A DNA stretch of 64,000 bases. It comes from Spizellomyces punctatus DAOM BR117. Its lineage: Eukaryota. A program made the position numbers and the translations under genes. Positions 1-64,000 of this stretch are shown here, in pieces (within the stretch, counting starts at the first letter, position 1; every line of letters starts with the position of its first letter). The notes below the pieces were generated by a model. That model had not been told where the DNA came from, made no database searches, and was given only the letters and a program-made list of their open reading frames with translations. The stretch lies in NCBI GenBank assembly GCA_000182565.2, contig KQ257451.1, one strand, 5' to 3'.

Positions 1-36
1 ATTCAGGCTCATTCAGCTGATATTTTAATGATCTAG

Positions 37-1600
37 GAGAATCTCTGGGTGTCGCTCAAGCGCGGATAACATGTCGATATTTTACCGGGCAGGAGTTGGC
101 GCTTGCACTGGGGATCAACCTTTCCATTGCCCGATTAGGCTCCGTTCTGAATGACGTGGTGTCGCCTCTTATCAGTACATCCTCATATTTTGGCACTATT
201 GAAGAGGGGACGGTGGCCGCCGTGTGGATAGGTTTTGCCCTGTGCGTGTTTTCAATGCTTTCGGGGATATATGTGGTGTTGTCAGATTTCTGGTGTTGGG
301 AGGACCACGTGGATTTTGGAAGTGTAGGTGGAGTGCGGAGAAAGGATTCTATCTCGATTGTTGGACATAGGACAAGCTACCAGAGCTTGACGGATGCGGT
401 GGCGAGTGAGGCATGGAAAGGCCGAGAGTCGAAGGCGAGCGGAGGATTAGGTGGAATAATTGAAGAAGAAGATGGGAACGGAGAGCGACGACCAATCTCA
501 TTCTGGCGGAAACAGGGCGGCTATGGAGCAATTGCCGGGGTAGAGCCCTCAAATAACGAGAACATTCGAAATAGCCAATATTCGATACAATCCCGTCAAA
601 CAATCTATTCTTCTGACACGTCCTTGGACGAGCCGTCAATATCCTTACATCGATCGAGTAAATACCGCTCATCAATCATGTATATCGAAATTTTACCCGA
701 CGTACCTGAAAACTCGTCTTTTTCCCATCCCGCCGAAACTGAGCAACAGGGTTATATAGATTCCATTGATGACCAAACGGCTTCACCACCATTTCTGCAA
801 ACCCTTCCGGCTCTCCCTCTTCCATTTTGGATTCTGACTACCGCGATGATATGCTTCTACGGAGCGACCATTGGACTCATCAACGTTTCTTCCGATTTTA
901 TACATGGACAAATTCGTGTAGCACCAGGCTTTGTCGGACTCATTATGTGTCTGCCAGATTTGGTGTCCACCCTTCTGGTCCCCGTTGTTGGCGGATGGTT
1001 TGGAGACTTTGGTTTGAAAAGGAGGTGGGCAGTCGTCAGCGGTGTTGGGATTGTGTTTGTTGGGGTTTTCATGGCGTGGAGCGAAACGATCGGGGAGGGT
1101 GTGGGTGTTGTGCTTGGATTGACGGTTGTTGGTATTTGTTATGCGGTTTATTCAAGTGTAAGTGCTTGCGATGAGCTCCTTTGTTGTCAAAGCATTTTCT
1201 TACTCGCTCCTCCAAATGTACGCAGCTCTTTTGGCCGACCATTGCACTGCTTTTGCCAACGCCTCATCTTCCAACAGCTTACAGCCTTGCCACCTCTCTC
1301 CTCAACACAGGTCTAACCATATTCCCCCTCATCATTGGTGAATTTGTCGGAGCAGACCCGAGTTACACCTCAACAGTGATCTTTTTAGCTTTGGTAACGG
1401 GGCTAGGCGGACTGGTTGGTGCAATTGGATTCTGCTTTGTAGGTGAGGAGGAAGTCAATGAGGAGTTTATATGGGAAAGTAAAGGTCCTTCTTCGAGGGA
1501 AAGTGGGACTGCGCGGTGGGTGGAGAGTGGAAGGATGTTTGGGTCAGGTCCTGACCAGGTTGGAGAAGAGGTGGTGGGCGAAAAAGTAATTATTTCGTAG
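37..1600 (+). CDS. MFS transporter, MFSD1-like (5' end lies outside the window; spliced)
   Basis: The exon after the AG at 35-36 reads GESLGVAQARITCRYFTGQELALALGINLSIARLGSVLN, typical of MFSD1-family TM4-5. Multiple hydrophobic helices and a long central loop follow. Intron 1158-1225 (GTAAGT..CAG) joins to LFWPTIALLLP...; TAG at 1598-1600. Confidence 0.85.
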
Positions 1601-1959
1601 ACTATTTCGTAGAGAGTGATTTTTGATAGAAAGTGTAGTGTACAGTAAGTAATGCGTAGTGGTTATTAGTTGGCATAGGGAGACATACTTGTAGGCTGTT
1701 GCAAATGGCATCATTCAACCTGTTACAAATAGAATTCTTTGTCCATCAAGTCTGATCGCCAAGTGCGGACTTCCTGCTTTTTGGTAAGCATATACAAATG
1801 CAACAAAAGTCGAGATAGATCTGCAGCTTTGCTGCCAAGGCCAGACTCCTCGCTTTGTAAATATATTTGCAAAAAAATACTCAATATACACATGATTGCT
1901 CTCCGCATCTGAAAATACGCACATGCACAGACAGAGTTGCTGTAGCACAAATAAGGTTC

Positions 1960-3829
1960 TCACGCCATAATATTGGAACTCAACGATTCCTCTTCCGTAA
2001 TGACTCCGCGGTCGTGGTCACGCTCTCGCCCATGGTCGTGGTCATCTCCAGTCAATTCCTCATCTCCCGTGTGACCACCATCCTTATCAGAACTCTCCCT
2101 CCCCTTCAATTTCTTGAGACGCTTTTCGCAAGCTCCTTCATTCCGGCCCTCCAGTCTGTCTTTAATCAGGGTCCAACGCGGCCCGACCTCTTGATATGCA
2201 TCCAGCAAGATTTCATCTTCCTCTTTACTCCAGTATGGGACCGGGCTGGAGACGTCAGAGCGACGCGACAGGACACGGAGAAAGTGTTCCTTGCATTGCC
2301 GTGTGTTCCGAGTCGGAACGAGAGATGCTACAAGTCGCCAGTTTTGGCCATGTATTTGAACGGCTTGGAGCAGGGCGTTGTCTTCTTGGTTTGTCCATGG
2401 GCGGATAGTGCGCGTGGTTGGGTTCTGTGGCGAAGGGCGTTGTGGTTCGGGTTGAGGAGGCAAAGGCGGTGGAAGTTGTACTGGGAGTGGACTTGCGGAA
2501 GGAAGTGCAGACGAAAGTGTCGTCACAGGTGTTTGATGAATGCTTGGAGGTGGAATGCCAACGTAATCTTTTGGATCAATTCTTCGCCATCGCTTTTCGC
2601 ATTGATTTGCGTCTCGGGTTTGTACATCGCGCGCTACTCGCGCCCACGTTTGTCCGTGAACGTTAACAGCATGTATAAGGCGAATCGTTTCCTCTTCGGT
2701 CCAATAGCCTGTTTTGCGTGCCTGGGGAGCATCTGGAGGTGTCGTGGTGGGCGTGGGAAGGGTATTCGGAGCAGTGTTAACATTAGGTGGAATGATCACA
2801 ATGGGTGGTGGAGGGGGTGGTGCCACAATCGGAATATTAGGCAGGTATGAAAGGCTGTGTGAAGAGGTGCGGGAAGGCCCTGACTCTTGAGAAGCAAAGC
2901 TGTTTGAGCGCGATGTACTAGCATCGTCTTTGACTTCTTTGGGTTGCTCGTCCTCTTCGCTGGACTGCTCTTCAGCTTCAGAACCAGAGCTAGAACTAGT
3001 GCTCGAATACTCTGGCTGAGGAATCCGACCTTGCCGTCCGTTTCGAGGATCGGGTCGGTTAACATACTGCCGTTCCAAAGGCTTATCAAAAAACTTTGGC
3101 TCAGATTTCATCTGCTCAGAGTCAGAAGTATCGGTTGACGAAGGATAAATCGGTTTTAAAAGTCGCGCATGTTTTCTGTGGGCCCTTTTCAGCGAGTGAG
3201 AAGCTTGTGGGTATCTGTGACCTGACTTGCGCGCAGGTTTGGTTGCGCCTTCTGAAGAGTCGGAAAACGCAGTGCTGCCCGAGGAGGATGAAGGTGAAGA
3301 AATGTATTCCCGATGTTTTTTGTTTCCCTTATGATTAAGTTTTTCTTTGAGCTCTCTGCGATGTTTCCGGTCCACGCGTTTGTGCCAGCGTTCTCCCACA
3401 TCTATGAAAGGACTATTTCGTTAACCCCCAGTCGACAAACCAAAAGAACAAGCTATTCAAGAGCTCACCAGGAATCTTTTCATGACATCCATTTGGGTAG
3501 CCGTGTTCATCGATCGCGTCCCTCCGCCGCTTTCCTCCCCCAATGGACGCCAAATCCCGATGTTTTCCATCCTCGCCACGGTCCTCCTCGTAATAATATG
3601 GTCTACCTGAATACGCTTCCCATCCCGGCGGACCACCACCGTAAGCGTATGCCGGGTGCATACCGGGTGGAGGATATGGTATGTATGGACTGTGAGGTGG
3701 TGGGGGCGGATACCATGACGGAAAACCATCATACCAATGTCTGTCATATGGTATATGGAAAGGAGGTAAGTTGACTTGGACAGCTGCCTCTCGAGTTCCT
3801 TTGGGTTGAAGGCCAGAAATATCGTTCAT
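1960..3829 (-). CDS. Myb/SANT-domain transcription factor with three Myb repeats
   Basis: Three W-spaced repeats: YWTEEETIRL..W..CEKRW, PWTNQEDNAL..W..CKEHF, YWSKEEDEIL..W..CEKRL. Intron 3402-3468 (GTGAG..ATAG, phase 1) joins a Pro/Tyr-rich exon 1 in frame. The start at 3829 is inferred. Confidence 0.85.
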
Positions 3830-4565
3830 TGCAATGACCCCAACGACATTCAAAAGTCTTGATTCCGCGTTTTGTCAAAAAGACAGAGCGGGCGACAAGA
3901 GAAGCAAGGCTAAAAAGGATTGCCGTGGCAGAGGCGACAGCGCAGTTCAATATACGTGAGTGCGACGTTACAGGGCCTTACGCGGAGCTGAGCAACGCAG
4001 CGGGGCGTCGTCGGTCGACAATGGGGGAGGTTCACGTTCCCCGGACCAAGCCGGTTTCGCGTGAAAAAAGGCGGTGATACAAAGGGGACGGCGGCGGGGG
4101 GACGAGAGGGCGGGGGGCCAGCTGGCCGGGCGGGCGAGCGGGGGGGGAGGCGGTGTTTTGGGAGGGCACAAGTGTGGGTGTACGCGACATTTGCGTGCGT
4201 GGCACAGCGGATTAGGTCAGAGTGTCCGAGGGCAGGGAGTAGGAAGGAAGGAGGGGGGGATGGGGGGGTGAGGGCGGGGGTGCGGGGGAGTTGAACGTTG
4301 TCCAGCCAATTGGAGGCCGGAACCAGGAGCGGGGACCGTGGCATGAAATTCAGGGCCGAATTCCGTCAGTTTTCTTGTACGTCTCCCCCATCCGATCAGG
4401 GGCGCTCTCTCAAAAACTGCATTGAACTGCTAGAAAAGAAATTTGTATCATCTGTCAAAATGATTGCTTCCGCCTCCTCCTACCGCCGTCTTTCTTGCTG
4501 GACGACTGCAAAATGGAATCGCTCGACTACAATTACAAAAAAAAAGACACCCGAGCACTTGCGGA

Positions 4566-4639
4566 TGGTCTCTGCCAGGTTCGAACTGGCGACCTTCAGT
4601 GTGTTAGACTGATGTGATAACCAACTACACCAAGAGACC
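4566..4639 (-). tRNA. tRNA-Val(AAC)
   Basis: The reverse complement GGTCTCT..TAGTTGGTTATCAC..TCAGT CT AAC AC ACTGA..GTTCGAA..AGAGACC A folds as a cloverleaf. A T9 Pol III terminator lies downstream (A-run 4537-4545). Confidence 0.96.
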
Positions 4640-4860
4640 TGTGATTACTGCAGGAGGATTCCATGATCAGATTGAAGCCATCCTTAATAAAACAGTTAGG
4701 GCCATGCCACCATGGTTTTGGAGAACAGCGGGCGTGATGGTGACATAATTGGCTGCTAAACAAAAGCTATGGCCCGATCAACAAGAGCACAGCAGCAGAA
4801 TCCAAACCTCAAGATTGATCTTCCGTGCCACCAAAGGGACACGGTGTATTTACATAGCTA

Positions 4861-6411
4861 TTACTGCAACTGACACTCTTTGACCAATTCCACGGGCACA
4901 AACTGTCCAATGTGCTTTTTAAACTCTGAAAGAGAGCACCAGCTGAGATCACACCATTCGACGTCAAGAGGTTCGCCGTTATACAGAACGCGAACAAAGA
5001 GAGCTTCGTGGTCCACCTTCGCCTGCTTCCACAATTCAATCAGAATGTTAGATGCATAAGGAGGCCAATTCATCTGTCGCCCTCGGGCTCCAAGAGCCCC
5101 CAATAATGGAGCAACGGTTGTATCATGGCCGGAATAAAGGGAAAAATGCACGCGATCTTCATTCCTCTGTTCATGAGCCTCCATCAGATTCCGTATTTCT
5201 CGAAGCCAATCTCCAATTGAGATGGTGACAAGCTCTTTGGCGAAAGGGCCTTCGGCAAACAGCCTCTTGGTCTCCCAGTTTCCATTCTCAAAGATCTGTT
5301 CAGCCATCTCACTCGTAACGCAATCTCCGTTGATTGCACGGCCTGGACTGCAGGGCAGCGGCTTATTGTTGCAGGTGCGACCTGCAATGACATCGAAATA
5401 TCTGTCAAATGAACGGTAATTGGCCGAATCCCAGAGCTCTTCCGTTCCCATGATCTCATCCAAGCGCTTACGAAGCCCTTCATTGCGCGTCAAATACGAA
5501 GACCACTCTACGTCTTGCCCCTGGTTATCGTGCCATAGCTGAGTAACGCGAGGGCAGGCCTCGGTATTCGGAACCATTGTTTCAATGCGAAGGGGCACGG
5601 TTTTAACAACAACAGGTTGACGTGATATACTGACTCGCGAATTCATGCCAGCCAAAAGGGCCTCAGCCGACTGTTGTGTTCGCCTCAAGAGAAAGTTGAT
5701 GAAAAGTTGCCAGTACCGCCGGTGTAAGTAGTTGCTTACCATACGTCGGTAGATCTGACCTTGATGGAACCCTTTCGGATGAGATGCTTGTAAATATCAC
5801 CGAATGCTTTGCCGAGTTTAATCTGCTGTTTTGCCCCCTTCGGTGTCAACTGGCCAGGAGCACAGCTTCCCGACCAGATAGCGGCACTGAAAGGGTTATC
5901 ACCTGGAACTGACATATGTAAAGCTGTCTGGAGTTTTCCCCTTCCATTATTGAAACCGGGAGCGGGGATGTTCTGGTCCAGAGAAGCACATTCCCAAGTG
6001 ACGTTCTCATAGGGTAAAACTACAAAAACTCAAAGCTGCAGCCGAGTTGAACTCATTGCCGCACACTCCTCCCTAACCTGCGATGGGCGACCTATCGCCG
6101 TGGCGAATCACAGCAATCGTTTGCAACAGTTTGGCGTCTTTCTATAAACAAGTGTGAAGAATCAGCTGCCCCTGCCCGGCATATACGGGTAAGGTTGGAC
6201 GTACGGGCCGCTTGTACGTTTCAACATCGGGCGTACGGGCGTGGCAATAAGCAAATTCTGGTCCCTTGCTCTCCCGGCCCTCCCATAGCGTCTGGTCAGA
6301 TTCTTGTTGGACAACAAGTGGAACGTACAGCCCGTGCGCCAGAAGAGCACTTCCTATAAAGAAAAATAGTACCACAGATAGGACGATTACTGAACTCCTT
6401 GTGATGAGCAT
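4861..6411 (-). CDS. Histidine acid phosphatase (branch 2), N-terminal signal/anchor, spliced
   Basis: Catalytic IAVIRHGDRSP motif at about 6085-6118, GQLTPKG and YSGHDTT, then WPPYAS and VRVLYNG. Hydrophobic N-terminus from ATG 6411; several introns between 5650 and 6200. Confidence 0.9.
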
Positions 6412-6534
6412 TGCTGAACAATTGCAGATAAGTTGGAAAGTTGCATTACGTGATATCTCGACCATGACACACAATGAGTCAATTAGCACGTTCAACCAAG
6501 CCCTTCGTTCGCTTGACCAAAGCTGCCAAAGAAA

Positions 6535-8375
6535 ATGCTTCGCGTTGCTTCAAGAATAAAGCATATTCGAAGGTATGCGCATTCAAACACACAAGGTTTG
6601 TCTTATAGCTGATTGTGGAGTAGTCGTTAGTATATTGGTCGGCTCTGTATCAACTACCCCTCTTTGCGTAAGGTCGGTCACAGTCAGGATCCAGCAGCGC
6701 CATCACTGAGCCAAATCCCGACACCTTCAAGCCTTCTGAACGGAAAGTGAACTCTGACAGATCTGAACCGCACTCGCAGGCGACGCCTTCAACACATATC
6801 CCTCCCAGAGCTATCGTCAAAAGTCCCAGACTAGCTAGTAGTGCCACGCAAGATGCAACCCAACCTCAACCACGGACACATACTGCTCCTACAGGGCCTC
6901 TTACCAAAGATCAGTTGCGTCAAACCCAAGGAACGGGTCAGCAACGAAAGCCATTTGCCCGTAAAAGGCGCACGAAAAAAGGACCTGCTGATGAAATATG
7001 GGCTATATTTCAGAAAGTGACCGGTGGGTCCGGCAAATCTCCTCAATCCCACGACAGATCCACCCAGCCAGAGAGGTACCCCAAATCGACTGCTGGCAAA
7101 AGCAATTTTCATCACGAACAGAACACAAATAATGTCCATACCCATCCCATAACCAACTCAAAGGAAATCCAACCAAAGCTCAACCTGACTGCCATACAAA
7201 ACCTTCGCAAAAAACTGCACTCAGAGATAATTCCTGCAAATGGCATGTGGGCCGCCTATCGGAAAGTGGAACGTAAAGGAAGTCTTTATAAGCTAAAGCG
7301 CAAGGACTTCCTCCGCATATTCCGTCTCCTCGCCGGAGGCCCTCTGGGTGATTCCGGACCCCCACGCGCACAGGCGGAAAAGGCGTTGACGATCCTTAAG
7401 CAGTTTCAAAATGATGCATACCATATGCCGACTCATGAAATCTTAAAATATGTCATGACTTCGTGTGCCCGGGCTGGAATGGCAAAGGAGGTAGATAGAC
7501 TCGCTTCGATGCTTGATCATTTGGCGGGCCGGGATGTTTTGCACAAGCAACACGTTACTTCCTTAATGGTTACAGCAAGCGCTGTTTCCGGCGATCTTGT
7601 ATCCGCTGAGAAGAAAATTAACGATATGGACCTGAAACGACTATTACCGATCGCTCACGCAGCGTTGGTTCAAGCCTATGCGAAAGCGAATGACGAAATC
7701 AACATGATCAAGCACTTTAATATCCTAGGAGAGGACGTCAGATACGGATCCGATGCTAGAAATTGGGGAATCGCGGCGAGCAGTGCTCTATTCGATTTTT
7801 ACTTGCGGAAAGACGTTGGCAAACTTTCAATCTTCCGTGCTCAAATGGGTGCGATTGAGAGACGGGGTATGCTGACCTCGAAGGAAATACTGGCAGGAGC
7901 GATCAGGGTATACTCAAAATGGGGTCAATTTGAGTATGCAAAGGCACTGTGGCGGCTTGTGCCGCGTGTGTCCATGACGGTAGATATTTGCAAGACAGGG
8001 TTGGAAATGGCAGCAGCTGCACATGACGCCCCTTTGGCATGGGAATGCTATGAAGCCCTTGCTGTACTGATTCCTCGCATAGGGTCAGATGACTGCGTCG
8101 CTATCCTAAAAGCACACGGACTACATTTGACTATCAACAGTGTAGTGCAAGCCTTAGAAAAGATACAAGTCCCCTTTGGGCAACGCCATGCTGAAACCAT
8201 TCTTCAGGGATGCTGTACACTCGGCGATGCTAAGAGCGTTACGATGGTGCTTGATGAGATAAAAGCAAGAGACTGGGCCACTGAAGCTACACGCAAGCTG
8301 GTCGAAGAATTTCGGCCCAAGCCCGAACCTTTCGCATTCTTGCGAGAACTTCCTGCAGACGGTGAGCTCTTTTAA
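6535..8375 (+). CDS. PPR/helical-repeat protein, probably mitochondrial
   Basis: 542-aa ORF with degenerate PPR-like units (YVMTSCARAG, AHAALVQAYAKAND, AIRVYSKWGQFEYA, ILQGCCTLGD). Putative exon 1 (6535-6595, MLRVASRIKHIRRYAH, presequence-like) joins in frame through intron 6596-6672; this model is tentative. Confidence 0.65.
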
Positions 8376-8574
8376 ATAATCAAGTTACATTGATTTCTCC
8401 ATACAATGATGATATTCAAGTCGCCAGTGCAGCCATAGTGCTTGATTATTGGCCGCTGTCCTACACTTCGTCCCATGGATTCTCAAATGTATATCAACCG
8501 GCTATATTTATTACGTGCACTCGGGCCAATGTCAATTGAATATTTACAGATGATGTATATGAATAAATAAAATA

Positions 8575-11500
8575 CTACTTATTACCCCTTGGATGTCTGA
8601 GCTTTTTGGGAATCCTTTGCTTTGGAGGTACTAATCCTGCCTCATGTGCACGGCTTTCTTTACCCAACAGTCTATCTGGAGGGAGGAGGCCAGTTTCACC
8701 CTCCGGGTCTGTTCCCGTCAACGATTTCATCCATGGTCTTCTCTCCAACCTTGGGTGCTCCTTGTCTAACGAACGACGGGGGTACATGTCCCCCCCAGTA
8801 CCAATGAGAAGAGTTTTTCTTGGTTTGCGGCCAAACCGCGTATCCCCTATATCGGGCACTTGAGTATCGTTCGCCTTCAAAGGAAGCACGAGTTCTTCCC
8901 ATACGGACTTCGCGCCGGGTACATCGAGTGTCTGTGCTCTTTCCCCAAGCTTTGTTAGGAGGTCTCTCTCCACTATTTCGAATCCGTGCTGTTTCGTCCG
9001 CATGAGCACTTTTTCCGCTCCGGGAAGGTCCTTTGCCATCACGTATGCCCAGCAAAGTCCAAACCACGTATTTCTGTCGGGATTTAATCCATCGTGTTGA
9101 ATCTGATCCATCCACCGCTCGGCCCGATCAGTTCTTCCCATCTGTCCCCAGCCTTCCATGATGTGATTGTACTGCACAATGGTTGGCAATATCTTTGTTG
9201 TTTTCATGACGCCAATATACATCTCCGCACTATCCTGATCCCAAGAACGGGCATGCTCTTCGACCAGAGTTTCGAGAGCTTTTCGCGACGGCAGCCGCTC
9301 GAGCTCTTGGGTGAGATCGTTGAAAAATCTGCGGGCGACCTGCAAATCACGTGGCGTCCCTCGTCGTGCATGACGCTGGATTATTTCGTCAAACGTTTCT
9401 GGCTGAAGGACCGGGAGCTTATTCGCTTCTTTGATTGCCAAGTACACCTCCTCCATTTTCCTGAATTCTCCAAGCTCGGACCAATATTTCAAGAGGATTT
9501 CATGAACCTTTGTATCCCACACCAATTTTCGCGTAGGACCCACGCTACGGTAGAGCTGACCGGCTGCATCCAAGTTTCCTTCGCTTTTGAAGTTTGCCAC
9601 CATATCGAGAAGGAAAGGGCGCAACCTCTCGCGTCGATAGCCGAGTTCAAATACCAGATCATACGCCACTCGAATTCCACCATGATCTTTAGCAATGGCG
9701 GCCTTCTTTAATATATTGCCCACCGTTCTAAGCGAGACTGGAGGAGGCATTGGCTTGTCTGCTTTTTCCCAGTCGGCTATAACATCCTTCACGACTTGAA
9801 TCGCAGTTTCAAGCGTCATATGATCATCGTTCAGGTACTTTTCAAAATACTCTCGCAGATATTCCGGACGCGGTGGAATGCCCATACTGTTCATGATTTT
9901 CCGCATATTCGTCGCACCAGCGATATCATCGGTTCGCACCAGTAGATCGAACAGTAGCTGATAACATAGCGATTCCGGTACTACGCCTTCTTTGACCCAT
10001 CTCGCCCACGCCTTCTGGGCACCGGCAACATCCAATGCCCTATGGCACACCTTCAGCAGCGTTTGTAGTGACAGAGAACCGCATTTTATGCCTGTTCGAC
10101 GCAGTTGTTCCAGTGCCCTTTCCAGCTCGGTAACTTCAAGGGCATTGCCCTCTTCCATGACGTAAATCTCAACTAGCCGACAGAACATGTCCTCGTCAAA
10201 GGGAATACCGGCATTAATCACGCGACGCATGATTACTTCGAATTTTTGATCGCTTAAGTCCTGCACCACCGCTCTGATGAATATGTCCGTAAGAGCAGGC
10301 GGTACTGGCCGACCCGCAGCCACCAAAATGCGGGTCATCTTTACAGCATTCCGGACATCCTTATCCTCGCTCACCCGAGTAATGGCCATACTAAGTAGGT
10401 CATCGGCCAATTTGACTTCGCCAATCATCTCCAAAATCCAGGCGATACGGGCGATTGTGACGTGGTGTGACTTCAATGCTAGCGTTTTCACCTGACTTTG
10501 CAGGCATGGCAAGCCGCTGGGACTCTTCATCATCGCTTTCAGCACTTTTTTCAATAGATCCCGACCGCCTTTCAACTCTGGTCTGTTTAACACCCCAAGA
10601 GCGAGCTTCCAAAGAAGGAAGGGAGGTATCGACTCGGATGCATTCTCCAGCTTGCAAAAGATTGATCCAGCTTCTTCATATTTCTTGTTTTCCAATGCTG
10701 TGATGAGTGCAGCAGTTGTATCGGCTACATCAGGCTGCTCAACAAACGCGGTTCCATCATCTCGCTCGAGCTGCCCTGGTAGTAGATCTTTAGCATGTTT
10801 CTCGAAAATAGTCTTGGGTTCACCATCTTTAAAATTAAATTCGATGGAGCGGATCGACCGATCCACATCGTCGTGCTCTAGATTTTCAAAGCTAAGAGCT
10901 TTGGAAATTGGCGGATCACCGTTCTTCCAAGCAGAAAGCTCTCGCCTAATGCTAGGCACGTCCTTGTCCCGAGAAGACATACAAAGTCTTTCAATCACGT
11001 CAAGGGACCATCTTTCTAATTGCGGATCATTGAGACAACGCCATTCCACAAAAGCAAACTTGTATAACTTCCACGCAGTCAGGCAGTCCCTTTCTCGCTC
11101 TAATGCGGTCATAATCATCGTGTATGCCGGGACGCTGAGATCGTGGCTTGCTGCAACAGAGTGACGTAATAATAAAGCTGAGAGTGCTGGCCGATGCGCC
11201 CGATACATCCTCATCGCGAGGTTCAGATAGAAGCGCTGGTCAAAGGCAGTTACATGACCAGAAATCTCCGTCAGGAGCTCATGAATTGCCGATGTTCTTT
11301 GTTCGAGGAGACAAGCATGCATCAAAGCAGTAACGGTGCTGCCATGGAGTGTACAGAATTCCCTCGCATCTTGTGAAACCTCTTCTTCCCGCCATCTTTT
11401 CATTTGCTCAAAGGTACCCAATGCTCCCTCAATATCGCCCAAGCTATTCTTCAAATATATGGTTCTGTCATACATCTTAGCAGTTCTGCCCGAGGTGTCG

Positions 11501-14127
11501 AGAATTGCTTGAGAGACTTCAAGAGCCTTCTCTAGCTCGCCACGTCCAAGTAGGCGAGCGACTAACACATCCGGCTCTCCATTGTCTGGATACCATCCAG
11601 CTTTTAGGCATTCGAGGCAGTAGATGCGAGCTTTCGTAATTTGGTCTTTCCCCAGAAGAGCCCTCAACGTCAGGGACCTAGTGGTCGCATTTTCTGTGAT
11701 ACGACCTTCTATCATATCGTCTTTAAGCTGCAAAACTTGGTCCCATTTCTCGAGCGCTGCGTAGCTATTCATGACAAGTCCATACGCATGCGCATCAGGT
11801 CTGATCGCAGCGCGCATCTCGTGCAGCACCGCCTTCGCTCGCTCTGCACCGCCCTCACTAGCTGTAGCTGCTTCTGCTTCGATCCTGTCAATAAATGGTT
11901 TTCGGAGCAGCTTAAGCTGGTGGTGATACATGGCATCAATACCACATCGATCACTTTCATGCACGTCGGCTGCAGTGTCGAGAACAGCCTTTACCCGTAC
12001 AACAGTACCCTCGAGGTGGACTGGATAAAGTGCATTCTTCTTGATGAACTCCTCGGTGCGCCTAGCTAGGTTGTTCCTGATATCACTAAATGTCTTGGCA
12101 GCCAGACGTACACGACGAGGATATTTATGGCCTTCTCTCTTCTTGAGGCCCATCCCTCCAGTCGCCTCGTAAAGATCAACAATGTCATCAACTTTGTCCT
12201 GTGCCAAAAAGCCATCAACTATCCTATCGTACAGCTCCACGTCAATGGGTGCTTCTTGCATTAGTTCCTGCACCGTTCTCTTTGCAAGATCCAGCTCTCC
12301 GGCATCCACACACGTACGAATCAGGTGATTACAGGTTTCTCCATCAACCGAGCGACCAATTTCAAGCAGTTGTTTCATAATAGCGAACGTTTCGGAACGG
12401 TACCCCTGCGCCAGGAGAGCTGTTAAGAAGTTTTGGAGTTCGGATTTGCCGATATGTATCCCGTCTCCAACGACAGACGCGTGAATTGACAGAGCGTTCT
12501 GAACGCGACCGGCGTTCACCAAATGGGGTAGCAGCCGAATCTGCACGGCAAGGGGAACCTCCATACCAGATGCTAGAAGGCTGTCAACGACCTCGACTGC
12601 AATTTTTGCCTGGCCCTGCTCTATGGAGTGTCGTATAAAAAGTTCTGCTATTTGAAGAGGTAACGTTCGATCGTTAATCATCTGACGGACATGCTGTTCG
12701 GCACTCAATATGTCGCCATCATTGATATATGCTTGAATGACCCGTTTAGAGGTGGCCATGTTCAGGGAATATCCGGCATCCTGTAAGTTGTGCAACAATA
12801 ACTTGAGCAGTGGAAGATCTTGCTGATGCGCCGCCCATGTAATCAGTTCATTATAGGTAGTTTCAGTCAATTGCCGTGAATCCCGCAGGTCTTGGCAGAA
12901 ACGAAGGATTGCGGCTGAATCATTGCGGGCCATGCTGGAGCCTGTTAATATCGCGTACGTGTACGCGTCGCCTGTAACGCCCACGATTTGCATGTCCGCA
13001 TAAAGGGATTTCAGTTTCTCGTACGCATCGTCGTCCGTCTGATCCCGGAGATATGTAAGGAGATTATTGAAAGTTTCGACATTCGGAATGACGGCCATGT
13101 CTTTCATATCTCCATAGATTCTTAGAGCAGTCTGTCCTTTTCGCTGCTTCAGACATCTGTCAATAACGAGTCCATAACTTCGTGCATCTAAGCGCATTTG
13201 CAGCATTTTGGACTTGTCCAAAACCTGAATCGCATCATCCAGGCGTTCCAACCTGGCAAGTCCTTCAATGAGCATATCCACCTCTGCGCCGGTATCTATC
13301 TTCGTATCGGTCTGTATCAGCCTGTTGTACATATCGAAAGCGCGTTGAAAAGCGGGCTTTGCGATGTAAGGTCCACCTTGAGTACTCTTACGGATAAATG
13401 TCTTGAATGCTCTGAGCAGTATGGGTGTATCCAGCTGGATGCCTAGTTGTTCTGCCTCCTCGTAGATGCTTTGCGTAATAAACCAATCTTCCGCAACGAG
13501 GGCCGTCATCATAGATAAACTCATGAGCTCCGTATCCGGTACTGGGCCAGACCCGCCATCACTGATCCCAGCCGCATACTCCGTCATATTGGCTGGTACT
13601 GCAATTTGTGATCGGCGGGCCCTTTGGATCATCCTTTTAAGAATGCTTTGGGCAGTAGCCGCATCCTTGTTCTTTAAGCAGCATCGAACTACGTAGATAT
13701 AAGATCCCAACGAAGGTGGACATCCAGCAACCGCCATGTTCCGTAGCGTCTGCAAGCTGCGATCCAGATCTGCAGCGTCAACGTAACACTTGAGTAGCCA
13801 ATTATATTGGTATCTTGTCGGTGGAATGCCCAGAAATTCCATGTCGCTCAGAAGCGATTCCACGTCATTTGAGGAAAGGTGCCGAATGTGATGGCTTCTC
13901 AAAAGATTCGAGAGCTCTTGAAAGTCGTCGTTGTTCAACGAGCGGAAGGCGGAGGAAGAACGGTCCGCGCGAAGTACTGTATATAACTCCCATGCCTGAA
14001 CAGCAGCTTTCGCCTCAAGATTGGAACGAAACGCTACTATAAGTTCGGTTCCTACCGCAGTCGGCACTTCTGCTGACGAAATGGTCTTCTCTCCACCCGT
14101 TACCTTACAGAGCGAATATATGAGCAT
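8575..14127 (-). CDS. Very large pentatricopeptide-repeat (PPR) protein; extra 5' exon(s) up to about 14400 likely
   Basis: 1850-aa uninterrupted ORF with many roughly 35-aa PPR motifs (PTRYQYNWLLKCY, PNVETFNNLL, PDAHAYGLVMNSY, PTIVQYNHIMEGWGQMG, PDRNTWFGLCWAY). Confidence 0.88.
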   Translation of the reverse strand: MLIYSLCKVTGGEKTISSAEVPTAVGTELIVAFRSNLEAKAAVQAWELYTVLRADRSSSAFRSLNNDDFQELSNLLRSHHIRHLSSNDVESLLSDMEFLGIPPTRYQYNWLLKCYVDAADLDRSLQTLRNMAVAGCPPSLGSYIYVVRCCLKNKDAATAQSILKRMIQRARRSQIAVPANMTEYAAGISDGGSGPVPDTELMSLSMMTALVAEDWFITQSIYEEAEQLGIQLDTPILLRAFKTFIRKSTQGGPYIAKPAFQRAFDMYNRLIQTDTKIDTGAEVDMLIEGLARLERLDDAIQVLDKSKMLQMRLDARSYGLVIDRCLKQRKGQTALRIYGDMKDMAVIPNVETFNNLLTYLRDQTDDDAYEKLKSLYADMQIVGVTGDAYTYAILTGSSMARNDSAAILRFCQDLRDSRQLTETTYNELITWAAHQQDLPLLKLLLHNLQDAGYSLNMATSKRVIQAYINDGDILSAEQHVRQMINDRTLPLQIAELFIRHSIEQGQAKIAVEVVDSLLASGMEVPLAVQIRLLPHLVNAGRVQNALSIHASVVGDGIHIGKSELQNFLTALLAQGYRSETFAIMKQLLEIGRSVDGETCNHLIRTCVDAGELDLAKRTVQELMQEAPIDVELYDRIVDGFLAQDKVDDIVDLYEATGGMGLKKREGHKYPRRVRLAAKTFSDIRNNLARRTEEFIKKNALYPVHLEGTVVRVKAVLDTAADVHESDRCGIDAMYHHQLKLLRKPFIDRIEAEAATASEGGAERAKAVLHEMRAAIRPDAHAYGLVMNSYAALEKWDQVLQLKDDMIEGRITENATTRSLTLRALLGKDQITKARIYCLECLKAGWYPDNGEPDVLVARLLGRGELEKALEVSQAILDTSGRTAKMYDRTIYLKNSLGDIEGALGTFEQMKRWREEEVSQDAREFCTLHGSTVTALMHACLLEQRTSAIHELLTEISGHVTAFDQRFYLNLAMRMYRAHRPALSALLLRHSVAASHDLSVPAYTMIMTALERERDCLTAWKLYKFAFVEWRCLNDPQLERWSLDVIERLCMSSRDKDVPSIRRELSAWKNGDPPISKALSFENLEHDDVDRSIRSIEFNFKDGEPKTIFEKHAKDLLPGQLERDDGTAFVEQPDVADTTAALITALENKKYEEAGSIFCKLENASESIPPFLLWKLALGVLNRPELKGGRDLLKKVLKAMMKSPSGLPCLQSQVKTLALKSHHVTIARIAWILEMIGEVKLADDLLSMAITRVSEDKDVRNAVKMTRILVAAGRPVPPALTDIFIRAVVQDLSDQKFEVIMRRVINAGIPFDEDMFCRLVEIYVMEEGNALEVTELERALEQLRRTGIKCGSLSLQTLLKVCHRALDVAGAQKAWARWVKEGVVPESLCYQLLFDLLVRTDDIAGATNMRKIMNSMGIPPRPEYLREYFEKYLNDDHMTLETAIQVVKDVIADWEKADKPMPPPVSLRTVGNILKKAAIAKDHGGIRVAYDLVFELGYRRERLRPFLLDMVANFKSEGNLDAAGQLYRSVGPTRKLVWDTKVHEILLKYWSELGEFRKMEEVYLAIKEANKLPVLQPETFDEIIQRHARRGTPRDLQVARRFFNDLTQELERLPSRKALETLVEEHARSWDQDSAEMYIGVMKTTKILPTIVQYNHIMEGWGQMGRTDRAERWMDQIQHDGLNPDRNTWFGLCWAYVMAKDLPGAEKVLMRTKQHGFEIVERDLLTKLGERAQTLDVPGAKSVWEELVLPLKANDTQVPDIGDTRFGRKPRKTLLIGTGGDMYPRRSLDKEHPRLERRPWMKSLTGTDPEGETGLLPPDRLLGKESRAHEAGLVPPKQRIPKKLRHPRGNK

Positions 14128-14622
14128 TGTTTTCAGCCTTTGGCGGCCAAGGACAAATCCAAGATATCAGTTACCAATGATCTATTTATCACAGTGGAAT
14201 TCTTCTTCAGTCCAACTCCAAAAACAACTGTCACTCGCGGAATGTTACAAATCGGCGTATTTGACAGTCGGAGAAAGTGGGCGTTTGGTGCAAGCCCTAT
14301 AGTACCGATTGATCTGCAGACTATGGGTGCACATATCTTCGGCCGAAATGTAATGAAGAACATTTACGGGGCATCGGCAATAGAATTGCCAGCTTTTCTG
14401 GTGATCTGGGACGAAGACGATTCAAGCAGGATGAAGAAATGCACATGAAGATTGGTGCCTTGATTCAAACCGGATAGTATGTTGGATGCGAGAATGCAGA
14501 TATCAGAAAATGTGCATTGAAAAAACAAACGCAAAAACAAAGAGGTCGCACCCGGGCTAGCTACTCTTCCCTTCTAAGCCCCAGTACTCGATCTACTACT
14601 AGGTACAAAAAATCATATATGT

Positions 14623-17600
14623 TCATACATAACCTTTCTCCACCAAAACCTTTCGCTTCTCCGGGCTAAGGCTATTCCATAATTGTCCCCGCACATCCTC
14701 GCCGCAGTTCGCTACAAGTTGTCGCAATATGCCAACAACCTGCGATACCAGATCTGGCTGCTCAGACAGCAGATCAGGTGATGCAAGGGCTTCTGCCAAT
14801 ATGAGAGATATCTTTGGAAGCTTGCTATTGTCAGCGCCGAGAACTGCCGGGTGATTCCTACAGACAAGAAGGTGAGTACTTCGACGGGATACAATGCTCA
14901 ATTTGACTTAATACGCACTGTTGCAGCAGTTCCAGTAGGTATGCATATGTATGTGGTGCTTCATCAGAATCCTCGGTGATGGGAAGAGCATCAACCCAGG
15001 CAGACAATATCTGATTTAAGTCAAATGCTCCACTCTGTCCTAGGAAATGGCAAATCTTTCCAATAGCCGATATGCCGTTCTCCGTGGCCAGAATGTTCTC
15101 TTCCGATCGAGCAACTGGGGCGTTGATCATTGCAAACAAATTTGGAAGTGCAGCGGCACATGCTTGTACATAGGCCGGGCCTCCAAATTGGCCAGCAACG
15201 CCGACCCCGTAGGCAGCAGCCTGACGAACCTCAGCCGACTGATCAACCAAGGCATGCACAATCGGCTCCCAAAACTGAGCTTGGTATCTAACTGATTCTG
15301 GACCTCCAAATTCAATAACATCATCGAACACGCAGATGGCCCATTGACGTGCAGGGGGTTGTGAACTTGTCTGCAAAAACTCATCTAGGTTACCAGGTTC
15401 AAGAGTACTAGATATATGCAGAATTGACTTACTATGAACCGGTGGACGTACGGAGCTAACCGGTCAAATTGCGGAATGAAGCTCTCACGATGCTGCTTCA
15501 AGAATTGATGCAATGCGGTGGACAGTTCCGCTAGGAAGATATCGTCATTTTCCTCCTCGTTCTGAAGAACTTCTTCATCCTCGGCGTCATGATCGACATC
15601 GCTTCGCGAGGCTGAATGGATCGAAAATATGGTTAGATATAGTCCCTCATTTTCATGACGTGGTTTGACCGGACAGTTGTTTGCATCAGGTCAAGTGTAG
15701 GTTATACTCCGCACACTGAGGGGAGGAGATTCCCCTTGACGGTGGCCTCCATCAACCCCAAGTTGGACACATTTCGTCATCATGTGCATTCTGCTACCGA
15801 ATCTCCGCCATATCAGCTTACCTTCTCTTTCAGTTATTCTGTTGAAGTAATCGTCAAGTTGAGAAACCGTAGCAGTTACGAAATCTTCCCGGAGATTTGA
15901 TGGGGTGCTATTTGGACCCAGAACGTCCAAACACTAGAAATTTTATCCAGTAAATTTGTGAATTGCCAGGTCATTGACAGAGATATAAGTACCTCTTGCA
16001 TTGTTGTGTACAGTTGTGCAAGAAAAGTGGGATCCATTTCGTCTTTCGACGTCTCGATAATCTTTGCGCACACTTCATGCCATGCGGCATAAATATCAAA
16101 GTCCTCACGTGCTGATATGTAAGAGGACAATTAGACGTCATAATGAAAATGTCGCTAACTAACGCGCACTTACGACATTGAGCTTTGACAATAGAGGCAA
16201 ACAATAGTGGGATAGTCGCCGCAGCAGCATGTCTCACGCCTTCATGGAAGTAGAACTTGAGCAGAGGAACAACAATCGCCATAACCTCCTTCACGTAAGG
16301 TGCAAAACCAGCACCCAGTTCCCTCGCGTAACAGATCAACATTTCCACGGCCGTGCATTTTTCCTCCAATACCGTGGTCCGTATACCGATTCGTTGTCCG
16401 TCAATGACGAGCATCTCCCAGTCTTCATCATACTTTTCCTTCAACGTCTCCTCATCCTCATCGGCGTCAATCAGGGCAAAGTCGGGCTTGAGCTGAGCAC
16501 TGCGCAAAAGGGGGGGCAGTACGTATGGAAGATACGGGACAAAATCCGCTTCGAGCACCTTGCAGATACGTGCCCACGCTGAGAGAAGGTAGGAGCTTTG
16601 CGGATCATCAGCATCAGTGATTGATTCCTGGCTCTGTCGTAACAATTCTATGAGTTCCGCCGCATTTTGAGCAAAGACCTCTTTGCCTACAGCCAAGGCA
16701 ATTAAACTAGCGCACTCCATTGCTTTTCCACGCAAAAGCCTGAACTCTTTCTGGGTCGCCTGGCGAAGAACATTGAGGAGCAAAGGCATTATGGCGGAGT
16801 AGTATTTGACAAAGTCGTCCCCTGCACTGTCAGCTACAGTAGCGATTGTGGTAATGGCCTGTTCTTGAACGTAAGTCTTCCCCGTGTTCAACAGAACCAA
16901 AAGCTTTTCAAATATTGCAGGAAGATAGGGAGCAATGCCTTCCTTCTTCACCTCTTGGGCGAAATTGACAAGAGCGGCTGCTGCGTGCGCTTGAACCCTA
17001 CGCAAGACGTTCAGCAAGAAATTGAGTACAATTCAAGATTATCATACTACGCACCTTGGGAAATCTCTGTAATCCAAGACGGGAACTAGGTTCTGCAAAA
17101 TCACATCAGCAAACCTATTCTGTAAAACAGGCTGCGAACCGAAGTGAAGCAGTAAGTTTTCTGCGGATCAAGCACGGAGACCATAGGTCACTTACAGCGA
17201 AGTCAGTGCTCATTTGCCCGATTGCATTGCATGTAGCCCATTGGACACGAGGATGAGGATCGCGGAAATGGGGCACAATGACATCCAAGATGCGAGCCAG
17301 CTCAGCTTCCATGATTTTGGCGCATCCCTCAGCAATGGCAGATATTGTCATCAGCGCCCCATGCCTTTTACGCCAATCCTCGGCCGCTAACATCGTCGGT
17401 ATATATGAGAAAGTGACTGGCAAAACAGCCTTCCCACCAAGAGCTCGTGCCAGACGGTCCAATGCTTCTCCTGCAATGATATCGTCAGACTCACAATCCT
17501 CATCCTCAATATCGTCCGTCGTGAACCACTTCTCTTCGTCCTCCAAATTTCCCATCCATTCAAGTAAGATCGGGATCAGCGACTGGCAGAAACCGGCATG

Positions 17601-18799
17601 TTTCCGCATCATTGCGGGAGCAGATTCGGCCAATGTCATCAACAATTCCAACGCCGTTTGGCGCTGCGAAATGTCAATTTCTTCATTTTTCATAACTTGT
17701 GTAGTAAACTGAACCAGATGAGGCACCACAGCGCGCATGGATTTAGGATGGACGTCCGCCAATTCGATAATGTAACCAAGTGCTTTCTCAAGCTCGTCGT
17801 CTTGGTCAACAAGAGCCGGCAAGACCTAAGAAAAAACATTAAGCACACTGAGTGCATCATAATGCATGGATAAAAGACTTACATCCAACATCCGTGGCAC
17901 AAAGTCATTGAACGCAGCTAGATTGGCACCTTCAAGCACAATCATATACTGCACACAGGCATTCAACGCCTCCAATCGAACCTAGTACATTTCCAAATAT
18001 TACATTTATACAACCGAGTGCATTTGTCCAGTGACGGTGAACTAACCTCGACCGCTGTGTCTTGCAAGGCGGCACCAAATGAGCGTTTCATGGATGCAAC
18101 ATCAGTGTCAGAGATGAGCCGGGGTACTTGGGCTACAATCTGGAAGGCACTGACGCGATGGTCTGCGGCCGGCGATCTTGCGCAGTCAAAAATTGTGTGT
18201 AAAAGGTCCATCCATGTACCTGAGAAGAATTTGCTTCAGAACAATGCCTGAACGTCTAATATCATCACGACCGGCCATACTTACTTCCTTTCTCAAGCAT
18301 ATGCCTTGCCAATTCAGCTACTGTATCCGCCACCTTTCTTCGTACAACAGATTGCTGCTCTCCCTTCAAAGACTCCAGCAATTCGGTCTGAATGTACGTG
18401 CGCGGCCCCTCTCCGATCCAAACGTAATAGGTGACATTCTGATTCTTTGGGGCGTTTGCAGCCTGCTTAAGCGCAAGTCGGCGAAGCAGGATGGCAGAGA
18501 AAGATCGCAACTGCAACGTCAAACCATAATGATTAATGCCGACGTACGCACAGCCAACCATTCGGCTCAACTCGCCCACAGCCCTACTTGGAGATACATA
18601 CATGCAAATCCGGATGCTGACGTGTCATGTGCGCTAATGCGGACAAAAGAATATCTGGCTGGTTCCCAAGCTGAGTGTTGAGTTGCTCTTCCGCCGCAGA
18701 ACGCACAACATTGTCAGCACTGGCAAGCTGGGAAAGAACTTGCGCTAGCTGAGTCAGTGCCTCAGGAGTGAGGGCCTCCGCAACAATTGTTTGCGCCAT
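14623..18799 (-). CDS. IPO5: Importin-5 / karyopherin beta-3 (Pse1/Kap121 family), multi-exon
   Basis: DNVVRSAAEEQL, RSFSAILLRRL, ALDRLARALGGK, HPRVQWATCNAIGQMSTDF, RVQAHAAAALVNF, LLRGKAMECASLIALAVGK, LEEKCTA, FYFHEGVR and ATENGISAIGKI occur across about 9 exons. Confidence 0.95.
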
Positions 18800-19093
18800 T
18801 GTAAGACTAGGAGCTACAACCACGACGGCATTAGCTTGGGCAGGGATTTGGAACCTCTATTACCATTATTCGATAACCACATACCTGGTGTACGAAGCAC
18901 AAATGTGAGCTATCGTGCGAACCTACTCGCAGTTCTGGGAAATAAGCGTGTGGACCGTTTTCTTCAGACGTGTGAATCGCGTTGGTCCATCCAAAAAAGA
19001 AACAAATTGCACTTCCATTTACGGTCATATTACAATCGAGTGCGCAGCCATTACAAACAAAGACCCTGTCTTATTATTTACGGACACTCTCCA

Positions 19094-20966
19094 TCAGGAC
19101 TTTGCCTTTCGTTCCTCCAATTTGTCCTGAAAAGCTTGGATTTAATTTTTCACCAAAATGACTCTCGTTGAACTCAGTTACCGTACCGCAAAATATTGTC
19201 GAATATCGTCAGCTGTCACCGTTTGCTTGGACTCTGCAAAAGTCTTCAGGTAATTCTTCAGATCCTCCTTCATTTTCTGATAGGCCAATACACCTGGATG
19301 GAAAGGTTCAGCCTACATCTTACTGTGTTCTCGGCCGAAACCGTCATACCATTGATGGCCATTTCTCGATCCATGCTGTTGAGTCTTTTCAATCCCATAT
19401 CGTGGATGGACTCATCTAGCGGAGGTAGTACGTAAACGGCTGTAATCATTTCTCATGTTGTCTATGATTTGAGTAGGCAGACCTGCATCTAAATCTTCTT
19501 CTGGTTCAAATGTTTCTTCCTCAAGTGTAATGAAGGACACATTTTCGTCGATGTAGATAGCTTGACACTAAACATTCAAAGTGTCGATTGACATCTGCTC
19601 AAGTCCGCCTACCCTGAAGAATCGTGCGGTTACCTGCTTGCATTGACACAACTCTTCACGCCAGCCCTCCTTGCAAAATAGGTCGGGTACAGACGCGTTT
19701 TGGACCGGTGGAACTTCCTTATCTAATGACCAATACAGTTGGAGGACCTTCCCGGCAGCGCTACGCTGGACCAGTAAACGCACCTGCAATTAGGCATAGA
19801 GTTTCCCCCGTGGCCTCTGCCTCTAGACGCAGTCTTTTGCTCGGAGCAACATGTTCATCGTCATCATGTCTCGGGCGTTTAGTCTGAATCGATGGATCGG
19901 TGACTTTCGTTTCCTCGTTTACTGATCCTTCCATGAAGAGAAACCTTGGGCAATCGAAATATTTCCGTATGAAAGGAAGTCTGCTAACACAATTGCGACA
20001 GATGTAATCGTATGAGGAATACACTTCATCATCCAAGTCCTGAAATAGTACGTTTCATTGACGTGCCAGATATTCAGTACCAACCAACTATTTATTCACA
20101 TACCTTTCCGATGCATCGATCGTGCATCTGAAATCGTGCAACATATGAGCCTTCATATGAATCTCGGAATTTGGCGTACTACATGACGTACCCAATCTGA
20201 GAAAAGACGGTTATCAAATGGCATTTTGCATCAATCCATCAGAAGCCTCACCTTCACATATAATACATTGGTACATGGTTCCCTCTTCCGTCTCCGGGTC
20301 GTAAGGAGTATTGCAGTAGCAGAACTCTCCGGCAAAATTGTGATTGTATGTGTTCTCAACGTTATTTGCCCCGTCTTTCTTCTGCAAAGAGCATTTTCCT
20401 AAATTTCGAGACGATTAGTGAAAGGTTTGACGTTAGAAATTGAGTAGGTTCCTGAATACCTGGCATTGCCGCGGTTCCGCAATCACATCGAAAATGTCTT
20501 TTATAAAAGAGTTCGACAACTTCATGCGTTGTATGACACTATGCCGGAAAATACGCCGCATATTAACAAGAGGAAAACATCTTAATGTTTACACGAAAGG
20601 GTAGTAACCTACAGAGACACTGATCAGACAAGTAAGCTTAAAACGATGTGCTTCATTGTGCCGCATTTGAACTCCAAGAACAGGACTTACAAGCATCCAT
20701 AGCATACACCAGCTGCACGGTCACCGGACGCTTGGCATGTTTTGCAAGCATACACTTTTTGCCGCAAATATCCGTCGTTAAAGGAGCACCGATCTATTAC
20801 TCCCTGCAAATGAATTGAAAGCATGTGAGGGGCAATAGGAATTGAGTTCGACGGGGCCTTAACGCACCGGTAGAACCTCTGAAGCTTCAAGAACGAGCTG
20901 CTCCTGCTGTAACAGGTAGTCTACAGCGGTAATGGTATTGGTATCGTCACCCTTTGTTTCCGCCAT
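19094..20966 (-). CDS. UBR7: UBR7-family E3 ligase (UBR-box zinc finger + PHD), many short exons including microexons
   Basis: TAVDYLLQQEQL..ASEVLP, CSFNDGYLRQKVYACKTC..GVCYGC-FVS-CHTTHEVVELF..FRCDCG, NTYNHNFAGEFCYC, MYQCIICEDWMHDRC, YICRNC, GWREELCQC. The C-terminus LKNYLKTFAES..VTADDIRQYF ends at TGA 19094-19096. Confidence 0.92.
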
Positions 20967-21456
20967 GGGATTCTTGAAAATGTTGGCTGGCTCTGGGAGG
21001 AGTTCGCACTGCACCAGCACGACGCGACCGTTATACAACATTCAGTTTTTCAAGAAACGGTTGTGATTCCTCCTCAACCAGACTTTACACAATCGCTGTG
21101 ACAGCATGAACGGTTGATGACACAGACAATCGTATGTTTGTACTTTGGCGGCATTCTAATATACAGTATAATGCCCAAAAATGACAACTGAAAATGGCTA
21201 GAGTCCCTCAAGATTGCCACTTTGCCTGACCAATACACATTTGATATAGATTGCTGCTGTGTTTTCCCATAGGCTTGCTGCTGTGATCCTCGTTACTATA
21301 CTTGCAATACCACGGACAGGTGGTAAGAACATCTCAAATTACGGTGTGAGCTGCTTACTTGATCTCGTACGACCGACAACCCGGAAACGTGGTTCAACAA
21401 TTATTTTTCCAACAGCTGGCAGTTTTACAATTCACTCCAGATCTAACAATCACATA

Positions 21457-22334
21457 ATGGCAAAAAAACGATCTCGAACAGCAAAGGATGCAAAAGACGC
21501 AGCACCTCGAGACCTTGCACCGACCCAGGGCAGCGGAATTCAAAAGGACATGCCGCGCAAATACCGCAATCTACTAGCCGCAGAGAAATTCTCAAAGCGA
21601 GGGAAGAATGTTACTGGGAAAAATGGTGAATTACCTTGTCACTGACAAGTTTAAAAATCGATTGGTTCTTATTGTTTTATTCAGATAACCAGGTCAGATA
21701 TACGTTTGCGAACACCTTGACCCAATTTTATCTAATGCTTATGACAGTCAGAAGATCGCAGGCCAGGCGAATCCTTGGGCGACTACAGTAAACGTGTAGA
21801 TGACAAGGTTCGATCTCTCGTAAACACTGCAGTCAAATCTGTCAGCAAGACCCGACAAAAAAAGAAGGAATGGCTGGCGAAGCGAAAGGCAAAATCAACG
21901 TCAAAGCGAAAAGGGCAAGCCTCAGATGATGAGGACGACCGTCGATTGGGGAAGGATAATGTCAAATTCGGAACCGTTGCAATGCAGCCCCCTTCTATCA
22001 CTGCTGTCCCCAAGCAACGTGGCAATAATGTAAGCTTTTGTCAGTTAGTATATGCTGGCTGTCCCATATGTATCGTTGATGTTGTGTTTCTGTACCTTAG
22101 CAGGCCGCAGCGATTGCCGCACTACAAAGGCTCGAAAATGCAAGAGCAGAAAAGGAACAGGAATCACAGCCAAAGGACACTGAGGTGATAAATACTGTTG
22201 GAAGGAAACGAAAATTAAAAACCCTTCCAGAGGTGGAGCGAATAGCGATAACAAATGAGAGAGAGAGGGCCATTGCTCACTACCGAGCTATCAAGGGAAC
22301 GCTAACTGCGGAGAGACCCGAAGAGGAAGATTGA
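21457..22334 (+). CDS. CCDC137-like basic nucleolar coiled-coil protein, spliced
   Basis: Lys/Arg-rich; DMPRKYRNL, PGESLGDYSKRV and the DNVKFGTVAMQPPSIT motif; C-terminal ERERAIAHYRAIK-type end, TGA 22332-22334. Confidence 0.75.
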
Positions 22335-22620
22335 TTTGCACTTGTAAATAAGCAAGAACACCTGTATATAGTTTTCATAGAATAAGTTCACCGCACGATG
22401 GCAAGCATGATTCGGCATATGCTACAATGAAGGGGCAGTTGGGGGATTATGCCAGAGAAGCACAGCAGAACGAATCCAAAAAAAGTTCGAACAGTAGCGT
22501 ATACAAAACTATGAACAAAAATTAAATTCTACAAGAAACAAAAATAACCAAGTTCCCACTGTACGGGCCATATTGCATGCCGTTGCGTGAACTCCACCCC
22601 AGTTCTTCATCCCATCCCCG

Positions 22621-24575
22621 TCACCACTGTCCTACACCCTGGGCTTGTGGTTGGGCCTGTTGCGTCTGTTGCTCAAACGCTTTGATGTTGGCGATGCGCT
22701 GCTCAACCAAGTAAAAAATATACTCATCGAACAGAAGGCGCAAAAGATGGAAGGATCCAAAACTTGTCGCACTCCGTAGCGTTAGATCACGCATGGCTAA
22801 CGAGCTATAGAACGCCCACTTGAGGAGGAACTGGCGCGCAACGTAAACGTAGCGCTGGGGATCTAATGACTCATCCAAAAAGCGGTTGACGACCGTTTCC
22901 AGCCAGTTTGTCCAATGCTCCAGCTTTCCCCCCGTCTGAAGCAATTGCCGAAAATCGATCTCCATAATTTGCATGATATCTGCTTTTCGACATTCACAGA
23001 CCCAGGAAGCCTGATCGCGGATGTTCTCGAAATCGATTCTGTTCCAATCAGTCAGCATCTGATTCACCTGATCTTGATTGTCTAGAACTGCGGCGGCTGC
23101 CTGCGCCAGATGATTAAGAGATGTGTGTCGGCGCAGCTGCTGAATGAATACTTTGGCCACTAAAGTAGAGTGATTACGTATTAGTCCCTCCATCCTAGCA
23201 CGTTTGAAACGAGCAACAAACCTTCAATTTTCCTGGAAGTTAAAAGCTGGGAATATCCTTCAAGTGCTTTCAGCATCCACCCTTCCAGTTGACGCGCAAA
23301 TTGTCGCACTGCTTGTATGATTTGAATTGGCATCATTTGGAGCACATTTGGAAGTAGAAGGTTCATGATAGTCTGGACCAGACACATACTGGTTACTGCA
23401 TGTTCAACACAGGGCAATTTAGATTCACGTCGACTTACATCGTACAATAAGGAATCGTATCTCCAAACGTATTCTACGATTTCAGAGCTGTTGACAATGT
23501 CACGGTCTCCAGAAGGAAGATTCTGCCAGTAGCTCTTGATAATGGTTTCCACTTCGTTGAACTTCATGTACTGGACGCTTTGCAAAATGTTCTGGCAGTG
23601 TTCCTTGTAGCCGTCCAGCAGTGCTCGGGCAGCTGTGTAACTCATCCCCGCTGGAATCTGCGATTCAAGAATTTCAGGTAGCTCTGGCATCTTGGCTACC
23701 AAAGCCTTGTCCAATTGCTGTTGGTGAAGACGGAGCATGTCTTGATCAATGACGAGGCCAGCTGCTGCGGGTTGAGCAAGTGCCTCAGCTTCTCTTCTGG
23801 CCACAACGATTTCCATGAGTTCTAACTGCAGAAGAAAGAAGCTAACGAGAATGCAACTACGTACCTCGCTTGTGCTGCTGCAACAATCGCAGCTGTCGTT
23901 TCGGCAGATCGCTGCATGGGAGTTGCTGAACTTCGAATTCGAATGTTACAATAATGATATTTCGATTTGCCACGAGTACCAAGTCGCCTAGTTTTGATAT
24001 CAGGGAACACCGTCCGAATGAGCTTGCCAAATGATGCCGAGTTTACAGGATCGATCCGATGCTCGAGACAATACGAACAATAGTGATCATATAGATTCTG
24101 TCGGGGGATACTGATCCCATCGCACGGTTCATAGTTCTCCATGAGCCAATGCGTCACCAAAATGGATCTCGCTTTATCTGCTTGTGGTCCTTGCTGTGCA
24201 GCCTTCTGGGCGAGCTGCTCCAACGAGTCCTTCGATTCTAACATCAGTCGGCGCATGTCTGATTCCGTTGGGACTTGGGTATCTCTAGCATTATCCGGAT
24301 TGCCCGGATGCTCATCGCCCGAATGGTCCCCCTCATCGTAGTGCTCCAGATCGTGCCCATTAGTAGCTCCTTGTGCAAGAACCCCCTGTGCGTTGGCTGC
24401 TTCGGTCACCAGCGGGGATTCGGCAGCAAGAGCCTGCGCAGCCGTCATTGCCACAATGTCCACCGCCATGTGATCCACTACTTGTGCCTGGAAAGGACAT
24501 TTGTTTAGAATAAGGCGGGTGTTCTGGACAAAGCACACCATGTGAGTGAGATCACCGAATCAAACCTACCTCCAT
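22621..24575 (-). CDS. RFX: RFX-family winged-helix transcription factor with dimerization domain
   Basis: DBD WLMENYE..SIPRQNLYDHY..PVNSASFGKLIRTVFPDIKTRRLGTRGKSKYHYCNI and dimerization region LRRHTSLNHLAQAA..FLLKWAFYSSLAMRDLTLRSATSFGSFHLLRLLFDEY. The first coding exon (ME, 24570-24575) is inferred. Confidence 0.95.
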
Positions 24576-25234
24576 AATGCTCCCGCCGCGCGCCGACCAG
24601 CGGCCTCCGATGGCTGCCCGCTCAACTCCTTCGCGTTACCGCCTCTTCTCCTACGTCTGTCTTGCTCGGGATGTTCCACTATCGGCCAGTGAAACCCCGT
24701 AGCGCGCCGATGTTGCGAGGTGATCCTTGTTCGGTGGTGGTTTCCACGCAACCTTGTTGTCCTGGCAAAACCAAAGCTTGCAATGGCTCTTCCAGGAAGA
24801 AAGTGATCACATGAGTAGTGGCGCAGTCGAACTCAGCACGGCGGAGATCCATTTGCAACGACGATATTCTTCGATATTGCATCGATCAAAGTTGCTTTGG
24901 GATCTACATTACTTGTTAGAACAACCGCTTACTTTGTAATATTCAAGCTTTTAATGCACAGAGTCTCAAAAGGACATATGCTGCTTGGTAGTGTACGGCT
25001 TGGGTGTTGCCAATTCATCCAATGACATGCCGTCAGTAGGAGTGACCAAAGCATTGGCAGGCATTATCTGAATGAAAGAAGAGATACTATTGCTGCATAA
25101 ACCTTACTATCCAAAGTTCCATGTTCAAGTGCTTTTCAAGTCCAGGTGAATGGAGCAAAAGTTGACCAACCCGATTAGCCGGTTCGAGTGCTTACGGTAT
25201 CCGCAGGTTGCTCATCAATTGTCCGCTCACCGTC

Positions 25235-26024
25235 ATGACAGTTCCCACCACACAATCTGCCTTTGATAGAACCTGCCAAACCTTCCTTTCGCACTCAAAA
25301 AAGATTGGCGATACTTGGCGCTGGGTAACGGTTCGTTGCTTCTCGTTTTGTACAATGCACAAAACGACAAGTGACGTCTTTGGTTACAGCCTGGCGCGTA
25401 TTTGGCCAAGACTGTTTGGGTGGTGGATAACAGCAATGAGGAGACTGCGAGCAAAGATGAAGAGGTAGTTCTTTTCAGAGTAATTGGCAGTGGATGGTGT
25501 ACTTGGCGTGATCTGACTTTATAATAGTCAGCCTTGCATGAACCCTCCGACCCGGCAATACTCTCACCAGCAAAGCCAGGCATTACGCTGGAATTCCACG
25601 TCATCTATTCAACCACATACGCATGCCCTGTTCTCTATTTCTGTGGCCACACCTCTGCCGGAACAGGGCTCTCTCTGGAGGATATCCGACAGACTGTGAA
25701 GGGGCATATGCCAGATTTAGATGAACAAAAGAGGACGGAGTATGACATGCCTGTTGTTTCACAAAAGGTTTGTTTTCCTTTTATTGCTGGAATGTGATAT
25801 CTAGGGAGGTCTTAACGTCTAGCATCCAGGATCACCCAATATTAGGGATTCCCTTCTACTTCATTCATCCATGTCATACAGCAGACGTGACAGCAGAAAT
25901 GCTCGAGGCATGTGATTCAGATGCCAATTACTTCGTTTTCTGGCTAAGTCTGGTTGGACAGTTGTTTTCTCCCTTGAGGTTGGTTGAGGTCGGGTATGTT
26001 ACCTCTGAGACTTGCTGTAGGTAG
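25235..26024 (+). CDS. ATG10: Atg10-like autophagy E2-type conjugating enzyme, spliced
   Basis: LEFHVIYSTTYACPVLYF and SQK|DHPILGIPFYFIHPCHT (catalytic HPC), then WLSLVG; short protein consistent with Atg10 rather than Atg3. Confidence 0.85.
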
Positions 26025-26179
26025 GCCACACAACACAGATAAAGTACCATTGCATATACTTTCCATAAATGCTGCACGGGACAACAACACCATGCTAAAA
26101 ACTCAATAAATTAATCATAAAGGCCAGAATTATGTACAAAACGCGTATCCACATGCAATAACGAAATCCACCATATCAA

Positions 26180-29100
26180 TCACATAAGATTCCATCGTTT
26201 CAAAACCGCAATAATGACATCCTTGGTAAACGGTTTTCCAACTGCTTCGTCAGCACCGACTTCTCGCAGCTGTTCTTCGGCCTCTGCGTTGCCCACCACC
26301 TGATTGGCCGTTGTGATAACCACTGGAGTTCCGCAGCCAAGATCCCGAATGGAGCGTGTGGCTTCGTATCCGTCCATGACGGGCATGACAATGTCCTATA
26401 ATGAGAGTGTAGAATGAGTACATTTGTCCAAACACGCGAACATAAGTCTTAAAATAATAAAATTTGTCCACGTACCATGAAGATGATATGATACCAATCC
26501 GCCTTCCCGGCAACTTTGCTCCTCTTGACCAAATCAACAGCTTCCTGTCCATTCTCCGCTTGATCTATACGCAAATTATCAGGCGGCAACATCTTTTGTA
26601 GCATCCGTAATAAGATGCGGCGGTTGATGGTGGAATCGTCGACGATCAGTATTTGTCGCCCACTGTGGTCGGGACGGCAAATAGGTACGTGAGGCGCCGT
26701 TATGATGGGTGCACTATTTGTGGATGGATGATCCATTGGTGATGAAAGATTGAGTGGGACTATGGAATTTTGCGGTTGTGTTTGGGTGGGTAGTGAATCC
26801 GTGACAGGTTGTTCATGGATAACAGGGGCAAATGGCGGTATTTGGAGCGATTCTTGGTGGTTAGAATGTTCTCCTTGTTTCTTCTCGTCGATTGTTACTA
26901 GTTCCAACAGACTATTCGCTCCTTGGTCGACCCGTGTCTGCGCCATGTCTGACAAGCTGGGAGTTTTGATAACGGGTAAGACTAACGCTGGTAAAGGTTC
27001 TGCACAATTGTCCGCTTGGAGGGTTGAAGGCGAGTTACCAGCCGTTCTCTGATCTCTCGTCGAGCCCTCACGTTTCGGGGGACGCCAACTTCGTCTCCGT
27101 CTCATATTTCCAAACGGCGTAACCTTCACCTCCAGCCCATCTTCAGGACGGTCGTTGACCCGTATCGGCAGAACAACTGTAAACCTGCTCCCTTTACCAG
27201 GTTTTGTGTCTACGCCAACCGTGCCGCCCATCAACGCGACAATTTGTTCCGTGATAGCTAGGCCCAGCCCACTACCGCCGTATTCTCGCATTGTCGATAC
27301 AGCTGCCTGGGCATACGGTCTAAATAAGGTCGCAACCACGTCTGGTGCCATCCCGATACCCGTGTCCCAGACAGAAATTTCAAGGAGGACCCATTCACGC
27401 CAATCCGGCTGCGGAGCCGACCACTCCTTTGGAGGGGTGTGATGTATGATCACTGTTGATCCATCCGTACAAGGACTGTCAAGGGGAACCGCCCAAGAAA
27501 CCGTGCCTAATGTCTCATTTCGAAGCTCTACCATTGGTGAAACGTCTTCACATTCTTCGTGTGGCAGAAGCTCGCGTTCGTGTTTCCCGTTCACATCTGC
27601 TGCCTCCAATATCTCAATCATGACTTCCTCCTGTAAGGTCTCCGGCCCCTCTTCTTTCCACGCCTTTTTAGCGAAGCGAACACCTCCCCATTGACATTCT
27701 TTGGGTGCCCACCAGCCAGTCACACAACGGACTTCTACTCCAATTTTGCCATTTTCCGGGGTGAACTTGTAAGCATTTGAAATCAAGTTGTTCATGATTT
27801 GCTGAAACCGCACCGGATCGGTTTCCACCCATTTTGGAACCTCCGGACTGATATTACAAGAAAACTCGACATCGTGACCCCGAGCCAGCTGTCTGCCACA
27901 TGAAAAGTTGCCTTCCAAGAGAGTCCAAAAATCGACCAAAACGTTCTCGAGGGACACCCGTCCTGCTTCGAACCTTCCTAGATCCAAAACGTCGTTGACG
28001 AGGGCAAGCATGTACTCAGAGGAGAGTTTTATTGCGTGTGCCGATCGGTGTTGTGAATCCTCAATTGATCTCATGGAGGAGTGACTAGGCCGCCGCGGCT
28101 GTGTCTTATACTCTGGCCCACGCTGCAAAAGAGGCACCTTTTCGAGCGATTGGGCTGTCACATCTCCTGTGGAATCCTCCTGTGACGAAAGAGGTGTCGT
28201 GCTCTCCTTGTGCTGCTTGATCGCAGCCTCTTTTCCCATGTCTTCCAATAAAAATTCTGCCATGTTGGTAATGGCGTGCAAGGGATTACGTAGTTCGTGG
28301 CACAAAAACGACAGAAAAACGGCCTTATCCCGGTCCGCCCCTTCCGCTCTGCCCTTTGCTGCATCCAACTTTGTCAATGCATCAGTCAATTCCGCGGTCC
28401 GTATCTTGACACGGTTCTCCACGCTCTGATACGCTTTATCTCTCTCCGCCAAGATTGTGACGAATGATAAAGCAGTGAAAATGAGCACAGACAGGAACAG
28501 CTGGATCCAGATCAACTGTTGAGAAATGGGAATGATCTGATCTGTGTCCTTGTGAGACTTGCTGAAGATGACCGCGGTGGTTGCCGCAGATAGTGCCACC
28601 AACATGGTGGAAAAAGCTGCACCAAAGACACCCAGGAGAGTGCTCATATACAGAACCCACGGGTAACATAAATAGAGTCCGACGATTGCTGAGAAAATAG
28701 ACCGGTCCAGAAAATACATGCTTATCGCAGGGCACGCGATGACGAGAACGGACAAAACTACGGATTGAATAAATCGTGAGCGCTGGTATCGTATAAAATT
28801 CTTGATTTTCTCCGGAGTTGTGCGTCCGATGGAAACAACAAGGGGGGCCGTCAAACTACAATGGAACTTATTAGGTACCTTGAACACCTGGAACACCGAT
28901 CCTATACGTACGCCATTCCAACAAAGTTCCGACCTAGCCATCTCAGATAAGCAGCATGGTATTCAAAAGATGGATTGATCAGCCACATGGTCATATAGCC
29001 ACCGCCGAGGGCAGTGATGAGAATTGTTAGACACCCAATCCCAAAAGATATCATCTATAAATCAAGATTTCAGTTTATTCTCGATGCAAGGATCGAAAGT

Positions 29101-30119
29101 CCGGGCGCACTTACGTGGGCTCTTTTGGTCAAGTCGATAGGACCAGGTTCTGTAAGGAGACTGGCCAAGGTAAATGTTGTAAAAGACACGAGCAGCGCCT
29201 CAACCGAGTTTACGATCGTAAACGCTAGACATATCTGCCACGGCCACTTCCATACCCAACTGTTTGGTGAACGTTAAAATTCGGAGCAAAACTAAATCCA
29301 AAGGAACCAGGCAGCAAAGTGCTTACTTTACAGTGTATATGCCTAGCGCCATCCAGAATGGGATCAGCCGCCGGGTATATGGTGATGAAACGATCATGCA
29401 GCCCTATGGTTCAGGATGATTTCAGATTCTGACATCAAGGTGGATCTCTTTTGCTGACGTACCACATATACTCCGTTGGGCGGCCAGAAAGAGGAATAGT
29501 CCTTCAGAGTATATTGCAAAGCTACATACGCGATGATCCACCAGAGAACAGTAGCAGCGATCGCGCTCCTCCACTGGAGACGCCAACAGTCAGATACATG
29601 CTGTTACCAGTTGCAATCACAGACAACATACCGGTCTCCACCAAAGTGGCCTTTCCGTAATTGAAGGAGGATATTCTAGTCCGCATGTTATTAACTATGT
29701 TGAAATGATTAGCAGGGCGTTTTACCAACAAAACATGTCTCTCCAGCGATACACGATCACAAGAGTATCACATTGCTGTAACGACTTACCAATCTTTTCC
29801 ATGATCTCCGGCGACTCCATCTGTTTTCCCCAGACCCAGTCGAGTTGGCATTGCCTGCACTTTCATGCCCTGGTCGGGACAGGGAAACCCTTGGAGACGA
29901 AACCCTTGCACTGTCCCGTCGTCGACTATCTGTTGTCGGGCGGGGTGCTGACCATTTCCATTGTGGCGGCGTAGCATCCAGCCGTGTAGGCCGTTGTGCA
30001 AGAGGCGGATTCTGCAGAATAGCAATCTCCTCCGTTCCCGAGTTGTCTGCAGCTTGAAACGTAGTTGCAGGGCCTGGCTCAGTGGACTCTGATGGAACCA
30101 TTGACAGATGTTTCGCCAT
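26180..30119 (-). CDS. Hybrid sensor histidine kinase: MASE1-like multi-TM sensor, HisKA, HATPase_c, receiver
   Basis: H-box FLSFLCHELRNPL (His 28297-28299), N-box NNLISNAYKFT, G1 WDTGIGM, G2 YGGSGLGL, receiver IVDD..FM|DIVMPVMDG..TAN..KP. N-terminal TM exons carry the FWPPNG motif typical of MASE1. The start codon is tentative. Confidence 0.92.
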
Positions 30120-31623
30120 TATATTACGGACAAGATCTAGATTATGGGGAATGAGCTACATAAACTTGGGTCGTCACTGAATCTCCAGTGTACCGTTTGC
30201 AATGCCAGCAGGTGCACTCTCTCAAACGACGGCATTCGGAGTTGTGAACGCCGACGAGACGGTGTTTGCGAGTGCAAACTGCCTACGTCAAAAGTGTGTG
30301 GTGGCCAAAAGGAACGGAGTCTGATGGAAGCCAAAAACTGTGAAATCTCGAAATCAAGCAGAATTCCTAGTTGGAAGTTGCAAAAGAAACAGTCCCCAAA
30401 TCCAACTTTAAATTGCAAGTGTCCATGGGCTTGGACCAGAACCGTACAAACTTCTGGAACTTTTCCGAAGGCCCGACAGTGTCTCACAAGGCATGTTTGG
30501 GTCATTTGGTAATTAAGAAGGAATGAAAAAGACCCGCGAACCAGTTGGAAATTTCATTTCAAAGCCCATCCCAAAAGGCTTTTTGCTCGTCGTCGTCGTT
30601 TAAAGGCAGAAAGGCTTTGGCCAACGGGGCTTTGCCAACGGGCTTTTAAAACAACTTGCTACGACATCGACTGCCAATCTTGGAGGGTTCGTTGATGGCA
30701 ACCGACTTCTTGGTTGGCGCCCCTGCTTTTTGGAAACTTTCATAGTCCACGCCCTTGGCTCATGGGCTGATCGACAAACTGGACAAGAAGATAGCCAAAG
30801 TCGGCCACAAGCCCCCTCTTCCCTCCTCTACCCCGACGAACGAGCGTATGCGATCACTGCGATGGGGCGAACATGGCAAAGATGGGAACCGGCTGTGGTC
30901 GCCAAACGGGCGTTTGCCTCCCATTGCTGTACAGATGAGGGATGCTGCCACATGACGCGTTGGATCCTTCCCCAACTTATTTAGGGGCAGGACAATCTGA
31001 AGGGATCCAAAGTAACAAAAAAAAACACACATCCCTCTTGCACATTCGTACTCTGTACAGGAAACTTGTTCAAGGAGGGAGGGGAGGGAGGAGAAATGGC
31101 CATGGCAACTTGACAACGTACGTCATGGAACAGAAGCAAAAAACGACGACGACATGAGAAAGGGGGGGACAAGGAGAGTCAGGCGAATTCCAAATGAAAA
31201 AAGGGACTGTCCAACCAACCAGTCGCCGTGTGAACGCCGCAAAAGTCACTTTTTTGGGATGCAAGCGAGGAGATCAAAGGAAAGCAATAATGGGGAATTT
31301 CATTTCAACTCCCCCCTTTTGGTTCCTGCATGAACAGCACCACTCACCACCCTCATGAACTCGTGCTCGCCGCCCCCCACAGAAATCAGGCGTCTGTCGC
31401 AATATCCTGTAAGCCCTTTTTTTTGCCTCGTTTTTATCAGCGACACAAGGCTTGGTATCCTGGGGCCCGTCCATCTCCTTTCAATTTTGCCAAAAGGGCA
31501 CGCTGCATGCACAGTCGCCATCTTGAGCATTTCGCGGTTTAAAACGACCGCACTTGGTCACATCTTCCCTGCAATCTGCAACCTGCTTTCGCAACGCCCA
31601 CTTGTCCTTTCCACTAATACTTT

Positions 31624-34600
31624 ATGAGTGCACCTCCACCGCTGCCAGCGCCGCAGCGCGCGTTCCCAGAGGGGAGCGATTTGAACATTAGCTGGTCGGC
31701 AGGACTGATTGCTACCAGCTATGTCGTCTCAGCTGCAGGAGCATGGGTGGCACTGGAACTGATCAGGTTAAGGACAAGCAATAGAGGATGGTTTAATTGG
31801 GTTTTACTCTTGCTTGCATCCTTTGTGACCGGAGGCCTGGCCATCTTCTCCATGCATGTAAGTGTGCGGCTGTTGAATCCCCGAGGGCTAGGAGATTCAT
31901 GTTAAAAGGTAACCTTTCTATTGGCCGAATAGTTTGTTGGAATGGCTGCCTTTCAACTTTATCATGCTCATGCATCCGTGAAAGTTTTCTTTGCCACGGG
32001 GTAAGGTGTCTTTGAAAATGCACAATGACTTTTACACTTGAATTCATTCTCAGCAACGCACAGATTGACTATTGGATCATTGATCGAACCCATTTTCTGC
32101 GTTTGCGTGGGAGTTTACATAACTGGAGCACAAGACAATCCATCAAATCTGCGATTGTTGCTGGGAGGTGTATTCGCTGCGCTCGGAATTTGCTTGATGG
32201 TATGCCGTTATGCCTTTCCTAGCAGATCCTTGATGGCATCTACTAATTCAGCGCCCTTTGCAGCATTTCACGGCAATGACAGCAATGCGTGTCGCAATTG
32301 ATTGGATTCCCGCACTTGTCTTCCTTTCGTGCCTTATCGCACTTTTTGCCACGACAACCGCACTATCTGTATTCTTCCGGTTGCGTGCCGTGTGGCAGAA
32401 TAGTCTTTGGAAACAGTTGGGCTGTGCCATGATCTTGGCAGGAGCAGTCTGCTGCATGCATTACACTGGTAAGATAATCGAGATGGAGCCATGTAAAATG
32501 TCGGCATTAATCTTTCTCTCAGGGATGGCCGCCGCAAATTATGCCATAGATCCAAATTTTCCACCACAGAGCGATGCAGTCACGCATGGAACCTTGCCTG
32601 TAAACGATGTCTTGCGGATTGGACTCGGTTTCTCGGGTTTCTGTGGCGTTCTTACACTGGGCCTTTTGCTGATGCGATTGCGAAACTATTACTATGGCAT
32701 CGGCGTTCGCAAAGGTCAATTAACTCTGGCCGTCCTACTTGTTGACTCGCGTGGTCATATTATGGTCGACAGTGAAGGCCACTTACCAACTCGAGCTGTG
32801 CTGGGAAACTTTGATTTCGACCCTGCGAGGCCAATGGCGCATCCAGCGCTGCTCTGGCTGCTAAAGACATCGGGTGCTTGGGACAAGATCAATCACTTGG
32901 CATATGCTTTCAGAAAACATGGCGGCAGAGTTTACAGACTGCTCCAGGTACGCAGATGGCGTTTGGTTACGGTGTGGATCGAGTTGCAAAACTGCATGGT
33001 GCTTACACTACATTGGCTGTATCCCAGGATGTGCTTGTGGATCGTCCAGATGGTGAATTGGCGAATCGCCGTATGCCTTTCTACCGTCTAGCGCTTGTAC
33101 ATGAGGTAAGATTTTGAACAGTCGATGTTGTGCTGTGCGTAGTCTCAAGCATCGGAAACAGGTTGTAACATTGTCAACATTCATGGGCATTCCTTTTGAT
33201 CGAATGGGCTTGATGTATGATACAGTCTTGGAGGCAAGAGATGGATGGGTGGGCCTTCTTGTAGACCATCTGGATTCATGTCGTGCTGGAGAGCTGGCTG
33301 CCAGAGGATTTCGTTGGGTAGGGGTCTTTTGCGTTCGCTGTGCAAGTTTTTCAGTATCTTACCTTTTTTCAATGACAGACCTCGCAAAAGCATGTCATCA
33401 CTATTCTATCCCGTCACCTCCGAGTGAGCGCTGGTGCTATCAGGCCTATCATTCTGGATGTGCCTGATTACGTCAGCACTCGAACCCGGCCGCTCAAATC
33501 TGGTCTGCATGCGGGCGTGCTCCTTGTTCACCCCAAGATAGGCAATTTTCAGATTATGGTTCCTAGTCGGGATCGCTCAACAATTCCAGAAGTGGAGCTT
33601 TCTCCGATAGCTTTTGGGGCACTGAAAGACAATGCCCGTCGGTTGAATGCGTACCTTGCCCCCATTCTCACTGGAGGTGGAGGGGAAAGTATGGTTATGG
33701 CTGATTATGTTGCGGCGTCCGAGATCTTGTCTGCATTGACGCGAATGGGAATTGGCATGGATCCCGCATCTGCACTGCCGCTAGAATCACTTACTCCACC
33801 TGAGAGTGTGCTTGTACTCCACCGTAAAACTAAACCGATGGATGCGCCTGGAGATTCTCCCAAACTCAATCCGCCAAAGAACGGACGAGAAGAATATCCA
33901 TGGGTCTCACGCGTTCCTTTTGGATCTTGGTCTCCATCGCCAAACTCAGGTGATGTGGACATACTCTTATTTATTCGGTTGCATTCAGCTGTTGGTGGCA
34001 AGTTCACCCCTCCCGCCGGTTTTACCCTCGTGGATCTTACCGTGTTCGAGGCGATGCATTATGCACGATGCTTTCCTGCGAGACTCCGTCGCATATTGGG
34101 CTTGGAAATGAATGCAGATTTGGACGAAATGATTGTGCCGACCCCACTAGGTCTTTTAGATTCTGGTGATTCCAAACGCACAAGTGCTCAAAAGGTGCCT
34201 ATATCCAACCTGTGGAGAGATTCTGTTGGCTCCAAAATGTCGGCTACCGATGGGACCACATCCCGAACGTTGAGCGAGGATAAACATGGACATGTGGTCC
34301 TCAATGTGGACGACATCTTGCGCGAGGGCCCGCCGGAGGATGTAGTCTCTCGGCCAGCCATGCCACATTCCGGGTCCAAAGGAACCTTGGTAAATCCTCC
34401 GGAGTCAACCCGTTTGTCACTGCCACGTCGCATGTCGTTGCACAAGCTGAAAAAGGCACTCGGATTCACTGATCGTAGCGCCAAAGACGCGACCAACGAT
34501 CATTTTGTACCCGACTTGTCCATAGATGCCACTCCTCTTGCAGAATTCCGTCCTCACTCTGAGCCATCTGGTGCCCTGAGTGACGATGACGAACCCATCC

Positions 34601-34818
34601 CCGATGCTTTGGGCCCCGAGGCTTCGCCGGCGGCCAATGCATGGCAGGCCGTACGTTGGGTCAAACTATATATTAACGCGGACTGGAGGCATTTGCTGAA
34701 CGCTGGAACGAAGAGCAATGGCATTGGCGGATTCTTATTTGGAGGTCCTAACTGGTCGAAAATGAGCATCAATGGAGAAGATGGTGGCCGCGTTTCCAGG
34801 AGCAACAGTGCAACATGA
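31624..34818 (+). CDS. MHYT-domain integral membrane sensor protein with long C-terminal region, multi-exon
   Basis: SYVVSAAGAWVALEL..GGLAIFSMH, GICLM|HFTAM and AGAVCCMHYTG give three MHYT-type repeats. Later exons (introns at about 32948-33027, 33106-33161, 33318-33378) join in frame to the 33424-34818 ORF. Confidence 0.88.
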
Positions 34819-35886
34819 AAAGAACCTGAAAGGGCGTAAACTTGATAATTGTGACATCGTCCTAAGTTGCATATTAACTACAGTAGATACTTGAATATTT
34901 GGCCTATATGATTATTATTTTAGTGATGGTAGCGTTCCTTTTTGTGTAGCTTGAAAGCTTGCGGGATATCGTATTTTTGATATAGTGATATGTTTGCGTA
35001 TATTGTAGATAGTAGTTAAACACAATTGAATTAATTAAACATGCCATTAATTGACCCTTGTGCAGTTGAGAAAAACGGATCGCCGATTCCTTCGCAAAGG
35101 GATGTCTATCTGGAGACATCCCGCGCAAACCTCACGGCGGCGACCATGGCTGGGCGTTAAATTTCCTTTATAAAAAGACCGTTGAGCGGATGGCCCTTCC
35201 AAGCCGTACACTCTCGTGTGCTAGCTGTGTGCGTACATTGGTTATCTTGAGCTTTGCCTGTTTTAAACCCGTTGGCTACAGCTTTCCATACGAGCTTCAG
35301 TAACGTTTGATGCAAGCTGTATCCCCACAGGTGGCTATACTGACATAACTTTATTTCCTTGTTCCTTACTTGACCCGCTAATTTGGGTGTCTTCAGGCGT
35401 TCATCCAGAGGCCAGAACCTGAAATGCACCAGAGGGCACCTTGATGCTATAGGTACGGATAGAATCCGTGCAGAATGAGAGGGAAAATCGCATCAAGATA
35501 TCATCGATCCTGCAGCCTCCTTGGTTTGGTCGGAACAATATGGCCGTTTCCTATGCGATTACGCAAACGCCAACATGTCGGAACGCGAAGGCATATCGAG
35601 ACACATGGTTGGCCAAACAGAACATAAGGGTGTATGCGAGGGTTATTTTGACCATTTAGTTCAGGTAGGACGGTGCATGACCTGAAGCATATCTCCGCAT
35701 CTGGGGACATATTATTCCTCATGTAGTCAGAGGGAAAGTCTAGATCCGCGTTCGTGAACCCCGTCCCTTATAACTAAACCGTAAGAGGTTGTGAAGCAGC
35801 TAGAAAAAAGGCGAACTTGGAAATTGGTGGAAAACCCTTTACCATTTTGACAGCCGCCGTTGGAGGCGACACATATCGATTATACA

Positions 35887-38800
35887 ATGGCACGCGCTGA
35901 CGACGTGGATCTGGATGCGACGCATACGGATTTGCGGGAGCAGGAGCTTTCACTGCCGACAATTTTGGGTCGCATGCCAGCAAGAACACGCCCAGCACAA
36001 CGCGAGGATGTGTTGCCTAAAAGGACACGCAGACATGAACGATTTCAAGCACCCGAGCAATTGGGCATAAGTTACTTCGCATCGGGCCTTCAAGCCTGTT
36101 TCTCTGTTGTTGCCTGGGGAGTATTCTTTTTTGTTTTGGCCCATATTTCGAGGACCTGTCGTGTTGGAAAGTTGATTCTCATCTGGTTACCCACTGGCGC
36201 ACTCGCATCCGCCATGATGAGAACGGACACGGCGGTACGATACGTGTTAGCGTTATTTTACGTGCTCATAGTGATGGGATCCATGGCTATGGAATTTCCT
36301 ATCGCTACAGCAGGCGTTGTTGCAGTCTCTTCTGGTGTTGTCGGGGTGCTTATATCAACAGTGATGCGATGGGCGGTCCCAAACGTATCAAAAGGGCTGG
36401 AGACTTTGCGGGGAATTGTGATTTTCTCATGTCTCATTCCGGTATCAGCTCTGTTGGAAACTTGCTGCTTTGCATTAGGGATGTCGTCTCTGCAATTGTT
36501 AGCTGGAGTTTCTTACAAGCAGCTCGTTTTCAACATGTTCCCGCCGGTTATGTTGGGTTTGCTAGTAACCTGCCCGTTTTTGACGACCATGGATAAGAGG
36601 AAGGCGATTCATGTTGTGTGGTTTTGGAAGCAAGGCTATATGTACGAGGCTCTATGGTTTACTCTTTCGATTGGCCTGGCAGTCGGCTTACCCTTCACAT
36701 TCGCCTCGGTTCCCAATAACAATTTTGGACCAGTGTTCTTCTACATGTTTCCACTGTCGATGGCCGTGGCTTTAACGACCGGCATGTCTGGTCTGTGTGT
36801 TTACGCGGCAGTGGCCATTACCTCTGTGCTATCAGCGAATATTGTACTAGTACAACCTTCCGCTCCTGTGGATACCGACTACACCTCCTTTCGCACTGAG
36901 ATGTTGCAGCGATTACAATACTGGGTCTGTGTGATGATGACCGCTGGTCTAATGCTAGCCGCTGCTGTCGCCGAAAGAAATGCTCTTTTAGCGATTCTAG
37001 AACGTAAAGAACGGGAACGGGAGCGGAATAATCGTGACGAATCTCTTAAGCGACCTAGTGCTGCTTTGGCAGCCTCTGAATCTAGCATGGTGCTCGGGTT
37101 TGTGTGCAATGAGCTACGTAAGCCAATAGAGGACATTGTGCGGATGACGGAACCCATGGCCCTCGTGGGAGAGGATGCTTTTGCGGCTGCTTCTGTCTCG
37201 TTATGCGGTCGCGCCATCAAAAGGTTGGGAGAGCACATTCTTCAGTTACTAACAGATGCCTACGACTTTGCGCGGATTGGCAATGGACTGGTGACACCCA
37301 AAGTGTCTGTAGTGAATCTGCCGGAGTTGCTGGAGCAGATTACGACTGCCGTACGTGCTCAATATGGAAACCGGAAGATCCAGTTGGAAGTTCGACTTGC
37401 GCCTGGCTTACCCCAATACGTATTGGTTGATGAAAGTTGCTTGAGACGGGTATTACAAGTTCTTTGTGCCAATGCTTGCAAGGTAAGAATCCTTGAGCGT
37501 AAGCTGTTTAGTACAGAGACTGAGTAAGCGGATTCGTCACTAGCATGTTTCGCGACGCAGCCGCATCATCTTTGATGCCGTTCTGTCAACAAAATACTCC
37601 CGCGGCGGAGAAAAGAGAGATACTGTTGACGTTGATATGTCCATTACAGTAACGGACTGGGTATTAGAGCACCCCCAAGCCGACATTTTGCTCCGTCCTT
37701 ATGCTCACCTCTCGGCCACGACAACCGCAACGGCGGATCTGTCACTCGCGGTTGCCAGCGGCTTTGCGCGCTGCATGGGTGGAAGGGTCGTCGTGTTTGG
37801 CCAGCATGGTCGAGGAACGGTCTTCTCGTGTAAATTTCCCCTTCGGGTTTTGGAACGGCCGCCCAGTTTGGGCGAAATGGAAATGGGTGACTTGGGGGTA
37901 TCAGAAACTTCTTCGATAGCATCCACTCCCCCAGCCTCATTACCCACGACGTTAGAACGTCCAAGTCGACCACCGTTGCTGCGTCAACTTACCGGTGCAG
38001 CTGGCAATGCTGCTGGGGCCCTACTTACCAAAGATATTTCCCGCCGGCTGTCTTTGGGGACTTTGAGAAGAAGGTCAAGAGATTACGCTGCCGTTTCTGG
38101 TAATGAAGCAACTATGACTGTAGAACACACAACGGAGGACTACCCTCCAGATACCCCTCCCGAAACCCACATCGGCGAAATTGAGCCTGTGGAGTCTGGG
38201 CCATCAGATTTTAAAGATTCCAAGAAGCTTGTTCTCGTTGTAGACGACTCGAGCATCAGCCGTGCGATATTGGTGCGTATGCTGCAGAGGTATCCGCAAT
38301 TAGATGTGCACGAAGCGGCAAATGGTTCGCGGGCGCTGCAACTCTGCCTTGCACAGACGTTTTCAATCATTTTCATGGATATGGAGATGCCGGAAATGAC
38401 TGGACCTGTAAGCATCTGTGCTTGGTCGTCTTCAGGAGGGTTGGATATCTTACCTGAGAGCTTATTTAACGCATGTTATAGGCGGTAGCTCTGCGTCTCC
38501 GCCACGAAGGCCTCACCGCACCCATTATCCTTACAACGGCCAATACGTTAGGCCAAGATCAACTTCGTCAATCTGGAATTAACGAACTGCTCGTTAAGCC
38601 CATTACCAAAGAGAATATCAAAAATGTGCTGAGCAAGTACGGTGTCATTGAAGAACTCGAGCCGACGTATCCACCCGAGACACCACTCAGTTCGGCCCCA
38701 ACCACTATGGAGCGGTCCGAGACAGCTGATCTCCTTCCCAAGCACCCAAAAGATGGCATAACGGGCTACGAATCTCCGAAATCAACACCATCATCTTCTC

Positions 38801-39777
38801 TTAGCCGCCCTTCCAGCCTGTTCCGCCCGCAACACCTACTGGTGGGGAACGCCGCGATATTGGTGGTGGATGATAACCCTATCGGCAGAGCGCTATTGAA
38901 AAAAGCGCTGACCCAGATCTTGCCAGGACGGGACATTGTCGAGGCGGCGGACGGATCTGAGGCGGTGGCTAGATGTGCAGCTGGTGAGAAATTTGCCATC
39001 ATCTATATGGATTTAGAAATGCCGCATATGGATGGAGATGTAAGTTCGCACTGTCTTATTTTCTAATTGTCACACAGTCAGAAATTCAAACATCACCACC
39101 CAAAACAGATTGCTGCCACTCGCATTCGCAATATGCGCGTAGCGTCTGGCGGTCCCCCCATCGTGGCCGTCACAGGGCATGGTCTCGACTCAGAGGCCTA
39201 CCATAGCCTCCGCGCTGCAGGGATAAACGAAGCCATCAGCAAGCCCGTCGCGCGGGAAGTCCTTGTTGATACTCTGCGCCGGTATGGCATCCTTGGTATA
39301 TCCCCCAGCCCCTCAGGAACAACGTCCCCGGAATTTGAGCGCAAAGATGCGGGATTCGCTCCAGTACGGATGGGTTCTTCCGTCTCTGAATCTGTGGTGC
39401 GGAGCGCTCCTGGGTCATCGCGGTTAATGACACCGGATTTAGGAGCTGCCGTGCGTGCATTGAGGGACAGAGAACGCCTATCACCCCTGTCCAGGTCCAG
39501 AAGTCCATCTCCTGAAAGAAAGCAGCCTCATCGAGGCGAATCTGCGGAAGCAGGCAGAAGATCGACCATTTCCTCCGGATCTTCTCCTACATTCAAATTA
39601 AAGGGTCGATCAGGCGGTACGTCGCCCGATACCGCATCCCCTCCCGAGCATGCTGCAAATTCACCTGGGGATCTCCGGCGAATCCTCCTGCGCGGCGGAT
39701 CACCCGTCGAGATCCCTCGTCGTCGATTGGCTTCGGCTCCGGATGTCGGGCTGAGTAGGAACTCTGGGGTGGAATGA
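35887..39777 (+). CDS. Histidine-kinase-like pseudo-kinase: MASE1-like TM region, degenerate HisKA/HATPase, two receiver domains
   Basis: IWLPTG and many TM helices; H-box reads FVCNELRKPI (Asn 37108-37110); G1/G2 boxes lost. REC1 VVDD..FMDMEMP..TTAN..VKP and REC2 VVDD..YMDLEMP..VTGH..SKP. Introns 37483-37543, 38408-38481, 39040-39108. Confidence 0.88.
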
Positions 39778-42700
39778 GCGGTATTGATAGAGCACAGCTC
39801 TCAAATGTATACATTATTGTTCGTTTGTTTATTGTGACGTGATATGTTGTGACTGCGACTGCTTTATTTGATGCATGTCTTATTTTAATCACCATTTCTC
39901 CGCTGAATCTGCATAAATATCATCCAAGAAGAATTAGGAACGTACACACATGCTAATATGATAAACAATTAACAATAGCGCACGAATATATGTATCCACA
40001 ATTTGATTCCTTCAGACAAGCATGTAAATGATAGTAGTATAAGCCGCGTAGCTATGATATAGCAAACTTGCATCGCTAAGGTGTCGTCTATATGTGTCCA
40101 AAGTCCTTCCTCATGAATGAATGAGTTTTCGGGTACAAAGCAAGGTTGCGCAGCGTGATCTTGACCTGATCCCCCAATCCCCAACGATCATAGTCCGCAA
40201 AACGCAGGCAAATGAAGCCTGAAGATTAAAAAAGACCAAGACTGCTTGAGAAGTCAAAAAAACAAATTCCGAAAATAATCAGAAAGTGAGTGCACCATTT
40301 TAGAACATCAACTCGGTGCTGCCAGTTATACGTTTTACAGTTATTCATCACTTTGACATCTCTGAAGCTAATACTCAGGCCCTCAATTTATACTTCAAGT
40401 CTCGGGTGACTGATATACATGAGTGTGCTGGCTGCAGTTGCGAATCAGATGCGAATCCGACAGTAAATCAGTTCTTGTGCCTACTTCGAAACTTTTGAGA
40501 CTTAAAAGAGCATTGTAATCGTAATATTGACTGCTGTTATTTTGGTGGCTCGGATGTCTACGCCCGTCGCAAGATAAATTATTGACTGGATTGACAGGTA
40601 TGCCTTGATAAGGTCATTCACGACCTGTTGTGCAGAAGAAAAACCGCTCAGTATCCTATCTGCAACCCGACTGGATTGTCAAGTCTAAACTCGAGATGAA
40701 CGCTAACATGTGGTTTAATGGCTCCTATGAAAAGGAGAGAGTGCCCAACTGGGTCTTTTAGAAGGACGACATTTCTTCTTGGTGGTCGAAGTGGGCATGG
40801 AATGATAATCATTCAGACAAGAAAGCACAGCACGGGCTCCAAAAAGAGCAAGGTTGAGGAAGAAGTGAGATTCATGCACGATGGCGGTTATGTTACCTCT
40901 TAAATGTGCATTATGAGGGGACTCGCAGCCGCCGGCCGTAGCTCTCCCCTCTAGCATTAATCATCAGCAGTAGTGGGACAGCACTCGAAACATTTTCGTC
41001 CTCTCGCTGAATTCACTCGGCCCCCAATGTACTCAATATACGAGCAGATAACACAGTACATCCCTCGCAAGGAAGCGTTAAAAACTTTGGGTGTATTAAC
41101 CGCCTTAGGCCGAGCTAAGGTCATTCAGAATGTCGATCCTTACCAGTGCCGACCTTGGATAGTTGAAGGTACTGGCGGAGCTCACATCCGCCCTGGGTTT
41201 CTCTTGCCATAACGACAAGGACGACTGTGTTTGAATGATATATTCACGGTGACGCTTGCTGACACCACTCTCAGCGTTAATTCCATTGGGGAATTGGTAT
41301 TTAATATACCATATTACAGTGCCCACCGGCTGGCCAAAAGTTTGAACATTTGCAGTCAAGGAACATGCAGACCCTCCTAATGATTTATCTGGCTGTGATG
41401 TTATCCGGTGCGGCGAGAATCGAAGAGATGAAGCCAGCGGTATCAAACTGCATCATAGTAGGAGTCATTGAAGCGGTCATTGCTGAGAAATACTTCGGGG
41501 ATCGCCGGTTCTCCGTAGATCTTGTTAATGAATATTCGCAGGCGGACTGTGTGCCTAGGGATCATCGTGAAGTTCAACACCACAGAGATGTGTCAAGCCA
41601 TGTGGGGGATGACTGCCACCAGGTACCGTAGCCCGTCCATCTACGCTGGACTAAACTCGTAGATAATTTGTTAAATCTGCCTGGTAGATGGTGCATGGAA
41701 AGTAACCGCGAATATTTAAACGTCCTTCCCGCGGGAGGACTTAATGAAGTCCCGATCCCCAGAGGAATAACGTCAAGAATGACGGTGTCAGCAAGCCTTG
41801 TTCCATAGATGTATGATCCAAGAGCAGGCTTCGTTGTCGTTTTTAGTCAGAGAGCACGCAACGCGGAAACGAGCTCCACCACTTGAAACCTATCTACATG
41901 GACGAATGGGCGGACCGGTGTCCTTGCGCAACCACTTACGATCTTCCATATGCGAATCATGGAAGTGTGGTCATGGAACCCTGCCAATCGGAGTAAAAGG
42001 CAAACTATAACTCGTGAATTTACACATCCTTACCTAGAACCTCATTGTGCGAGTGTCTAGTCAACTAGAATGGTCAACACGAGCTCGGAGGAAGACGACG
42101 AAGATGGTGATCGATCTTATAAATGGTTCAGGCAAGAGGCACTCCTTACTGCCGGACTTTAATATCTTCAAGTTCACAATGAAAGCGGAATTTTGGCGTC
42201 CTGACTGCCTGTTTGGCATTATCGTCGAAGCATGGACAATATTTCAAACCGCATCTGGTTTTTCGATGAGATCTAGGAGTGACACACTTTCACGATTATC
42301 AGAATTCTACAAGCTGAGAATTAACCTGCTGTCTCTAGAATATTTGGAAATGCTTGCTAATTGAAATCTTTGATTTTCCAACGCTTTCGTTCCTCTCAAT
42401 AAGTCACTGATGTTAAACTAGTCAAGACAGATGGATTTTCAGATTTTTCCTTGTCCCATCGCTGCCTATGAATGTCCAGCAGTGGGTCATGGGCAATGTC
42501 AAGTAGCGACAAGGACATCACATGGCCGGCAGCAGAACCTTTTGTCAACTGCATAGGCCACATGTCAAGTGAGCCATGTCCCAAAAGTGTGACAGAATTT
42601 TGCAGGAGCGCATACAGAAATGCTTAACTCTGCTAACCCTATGCTACTAGTATTGGAAACACATGGGGTGACTTCTACGGGTTCCACTGAGAGCCTTACT

Positions 42701-42980
42701 GGAATAAATAGCAAAATGTGCGTACTTGCTGGGTCACTTTATGCTTCAATCTTGAAGTTGCTCAGTGTCCTCATGACATATACAAGAAAAGAAAATACGC
42801 TGGGATACAGCCTAGATGCGCTTCGGTCCCTTTTCGTAAACATCCATAGGTGTGAACACCCTTGCCCAAGTCACAACTACAACCAGTATAACTAAACATT
42901 AGAAAACTCGAAAATATAGAAAAGAACTTGTTCCAACGAACTCCTTCCGAGGAAAAAAGAAAGCGCATCAATGTTGGCAG

Positions 42981-43070
42981 CGCTCCCGGCCAGGGTCGAA
43001 CTGGCAACCTCTCGGTAGCTAGTAGCTAATGCTAACAGCCGAACGCGCTAACCAATTGCGCCACGGAAGC
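42981..43070 (-). tRNA. tRNA-Asn(GTT) with a 16-nt intron (43017-43032)
   Basis: The reverse complement GCTTCCG TGGCGCAATTGGTTAGCGCG TTCGG CT GTT A [gcattagctactagct] A CCGAG..GTTCGA..CGGGAGC G has its intron at the canonical 37/38 position. T6 terminator downstream (A-run 42953-42958). Confidence 0.95.
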
Positions 43071-43442
43071 TGCATGAAGTGATATGGAGATGATACATAT
43101 ATCCAAATTTTCGCGCCTCTGGAGATGGTCAGAATTGTAAATTCGACGTGGGAGAAAGTTCGAAGACGGACCAAGTCTGAACTACAATTATACTTCTATT
43201 AATGAAAAAAAAATGCTTCCAAACCGACATCAATAAACCTCCTACTACTTTTTGGTTCCTCATTCATACAGAACGAAAGTAAATCGTCCTTTCCTCCCCC
43301 AAACAGAATGCATACAGTAAAACAAAAACAATCCAAATAAAACCTTTGAAAACAAAAAAAAAGCGGAAATGACCCAAGAAAGACAAGAAAAGCTACATAC
43401 AAGAAATCGTTTCTTGGAAATGAACCGAGAGCAAAAGACTCT

Positions 43443-46400
43443 TTAACCAACGGCTTTCCGAGAAACAGCGCCAACACGTCCCCAAAGACTTGCTACAAAT
43501 CGCTCCAAAACTCTCTTATCCTCGTCTGACATGGCGCCTTCGGCATCAACGTCGCAATCGTCGCCCATGAGGAGGAGAGCTTCGACGAGGAGGATGGCGT
43601 GGCGGTACATGCTCTCGCATTGAGAGTGAGAGGGTTGGGACGAGAGTTCATTTAGGGCTGCGGTACGGGACTGAAAGATGACCCTTGTTTAAGCAAAAAT
43701 GTATGAATCATGTCTAAAAAACATGGGTACTCACCACTTCCAAAGCCCGATCGTACACGACTCGCTCAACACAACGTCGCCCTTCTTCTACGCCTGATCC
43801 TTCAATTTTCCCTCTGCACGTCTCAGCAGCATCCAAACACTCGTTAAAGCGTTCTCGAACCCATTGCACAGCGGTGCTCAAAATGCGCAAATTGACACCA
43901 CCGCTTCGAGACTCCCACACGCCTTTAGCAACCTCTATACCAAGCTGGTAGCATCGAAGAGCTAGAAGGTAGCAACCGAGGGCTTCCTCTGCAGTCGTTG
44001 GAGACACAGAGGATGACGAAAGCAGGGAATCACCGAGCTGCTGTACGGCGTGGCCTCGAAGGGCGCAAAGATTCAGGGTGTCAAGCAGAGGATGGTATCC
44101 CTCAGTTTGAACGACCTCCAAGCCAGAGTGGATATTTGGGCCTGGTGAGCCTGTTCTACCGCCTGTCCCACCGGCAGTGGCTGCTGCCGCATAGGCTGCT
44201 GGAGGAGTGGTCCCCAATATTCCTCCTGGAGAGCCTGATCCTCCAGAGTTACTGGAAGAGACGTTAAGGAATTGATGTGTCGATTCGCGCAAGGATCCGA
44301 AAATACGACCTATCGAGGAAATATAAAGTATGTTATGACACACCAAACAGTCGATCTGCTTTTCGCATACATGCATACCTTGTGTCTTGGGCTCAAGTCT
44401 AAGACTCCGAGGACTATGTGGCGACCCAGATGAAACGGAAGCACTGGAAGACGTGCCAGAACCAACGAGACCCGATATCGGCACAGGGACGCCTTGACTC
44501 GATCCCGTGCTAGGACTTCTTCCCCTAGCAGGAGGAAGAAACACGGCATGTCCGGCGGCAGCAGAGATAGGGCTGACAGGACCCGACTCGCCGGCGCCTA
44601 GATCTTGAGCATTTTTGCCCACCGCTCCAGCTACCTCATCGGCAAGCCAATTGACCTCAACAACCCGTTTTTCGACAACGACATATTCTTCCAGGCTGGC
44701 CCTGACATTGCCGTGGCTGCCGCTTCCGCTTCCGCTGCCACTACGTGCACTTGTTTCCAGCCGCCGAGCGACTGGCGGTGACAGAGTTGCTGGTGGATCT
44801 CCTACCGTTTCTTGCTCTCCAACGACATCATCGGCGTCCGCATCGCTCAATTCCAGGGACCCCAACGAGCTCAGAGAGGAGTTATTGTTGCCATCTCGTG
44901 TATCTTCCTCAGGTCCTGGTGCCTGCGCACTGGAACCTGGTACAGGCTCGACACTACCGGTGGCATGAACAAAAATGGAAGGATCCACATTGGCATATCC
45001 AGGAAAAGGCGGCTCGATCGCGACACTGACTCCACCACGTGTGTGGTCCAACATGTCGACTTTGCGCGCGTGGCTGACATCTTCTTCAACGACAACTGAA
45101 GAAAATGGTGGCACTTTCTCCCCTTCAAATCCAACGGATGCCTCCTTCCGAACTTCATCCCTGTAATCCGAATCATCCCCAGGGATTTTCATCCTCCCTC
45201 TTTCGGACCCAGTCCGTTCCAGTCGCAGATTGTCGCTGTATCCATAGGTGGGAGGATGCGGCCCATATACGATCTCGTCGGCTTTTACATGAAACACCGG
45301 TGCAGACGTCTGGCGCTGCATATCAAGGCGCTGAATGTGGCGCATAGGTGCAGATGACGGGGAAGGATGCCGCATGCTCTGGTGGTCGTAGACGTCTGTC
45401 GGATGCCCAAGTCCAGATCCCGCGGTGTACTGCGACGACGAGGCCAGCATGTCTGCTTCAACACGGCCAGCAGGAACCGCATTCGGATGAGCCATTCCGA
45501 GGACCTGCGTCTGAGACTGTCTTAGACTTGATGGATGGGTCACGGTCGTCTGTTTTGCGGGTGATGTATGGACACGGTACAGTGGGGCCGGCATTTGGGC
45601 ATCGCCTCGAGGTAAGCCGAGACCCTCTGAGATGGCAATATGTCCTCGGTTCGTGACATCAAACAGCGGTTCAGTACTGCTCGGTCCCAATGCAAATGGA
45701 GGATCCCCTTCAAGAGCAATACTGCTTGGTATTGATGTCGTTCCTTTTTGTGAAGAAGACGATGGGCTTCGCCGTAGGGTGCCCCTCAATAAACCCTCAC
45801 TAGCGTTAAAGGATCCGACTGTGTGCCCGCCAATAGCCCGGTTGCTGATGACGCAAGGATCGGCAAAGAACGCTTCAAACGACATTCGCTCAGAGGGATT
45901 TCTCTTTAGTAATTTCCTTATCAGATCCTTCAAATCATCACTTATAGGCTGTGCTCCCTGCATATGAGGAAACCGTGGGCTTGAACTGGGACTAGTCCCC
46001 AATCTTCTGCTTGGGGATGACGACAGTGCATTACTTCTTCTCCCAGCTACCATTGACGCCATGTCTTCACCTGGAAAAAGAATGATGCCTTCACCGCGTT
46101 CAATCTTCCTCAACAGGTCAATGTGATTTTGGGCTTTGAAGGGTGGCCGCCCAGTTACCATTTCGTACAGAATGGCACCAAAAGACCATAGATCTGCTTT
46201 GGCATCATATCTGTCCCCGCGGAGAATCTCTGGCGCCATATAGAGGGGGGAGCCGCACAAGGTAGATGCCAAGGACTGGGAGGGCAGCGCACGAGCAAAA
46301 CCAAAGTCAGCCAACTTGAGCATTGGCAGAGGCGGTACGGTGACGTACGTTCCGGGTTTCGCAGGATTGGGTATTCGGACGGCTGGTGAGTCTTGAGGAG

Positions 46401-47103
46401 CTGGTGACAGCAGTACATTCTGTTTTCTTCCAATCAGCCATTCGCTCTTTTGGAAACAACGACCGGATAGTTTAAGCATACCTGCGGCTTCAAGTCGCGA
46501 TGAATCAAGCTATGGGCTCGCAGGAATTCCATCGCCGAAGCTAAACAAGATGCAAAATAAACCGTAAGTCCCCTTGTACGATTTTACATTCTGTTTTGAT
46601 ATGGAGCATACCGAGCTGCTTCAGAAAGTGCCGCACTACAACATCATTTAGCCCGCCCCACGGCCCAGCCAGCGGATTCCATGCGCCCGCTTCGACGGTC
46701 GCCCCGCCGACAAGGCCACGGCGCTTGATGTAATGTGAGAGGTCACCGAGGGAGCAGTATTCCATGATGAGATGGATGTGCTTATCCGTTTTCTGTAACA
46801 GCATGCAACGTGAGTAGCTGCATTTTTGAGGTGCATCCACATGTTCCGAAACCCTACCATGATATCCAACAGGGCCACAACATGCTCATGCTGAATTCCC
46901 TTTAGAATCTTGATTTCACCCTCTAGATTCTCAGCTAATTTCCTATTTAGTTTATCCCTCGACACGGACTTTACGGCAACTGGTTGTCCAGAAGAAATGG
47001 ATTTCCCCATGTACACCGTAGCAAAGGACCCTCGCCCGATTTCGTGTCCGATGATGTAGTCACCGACCGCAGTCGATGATACAGTTGATGGTATTGAAGA
47101 CAT
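43443..47103 (-). CDS. ATG1: Atg1/ULK serine/threonine kinase, multi-exon
   Basis: [108 protein letters not shown] and a C-terminal MIT-like region [21 protein letters not shown] 43443-43445. Confidence 0.95.
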
Positions 47104-47691
47104 TGGGGAATCTCGTCAATAGTCGCTTTGTTGGGTCTCTTCGTTGCAATGTGGCTTTCAAAGACGACTAGAATAAGGTTTGCGGTTGTTTCTACTAAAA
47201 AGATTTTGTTGAGCGACGATTCTCGTCTGTGGTGGGCGCAAATCACCTAGCTCACCTGACAATACACAACTACCCAGATTACCGATGCGGATATTAGAAA
47301 AATTTGGGACAAACTTGGGCAACCAAAAATATGTACACTATAAGAGGTGGCAACAGAGAAAAGGGAAGGACTGCGGCAAAAGACAGCAACAAAAAAAGTG
47401 GAAGCAAAACAGAAAACAGGGAAGGGGAATGCTAAGGTAAGGCTGTAGGTAGCATGATACGGCCGGGAAGCCACTCCGTAGGAGTGCTCCGGGCAACCAG
47501 ACAACGTAAAGCTGCCTGTTTACTTTCTGTCTCTCCCTCCCTTTTTTTTTCACTAGAGGTCCAAGCTGACAAGTGTATCAGGTTCTACGACTGCGCTCCC
47601 AAAAGGAATGGTGGGTTGGTAAGTAGGGAGCGGCTTGTGGTTGACCAAAACAAACTGCTCGAAAGATATAGAGTTGGCAGTGCAGTGCCTT

Positions 47692-47709
47692 TGTGTGTGT
47701 GTGTGTGTG
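47692..47709. repeat. (TG)n microsatellite upstream of ATG1
   Basis: About 9 TG units, directly visible. Confidence 0.8.
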
Positions 47710-48452
47710 GTTGTGCTGTGTGGGCTGGACACTGACGGTCCTGTGCAGTATGTGACTCTGCGCGAAGAGAATGTTGGGAGGTGGTCGCAAATGCACTCGC
47801 GAGTAAAGAAATGCGTTCCTGTTGCAGGCCGGTGGGAAAGTTACGCTTCTTGCCAGTTGCTGCTTTTTCCGTTGTCCTCCCTCGTTTCCGAACGTAAGAG
47901 GCAGGTTGTCGTTGTGCAAAGTAACTTGGAAGGCAATAATAATCAAGGGGAGAGGAGGTGGCGAATCTGTCCGAAAGCGACAAAGTTCAACCCAGCTGCG
48001 GAGGGAAGGAGGAGGTTTCCTTCAAGTCGCGTGGTTTGGGGCAATTGCGTGTACGAGTTTGCCCTATTATTGATTTGATGGTGGAAGAAGTGTAAACCTT
48101 TGGCCGTGGAGGTCACTCTCCTTACGACACTTTTCAATTAATTATGTTGGTAAAACTAAAATGCTTGTAACGTAAAAAAACACACAATCCCTTCGATGGT
48201 GTGATAACTGCAGTATCTTGCGCGTGCGGACAAATCACAACAAGTAAAGATCACGCCAAAACAACATCTTGCGAGATAATGATTCCAGTCATATGACCGT
48301 GACATCATGTGACAGCTGCTTACATCATGAAGATCAAGGGATTGTTCATCATCAGTTGAAAGGGTTAACACCTCGTATATTTTCAATGTCCCTTGCAATA
48401 TATGTGCCTTCAAATATAAACAATAAAAAAATACATCACGGATAAGCCATAG

Positions 48453-50048
48453 CTATCCCCGTTTCCACAATGTAATAACAGACTCCCCACGGATGCGAAC
48501 AAAGAAATTGAGAATCGCCCCGCATACGAACACCACAAATCCCATAATCCTAAATGCCGTGTTCAAGTCATCTACATAGACGGTGAAAACCGCATTGAAA
48601 ATGGCTCCACCAATATTTCCCCCGGCACCAACCAGTCCACTAACCGCGCCCATAATGTGAGGAATCACAAAGGGAACGATACCAAAAGTCGAACCACACC
48701 CGGCTTGCACAAAGTAGGAAAACAGGACAAGGGATACCACGCTGGTGGAAAGACTAGGTGCAAAGCTGAATCCGATAAGGCACGCAGAACTGCAAAGGAA
48801 GCCCAAGCTCTGGACGCGAAGACGACCTTTCATTCCCCATTTGCTTGCTGCCCAGTCCGAAAGAAAACCTCCCGACGCGCGGGAAAACAGGTTCATCATT
48901 CCGAAAATGGAGGCGAGGTAACCGGCAATGGTTTGGTCAAGCTTAAAGTGGTTGATAAAATACTTTGATATGACAGAGTCGACAGCCAGTTCGACACCAA
49001 AGCAGCAGGCATACTGTAAACGAAGAAAAGGTTTTGTCAGCAAACCGCCTTCCACAAATTTGAACAGCAAGTCTTTATCCTCACCTGCATCATCAACAAG
49101 GGAACATTGTGGTTCGTCAAGGCGGTCATCATAATCTTGTATACTGGTATATTGCTAGCTGACGTTGCGAGGCCGGCGTCCTTTGGTTCAACGGGAATGA
49201 TTGCGGTGTCTTCCGCTTGTTTGGGTATATCAGTGCCTTCAGGACCCATGGTGGACTCGCTTGGCTTTGAATCGATGTGCATAGGGAGGGAGCGAGAGTT
49301 GGGCTTGTCATCCCCCAGAAAGTAGCACATGGCCGAGACGAGGAGACAAATGGCGACAGGCACGACAAGCGAAACTAGAATGTCAAGAGAAATCAGCTAC
49401 CAGTCACGTCACGACAAGATCAAGATGTGCGAGCCACAACTCACCTCGCCAAGCATCATGCTTGCTCAAGCCAGCAGAAACGAACCCATTCATCACTTGC
49501 GGCATAAGCAGGTAAGTTGCACCACCTCCCATGTTTCCCCATCCTCCGGCAATGGCGTTCGCGCTGCCGACAACGTTACGAGAGAACATGGCGGTTGTCC
49601 AGTATTGGCAAGCCACAAATGTTGAGCCGAGTAAACCAATAAATAACCGAATGACAATTAGTCCTGTCGCACTGGAAACAAGCCCGACAAGACCAAGAGG
49701 GATACATCCAAGAGCGAGAACAAGGGACATGACACGGCGAGGACCAAGCTTGTCGACAAGCGGGCCGACAAGGATCCGAAAGACAACAGTCGAAGCTACA
49801 TTGGCGATATCAGACATGGCAACCTGCTTCTCAGTCAAGCCCAAATCGGGTCCGATCGTCTTCTTCAACAGCGGGTTGAGGGCAAACCATGCCGTAAATG
49901 CAGCAAAAAATCCGAGCCATGCCAAATGGAACGACCGCATATGCGGGCGCCCCAGTGACAGCAGCTTAATGTTGGTAGCTTTGCCTTCTTCATCGTACGA
50001 GAGACGGGAAGGGAACAGGTTGGGACACGACCGGTTTTTAGGCGCCAT
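48453..50048 (-). CDS. NRT2: High-affinity nitrate/nitrite transporter, NRT2 (NNP family MFS), 3 exons
   Basis: RPHMRSFHLAW, TM2 Arg (VFRILVGPLVD), nitrate signature AGGWGNMGGG, QYACCFGVEL, TM8 Arg (NLFSRASGG), FGIVPFV and second signature GLVGAGGNIG; ATG 50046-50048. Confidence 0.95.
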
Positions 50049-50265
50049 TATAAACGAGATAGTAAAAAATGTGGGGGAGGCTTGAAGCGACAATAATCGT
50101 GGAGAAGGACTTTTGGCTCTTTTCCCTCTAGGGTGGAATGTAGTGGGAGAGACGGGGAGGCAAAATGCTGCAGTCCTTTATAAAAAGTTTGCGAGGATGG
50201 AGACTTGGGGAGACAGGTGTGATGTTTTCCGAGGGAGGCATGTGGAAGGCGGAAATCGGCTCCGC

Positions 50266-50935
50266 TGATAAGAACGAGCTGATGGGTGGGGTAAAAGCAA
50301 CAGATCGGGATGAGAAGAAGAAGAAACAAGAGCCAAAACTTTGTTGTGATTTGATGGAGGGTAGTAGGCCTAGATAAGCACAACATGTCAAACCCGCAGA
50401 TAACATGAATAGGGCGCGCGAAATGATAAAAAGAAACCAGAACCAATACCATAGTAAAGGTGCCCGCAGCCTTTTATCTTTTTGGGCTATAACCCCCGCG
50501 TTGGAAGCACCAGAAATACTCGAGTCTCCCTTCGACTGTGCCAAGATAAGACAGGTACAGAGTCAAGCCAAAGGGTGGTAGGTAATATCAAAACGTATAT
50601 TTATATTGGGAGATAACAAGGGTGACAGTCAACCGGGACACGCACGACTGCCAACGAACAAAAGGGAAAGATATATCTTCAGCTCCGACAACGAGCACAG
50701 ATAAACGATTATATCACGTGGACATTATGTGCACAGTCATGCAATGATGATGTCAGCAGGTTGTTATCGTTGAAACAAACGTGCTGCGAGATTGTTATCA
50801 GCAGCGATTGAGGTTTGGAAAGAGGGCGGGGCGCCTTTTTGGACTCTTGAGATTTCAAGGCATGTGGCAGATGAGATCAACGGGAAACACCCGGACAGTG
50901 TGCTGAGTCGGCGGCCTGCTGCAAGATCTCTATCA
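50266..50935. promoter_or_regulatory. GATA-site (HGATAR) cluster upstream of NRT2; putative AreA/NIT2-type nitrogen control region
   Basis: 11 HGATAR hexamers counted by eye (near 50267, 50373, 50399, 50425, 50474, 50545, 50612, 50699, 50764, 50795, 50930). A TATAAA lies on the minus strand at 50177-50182. Confidence 0.7.
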
Positions 50936-52625
50936 GGGCGCATTGCCCCGAGATTAACCTAATCATGCACAATAAGATATAAAGTTTGGGAACACTTTTT
51001 TTCTAACATTTGCTGTACTGTACATGTGACGAAGCAACGGACAATGCGAGATTTGGGTGACATGGTCCACACAGCCTCATTTTCATGATGGAGATTCATA
51101 AAAGACTTACAACTCGTATCGAATATTTGATCCGACAAGCATCAACAGCGGGTTTGAACTGGTGTATTGTGGTTGCAATCATTCAGCTATTCCAGTAAGC
51201 CATTTCATCAAACCTGGTTGACGCACGCACTGCAATGTTCCTGCAAGGACTCACTATCTCCCATTCGGGAGCCTCAAGTCTTATAGGGAGACATTGAAAC
51301 ATTCTCTCAACTGTCAGCGCAGCCACGTGGCCTCAGATATCAGGAAAAAAAGCAAAGTTGAAAACTCTGAGCGTTGGAGAAATAAAGAGGCGCTGGCTGT
51401 GCTTTGCAATGGAAGACTAATCAAACCCGTTGTAATGTTTTCACTACAATCGTAGACACGCCCCAATATACGAAAGAGATAAATCTTATGCGGGGAACGC
51501 CCTCTTCAACGCATTAAAAAATGGATCATGCGAAAGTTTTGGACAAAATGGACAAGTCGCAGCAATGGTTGTGTGCTCGTGTTATTTACCTGGTCCCTCA
51601 GCGTACCAAGTGCACAGAATGATCAATATTGACCACGGTAATACTGTGGGACACGGGGGACTGATTTGGTAGAGGTGTCTTATGGGACACATATCTCGGG
51701 GCAATCAATATACGACACCATTTGCTACAGATCTGGAATTCGCGCTATAGATACATGTTATATACTTGGCGGAGTTATCGCTCCCTTACGCTGCCACGTT
51801 CTATCTCCCCATAATCGCCAGTTATTTTTAACAACCAACCAAAATTCCCGCTCACGATCGCGCTACAAGTTCTAGACATTGACGCAATCCTCACGTAGCG
51901 CGACCCATTTTTCGAACCTCGTGTGCCAAGGTAAAAAAGACACCGCCGCCGCGACTCGTGCCCTGGGCACTAGCTGTGGAAACGTGCGAGGAATGGATGA
52001 TTTGTAACAAGCATTTGTTTGCTACCTTTGAAGGGATCAGGGTGGGAATTTCTACTCGGAGAAAATCAAAATGACAGATACTTGTTTTGAGCTGGCCACT
52101 ATTGCTAACAGTTTGATTGACAAAGTTTGTTGAGAAAGACGATGCGACAGTTAACATACTGTGCTGGGAATGTGCAGGGAATGTCCAATGTGTGAAAAGT
52201 CGCTTACGAGATAAAACTCCGACAGCCTGTGGTAAGAATGGTTCCAATCTCCCTGCGCGTCGGACATTAATTTTTTTTTGTTTTTGATGAATGACTCATG
52301 GTCGTCGGGAAAGTTGAATGGGTGTGATTTTTGACCTTGTTTACGGGCGTTTTTGCAAAACGACACACTACGAACCTGACGCACGTTTGCGAATCTTTGG
52401 ACGTCGAAATACCCTTGTTGCGAGATTGACCCTATATCTGCTCGTTCAGTAGCATTGAGGTCACAGTGCGACACATCCCATGATTTGTTAAAACGATCTA
52501 CGATTAGATATCATTGCGTTCGTTTTTCCCGTCGCTATTTTCGTACATTCCTCCCCGCTCGAACATAAAGGAGTGGTGCATTTGCGTCTCCGCCAAGAAT
52601 ACTCCCCTCCTCTTGGTCCGTCAAG

Positions 52626-55516
52626 ATGACGATGGATAAGCAGACTACCAGAATTGTTATCATCACGACGGCGGTTGCTATTACTGTGGGTGTGCTGATT
52701 TGGACAACGAGACGGAGATCTAAAAGAGATGGAGAGGTAGGTACTTGACAGGCGCATGAGATTGTGGGCACTTCTGGGACTAATTCATGATGTTGTAAAG
52801 GATTCTGGTAATCTGGATAAGCAAGATTCCTCGCTTCAACAACTTAATGAGCGAGAAGATGCTGGTCCGATCCAAACTTTTGAGGTTACCCAGATTACAG
52901 AGATTAAAAAGGAGACAGAATCACTGGTTGCCAATCGTGAAACTTTACAAATTCTCGAGGTGCGAGAACAGGAAGATGTCACACATGTTCAAAGATCCGT
53001 TGTCACCGAGATTACCAAGGAGGCAGACCAGCCAATTGCCAACGATGAGACTTCACACCCACTCCAAGAGGAGGACCAGTTAGATTCTGCCTCCATCCAA
53101 GCTTGCGATGTTACTCAGGTTACAGAGATTGTAAAGGACGCAGAGTTCTTAGTCACCACTCGTGAGACTCTAGAAATTCTCGAGGTGCGAGAACAGGAAG
53201 ATGTCACACACCAAACCTCCGTGGTTAAGGAGATTACTAAGGAGGCAGGCCTACCAATTGCCAACGATGAGATTTCACACCCACTCGAAGAGGAAGACCA
53301 GGCAGATACTGTCTCCGTCCAAGCTGTCGAGGTTACTCAGATTACAGAGATTGCAAAGGACGCAGAATCATTAGTCACCACACGTGAGGCTCTCGAGATG
53401 CGAGAACAGGAAGATGTCACACATCAAACCTCCGTGGTTCACGAGATTACTAAGGGGGCAGACCAACCAAATACCAACGATGAGATTTCACACCCACTCG
53501 AAGAGGAAGACCACGCAGATACTGTCTCCATCCAAGCTGTCGAGGTTACCCAGATTACAGAGATTGCTAAGGAGGCAGACCAACGAAATACCAACGATGA
53601 GATTTCACACCCACTCGAAGAGGAAGACCAGGCAGATACTGTCTCCGTCCAAGCTGTCGAGGTTACTCAGATTACAGAGGTTGCAAAGGAGGCAGAATTA
53701 TTAGTTACCAATTGCGAGACCCTGCAAGTCCTCGAGGTGCGAGAGCAGGAAGATGTCGCACATGTTCAGACATCCGTGGTCACCGAGATTACCAAGGAGG
53801 CAGAACAACCAATTACCAACGATGAGAATGCAAAGGAGGCAGAAACATTAGTTACCGATCGCGAGACTCTGCAAGTCCTCGAGGAGCAGGAAGATGCCGC
53901 ACATGTTCAGACATCCGAGGTCACCAAGATTACCAAGGAGGCAGACCAACTAATTGCCAACGATGAGAATGCAAAGGAGGCAGAAATATTAGTTACCAAT
54001 CGCGAGAGTCTGCAAGTCCTCGAGGAGCAGCAAGATGCCGCACATGTTCAGACATCCGAGGTCGCCGAGATTACCAAGGAGGCAGACCAATCAATTTCCA
54101 ACGATGAGATTTCACACACACTCGAAAAGCAGGACCAGGCAGATTCTGTCTCCATCCAAGGTTTCGAGGTTAATCAGATGACAGAGATTGCAAAGGCGGT
54201 AGAATTATCAGTTACCAATCGCGAGACTCTGCAAGTCCTCGAGGTGCCAGAGCAGGAAGACGTCACACATCTTCAAACATCCGCGGTCAGCGAGATTACC
54301 AACGAGGCAGACCAACCAATTGCCAACGATGACATTTCACACCCACTCGAAGAGGACGGCCAGTCAGATGCTGTGCCGATGAGAATTGATGCACCGGCCT
54401 TCATACCCACAAGCCCCGAGCGGCGACCAGCATCTCCTTTGAGAATTGATGCACCGGCTTTCATTCCTACCAGCCCCGAGCGCCGGCCAAAATCCCCACT
54501 CAGGGCTGAGGCACCCGTTTTCATTCCTACGAGCCCCGAGCGGCGGCCAGCCTCTCCGTTGAGACTTGATGCGCCAGCCTTTGTCCCCACCAGCCCCGAG
54601 CGCCGGCCAACCTCCCCACTCAGAGCTGAGGCACCCGTTTTCATTCCTACGAGCCCCGAGCGGCGGCCAGCCTCTCCGTTGAGACTTGATGCGCCAGCCT
54701 TTGTCCCCACCAGCCCCGAGCGCCGGCCAACCTCCCCACTCAGAGCTGAGGCACCCGTTTTCATTCCTACGAGCGCCGAGCAGCGGCCAGCCTCTCCTTT
54801 GAAACTTGATGCGCCAGCCTTTGTCCCCACCAGCCCCCAGTGCAGACCAACCTCCCCGCTGAGGGTTGATGCACCCGCGTTCGTCCCGACTAGCCCCGAG
54901 TGTAGACCAATTTCCCCGTTGAGGGCCGAGGCGCCAGCGTTCATTCCTACGAGCCCTGAGCGGCGACCGATGTCGCCGCTAAAGGCCGACGTCCCCTCCT
55001 CTGTACCTACTAGCCCTGATCGTAAATCCAGTTCTCCTCTGAACGTCATGGCTGCTGAATTCCGTCCCGAATCTCCCCCCTATGCCATCCTCCCCATCCC
55101 AACCCTCAACGTCTTTGCCGAGGAATTCGTTCCATCAGGTGCCCCTATTCCGTTCCTGACTCCAATCCCAGCCACCGGTGCACCTAATCGGCGCCGAAAA
55201 TCATCGCAGAGCCGACCTGCGCAATTGAATCAAAAGGCGCCCACGTTGGCAGACTTTGTCCCAGTGAGGACTGCAGCACCCAAGCGGGGCCCGAAGGAGG
55301 ACGTCCCCAAGAAATGTCTTTTTGGGGAGAATTGTGCCAATAAGACCAAGTGCGGATATCACCATCCTACGGAACTCTGCAAGTGAGTATATCTTTTGCC
55401 TGCCATGAGCTTGGATCTTGGCTCCGATTTCTAATCAAAATTTTTCATTTGTCAGGTTCTACCCGAACTGCAAGTTCGGAGCCGCCTGCCGAAACATCCA
55501 CCCCAAAGCTCACTGA
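52626..55516 (+). CDS. Membrane-anchored protein with acidic repeat stalk, tandem PAM2-like array and two Nab2-type CCCH zinc fingers
   Basis: Exon 1 52626-52736 (TM + RRRSKR); intron 52737-52800 (GTAGGT, CTAAT branch, AAG; phase 0); exon 2 52801-55382; intron 55383-55455; exon 3 55456-55516 completes CKFYPNCKFGAACRNIH. Confidence 0.85.
52850..54370 (+). repeat. Coding, modular Glu/Thr-rich tandem repeats (acidic stalk)
   Basis: Recurrent modules EVTQITEIAKEA, LQVLEVREQEDVTHVQTSVVTEITKEADQPIANDE and EISHPLEEEDQADTVSVQAV, with near-identical DNA copies. Confidence 0.9.
54379..55134 (+). repeat. 60-bp coding tandem repeat encoding PAM2-like motifs (SPLRxDAPxFxPTSPERRPx)
   Basis: Exact 60-nt periodicity from about 54375 to 55070, partly as a 120-nt dimer. 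There are 13 motifs, 12 of which keep L/M-x3-A-x2-F-x-P; the last two are LNVMAAEFRP and LNVFAEEFVP. Confidence 0.92.
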
Positions 55517-56344
55517 ACGGTCCCCACAATCAACTCGGAGACGGAATATATATATTTTTTGGATACAAGATAAGAGGGCTGAAGAAATGGAAATCAACGG
55601 AATAGGAATCAAATGGCAAAAGAAAAAAAGAAAAAAAAATACACACGCACACCAACACAGACATACGCAAGCAGATCAATTTATTTTTTTCAAATAAGAA
55701 TGCATATCACAATTCTATGCTTTGTACATGTTTATGCCCGATGTGTAACCGTGGCGCCCGACTACAAGAGCATGAATTTCGACGCAAGTCGCCGATCGGA
55801 TTGCGATCCCATCGGAGGAGTCCTACTCAGTTGTATGCTTGGATGAGGAAACGCTATGGTGAACACGTGTATACTTTTAGCTATGGCGGCAAACTATTAA
55901 AATGTCACTTTGAGTCAGAAATCGTCTGTGGTTTGGATTAGGAATATATGTTATCCTTTGGATGGATCGGGTCCATATATCCAAGTTAACTGTGCTGCAG
56001 GACATGCTCGGGCAGTTTGCTTTTGTTTCGTTTGTTTCTCGGCTTTACACTGCCTCTGTTGGGCTTTTGCATTACTGATTTATGTACACGCAATAAGATC
56101 ATGTTTTCCAGTCCCATCGTCCAGGTCTTCTTTCATTGTATTAATGGTGTAGGCTTTTTGGGTTTCGGAATCCGGCTCTTTCAGATTTTTGAATGCTTTT
56201 TCACGCTCAATAGAATTTACACCGAAATTCAAGTCGTTTTGTTTATTGCTGTGTAAACTGGATATCGAATAAACAACAAGCACACTCCTTCTCTGAGACC
56301 ACAGAAATCAAGGAGCACAGAAAAGCGGGCGTGCGGTATTCGTT

Positions 56345-56910
56345 ATGGCGCTTTCAGAGGGATTGAGAAACTTGAAAGTCGCAGTCGTCGACGACAACGA
56401 AATGTAAGTTTTTGCAGGTGCGGATTTGCGTTGCTAGTCACCTCCGGCTTAAATCCTAGTCGACTCTTTTAGAAACCACAAGATTATGTGCAAAATACTA
56501 TACAAGTTCTTGGGACTGAACGAGTCTCAAGTCGACCTGTTTCTCAACGGGCAAATGTGCTTGCATGCCCTTGCAAGAGCGCGCTATGATTTGATTCTCC
56601 TGGATATTGGTGAGTATTCTTTCTAAATATTTCTTTCTAGTACAAACTCTTATATTCTATTTGCGTTTCAGAAATGCCAGTCCTAGACGGCTGCCAAACA
56701 GCCATCCAAATCCGACATCCCAGACCCGCGATACTCGATGTAAACCGGTCTATTCCCATCATCGCCGTCACCACCAATGCAAAGGAACACCAACGGCAGC
56801 ATTACCTGTCCTTGGGAATGGATGCTGTTGTAGGCAAACCAATTGTGGAGCCATTACAATTTATTGGGTTGCTGAAATGTGTTTTGGCTGGGCAGAAGGG
56901 AGGCGAATAG
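56345..56910 (+). CDS. Single-domain response regulator (CheY-like receiver), 3 exons
   Basis: Spliced product MALSEGLRNLKVAVVDDNE|INHKIM..YDLILLDI|EMPVLDG..IIAVTTNA..VGKP; introns about 56404-56472 and 56610-56671; in-frame stop at 56294 upstream of the ATG. Confidence 0.85.
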
Positions 56911-57340
56911 TGGTGCGAATAAGCGAGGGTGCTGTTACAATTATTGATTTTATCTTATTCATGATTGTCTTCTTGTACTTAAATTACTTGTACTTCGGGG
57001 TTAGCTTCCATGTACACATTGCTTGGTTTCATTTGTATATACTGTTGCAAAAGTAAGGCTCTTGTCATAGAGGTAACTAGCTTAGCGACCGCAGTATATT
57101 TCTTCAAAAAGAGTCAAAAAAAGCAAATACAAACAGAACGGCATGTCTATGGTATATCAATGCGAAGACTTTACACTTTGCAAGCTGTTGATGCTCACGC
57201 TGCAAATGCATGTGCAAACTTGTGTTGCAATGCATTCATTCGTCATGCTCTGGTGTCTTGGCACAGCAAGGGACGAAAATAAACAAATACCACGGATCAC
57301 GGCCCACGTCAATTCATCTCATCATTGTTCATGCTAGATT

Positions 57341-59300
57341 TCACACGCCCAAGGATTCCCACTGTGCATTCCCATAAATATCAACACCCTGCATAGCACC
57401 CGGCACCTGCTGTTGCGGATAGTAATTCGGCTGTGGTTGCTGAACGAGTTGATTCTGATGCGACACTTGCTGTGGAATGTGCCCATTGCCCAGTATCTCT
57501 GCGAAAGGATCGGAACTGACGGCTCCAAAGGTCGCATCCTGTAAACACGCAGTATCAAGTCCGCTGTTTGCGGACATCATTCCGTCTGTCCAGTCCCAGT
57601 TTTGAACTTCACCGACCGATGGAGGTGGTACGTCTAATGGATTGACGTGCTGCTGCATTGTCACTGCGCCGGGAATGCATGTTGAGGGCGGTATCCACAG
57701 TTCAGTTGTGGCCGGGAGGTTGTACGAGTTGTCGAATGGTGCAGCGTAGGTCTGAAGTGTGCTGGTCATGATAGGAGTCTGAGTATGGAGGAGTGTAGAG
57801 GGCGCTGCTCCATGGAGGTTCATCCCTCCTCCTCCACAAGCTGCTGCTACTCCTGGTATACTTCCACCAGCAGCGGGCACATTCTCGTTATCCAGATTTT
57901 GGAAAAATTCATCAGAAGACATCCAATTCCCGTCATACCCATTCACATCCAGACCAGCCGACACTCCATCAGAGTAACCCTGCCACGTCGGATCGATCAC
58001 CGGTTGGTTTTGCCCAACATTCGTGTTAGTCGAATTCTCAAAATCCCAACCGGGGGGAAAGGGTATGACGGGCGGGGCGGATGGATTGTACGCATATGCC
58101 GGTACAGTCGATTGATTCTCCAATTCAAACGATGAGAAAAACGCGTCAAGGTCGTCCATGTCGACGTCTGGGGCTTCGGCTGCGATAGGCGTTGACGTTG
58201 ATACGGACGCGTAGTTTGCATCCTCGGCTTCAGGGTAGGTCGTGTGCGTTGCTGAGTCTGTGATAAGGTAGAGGTCGCTGACGTTTGGTATTTGCGGAAC
58301 GAGGGTCGTTGAGGAATGATGAGTTGGTGTACTTGTTGGTGTGGTTGGGTAGTTTGTGTCGAAGGCTTTCGCAATGAGCGGCAACGGTGAGGAGTGGAGG
58401 GGGATGGACGATTTGGATTGAGATGCTGGTGCTGTGGAAATGGTGAGGTCCTCCGGAAGGGAGTCGTTTGGTTGATCGTGGAGTCCTTGGCTTGTGCTTA
58501 TTTTATCTTTCGCTTCTTCGTCTTTGTTGTCCTCATCCTTGGCCGTCTGCTTTTTCCTCCCCCGTCGCCCTCGTCGCCCCTTTGACTCCTTCCCATCTGT
58601 AGCAGGTTTACCGGTAACCACCTATAGCCCGCCATTCCAATTCGTATATTAGCACTTCTGCAACCAAAATTGGATCTAAACGGACTTACCTCAGCACTCT
58701 TCGCCATGGGCGGCACAACATCGTTCGCATCTGAATCCACGTCTTCACCCGGGGCCGGCGTGACTGGTATAGGTTTCATTGCCTCTGATTGTCGTCTTTT
58801 ACGGGGCGATCGTCGTTGCTGACCCAATGTTGGATCTTGGTTGGTGTCAGCCGTTATTAGTATGCTTTTGCGCTTTCCACGCTAGAACGATAGTGGTGAG
58901 CCGCGGTGTGGATCTGACTAAGCGATTGATTGATATGAACTTACACCAACTCGCGGCGATGTCGGGTCAGTGGCAGCTGTTTCACGCAAAAGTCAAAACC
59001 GCTGTTTTGGAAACTGGGGAAAGTTTATATGATAACGTACCATTGCTCATCACTTCATCATCTTTGCCCATTCCGACAACACTTTTTTTCCTTGGACTCA
59101 TCACGGTCGAAACTATAAAGTTCTCGCTTGCGGGGATGGAGGTTTGCGATGGCCCAATTTGCACGATAACAGGAAAATCAATCACAACGTCAAGAGCTTG
59201 GGTCGTTCGTTGGGAAACACCTTGAGTCCCTCTCGGTTTTATATTCCAACCCCGCGGAAAAGACTATCCACGATGCGATCGATATCACAGCGGAGTTCCA
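57341..59300 (-). CDS. Hypothetical protein, low-complexity/disordered C-terminus with basic NLS-like patches; 5' exons uncertain
   Basis: 426-aa terminal ORF rich in acidic/Pro/Gln residues, GRRGRRGRKK; upstream exon QQRRSPRKRRQS..MAKSAE|GTAAG at about 58690-58850; further candidate exons to about 59300 or beyond. No recognisable domain. Confidence 0.55.
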
Positions 59301-60950
59301 GGTCTGGTAACGAATTCGGGGGACGTTATAGTTATGTACAAACCCTTCTTCTTTTAAGTAATACACTGGAGTCTTGCTTGTTTAGGTTGCACCATTCAGA
59401 TATTGTAGACACCAGGAGTGCGATGACGATGCTGCATTGCCTAAAGTGCAGCAGCAAACAACAAAAACCCCACAACAACAATAAGAGCGTGGAGCCTACG
59501 TTCTTCAAAGAGTTGCAATCCACGAAATAGACGCGGAAATGTTTGACATTTGCCAATTAAATATGCAAATTCCCATAGTAGCTTATGATCAATGCATCAG
59601 GAGAAAATGGAACAACCCATGGAGAACACACTTCCAACAATGCTTGTTTACAAAGATCATCATGGGGGCGCAACGTAGTATGTGGCAAGATCCCTTACCG
59701 AATCAGGGACCACGGCAGGAACGGGGGGGGGCCCAGTGCGCGCAAAACATTGCGTATCGCTGCTGTGGAGACTTTTTGGCGCACATTGCAACAACAATGG
59801 ATATGGTAACCCTCTTTCATGACTTTTGTCTCCCCCATGCTGCATGGCTGCGAGAAGGGATGACTCTATATTTGTCCCTTTCAGCCCGTTTGGAGCCCGG
59901 TTGGGGCTTGGTCCATGTTGGGGGACCATCAAAACATTACATAATGTCTATTCAAACCATCAAGTCAACAGTGCTGTCATTCGCTATTCCAATCAGGTCA
60001 CACGCTCTCATCAACAAAAAGCCAGCAAACTCAGCACGGAAAAAACCAAATCGCCTTGATGGTTACGTAAGATGACTGGCTTAACTCCGCACACGTCACG
60101 GGAACGCCAGAACAGTTTTCACGAAAGCCCCAGGCCATCAGCAGTGACTCATGTGGTTATTCCTCTTGATGACTCCGTGCCACGGTAGGTATAAGGCGTA
60201 TGGTTTGGCATTGAATTTCCTCCCCAAGATTTAACGTCATGAAGGGGGGGACAAATAGAAGCAATTGACGCTTCTTCTTTCGATGGAACCGGATTTATTT
60301 GTATGGTGCCAAGAGATGTCCCCCTGCCCCTTTTCCAGCTCACGTTACACGCATGATGAGTTCCACAATAATAATAGATGTTCTTGACATGATTATCGTT
60401 TTACTTGAATACCGCGCTACTTTATCTTTGCATTGTGACGTTCGACCGGGGTCGAACCTTTTGCCGCTTTCTTTATTTCTGAACCGCGTTGCACTTGAAG
60501 TAAACTGGAAAAATAACTTTGAACTCCTGTTATGAATGGTCTTTCATGTCCCTCAATGCAATTGCAGTGTGGAGCAGCATCATTTAGCATATGTTCCATC
60601 TTCATTCTTTGGCACGCGCTTCATCTCGGTAATGCCGATATACCTAGAATGTCCAGAACATAATTGACGTCCAATGCTAGGATGAGCAAATTGTGCAAGC
60701 GTATGGTACGATACAACGAGACGAGCAACATTTTCAAGCACGCGCAAAATACTGTTAGAAATCGAGAGCTTAGCTACGCGTTCAATACACGTTCTAAGTT
60801 CTCCCGTTCATCCAATGCTGCCATCGTTCGATTCCTACCCTTTTATCCGATTTTTTCCTGTCCTGGTTTTTTTAAAACAAAAACACAGACGACATCGTCC
60901 ACCACCCTTCCTTGTCCCTCCTCCCGTCCTACCCCACTACTACACCAGCC

Positions 60951-62002
60951 ATGGACCTCCTCACGGCCTTCAACAATCGTTCGCTGGATAGCGATGCCGA
61001 AGTCGCAGCCGCCTTCCCCCTTGGCGCCCACTACAACACTCTCATGGACTGGCGGGTTCCAGTTTTCACATCGGCTATCTATTTCTTTACTGTAAAAGCA
61101 CTCAACCCTCGCTCGTCGTCAACGAGTCACAAATCCGGCGAGCGGTGGACGGATGCGGGCTGGTTCAAAGCTCTAGTCGTGTTACATAACGCTGCCCTAT
61201 GCATTTTTTCGGCAGCAACATTTTTGGGGATGGCACCGAAGTGGGTAGCGAATTTGAGGAGTAGAGGGCTCTACGATGCTGTAAGTTGATTTGTTGGGCC
61301 AGTTCTGGTTTGTTCTAGTCGCGCGTAACATAACAAACACTTTCACTTAGTTTTGCGATCGGAATGAGGAAGTGTGGAATGATTCTCTATTTTATTGGTC
61401 ATGGTTGTTTTACCTAAGCAAGTATTACGAGATTGTAGATACTGTCATCATCCTTTTGAAAGGTGAGTCTCCCTCTTTGAGTATTGCCATTCTACAACGA
61501 TCGTTAACAGATATCGTTACAGGCCGCCGAACATCTATCCTCCAGTCCTACCACCATGCAGGCGCCATTATCTCCATGTGGCTTTGGTAGGTCTCGGATT
61601 CCAATCATGCGTCCATTGCTTATGATTAGACAAAACTAAGAACACCTCCATATTAGTGTTCATTCTCATGCAACTGCGACCTGGATTTTCGTCGTATTCA
61701 ACTCATTCATTCATACCATTATGTACCTCTACTACGCCCTAACGACAGTGGGCCTCAGACCTCCTGGCAAACAATACCTCACCCGAATGCAAATTACCCA
61801 ATTCCTCGTCGGTGGTTCAATCGCTATAACGTATCCCGTCATCCCAGGCTGTCTTAAACAACTTGACCCAACTCAAAGCGCGTCGGAACAGATTGCCTAC
61901 GCTGTTGTGACAGCATATCTAGTTCCCTTGACACTCCTATTTGTTGATTTTGCAAGGCGGACTTATGGCGGAAGAAGTCAAAAGAGAATCAAGGTTGCGT
62001 AA
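60951..62002 (+). CDS. ELO/GNS1/SUR4 fatty-acid elongase, 4 exons
   Basis: LHNAALCIFS, WLFYLSKYYEIVDT, LQSYHH box, VFNSFIHTIMYLYY, LTRMQITQF, LFVDF..TY, C-terminal KRIKVA. Confidence 0.95.
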
Positions 62003-62239
62003 TGTTGCAGACTAGTTTGAATAGGAGGAGAGCATTGTTGGGATTCACTGTAGTCTCTAGTTTGACATATTAGCACTTTTTTTACCATTACCTACGTACG
62101 ATTTATGCCATTAAACATTGAAAAAAAATAAAGAATTCATGACAGCGATGGTTTTGAACGCACAATATGCAACCATGTCTTTTGGCAAACAAAATGCAGA
62201 AATGGACAAAATGCGTCACCGAGGGAACAACTGCATGTG

Positions 62240-63232
62240 TCACTCCTCCTTCTTTTGCAAATACTGCTTCAAGTACCCAGCAGCAAGTTCTGCGACCTTC
62301 TCCAACGTACCTAGGTCAGAATAATAAGTGTTCTACAGAGCAACGTCCGAAAAAAAGGAGAACCAATGCGCATACCAGGTTCCTCAAACAAGTGCGTAGC
62401 GCCAGGGACAATGTCCAATTTTTTGACAGTGGTAGATGGAATGGCTTCAAAAGCTTCCCTAAACAAAACACATCAATATCCGGATGTCATTGTCAAAGAA
62501 ACGTAGATGACAACTTGTTCATCTCAATAACATCATAATCCAATCCTCCCACTATCAAAAACGTGGGAGTGGTGATATGGCTCAAGACTTCCTTGGGCAC
62601 CAAGTCTGGACGACCTCCTCGGGATATGGCGCATTTGACCCGATCAGGGCGATGGTAAGCTGCCCAGAGTGCCGCTATGGTAGTTGTGCTGAGATGTGAG
62701 AAACGAGGTATCATCGTGTGTAAAGTGGCTATTCCTGCAGTCGCACCTGCTCCGCCTGTGGATGCTCCAAAGGTCCCGACAGGATAGTCCTTGGTGGATT
62801 CGTCTTGAGCGAGATGATCGATAGCTGCTACAACCCGCCGGGTGAGCATGGCTGAATGTACAATGAGGTCAATCTTGCTACCATGGCGGTGGAAATGAAA
62901 AGATGGAGACTAACGGATATCAAATCGTAAATGCCTTGTGTAATTGTCAACTCTCTCCTCATCTTTTGTCAACAGATCCATCAAAAGCGTCCCAATCCCA
63001 TTTTTGTGAAGAACACTGGCAACGTACTGCATGCTGTGTGAGGACAATGCGATAGCGCATACAACGTAGCATCTCATAGGCAACACACTTGGTTCCTGGA
63101 GCTGAATCTGCTTGATCCGCTTCCATGAGCGAACACACAAATCCCGCGTTGTGGATCAGGAGGGAGGTGCAAGTCTCCTTCCAGTTGCTTTCCGTCGGCA
63201 TTGATTGAAATGGTGTGCCCGACTGTAGTCAT
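62240..63232 (-). CDS. Small alpha/beta hydrolase, bacterial dienelactone-hydrolase-like family, multi-exon
   Basis: LEGDLHLP..CVFAHGSGSSRFSSRN, GIGTLLMDLLTKDEE, LRFDI, FGASTGGAAAL (nucleophile elbow), SRGGRPDL, PTFLIVGGLD, VPGATHLFEEP|GTLEKVAELAA. Confidence 0.88.
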
Positions 63233-64000
63233 GATACAGTGCTTGGTTGATATTAGATCGAGTGCAGTGGACTGGCAGACTTAACACACTTGCTATGACG
63301 TAAAATGTGGACAATGCACGTGCTCAGTCCAAAAAAGTTAACCCCCTACTTTGCACACTTGCTTGCACCCATTGTGTATTCATTATAATCAACAACTTTC
63401 CATATTTCTTCCTTTAATAGAAATATTACAGGAGCGGACCGCGCGAACGCAATCCCTCCCACCACCAAAAAATGTCCACTCACGCTGACTCCGAAGAGCC
63501 AGGTGACCCCGGGCCTTCGAACTGTTGTGCAATGTCGAGAACCCGAGATAGCCACCGCCTTGTTGATCACGGTAAGCTCGTAGCAGGTAAGTATGCAGGA
63601 ACAGGGAGGGGCGTGGGGACGCGCTGCTTTTATAGACGAGAGCAACTGCGCCACAACTGCGCTTGAAAAATGAAAAAACGCGTTGATTGGCTGAATTTGG
63701 CATCGGAATATTTATCACTGTTGACATGGTGATAGTATTACGACACTCACCCGCTCAAAATAGTTTAATGACGTTGTCGCAGTTTTACCTAAGGATTGGC
63801 CTAGTAATTGTCCCAGTAGATCTCTTCATTCCTTGACGCTCGTTTCTTGCGCTTGAGGGTTGAATTTGCCACCTGGGCAATATAGGGCACGGCACTCTTG
63901 GCTAGCATAGTCACCTACTTGCCCCCTGCAACCGATAGAGTATCAAGCCCGACATAGTTCAATATGACGATGCAAGAAACATTGCGAGAGCAAGTTGGCG

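What the first reader, a model, noticed from the sequence alone, without database searches (positions are those of the whole stretch)
52626..55516. Candidate organelle-anchored poly(A)-mRNP tether: TM anchor, acidic stalk, PAM2 array and Nab2-type zinc fingers
Seen: an upstream exon missed by the ORF track (MTMDKQTTRIVIITTAVAITVGVLIWTTRRRSKRDGE) splices in frame to about 520 aa of acidic repeats, about 12 PAM2-like motifs and two C-x5-C-x5-C-x3-H fingers, the second completed by a terminal exon. Known: PAM2 motifs bind the MLLE domain of PABP, Nab2/ZC3H14-type CCCH fingers bind poly(A), and a short TM followed by basic residues resembles mitochondrial outer-membrane signal anchors. Inference: the protein could hold many PABP-coated mRNAs at a distance from an organelle surface, for localised translation or mRNA/ribosome storage (e.g. 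in zoospores). I do not know a described protein with this architecture; Ustilago Upa1/Upa2 are only conceptual analogues.
Basis: partly seen in the sequence, partly recalled or inferred. Interest (0 to 1): 0.88.

Follow-up and report, generated by a model that had tools for sequence, protein, structure and literature searches.

The report
Membrane-anchored multi-PAM2 zinc-finger protein, chytrid
A chytrid fungus gene appears to encode a membrane-anchored protein whose long cytosolic tail carries a dozen docking sites for poly(A)-binding protein and two poly(A)-type zinc fingers, so it may hold messenger RNAs at an organelle surface; this has not been tested.

Summary
A three-exon model on the + strand (52626-52736, 52801-55382, 55456-55516) gives a 917-aa protein with no internal stop. 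It has an N-terminal 19-residue hydrophobic anchor followed by RRRSKR, and 525 aa of acidic tandem repeats (net charge -99). Then come ten 20-aa PAM2-like repeats, one decayed copy, two canonical PAM2 motifs (Pfam 28.5 bits, cutoff 20) and two C-x5-C-x5-C-x3-H fingers. The second finger is completed by exon 3 (1 of 20000 shuffles does this).

No RNA data covered either junction. Two relatives show the same layout of TM anchor, disordered linker, PAM2, T-L-x-D-F motif and finger: Thoreauomyces humboldtii KAJ3018872.1 and an unnamed 282-aa JGI protein. Both end exactly where intron 2 starts here.

The acidic stalk is not conserved. Which organelle carries the protein, PABP binding and RNA binding are all untested.

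A neighbouring gene places the window in Spizellomyces (96% identity to S. punctatus).

Best reading: a membrane-tethered receptor for Pab1/poly(A) RNPs. This would be a new combination of known modules. My literature searches found no description of this architecture.

The parts
52626..52736 (+). Exon 1 (37 codons): start codon, short N-terminal flank, TM anchor, basic cluster
   Evidence: It is the first ATG of the ORF 52569-52748. The donor is GAG|GTAGGT. Both relatives start with a comparable N-terminal hydrophobic anchor.
52653..52709 (+). Predicted signal-anchor / TM helix (aa 10-28)
   Evidence: Kyte-Doolittle 19-mer mean is 2.21, the highest in the protein. Only 30 separate segments reach 2.2 in all six frames of the 64-kb window.
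52710..52727 (+). Basic cluster RRRSKR directly after the anchor
   Evidence: Read from the sequence. P0024 has a stronger basic cluster at the same place, and P0008 has net +2 in its 15 flanking residues.
52737..52800 (+). Intron 1 (64 nt), GTAGGT...CTAAT...AG; contains the rival in-frame start ATG at 52756
   Evidence: Introns of the neighbouring Atg1/ULK gene, mapped with the S. punctatus protein, are about 40-60 nt with GTAGGG, GTATGC and GTGAGT donors.
52801..55382 (+). Exon 2 (860 codons + 2 nt)
   Evidence: It lies within an open frame of 881 codons, 52741-55386. Its translation is P0001.
52801..54375 (+). Acidic tandem-repeat linker (525 aa, net charge -99; 25% D+E)
   Evidence: TRF periods: 213 nt x3.2, 117 nt x2.2, 141 nt x3.0. 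The AlphaFold2 single-sequence model has mean pLDDT 43 and only a helical tendency.
54370..55029 (+). Array of eleven 20-aa units x-S-P-L-R-x-D/E-A-P-x-F-I/V-P-T-S-P-E-R-R-P: ten PAM2-like, the eleventh decayed (F lost)
   Evidence: TRF gives 60-nt period x9.8 and 120-nt period x4.2 at 90%. The array scores 24.5 bits summed against Pfam PAM2 with no single stretch passing. The core residues L, A, P, F, P are invariant (L in 9 of 10) while each uses 2-3 synonymous codons. There are 18 [ST]-P-x-[KR] sites.
55039..55068 (+). Canonical PAM2 motif 1 (LNVMAAEFRP)
   Evidence: Pfam PAM2 scores 28.5 bits, E 9.6e-7, 2 stretches on the 60-aa piece. The pattern L[NS]xxAxEFxP occurs at least once in 5 of 100000 shuffles of the 137-aa tail, and at least twice in 0.
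55105..55134 (+). Canonical PAM2 motif 2 (LNVFAEEFVP)
   Evidence: Same evidence as motif 1. It aligns with the PAM2 of P0008 and P0024.
55243..55263 (+). Conserved T-L/I-A/G-D-F-V/I motif between the PAM2s and the fingers; role unknown
   Evidence: T, D and F are invariant in the 3-sequence alignment A1. AlphaFold2 places a short helix here (low confidence).
55315..55365 (+). CCCH finger 1 (C-x5-C-x5-C-x3-H)
   Evidence: Its Cys and His residues are invariant in A1. The Pfam zf-CCCH_2 score is weak here (11.7 bits, E 0.42), but the equivalent finger of P0024 scores 21.8 bits.
55377..55501 (+). CCCH finger 2, split by intron 2 after its first Cys codon plus 2 nt
   Evidence: The exon-3 frame alone, without the first Cys, scores 22.8 bits (E 1.3e-4) against zf-CCCH_2 (cutoff 25.8). 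Only 1 of 20000 shuffles completes a finger.
55383..55455 (+). Intron 2 (73 nt), GTGAGT...CTAAT...CAG, phase 2
   Evidence: Unspliced reading stops at the TGA inside GTGAGT. Both relatives' predicted proteins end at this exact point (...ELCQ...DMCR).
55456..55516 (+). Exon 3 (end of finger 2, four more codons, TGA)

Best explanation
This is a real three-exon gene of a Spizellomyces-like chytrid. It encodes a single-pass membrane protein anchored by its N-terminus, with almost all of its 917 residues in the cytosol.

The cytosolic part is a long disordered linker that ends in two poly(A)-RNP recognition modules. The first is an array of 12 PAM2-type short linear motifs, which should dock the MLLE domain of the cytoplasmic poly(A)-binding protein Pab1. 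The second is a tandem pair of Nab2-type CCCH fingers at the extreme C-terminus, which should contact A-rich RNA directly.

Together these would capture Pab1-coated poly(A) tails with high avidity and hold mRNPs at the surface of a membrane. Which membrane is undetermined; it could be the ER or the mitochondrial outer membrane.

Each degenerate motif is flanked by two [ST]-P-x-[KR] sites. Proline-directed kinases could therefore switch the binding on or off.

Shown in silico: the gene structure, the motifs, their conservation, and the architecture shared with two relatives. Inferred: topology, Pab1 binding, RNA binding, phospho-regulation and the cellular role.
For: **Gene structure.**
- The gene model is open and uses canonical splice signals.
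- Exon 3 completes a second finger with the same spacing as the first. Only 1 of 20000 shuffles does so.
- The exon-3 frame on its own hits Pfam zf-CCCH_2 at E 1.3e-4.

**PAM2 motifs.**
- The canonical PAM2 pair scores 28.5 bits against a cutoff of 20. The degenerate array scores 24.5 bits summed.
- Across the 10 copies, the motif-core residues stay invariant while each uses 2-3 synonymous codons.

**Relatives.**
- The exhaustive phmmer search returned 53 proteins at E<=1e-3. Two of the 53 (P0008, Thoreauomyces humboldtii; P0024, JGI) carry an N-terminal hydrophobic anchor, a long linker, PAM2 motif(s), the T-L-x-D-F motif and the finger.
- P0008 scores 64.8 bits against Pfam PAM2.

**Topology.** Basic residues follow the anchor in all three proteins. 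By the positive-inside rule (recalled), this puts the C-terminal part in the cytosol.

**Precedents in print.**
- Pan3 combines a poly(A)-binding zinc finger with a PAM2 motif (passages of PMC6547884).
- Phosphorylation in the disordered region around the Tob2 PAM2 motifs changes PABP binding (passages of PMC7430666).

**Fingers.** The best, though non-significant, PDB matches of the exon-3 finger are Nab2 fingers 2lhn, 5l2l and 3zj1 (E 0.3-0.8).
Against: - No transcript evidence exists for either junction or for expression.
- An in-frame ATG at 52756 permits a model without the anchor.
- No model of this protein from S. punctatus DAOM BR117 appeared in any protein search. Yet the neighbouring ULK/Atg1 protein of that strain was found at 96% identity.
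- The ten degenerate motifs have R/K where canonical PAM2 has N/S, and A/V where it has E. None passes Pfam on its own.
- The motifs are only 20 residues apart, so neighbouring MLLE domains may clash. This is my inference.
- Each finger alone is below the Pfam gathering score (11.7 and 22.8 bits against 25.8). Two fingers is fewer than the three used by Nab2 (recalled).
- In Upa1 and Upa2 the PAM2 motifs were dispensable for function.
- The family is so far seen in only three sequences.
Confidence: 0.5

Rival explanations
1. A membrane-bound Pab1 sink or translational regulator rather than an mRNA tether. The array titrates Pab1 (or competes with eRF3, Pan3 or Paip-like partners for its MLLE) at a membrane, and phosphorylation releases it. 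This would tune global translation or deadenylation during the life cycle.
For: It rests on the same motif evidence as the main reading. The 18 [ST]-P-x-[KR] sites interleaved with the motifs suggest switchable binding. The Tob2 work shows that phosphorylation can raise or lower PABP binding.
Against: The conserved C-terminal CCCH pair suggests direct RNA contact, which a pure protein sink would not need. P0024 has a single PAM2 motif, which is too few for titration.
Confidence: 0.15
2. An adaptor for another MLLE protein. The ten divergent L-R-x-D-A-P-x-F-x-P units bind the MLLE of an Rrm4-like RNA transporter or a UBR5-like ligase instead of Pab1. That would make this a TM-based functional counterpart of Upa1.
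For: The degenerate units differ consistently from canonical PAM2 at two positions, and none passes Pfam individually. Potential Rrm4 orthologues are reported in Chytridiomycota (passages of 10.1101/467787). An Armillaria Upa1 is reported with a predicted TM domain in place of the RING.
Against: The PAM2-like motifs of Upa1 are a distinct motif class, and I did not compare them here. The units share L, A, F and P with PAM2. P0008 shows a graded series from D-A-P-x-F-x-P to canonical forms within one array. No Rrm4-like protein of this organism was examined.
Confidence: 0.1
3. A soluble cytosolic multi-PAM2/CCCH scaffold. Translation starts at the in-frame ATG 52756, exon 1 is not part of the gene, and there is no membrane anchor.
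For: ATG 52756 is in frame with exon 2. No RNA data support the 52736/52801 junction. A hydrophobic 19-mer upstream could be chance: 30 such segments occur in 64 kb across six frames.
Against: Both relatives carry an N-terminal anchor followed by basic residues within the same predicted protein. In P0024 the whole protein is one 282-aa prediction on a 1290-nt contig. The upstream ATG has A at -3, while ATG 52756 has C at -3. Without splicing, the upstream ATG would open a 40-codon uORF ending 8 nt before ATG 52756. The donor, CTAAT and acceptor signals are all present.
Confidence: 0.1
4. A fast-evolving repetitive protein whose motifs are not functional docking sites. Examples would be a secreted or surface Pro/Ser/Thr- and acid-rich repeat protein with a signal peptide, or a poorly expressed or decaying gene.
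For: More than 80% of the protein is tandem repeat. The repeats are young: the 120-nt units match at 90%. No orthologue model was found for the closely related S. punctatus. No expression evidence was obtained.
Against: The frame is open over 917 codons. Motif-core residues are held through synonymous change. The canonical PAM2 pair is far beyond chance. The PAM2, T-L-x-D-F and finger region is conserved in three sequences at 35-39% identity. The charge distribution around the anchor argues against a cleaved signal peptide with a lumenal body. CCCH fingers and PAM2 motifs are cytosolic or nuclear modules (recalled).
Confidence: 0.07

Closest known systems
Ustilago maydis Upa1 and Upa2 (endosomal mRNA transport)
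   Same: These are fungal proteins that use PAM2 motifs to contact the Pab1 MLLE and link mRNPs to a membrane organelle. Upa2 has four PAM2 motifs, which its authors call exceptional, and its binding strength rose with motif number (passages of 10.1101/455378).
   Different: Upa1 reaches the membrane through a lipid-binding FYVE domain and also has ankyrin repeats, a RING and PAM2-like motifs. Upa2 has a coiled coil and a GWW motif. Pfam found none of these domains here. This protein has a TM anchor, 12 motifs and CCCH fingers. No sequence similarity to Upa1 or Upa2 was tested.
Pan3 N-terminal region (Pan2-Pan3 deadenylase)
   Same: It places a poly(A)-binding CCCH zinc finger next to a PAM2 motif in a disordered region. 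Both interactions are weak (micromolar) and together recognise the poly(A) RNP (passages of PMC6547884).
   Different: Pan3 continues into a pseudokinase and a Pan2-binding region, and it is soluble. No kinase-like domain was found here. This protein has many PAM2 motifs and a membrane anchor, and no nuclease partner is implied.
Nab2 / ZC3H14 tandem CCCH fingers (Pfam zf-CCCH_2, PF14608)
   Same: The finger spacing is the same class, C-x5-C-x4-6-C-x3-H. zf-CCCH_2 is the best Pfam family for finger 2 and for the finger of P0024. Nab2 fingers are the top, though non-significant, PDB matches.
   Different: There are only two fingers. No N-terminal Nab2 domain is present. The context is cytosolic and membrane-bound rather than nuclear. 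Scores are below the Pfam gathering score for each finger alone. This protein is not an orthologue of Nab2.
[quoted passage not shown]
   Same: They follow the same concept of a single-pass membrane protein whose cytosolic region holds mRNAs at an organelle. AEG-1 is described as an ER-resident integral membrane RBP (search listing and start of abstract of PMC5900566).
   Different: No sequence relationship was tested. Those proteins are not reported, in what I saw, to act through PAM2/MLLE or CCCH fingers.
MKRN1 (PAM2 + CCCH + RING)
   Same: It combines a PAM2 motif with CCCH fingers to act on poly(A)-bound PABP (search listing of 10.1101/516005; details recalled).
   Different: MKRN1 is a soluble E3 ligase with a RING domain. 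Here no RING was found and a TM anchor is present.

Membership tests
PAM2 motif proteins (Pfam PF07145) | Sequence match to the PAM2 profile at or above the gathering score (20 bits) | tested here: met
   The 60-aa piece with the two canonical motifs scores 28.5 bits, E 9.6e-7, with 2 stretches. The degenerate array scores 24.5 bits summed, with 0 single stretches passing. The whole exon-2 protein scores 19.4 bits, just under the cutoff.
PAM2 motif proteins (Pfam PF07145) | Core residues L..A..F.P (consensus recalled) lying in a disordered region | tested here: met
   12 matches to [LFMIV]x3[AV]x2FxP. AlphaFold2 gives no secondary structure over the motifs, with pLDDT 45-62 (low-confidence model).
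PAM2 motif proteins (Pfam PF07145) | Binding to the MLLE domain of PABP | not testable with these tools
Nab2-type CCCH zinc finger (Pfam PF14608 zf-CCCH_2) | C-x5-C-x4-6-C-x3-H spacing in tandem | tested here: met
   Two fingers, both C-x5-C-x5-C-x3-H, lie 4 residues apart in the spliced product.
Nab2-type CCCH zinc finger (Pfam PF14608 zf-CCCH_2) | Profile score at or above the gathering score (25.8 bits) | tested here: inconclusive
   Finger 1 scores 11.7 bits (E 0.42). The exon-3 frame without the first Cys scores 22.8 bits (E 1.3e-4). The P0024 finger scores 21.8 bits. The spliced two-finger sequence could not be handed to the scan.
Nab2-type CCCH zinc finger (Pfam PF14608 zf-CCCH_2) | Zinc-dependent binding of polyadenosine | not testable with these tools
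   This needs EMSA or fluorescence polarisation with the C-terminal peptide.
Nab2 / ZC3H14 orthologues | N-terminal Nab2-type domain and 5-7 fingers (recalled) | tested here: not met
   Only two fingers are present and Pfam found no other domain.
Upa1 / Upa2 | FYVE, ankyrin and RING domains (Upa1); C-terminal coiled coil and GWW motif (Upa2) | tested here: not met
   The Pfam scan of exon 2 lists no FYVE, ankyrin or RING domain. The protein ends in CCCH fingers.
Pan3 | Pseudokinase and C-terminal Pan2-binding region | tested here: not met
   No kinase-like domain appears in the Pfam scan.
N-terminally signal-anchored membrane proteins | A single hydrophobic segment of about 19 residues or more near the N-terminus, with more positive charge on its C-terminal side | tested here: met
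   A 19-residue segment has KD 2.21. The N flank has net charge +1. RRRSKR follows directly. The pattern is the same in P0008 and P0024. No dedicated TM or targeting predictor was available.
Mitochondrial outer-membrane signal-anchored proteins (Tom20/Tom70/OM45 type) | Targeting to the outer membrane rather than the ER | not testable with these tools
   Sequence features overlap with ER-type N-terminal anchors (recalled). This needs localisation of a tagged protein.

The most novel reading that the evidence does not exclude
The protein is a phospho-switchable, membrane-anchored multivalent receptor for Pab1-coated poly(A) tails. Its 12 docking motifs and its poly(A) fingers nucleate a layer or condensate of mRNPs on one organelle of the chytrid cell. 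This would store or locally translate mRNAs through the zoospore-to-sporangium cycle. If so, it is a TM-based solution to mRNA-organelle coupling, evolved independently of the FYVE-based Upa1 system.
Probability: 0.2. Interest if true: 0.8.

Novelty: new variant of a known kind. Interest (0 to 1): 0.6.

Why it matters
How mRNAs are physically coupled to organelles is known for only a few adaptors: Upa1 on endosomes, AKAP1/MDI-type and Puf3-type factors on mitochondria, and p180 or AEG-1 on the ER.

A protein that is itself an integral membrane protein, and that reads the general poly(A)/Pab1 mark through both a PAM2 array and CCCH fingers, would be a direct and sequence-independent mRNP receptor.

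An array of 12 motifs is also far beyond the four that were called exceptional in Upa2. It would therefore be a natural test case for avidity, crowding and phospho-control of MLLE-PAM2 binding.

The host genus includes a chytrid that, from my recollection, can be transformed. The predictions are therefore testable.

Tried and rejected
**Homology searches.**
- The word-index search with the whole exon-2 protein gave no hit at E<=1e-3 among 8000 candidates of 473-1505 aa.
- A profile search with A1 against longer proteins gave 3 hits. No new full-architecture member appeared beyond P0008 and P0024.
- Two metagenome contig scans, with A1 and then P0024, confirmed 0 loci. The DNA downstream of the relatives' finger 1 could therefore not be read.
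- The PDB sequence search with the C-terminal 120 aa gave 0 matches at E<=10.
- The ESM Atlas gave a best score of 0.78 with only generic CCCH clusters and no usable hit for P0024. These are leads only.

**Expression.**
- No RNA holder is listed for this stretch.
- Two runs of uncertain type each held one small contig identical to exon 2 (52891-53141 and 55161-55311). Neither reached a junction.
- This says nothing about expression.

- No whole genome is held for the window.

**Structure prediction.**
- AlphaFold2 on 300 aa of the acidic repeats gave mean pLDDT 43.4. I claim only a weak helical tendency.
- AlphaFold2 on the C-terminal 120 aa with the 3-row alignment gave mean pLDDT 58.6. I ran no fold search because the model is too poor.
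- No complex prediction was run, because the session held no MLLE/PABP sequence.

**Readings rejected.**
- Pfam DUF1456 (29.6-30.4 bits, cutoff 27) and DUF2525 hit the acidic repeats. I reject them as compositional matches of a bacterial DUF to one 38-aa stretch of a repeat.
- The antisense ORF 54273-55079 (268 aa) is a Gly/Ser-rich mirror of the Pro-rich repeats.
- Most of the 53 phmmer hits are not relatives. Of the 15 whose sequences I read, six are S/P/Y heptad, RNA polymerase II CTD-like proteins (P0005, P0006, P0009, P0011, P0013, P0020). The remaining 38 were checked only by pattern, and none has the finger.

**Literature.**
- One literature query failed on a syntax rule. I replaced it.
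Full report
**What is in the sequence.**

On the + strand an ATG at 52626 opens a 37-codon exon. It encodes a 9-residue N-terminal flank, a 19-residue hydrophobic segment (IVIITTAVAITVGVLIWTT, Kyte-Doolittle mean 2.21) and the basic cluster RRRSKR.

The exon ends GAG|GTAGGT. Sixty-four bases later, after a CTAAT element, an AG joins it in frame to the long open frame that runs to 55382. There a GTGAGT donor, whose TGA would stop an unspliced reading, opens a 73-nt intron with CTAAT and CAG. A last exon (55456-55516) ends in TGA. The spliced CDS is 2754 nt, giving 917 aa with no internal stop.

Introns of the neighbouring Atg1/ULK gene, mapped with the S. punctatus protein, are about 40-60 nt and have GTAGGG, GTATGC and GTGAGT donors. 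The two proposed introns therefore fit the local style.

**The protein in order.**

- *Acidic region.* After the anchor come 525 residues with net charge -99. They are built from tandem repeats of 213, 117 and 141 nt. A single-sequence AlphaFold2 model of 300 of these residues has mean pLDDT 43 and shows only a helical tendency. I treat the region as a disordered polyanionic spacer.
- *PAM2-like array.* Eleven 20-residue units follow, of the form x-S-P-L-R-x-D/E-A-P-x-F-I/V-P-T-S-P-E-R-R-P. TRF gives periods of 60 and 120 nt, the latter at 90% match. Ten units keep the PAM2-type core L...A..F.P, and the eleventh has lost the Phe.
- *Canonical PAM2 motifs.* Two follow, at 55039-55068 and 55105-55134.
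- *Conserved motif.* A T-L-A-D-F-V-P motif lies at 55243-55263.
- *Fingers.* Two C-x5-C-x5-C-x3-H fingers sit four residues apart. The second is split by intron 2 after its first Cys codon plus two bases.

**Is it more than chance?**

- *PAM2 pattern.* The loose pattern occurs 19 times in all six frames of the 64-kb window, and 12 of those are in this gene. For L-x3-A-x2-F-x-P the figures are 11 of 13.
- *Repeats are not independent.* The ten repeat copies arose by tandem duplication. However, the core residues are invariant (L in 9 of 10 copies, with M in the first) while each uses two or three synonymous codons. Over all pairs of units there are 318 synonymous and 204 non-synonymous codon differences. 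That argues for constraint on the motif.
- *Canonical motifs.* The two canonical motifs are independent of the array. The strict pattern L[NS]xxAxEFxP appears at least once in 5 of 100000 shuffles of the 137-residue tail, and never twice.
- *Pfam PAM2.* The score is 28.5 bits (E 9.6e-7, cutoff 20) on the 60-aa piece, 24.5 bits summed on the degenerate array with no single stretch passing, and 19.4 bits on the whole exon-2 protein.
- *Finger 2.* Only 1 of 20000 dinucleotide shuffles of the 260 nt downstream of the donor can complete a finger through any 40-200-nt intron ending in AG. The only complete C-x5-C-x4-6-C-x3-H pattern in the six frames of the window is finger 1.
- *Exon 3 alone.* Without the first Cys, the exon-3 frame still scores 22.8 bits (E 1.3e-4) against Pfam zf-CCCH_2, the Nab2-type finger (cutoff 25.8). 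Finger 1 scores 11.7 bits.
- *PDB.* The best matches of the exon-3 frame, none significant, are Nab2 fingers 2lhn, 5l2l and 3zj1 at E 0.3-0.8.

**Relatives.**

An exhaustive phmmer search of 1.84 billion representatives with the C-terminal 340 residues of exon 2 gave 53 proteins at E<=1e-3. A pattern scan of all 53 found the finger in two of them.

- P0008 is a 1080-aa hypothetical protein of Thoreauomyces humboldtii, KAJ3018872.1.
- P0024 is an unnamed 282-aa JGI protein on a 1290-nt contig.

Both begin with a hydrophobic anchor (KD 2.06 and 1.85) followed by basic residues. Both have a long low-complexity linker, PAM2 motif(s), the T-L/I-x-D-F motif and the finger. P0008 has five pattern matches plus one T-for-A variant and scores 64.8 bits against Pfam PAM2. 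P0024 has one motif, scoring 18 bits.

Both predicted proteins end one residue after the first Cys of what would be finger 2 (...ELCQ...DMCR). That is exactly where intron 2 starts here. It suggests a conserved phase-2 intron that the gene callers read into. I could not fetch their DNA to check.

The relatives matter for exon 1. In them, the anchor and the PAM2/finger region belong to one predicted protein.

The linker is not acidic in P0008 (net +32) and only mildly so in P0024 (-11). The 'acidic stalk' is therefore a lineage-specific elaboration, not a family feature.

Of the other hits, I read 13. Six are RNA polymerase II CTD-like S/P/Y heptad proteins. Seven carry PAM2-like arrays in unrelated contexts. 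The remaining 38 were only pattern-scanned.

**Organism.**

The neighbouring ORF 43714-46509 (-) is an Atg1/ULK kinase, 96% identical over 98% of its length to the protein of Spizellomyces punctatus DAOM BR117. The next best hit is 50% identical, from Phlyctochytrium arcticum. Exon by exon, identity is 95-100%, apart from one 32-residue piece at 75% that overlaps the next one.

The window is thus from a Spizellomyces very close to that strain but not identical to it.

No S. punctatus model of the protein studied here turned up. It may be unannotated there, collapsed in the assembly, or absent. This is unexplained.

**How it most likely works.**

- *Topology.* By the positive-inside rule (recalled), the charge distribution puts the short N-terminus outside and the whole remainder in the cytosol. 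The N flank has net charge +1 and RRRSKR lies directly after the helix. Both relatives show the same trend. PAM2 and CCCH modules belong in the cytosol.
- *PAM2 function.* PAM2 motifs are the established ligands of the PABP MLLE domain (passages of PMC6547884 and 10.1101/455378).
- *Multivalency.* In Upa2, pull-down strength rose with the number of intact motifs.
- *Pan3 precedent.* A CCCH finger next to a PAM2 motif is the arrangement by which the Pan3 N-terminus recognises the poly(A) RNP. Both contacts are weak on their own.
- *Proposal.* I therefore propose a membrane-tethered, multivalent receptor for Pab1-coated poly(A) tails. The long linker gives it reach.
- *Regulation.* The 18 [ST]-P-x-[KR] sites, two per unit, offer control by proline-directed kinases. 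The precedent is phosphorylation around the Tob2 PAM2 motifs, which raises or lowers PABP binding.

Every step from topology onward is inference. The organelle is open. An N-terminal anchor followed by basic residues fits both ER-type and mitochondrial outer-membrane signal anchors (recalled).

**Weaknesses.**

- There is no transcript evidence. Two tiny contigs identical to exon 2 came from runs of uncertain type, and neither reached a junction.
- A rival in-frame start lies at 52756.
- The ten degenerate motifs deviate from the canonical form at two positions and fail Pfam individually.
- A 20-residue spacing may not allow full occupancy by MLLE domains. This is my inference.
- There are two fingers only, each below the Pfam threshold when scanned alone.
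- The PAM2 motifs of Upa1 and Upa2 were dispensable in vivo.
- The family has only three known sequences.

**Comparison with known systems and novelty.**

The protein is not a member of the Upa1, Upa2, Pan3, MKRN1 or Nab2 families. Their defining domains (FYVE, ankyrin, RING, pseudokinase, the Nab2 N-terminal domain and 5-7 fingers) are absent.

It would work like a hybrid of three things: a Pan3-type poly(A)-RNP reader, a Upa1-type organelle adaptor, and ER-resident membrane RBPs such as AEG-1 (listing and start of abstract of PMC5900566).

The literature searches were as follows.

- PAM2 motif with transmembrane, MLLE and zinc finger: 45 papers held 3 of the 4 terms, of which I saw the 20 listed; none of those 20 describes such a protein.
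- PAM2 with PABP and membrane-, tail- or signal-anchor terms: 16 papers, of which I saw the 15 listed; none of those is relevant.
- PAM2 with Nab2, CCCH and 'poly A': 0 papers.
- Spizellomyces with PAM2: 2 papers, and neither describes it.

The nearest remark in print is that an Armillaria Upa1 has a predicted TM domain in place of its RING.

I rate this a new variant of a known kind. It is a new architecture built from known modules, in an uncharacterised and apparently Spizellomycetales-restricted family.

Noticed in passing
P0055 (JGI, 258 aa; found): This is an unnamed protein with five Pfam PAM2 stretches (77.4 bits). It ends in a hydrophobic C-terminal segment (KD 1.91 over 19 residues). 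It could be a tail-anchored PAM2 array, i.e. the same idea in the opposite topology, or it could be a read-through artefact.
   Followed up: partly
P0002, P0010, P0042, P0051, P0016, P0018, P0035: Arrays of D-A-P-x-F-V-P type PAM2-like motifs occur in unrelated proteins. Examples: a Biomphalaria glabrata eIF4G3/Paip1-like protein with 17 copies, a Diatraea saccharalis exonuclease-domain protein, and two small Phanerochaete proteins ending in 3-4 L-R-A-D-A-P-A-F-V-P units after an acidic stretch. Multi-PAM2 arrays seem to have arisen repeatedly.
   Followed up: partly
window 52626-55516 versus the S. punctatus DAOM BR117 proteome: The neighbouring ULK/Atg1 protein of S. punctatus is in the protein collection at 96% identity. 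No S. punctatus counterpart of the PAM2/CCCH protein was returned. The gene may be unannotated or mis-assembled there.
   Followed up: no
window 54273-55079 (-): A 268-codon antisense open frame runs across the PAM2 array and encodes Gly/Ser/Leu-rich repeats. It is most likely a by-product of the Pro-rich repeat on the + strand.
   Followed up: partly
window 54370-55029: The 120-nt higher-order repeat units are 90% alike over 4.2 copies, and several 60-nt units are identical. The copy number in this assembly could therefore be under- or over-called, and it probably varies between strains.
   Followed up: no
window 52801-54360: Pfam DUF1456, a bacterial family, scores 29.6-30.4 bits on one 38-aa stretch of the acidic repeats. 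This is above its cutoff of 27. I judged it a compositional false positive.
   Followed up: partly
window 8575-14166 (-), 26449-28962 (-), 43446-47103 (-), 49404-50177 (-): Other genes lie in the window: a very long single ORF of 1863 codons full of PPR repeats, a histidine kinase (HisKA + HATPase_c), the Atg1/ULK kinase, and an MFS transporter fragment.
   Followed up: no
window 55243-55263 and alignment A1: A short motif T-L/I-A/G-D-F-V/I is conserved in all three family members between the last PAM2 and finger 1. It has no known assignment. AlphaFold2 puts a one-turn helix there.
   Followed up: no
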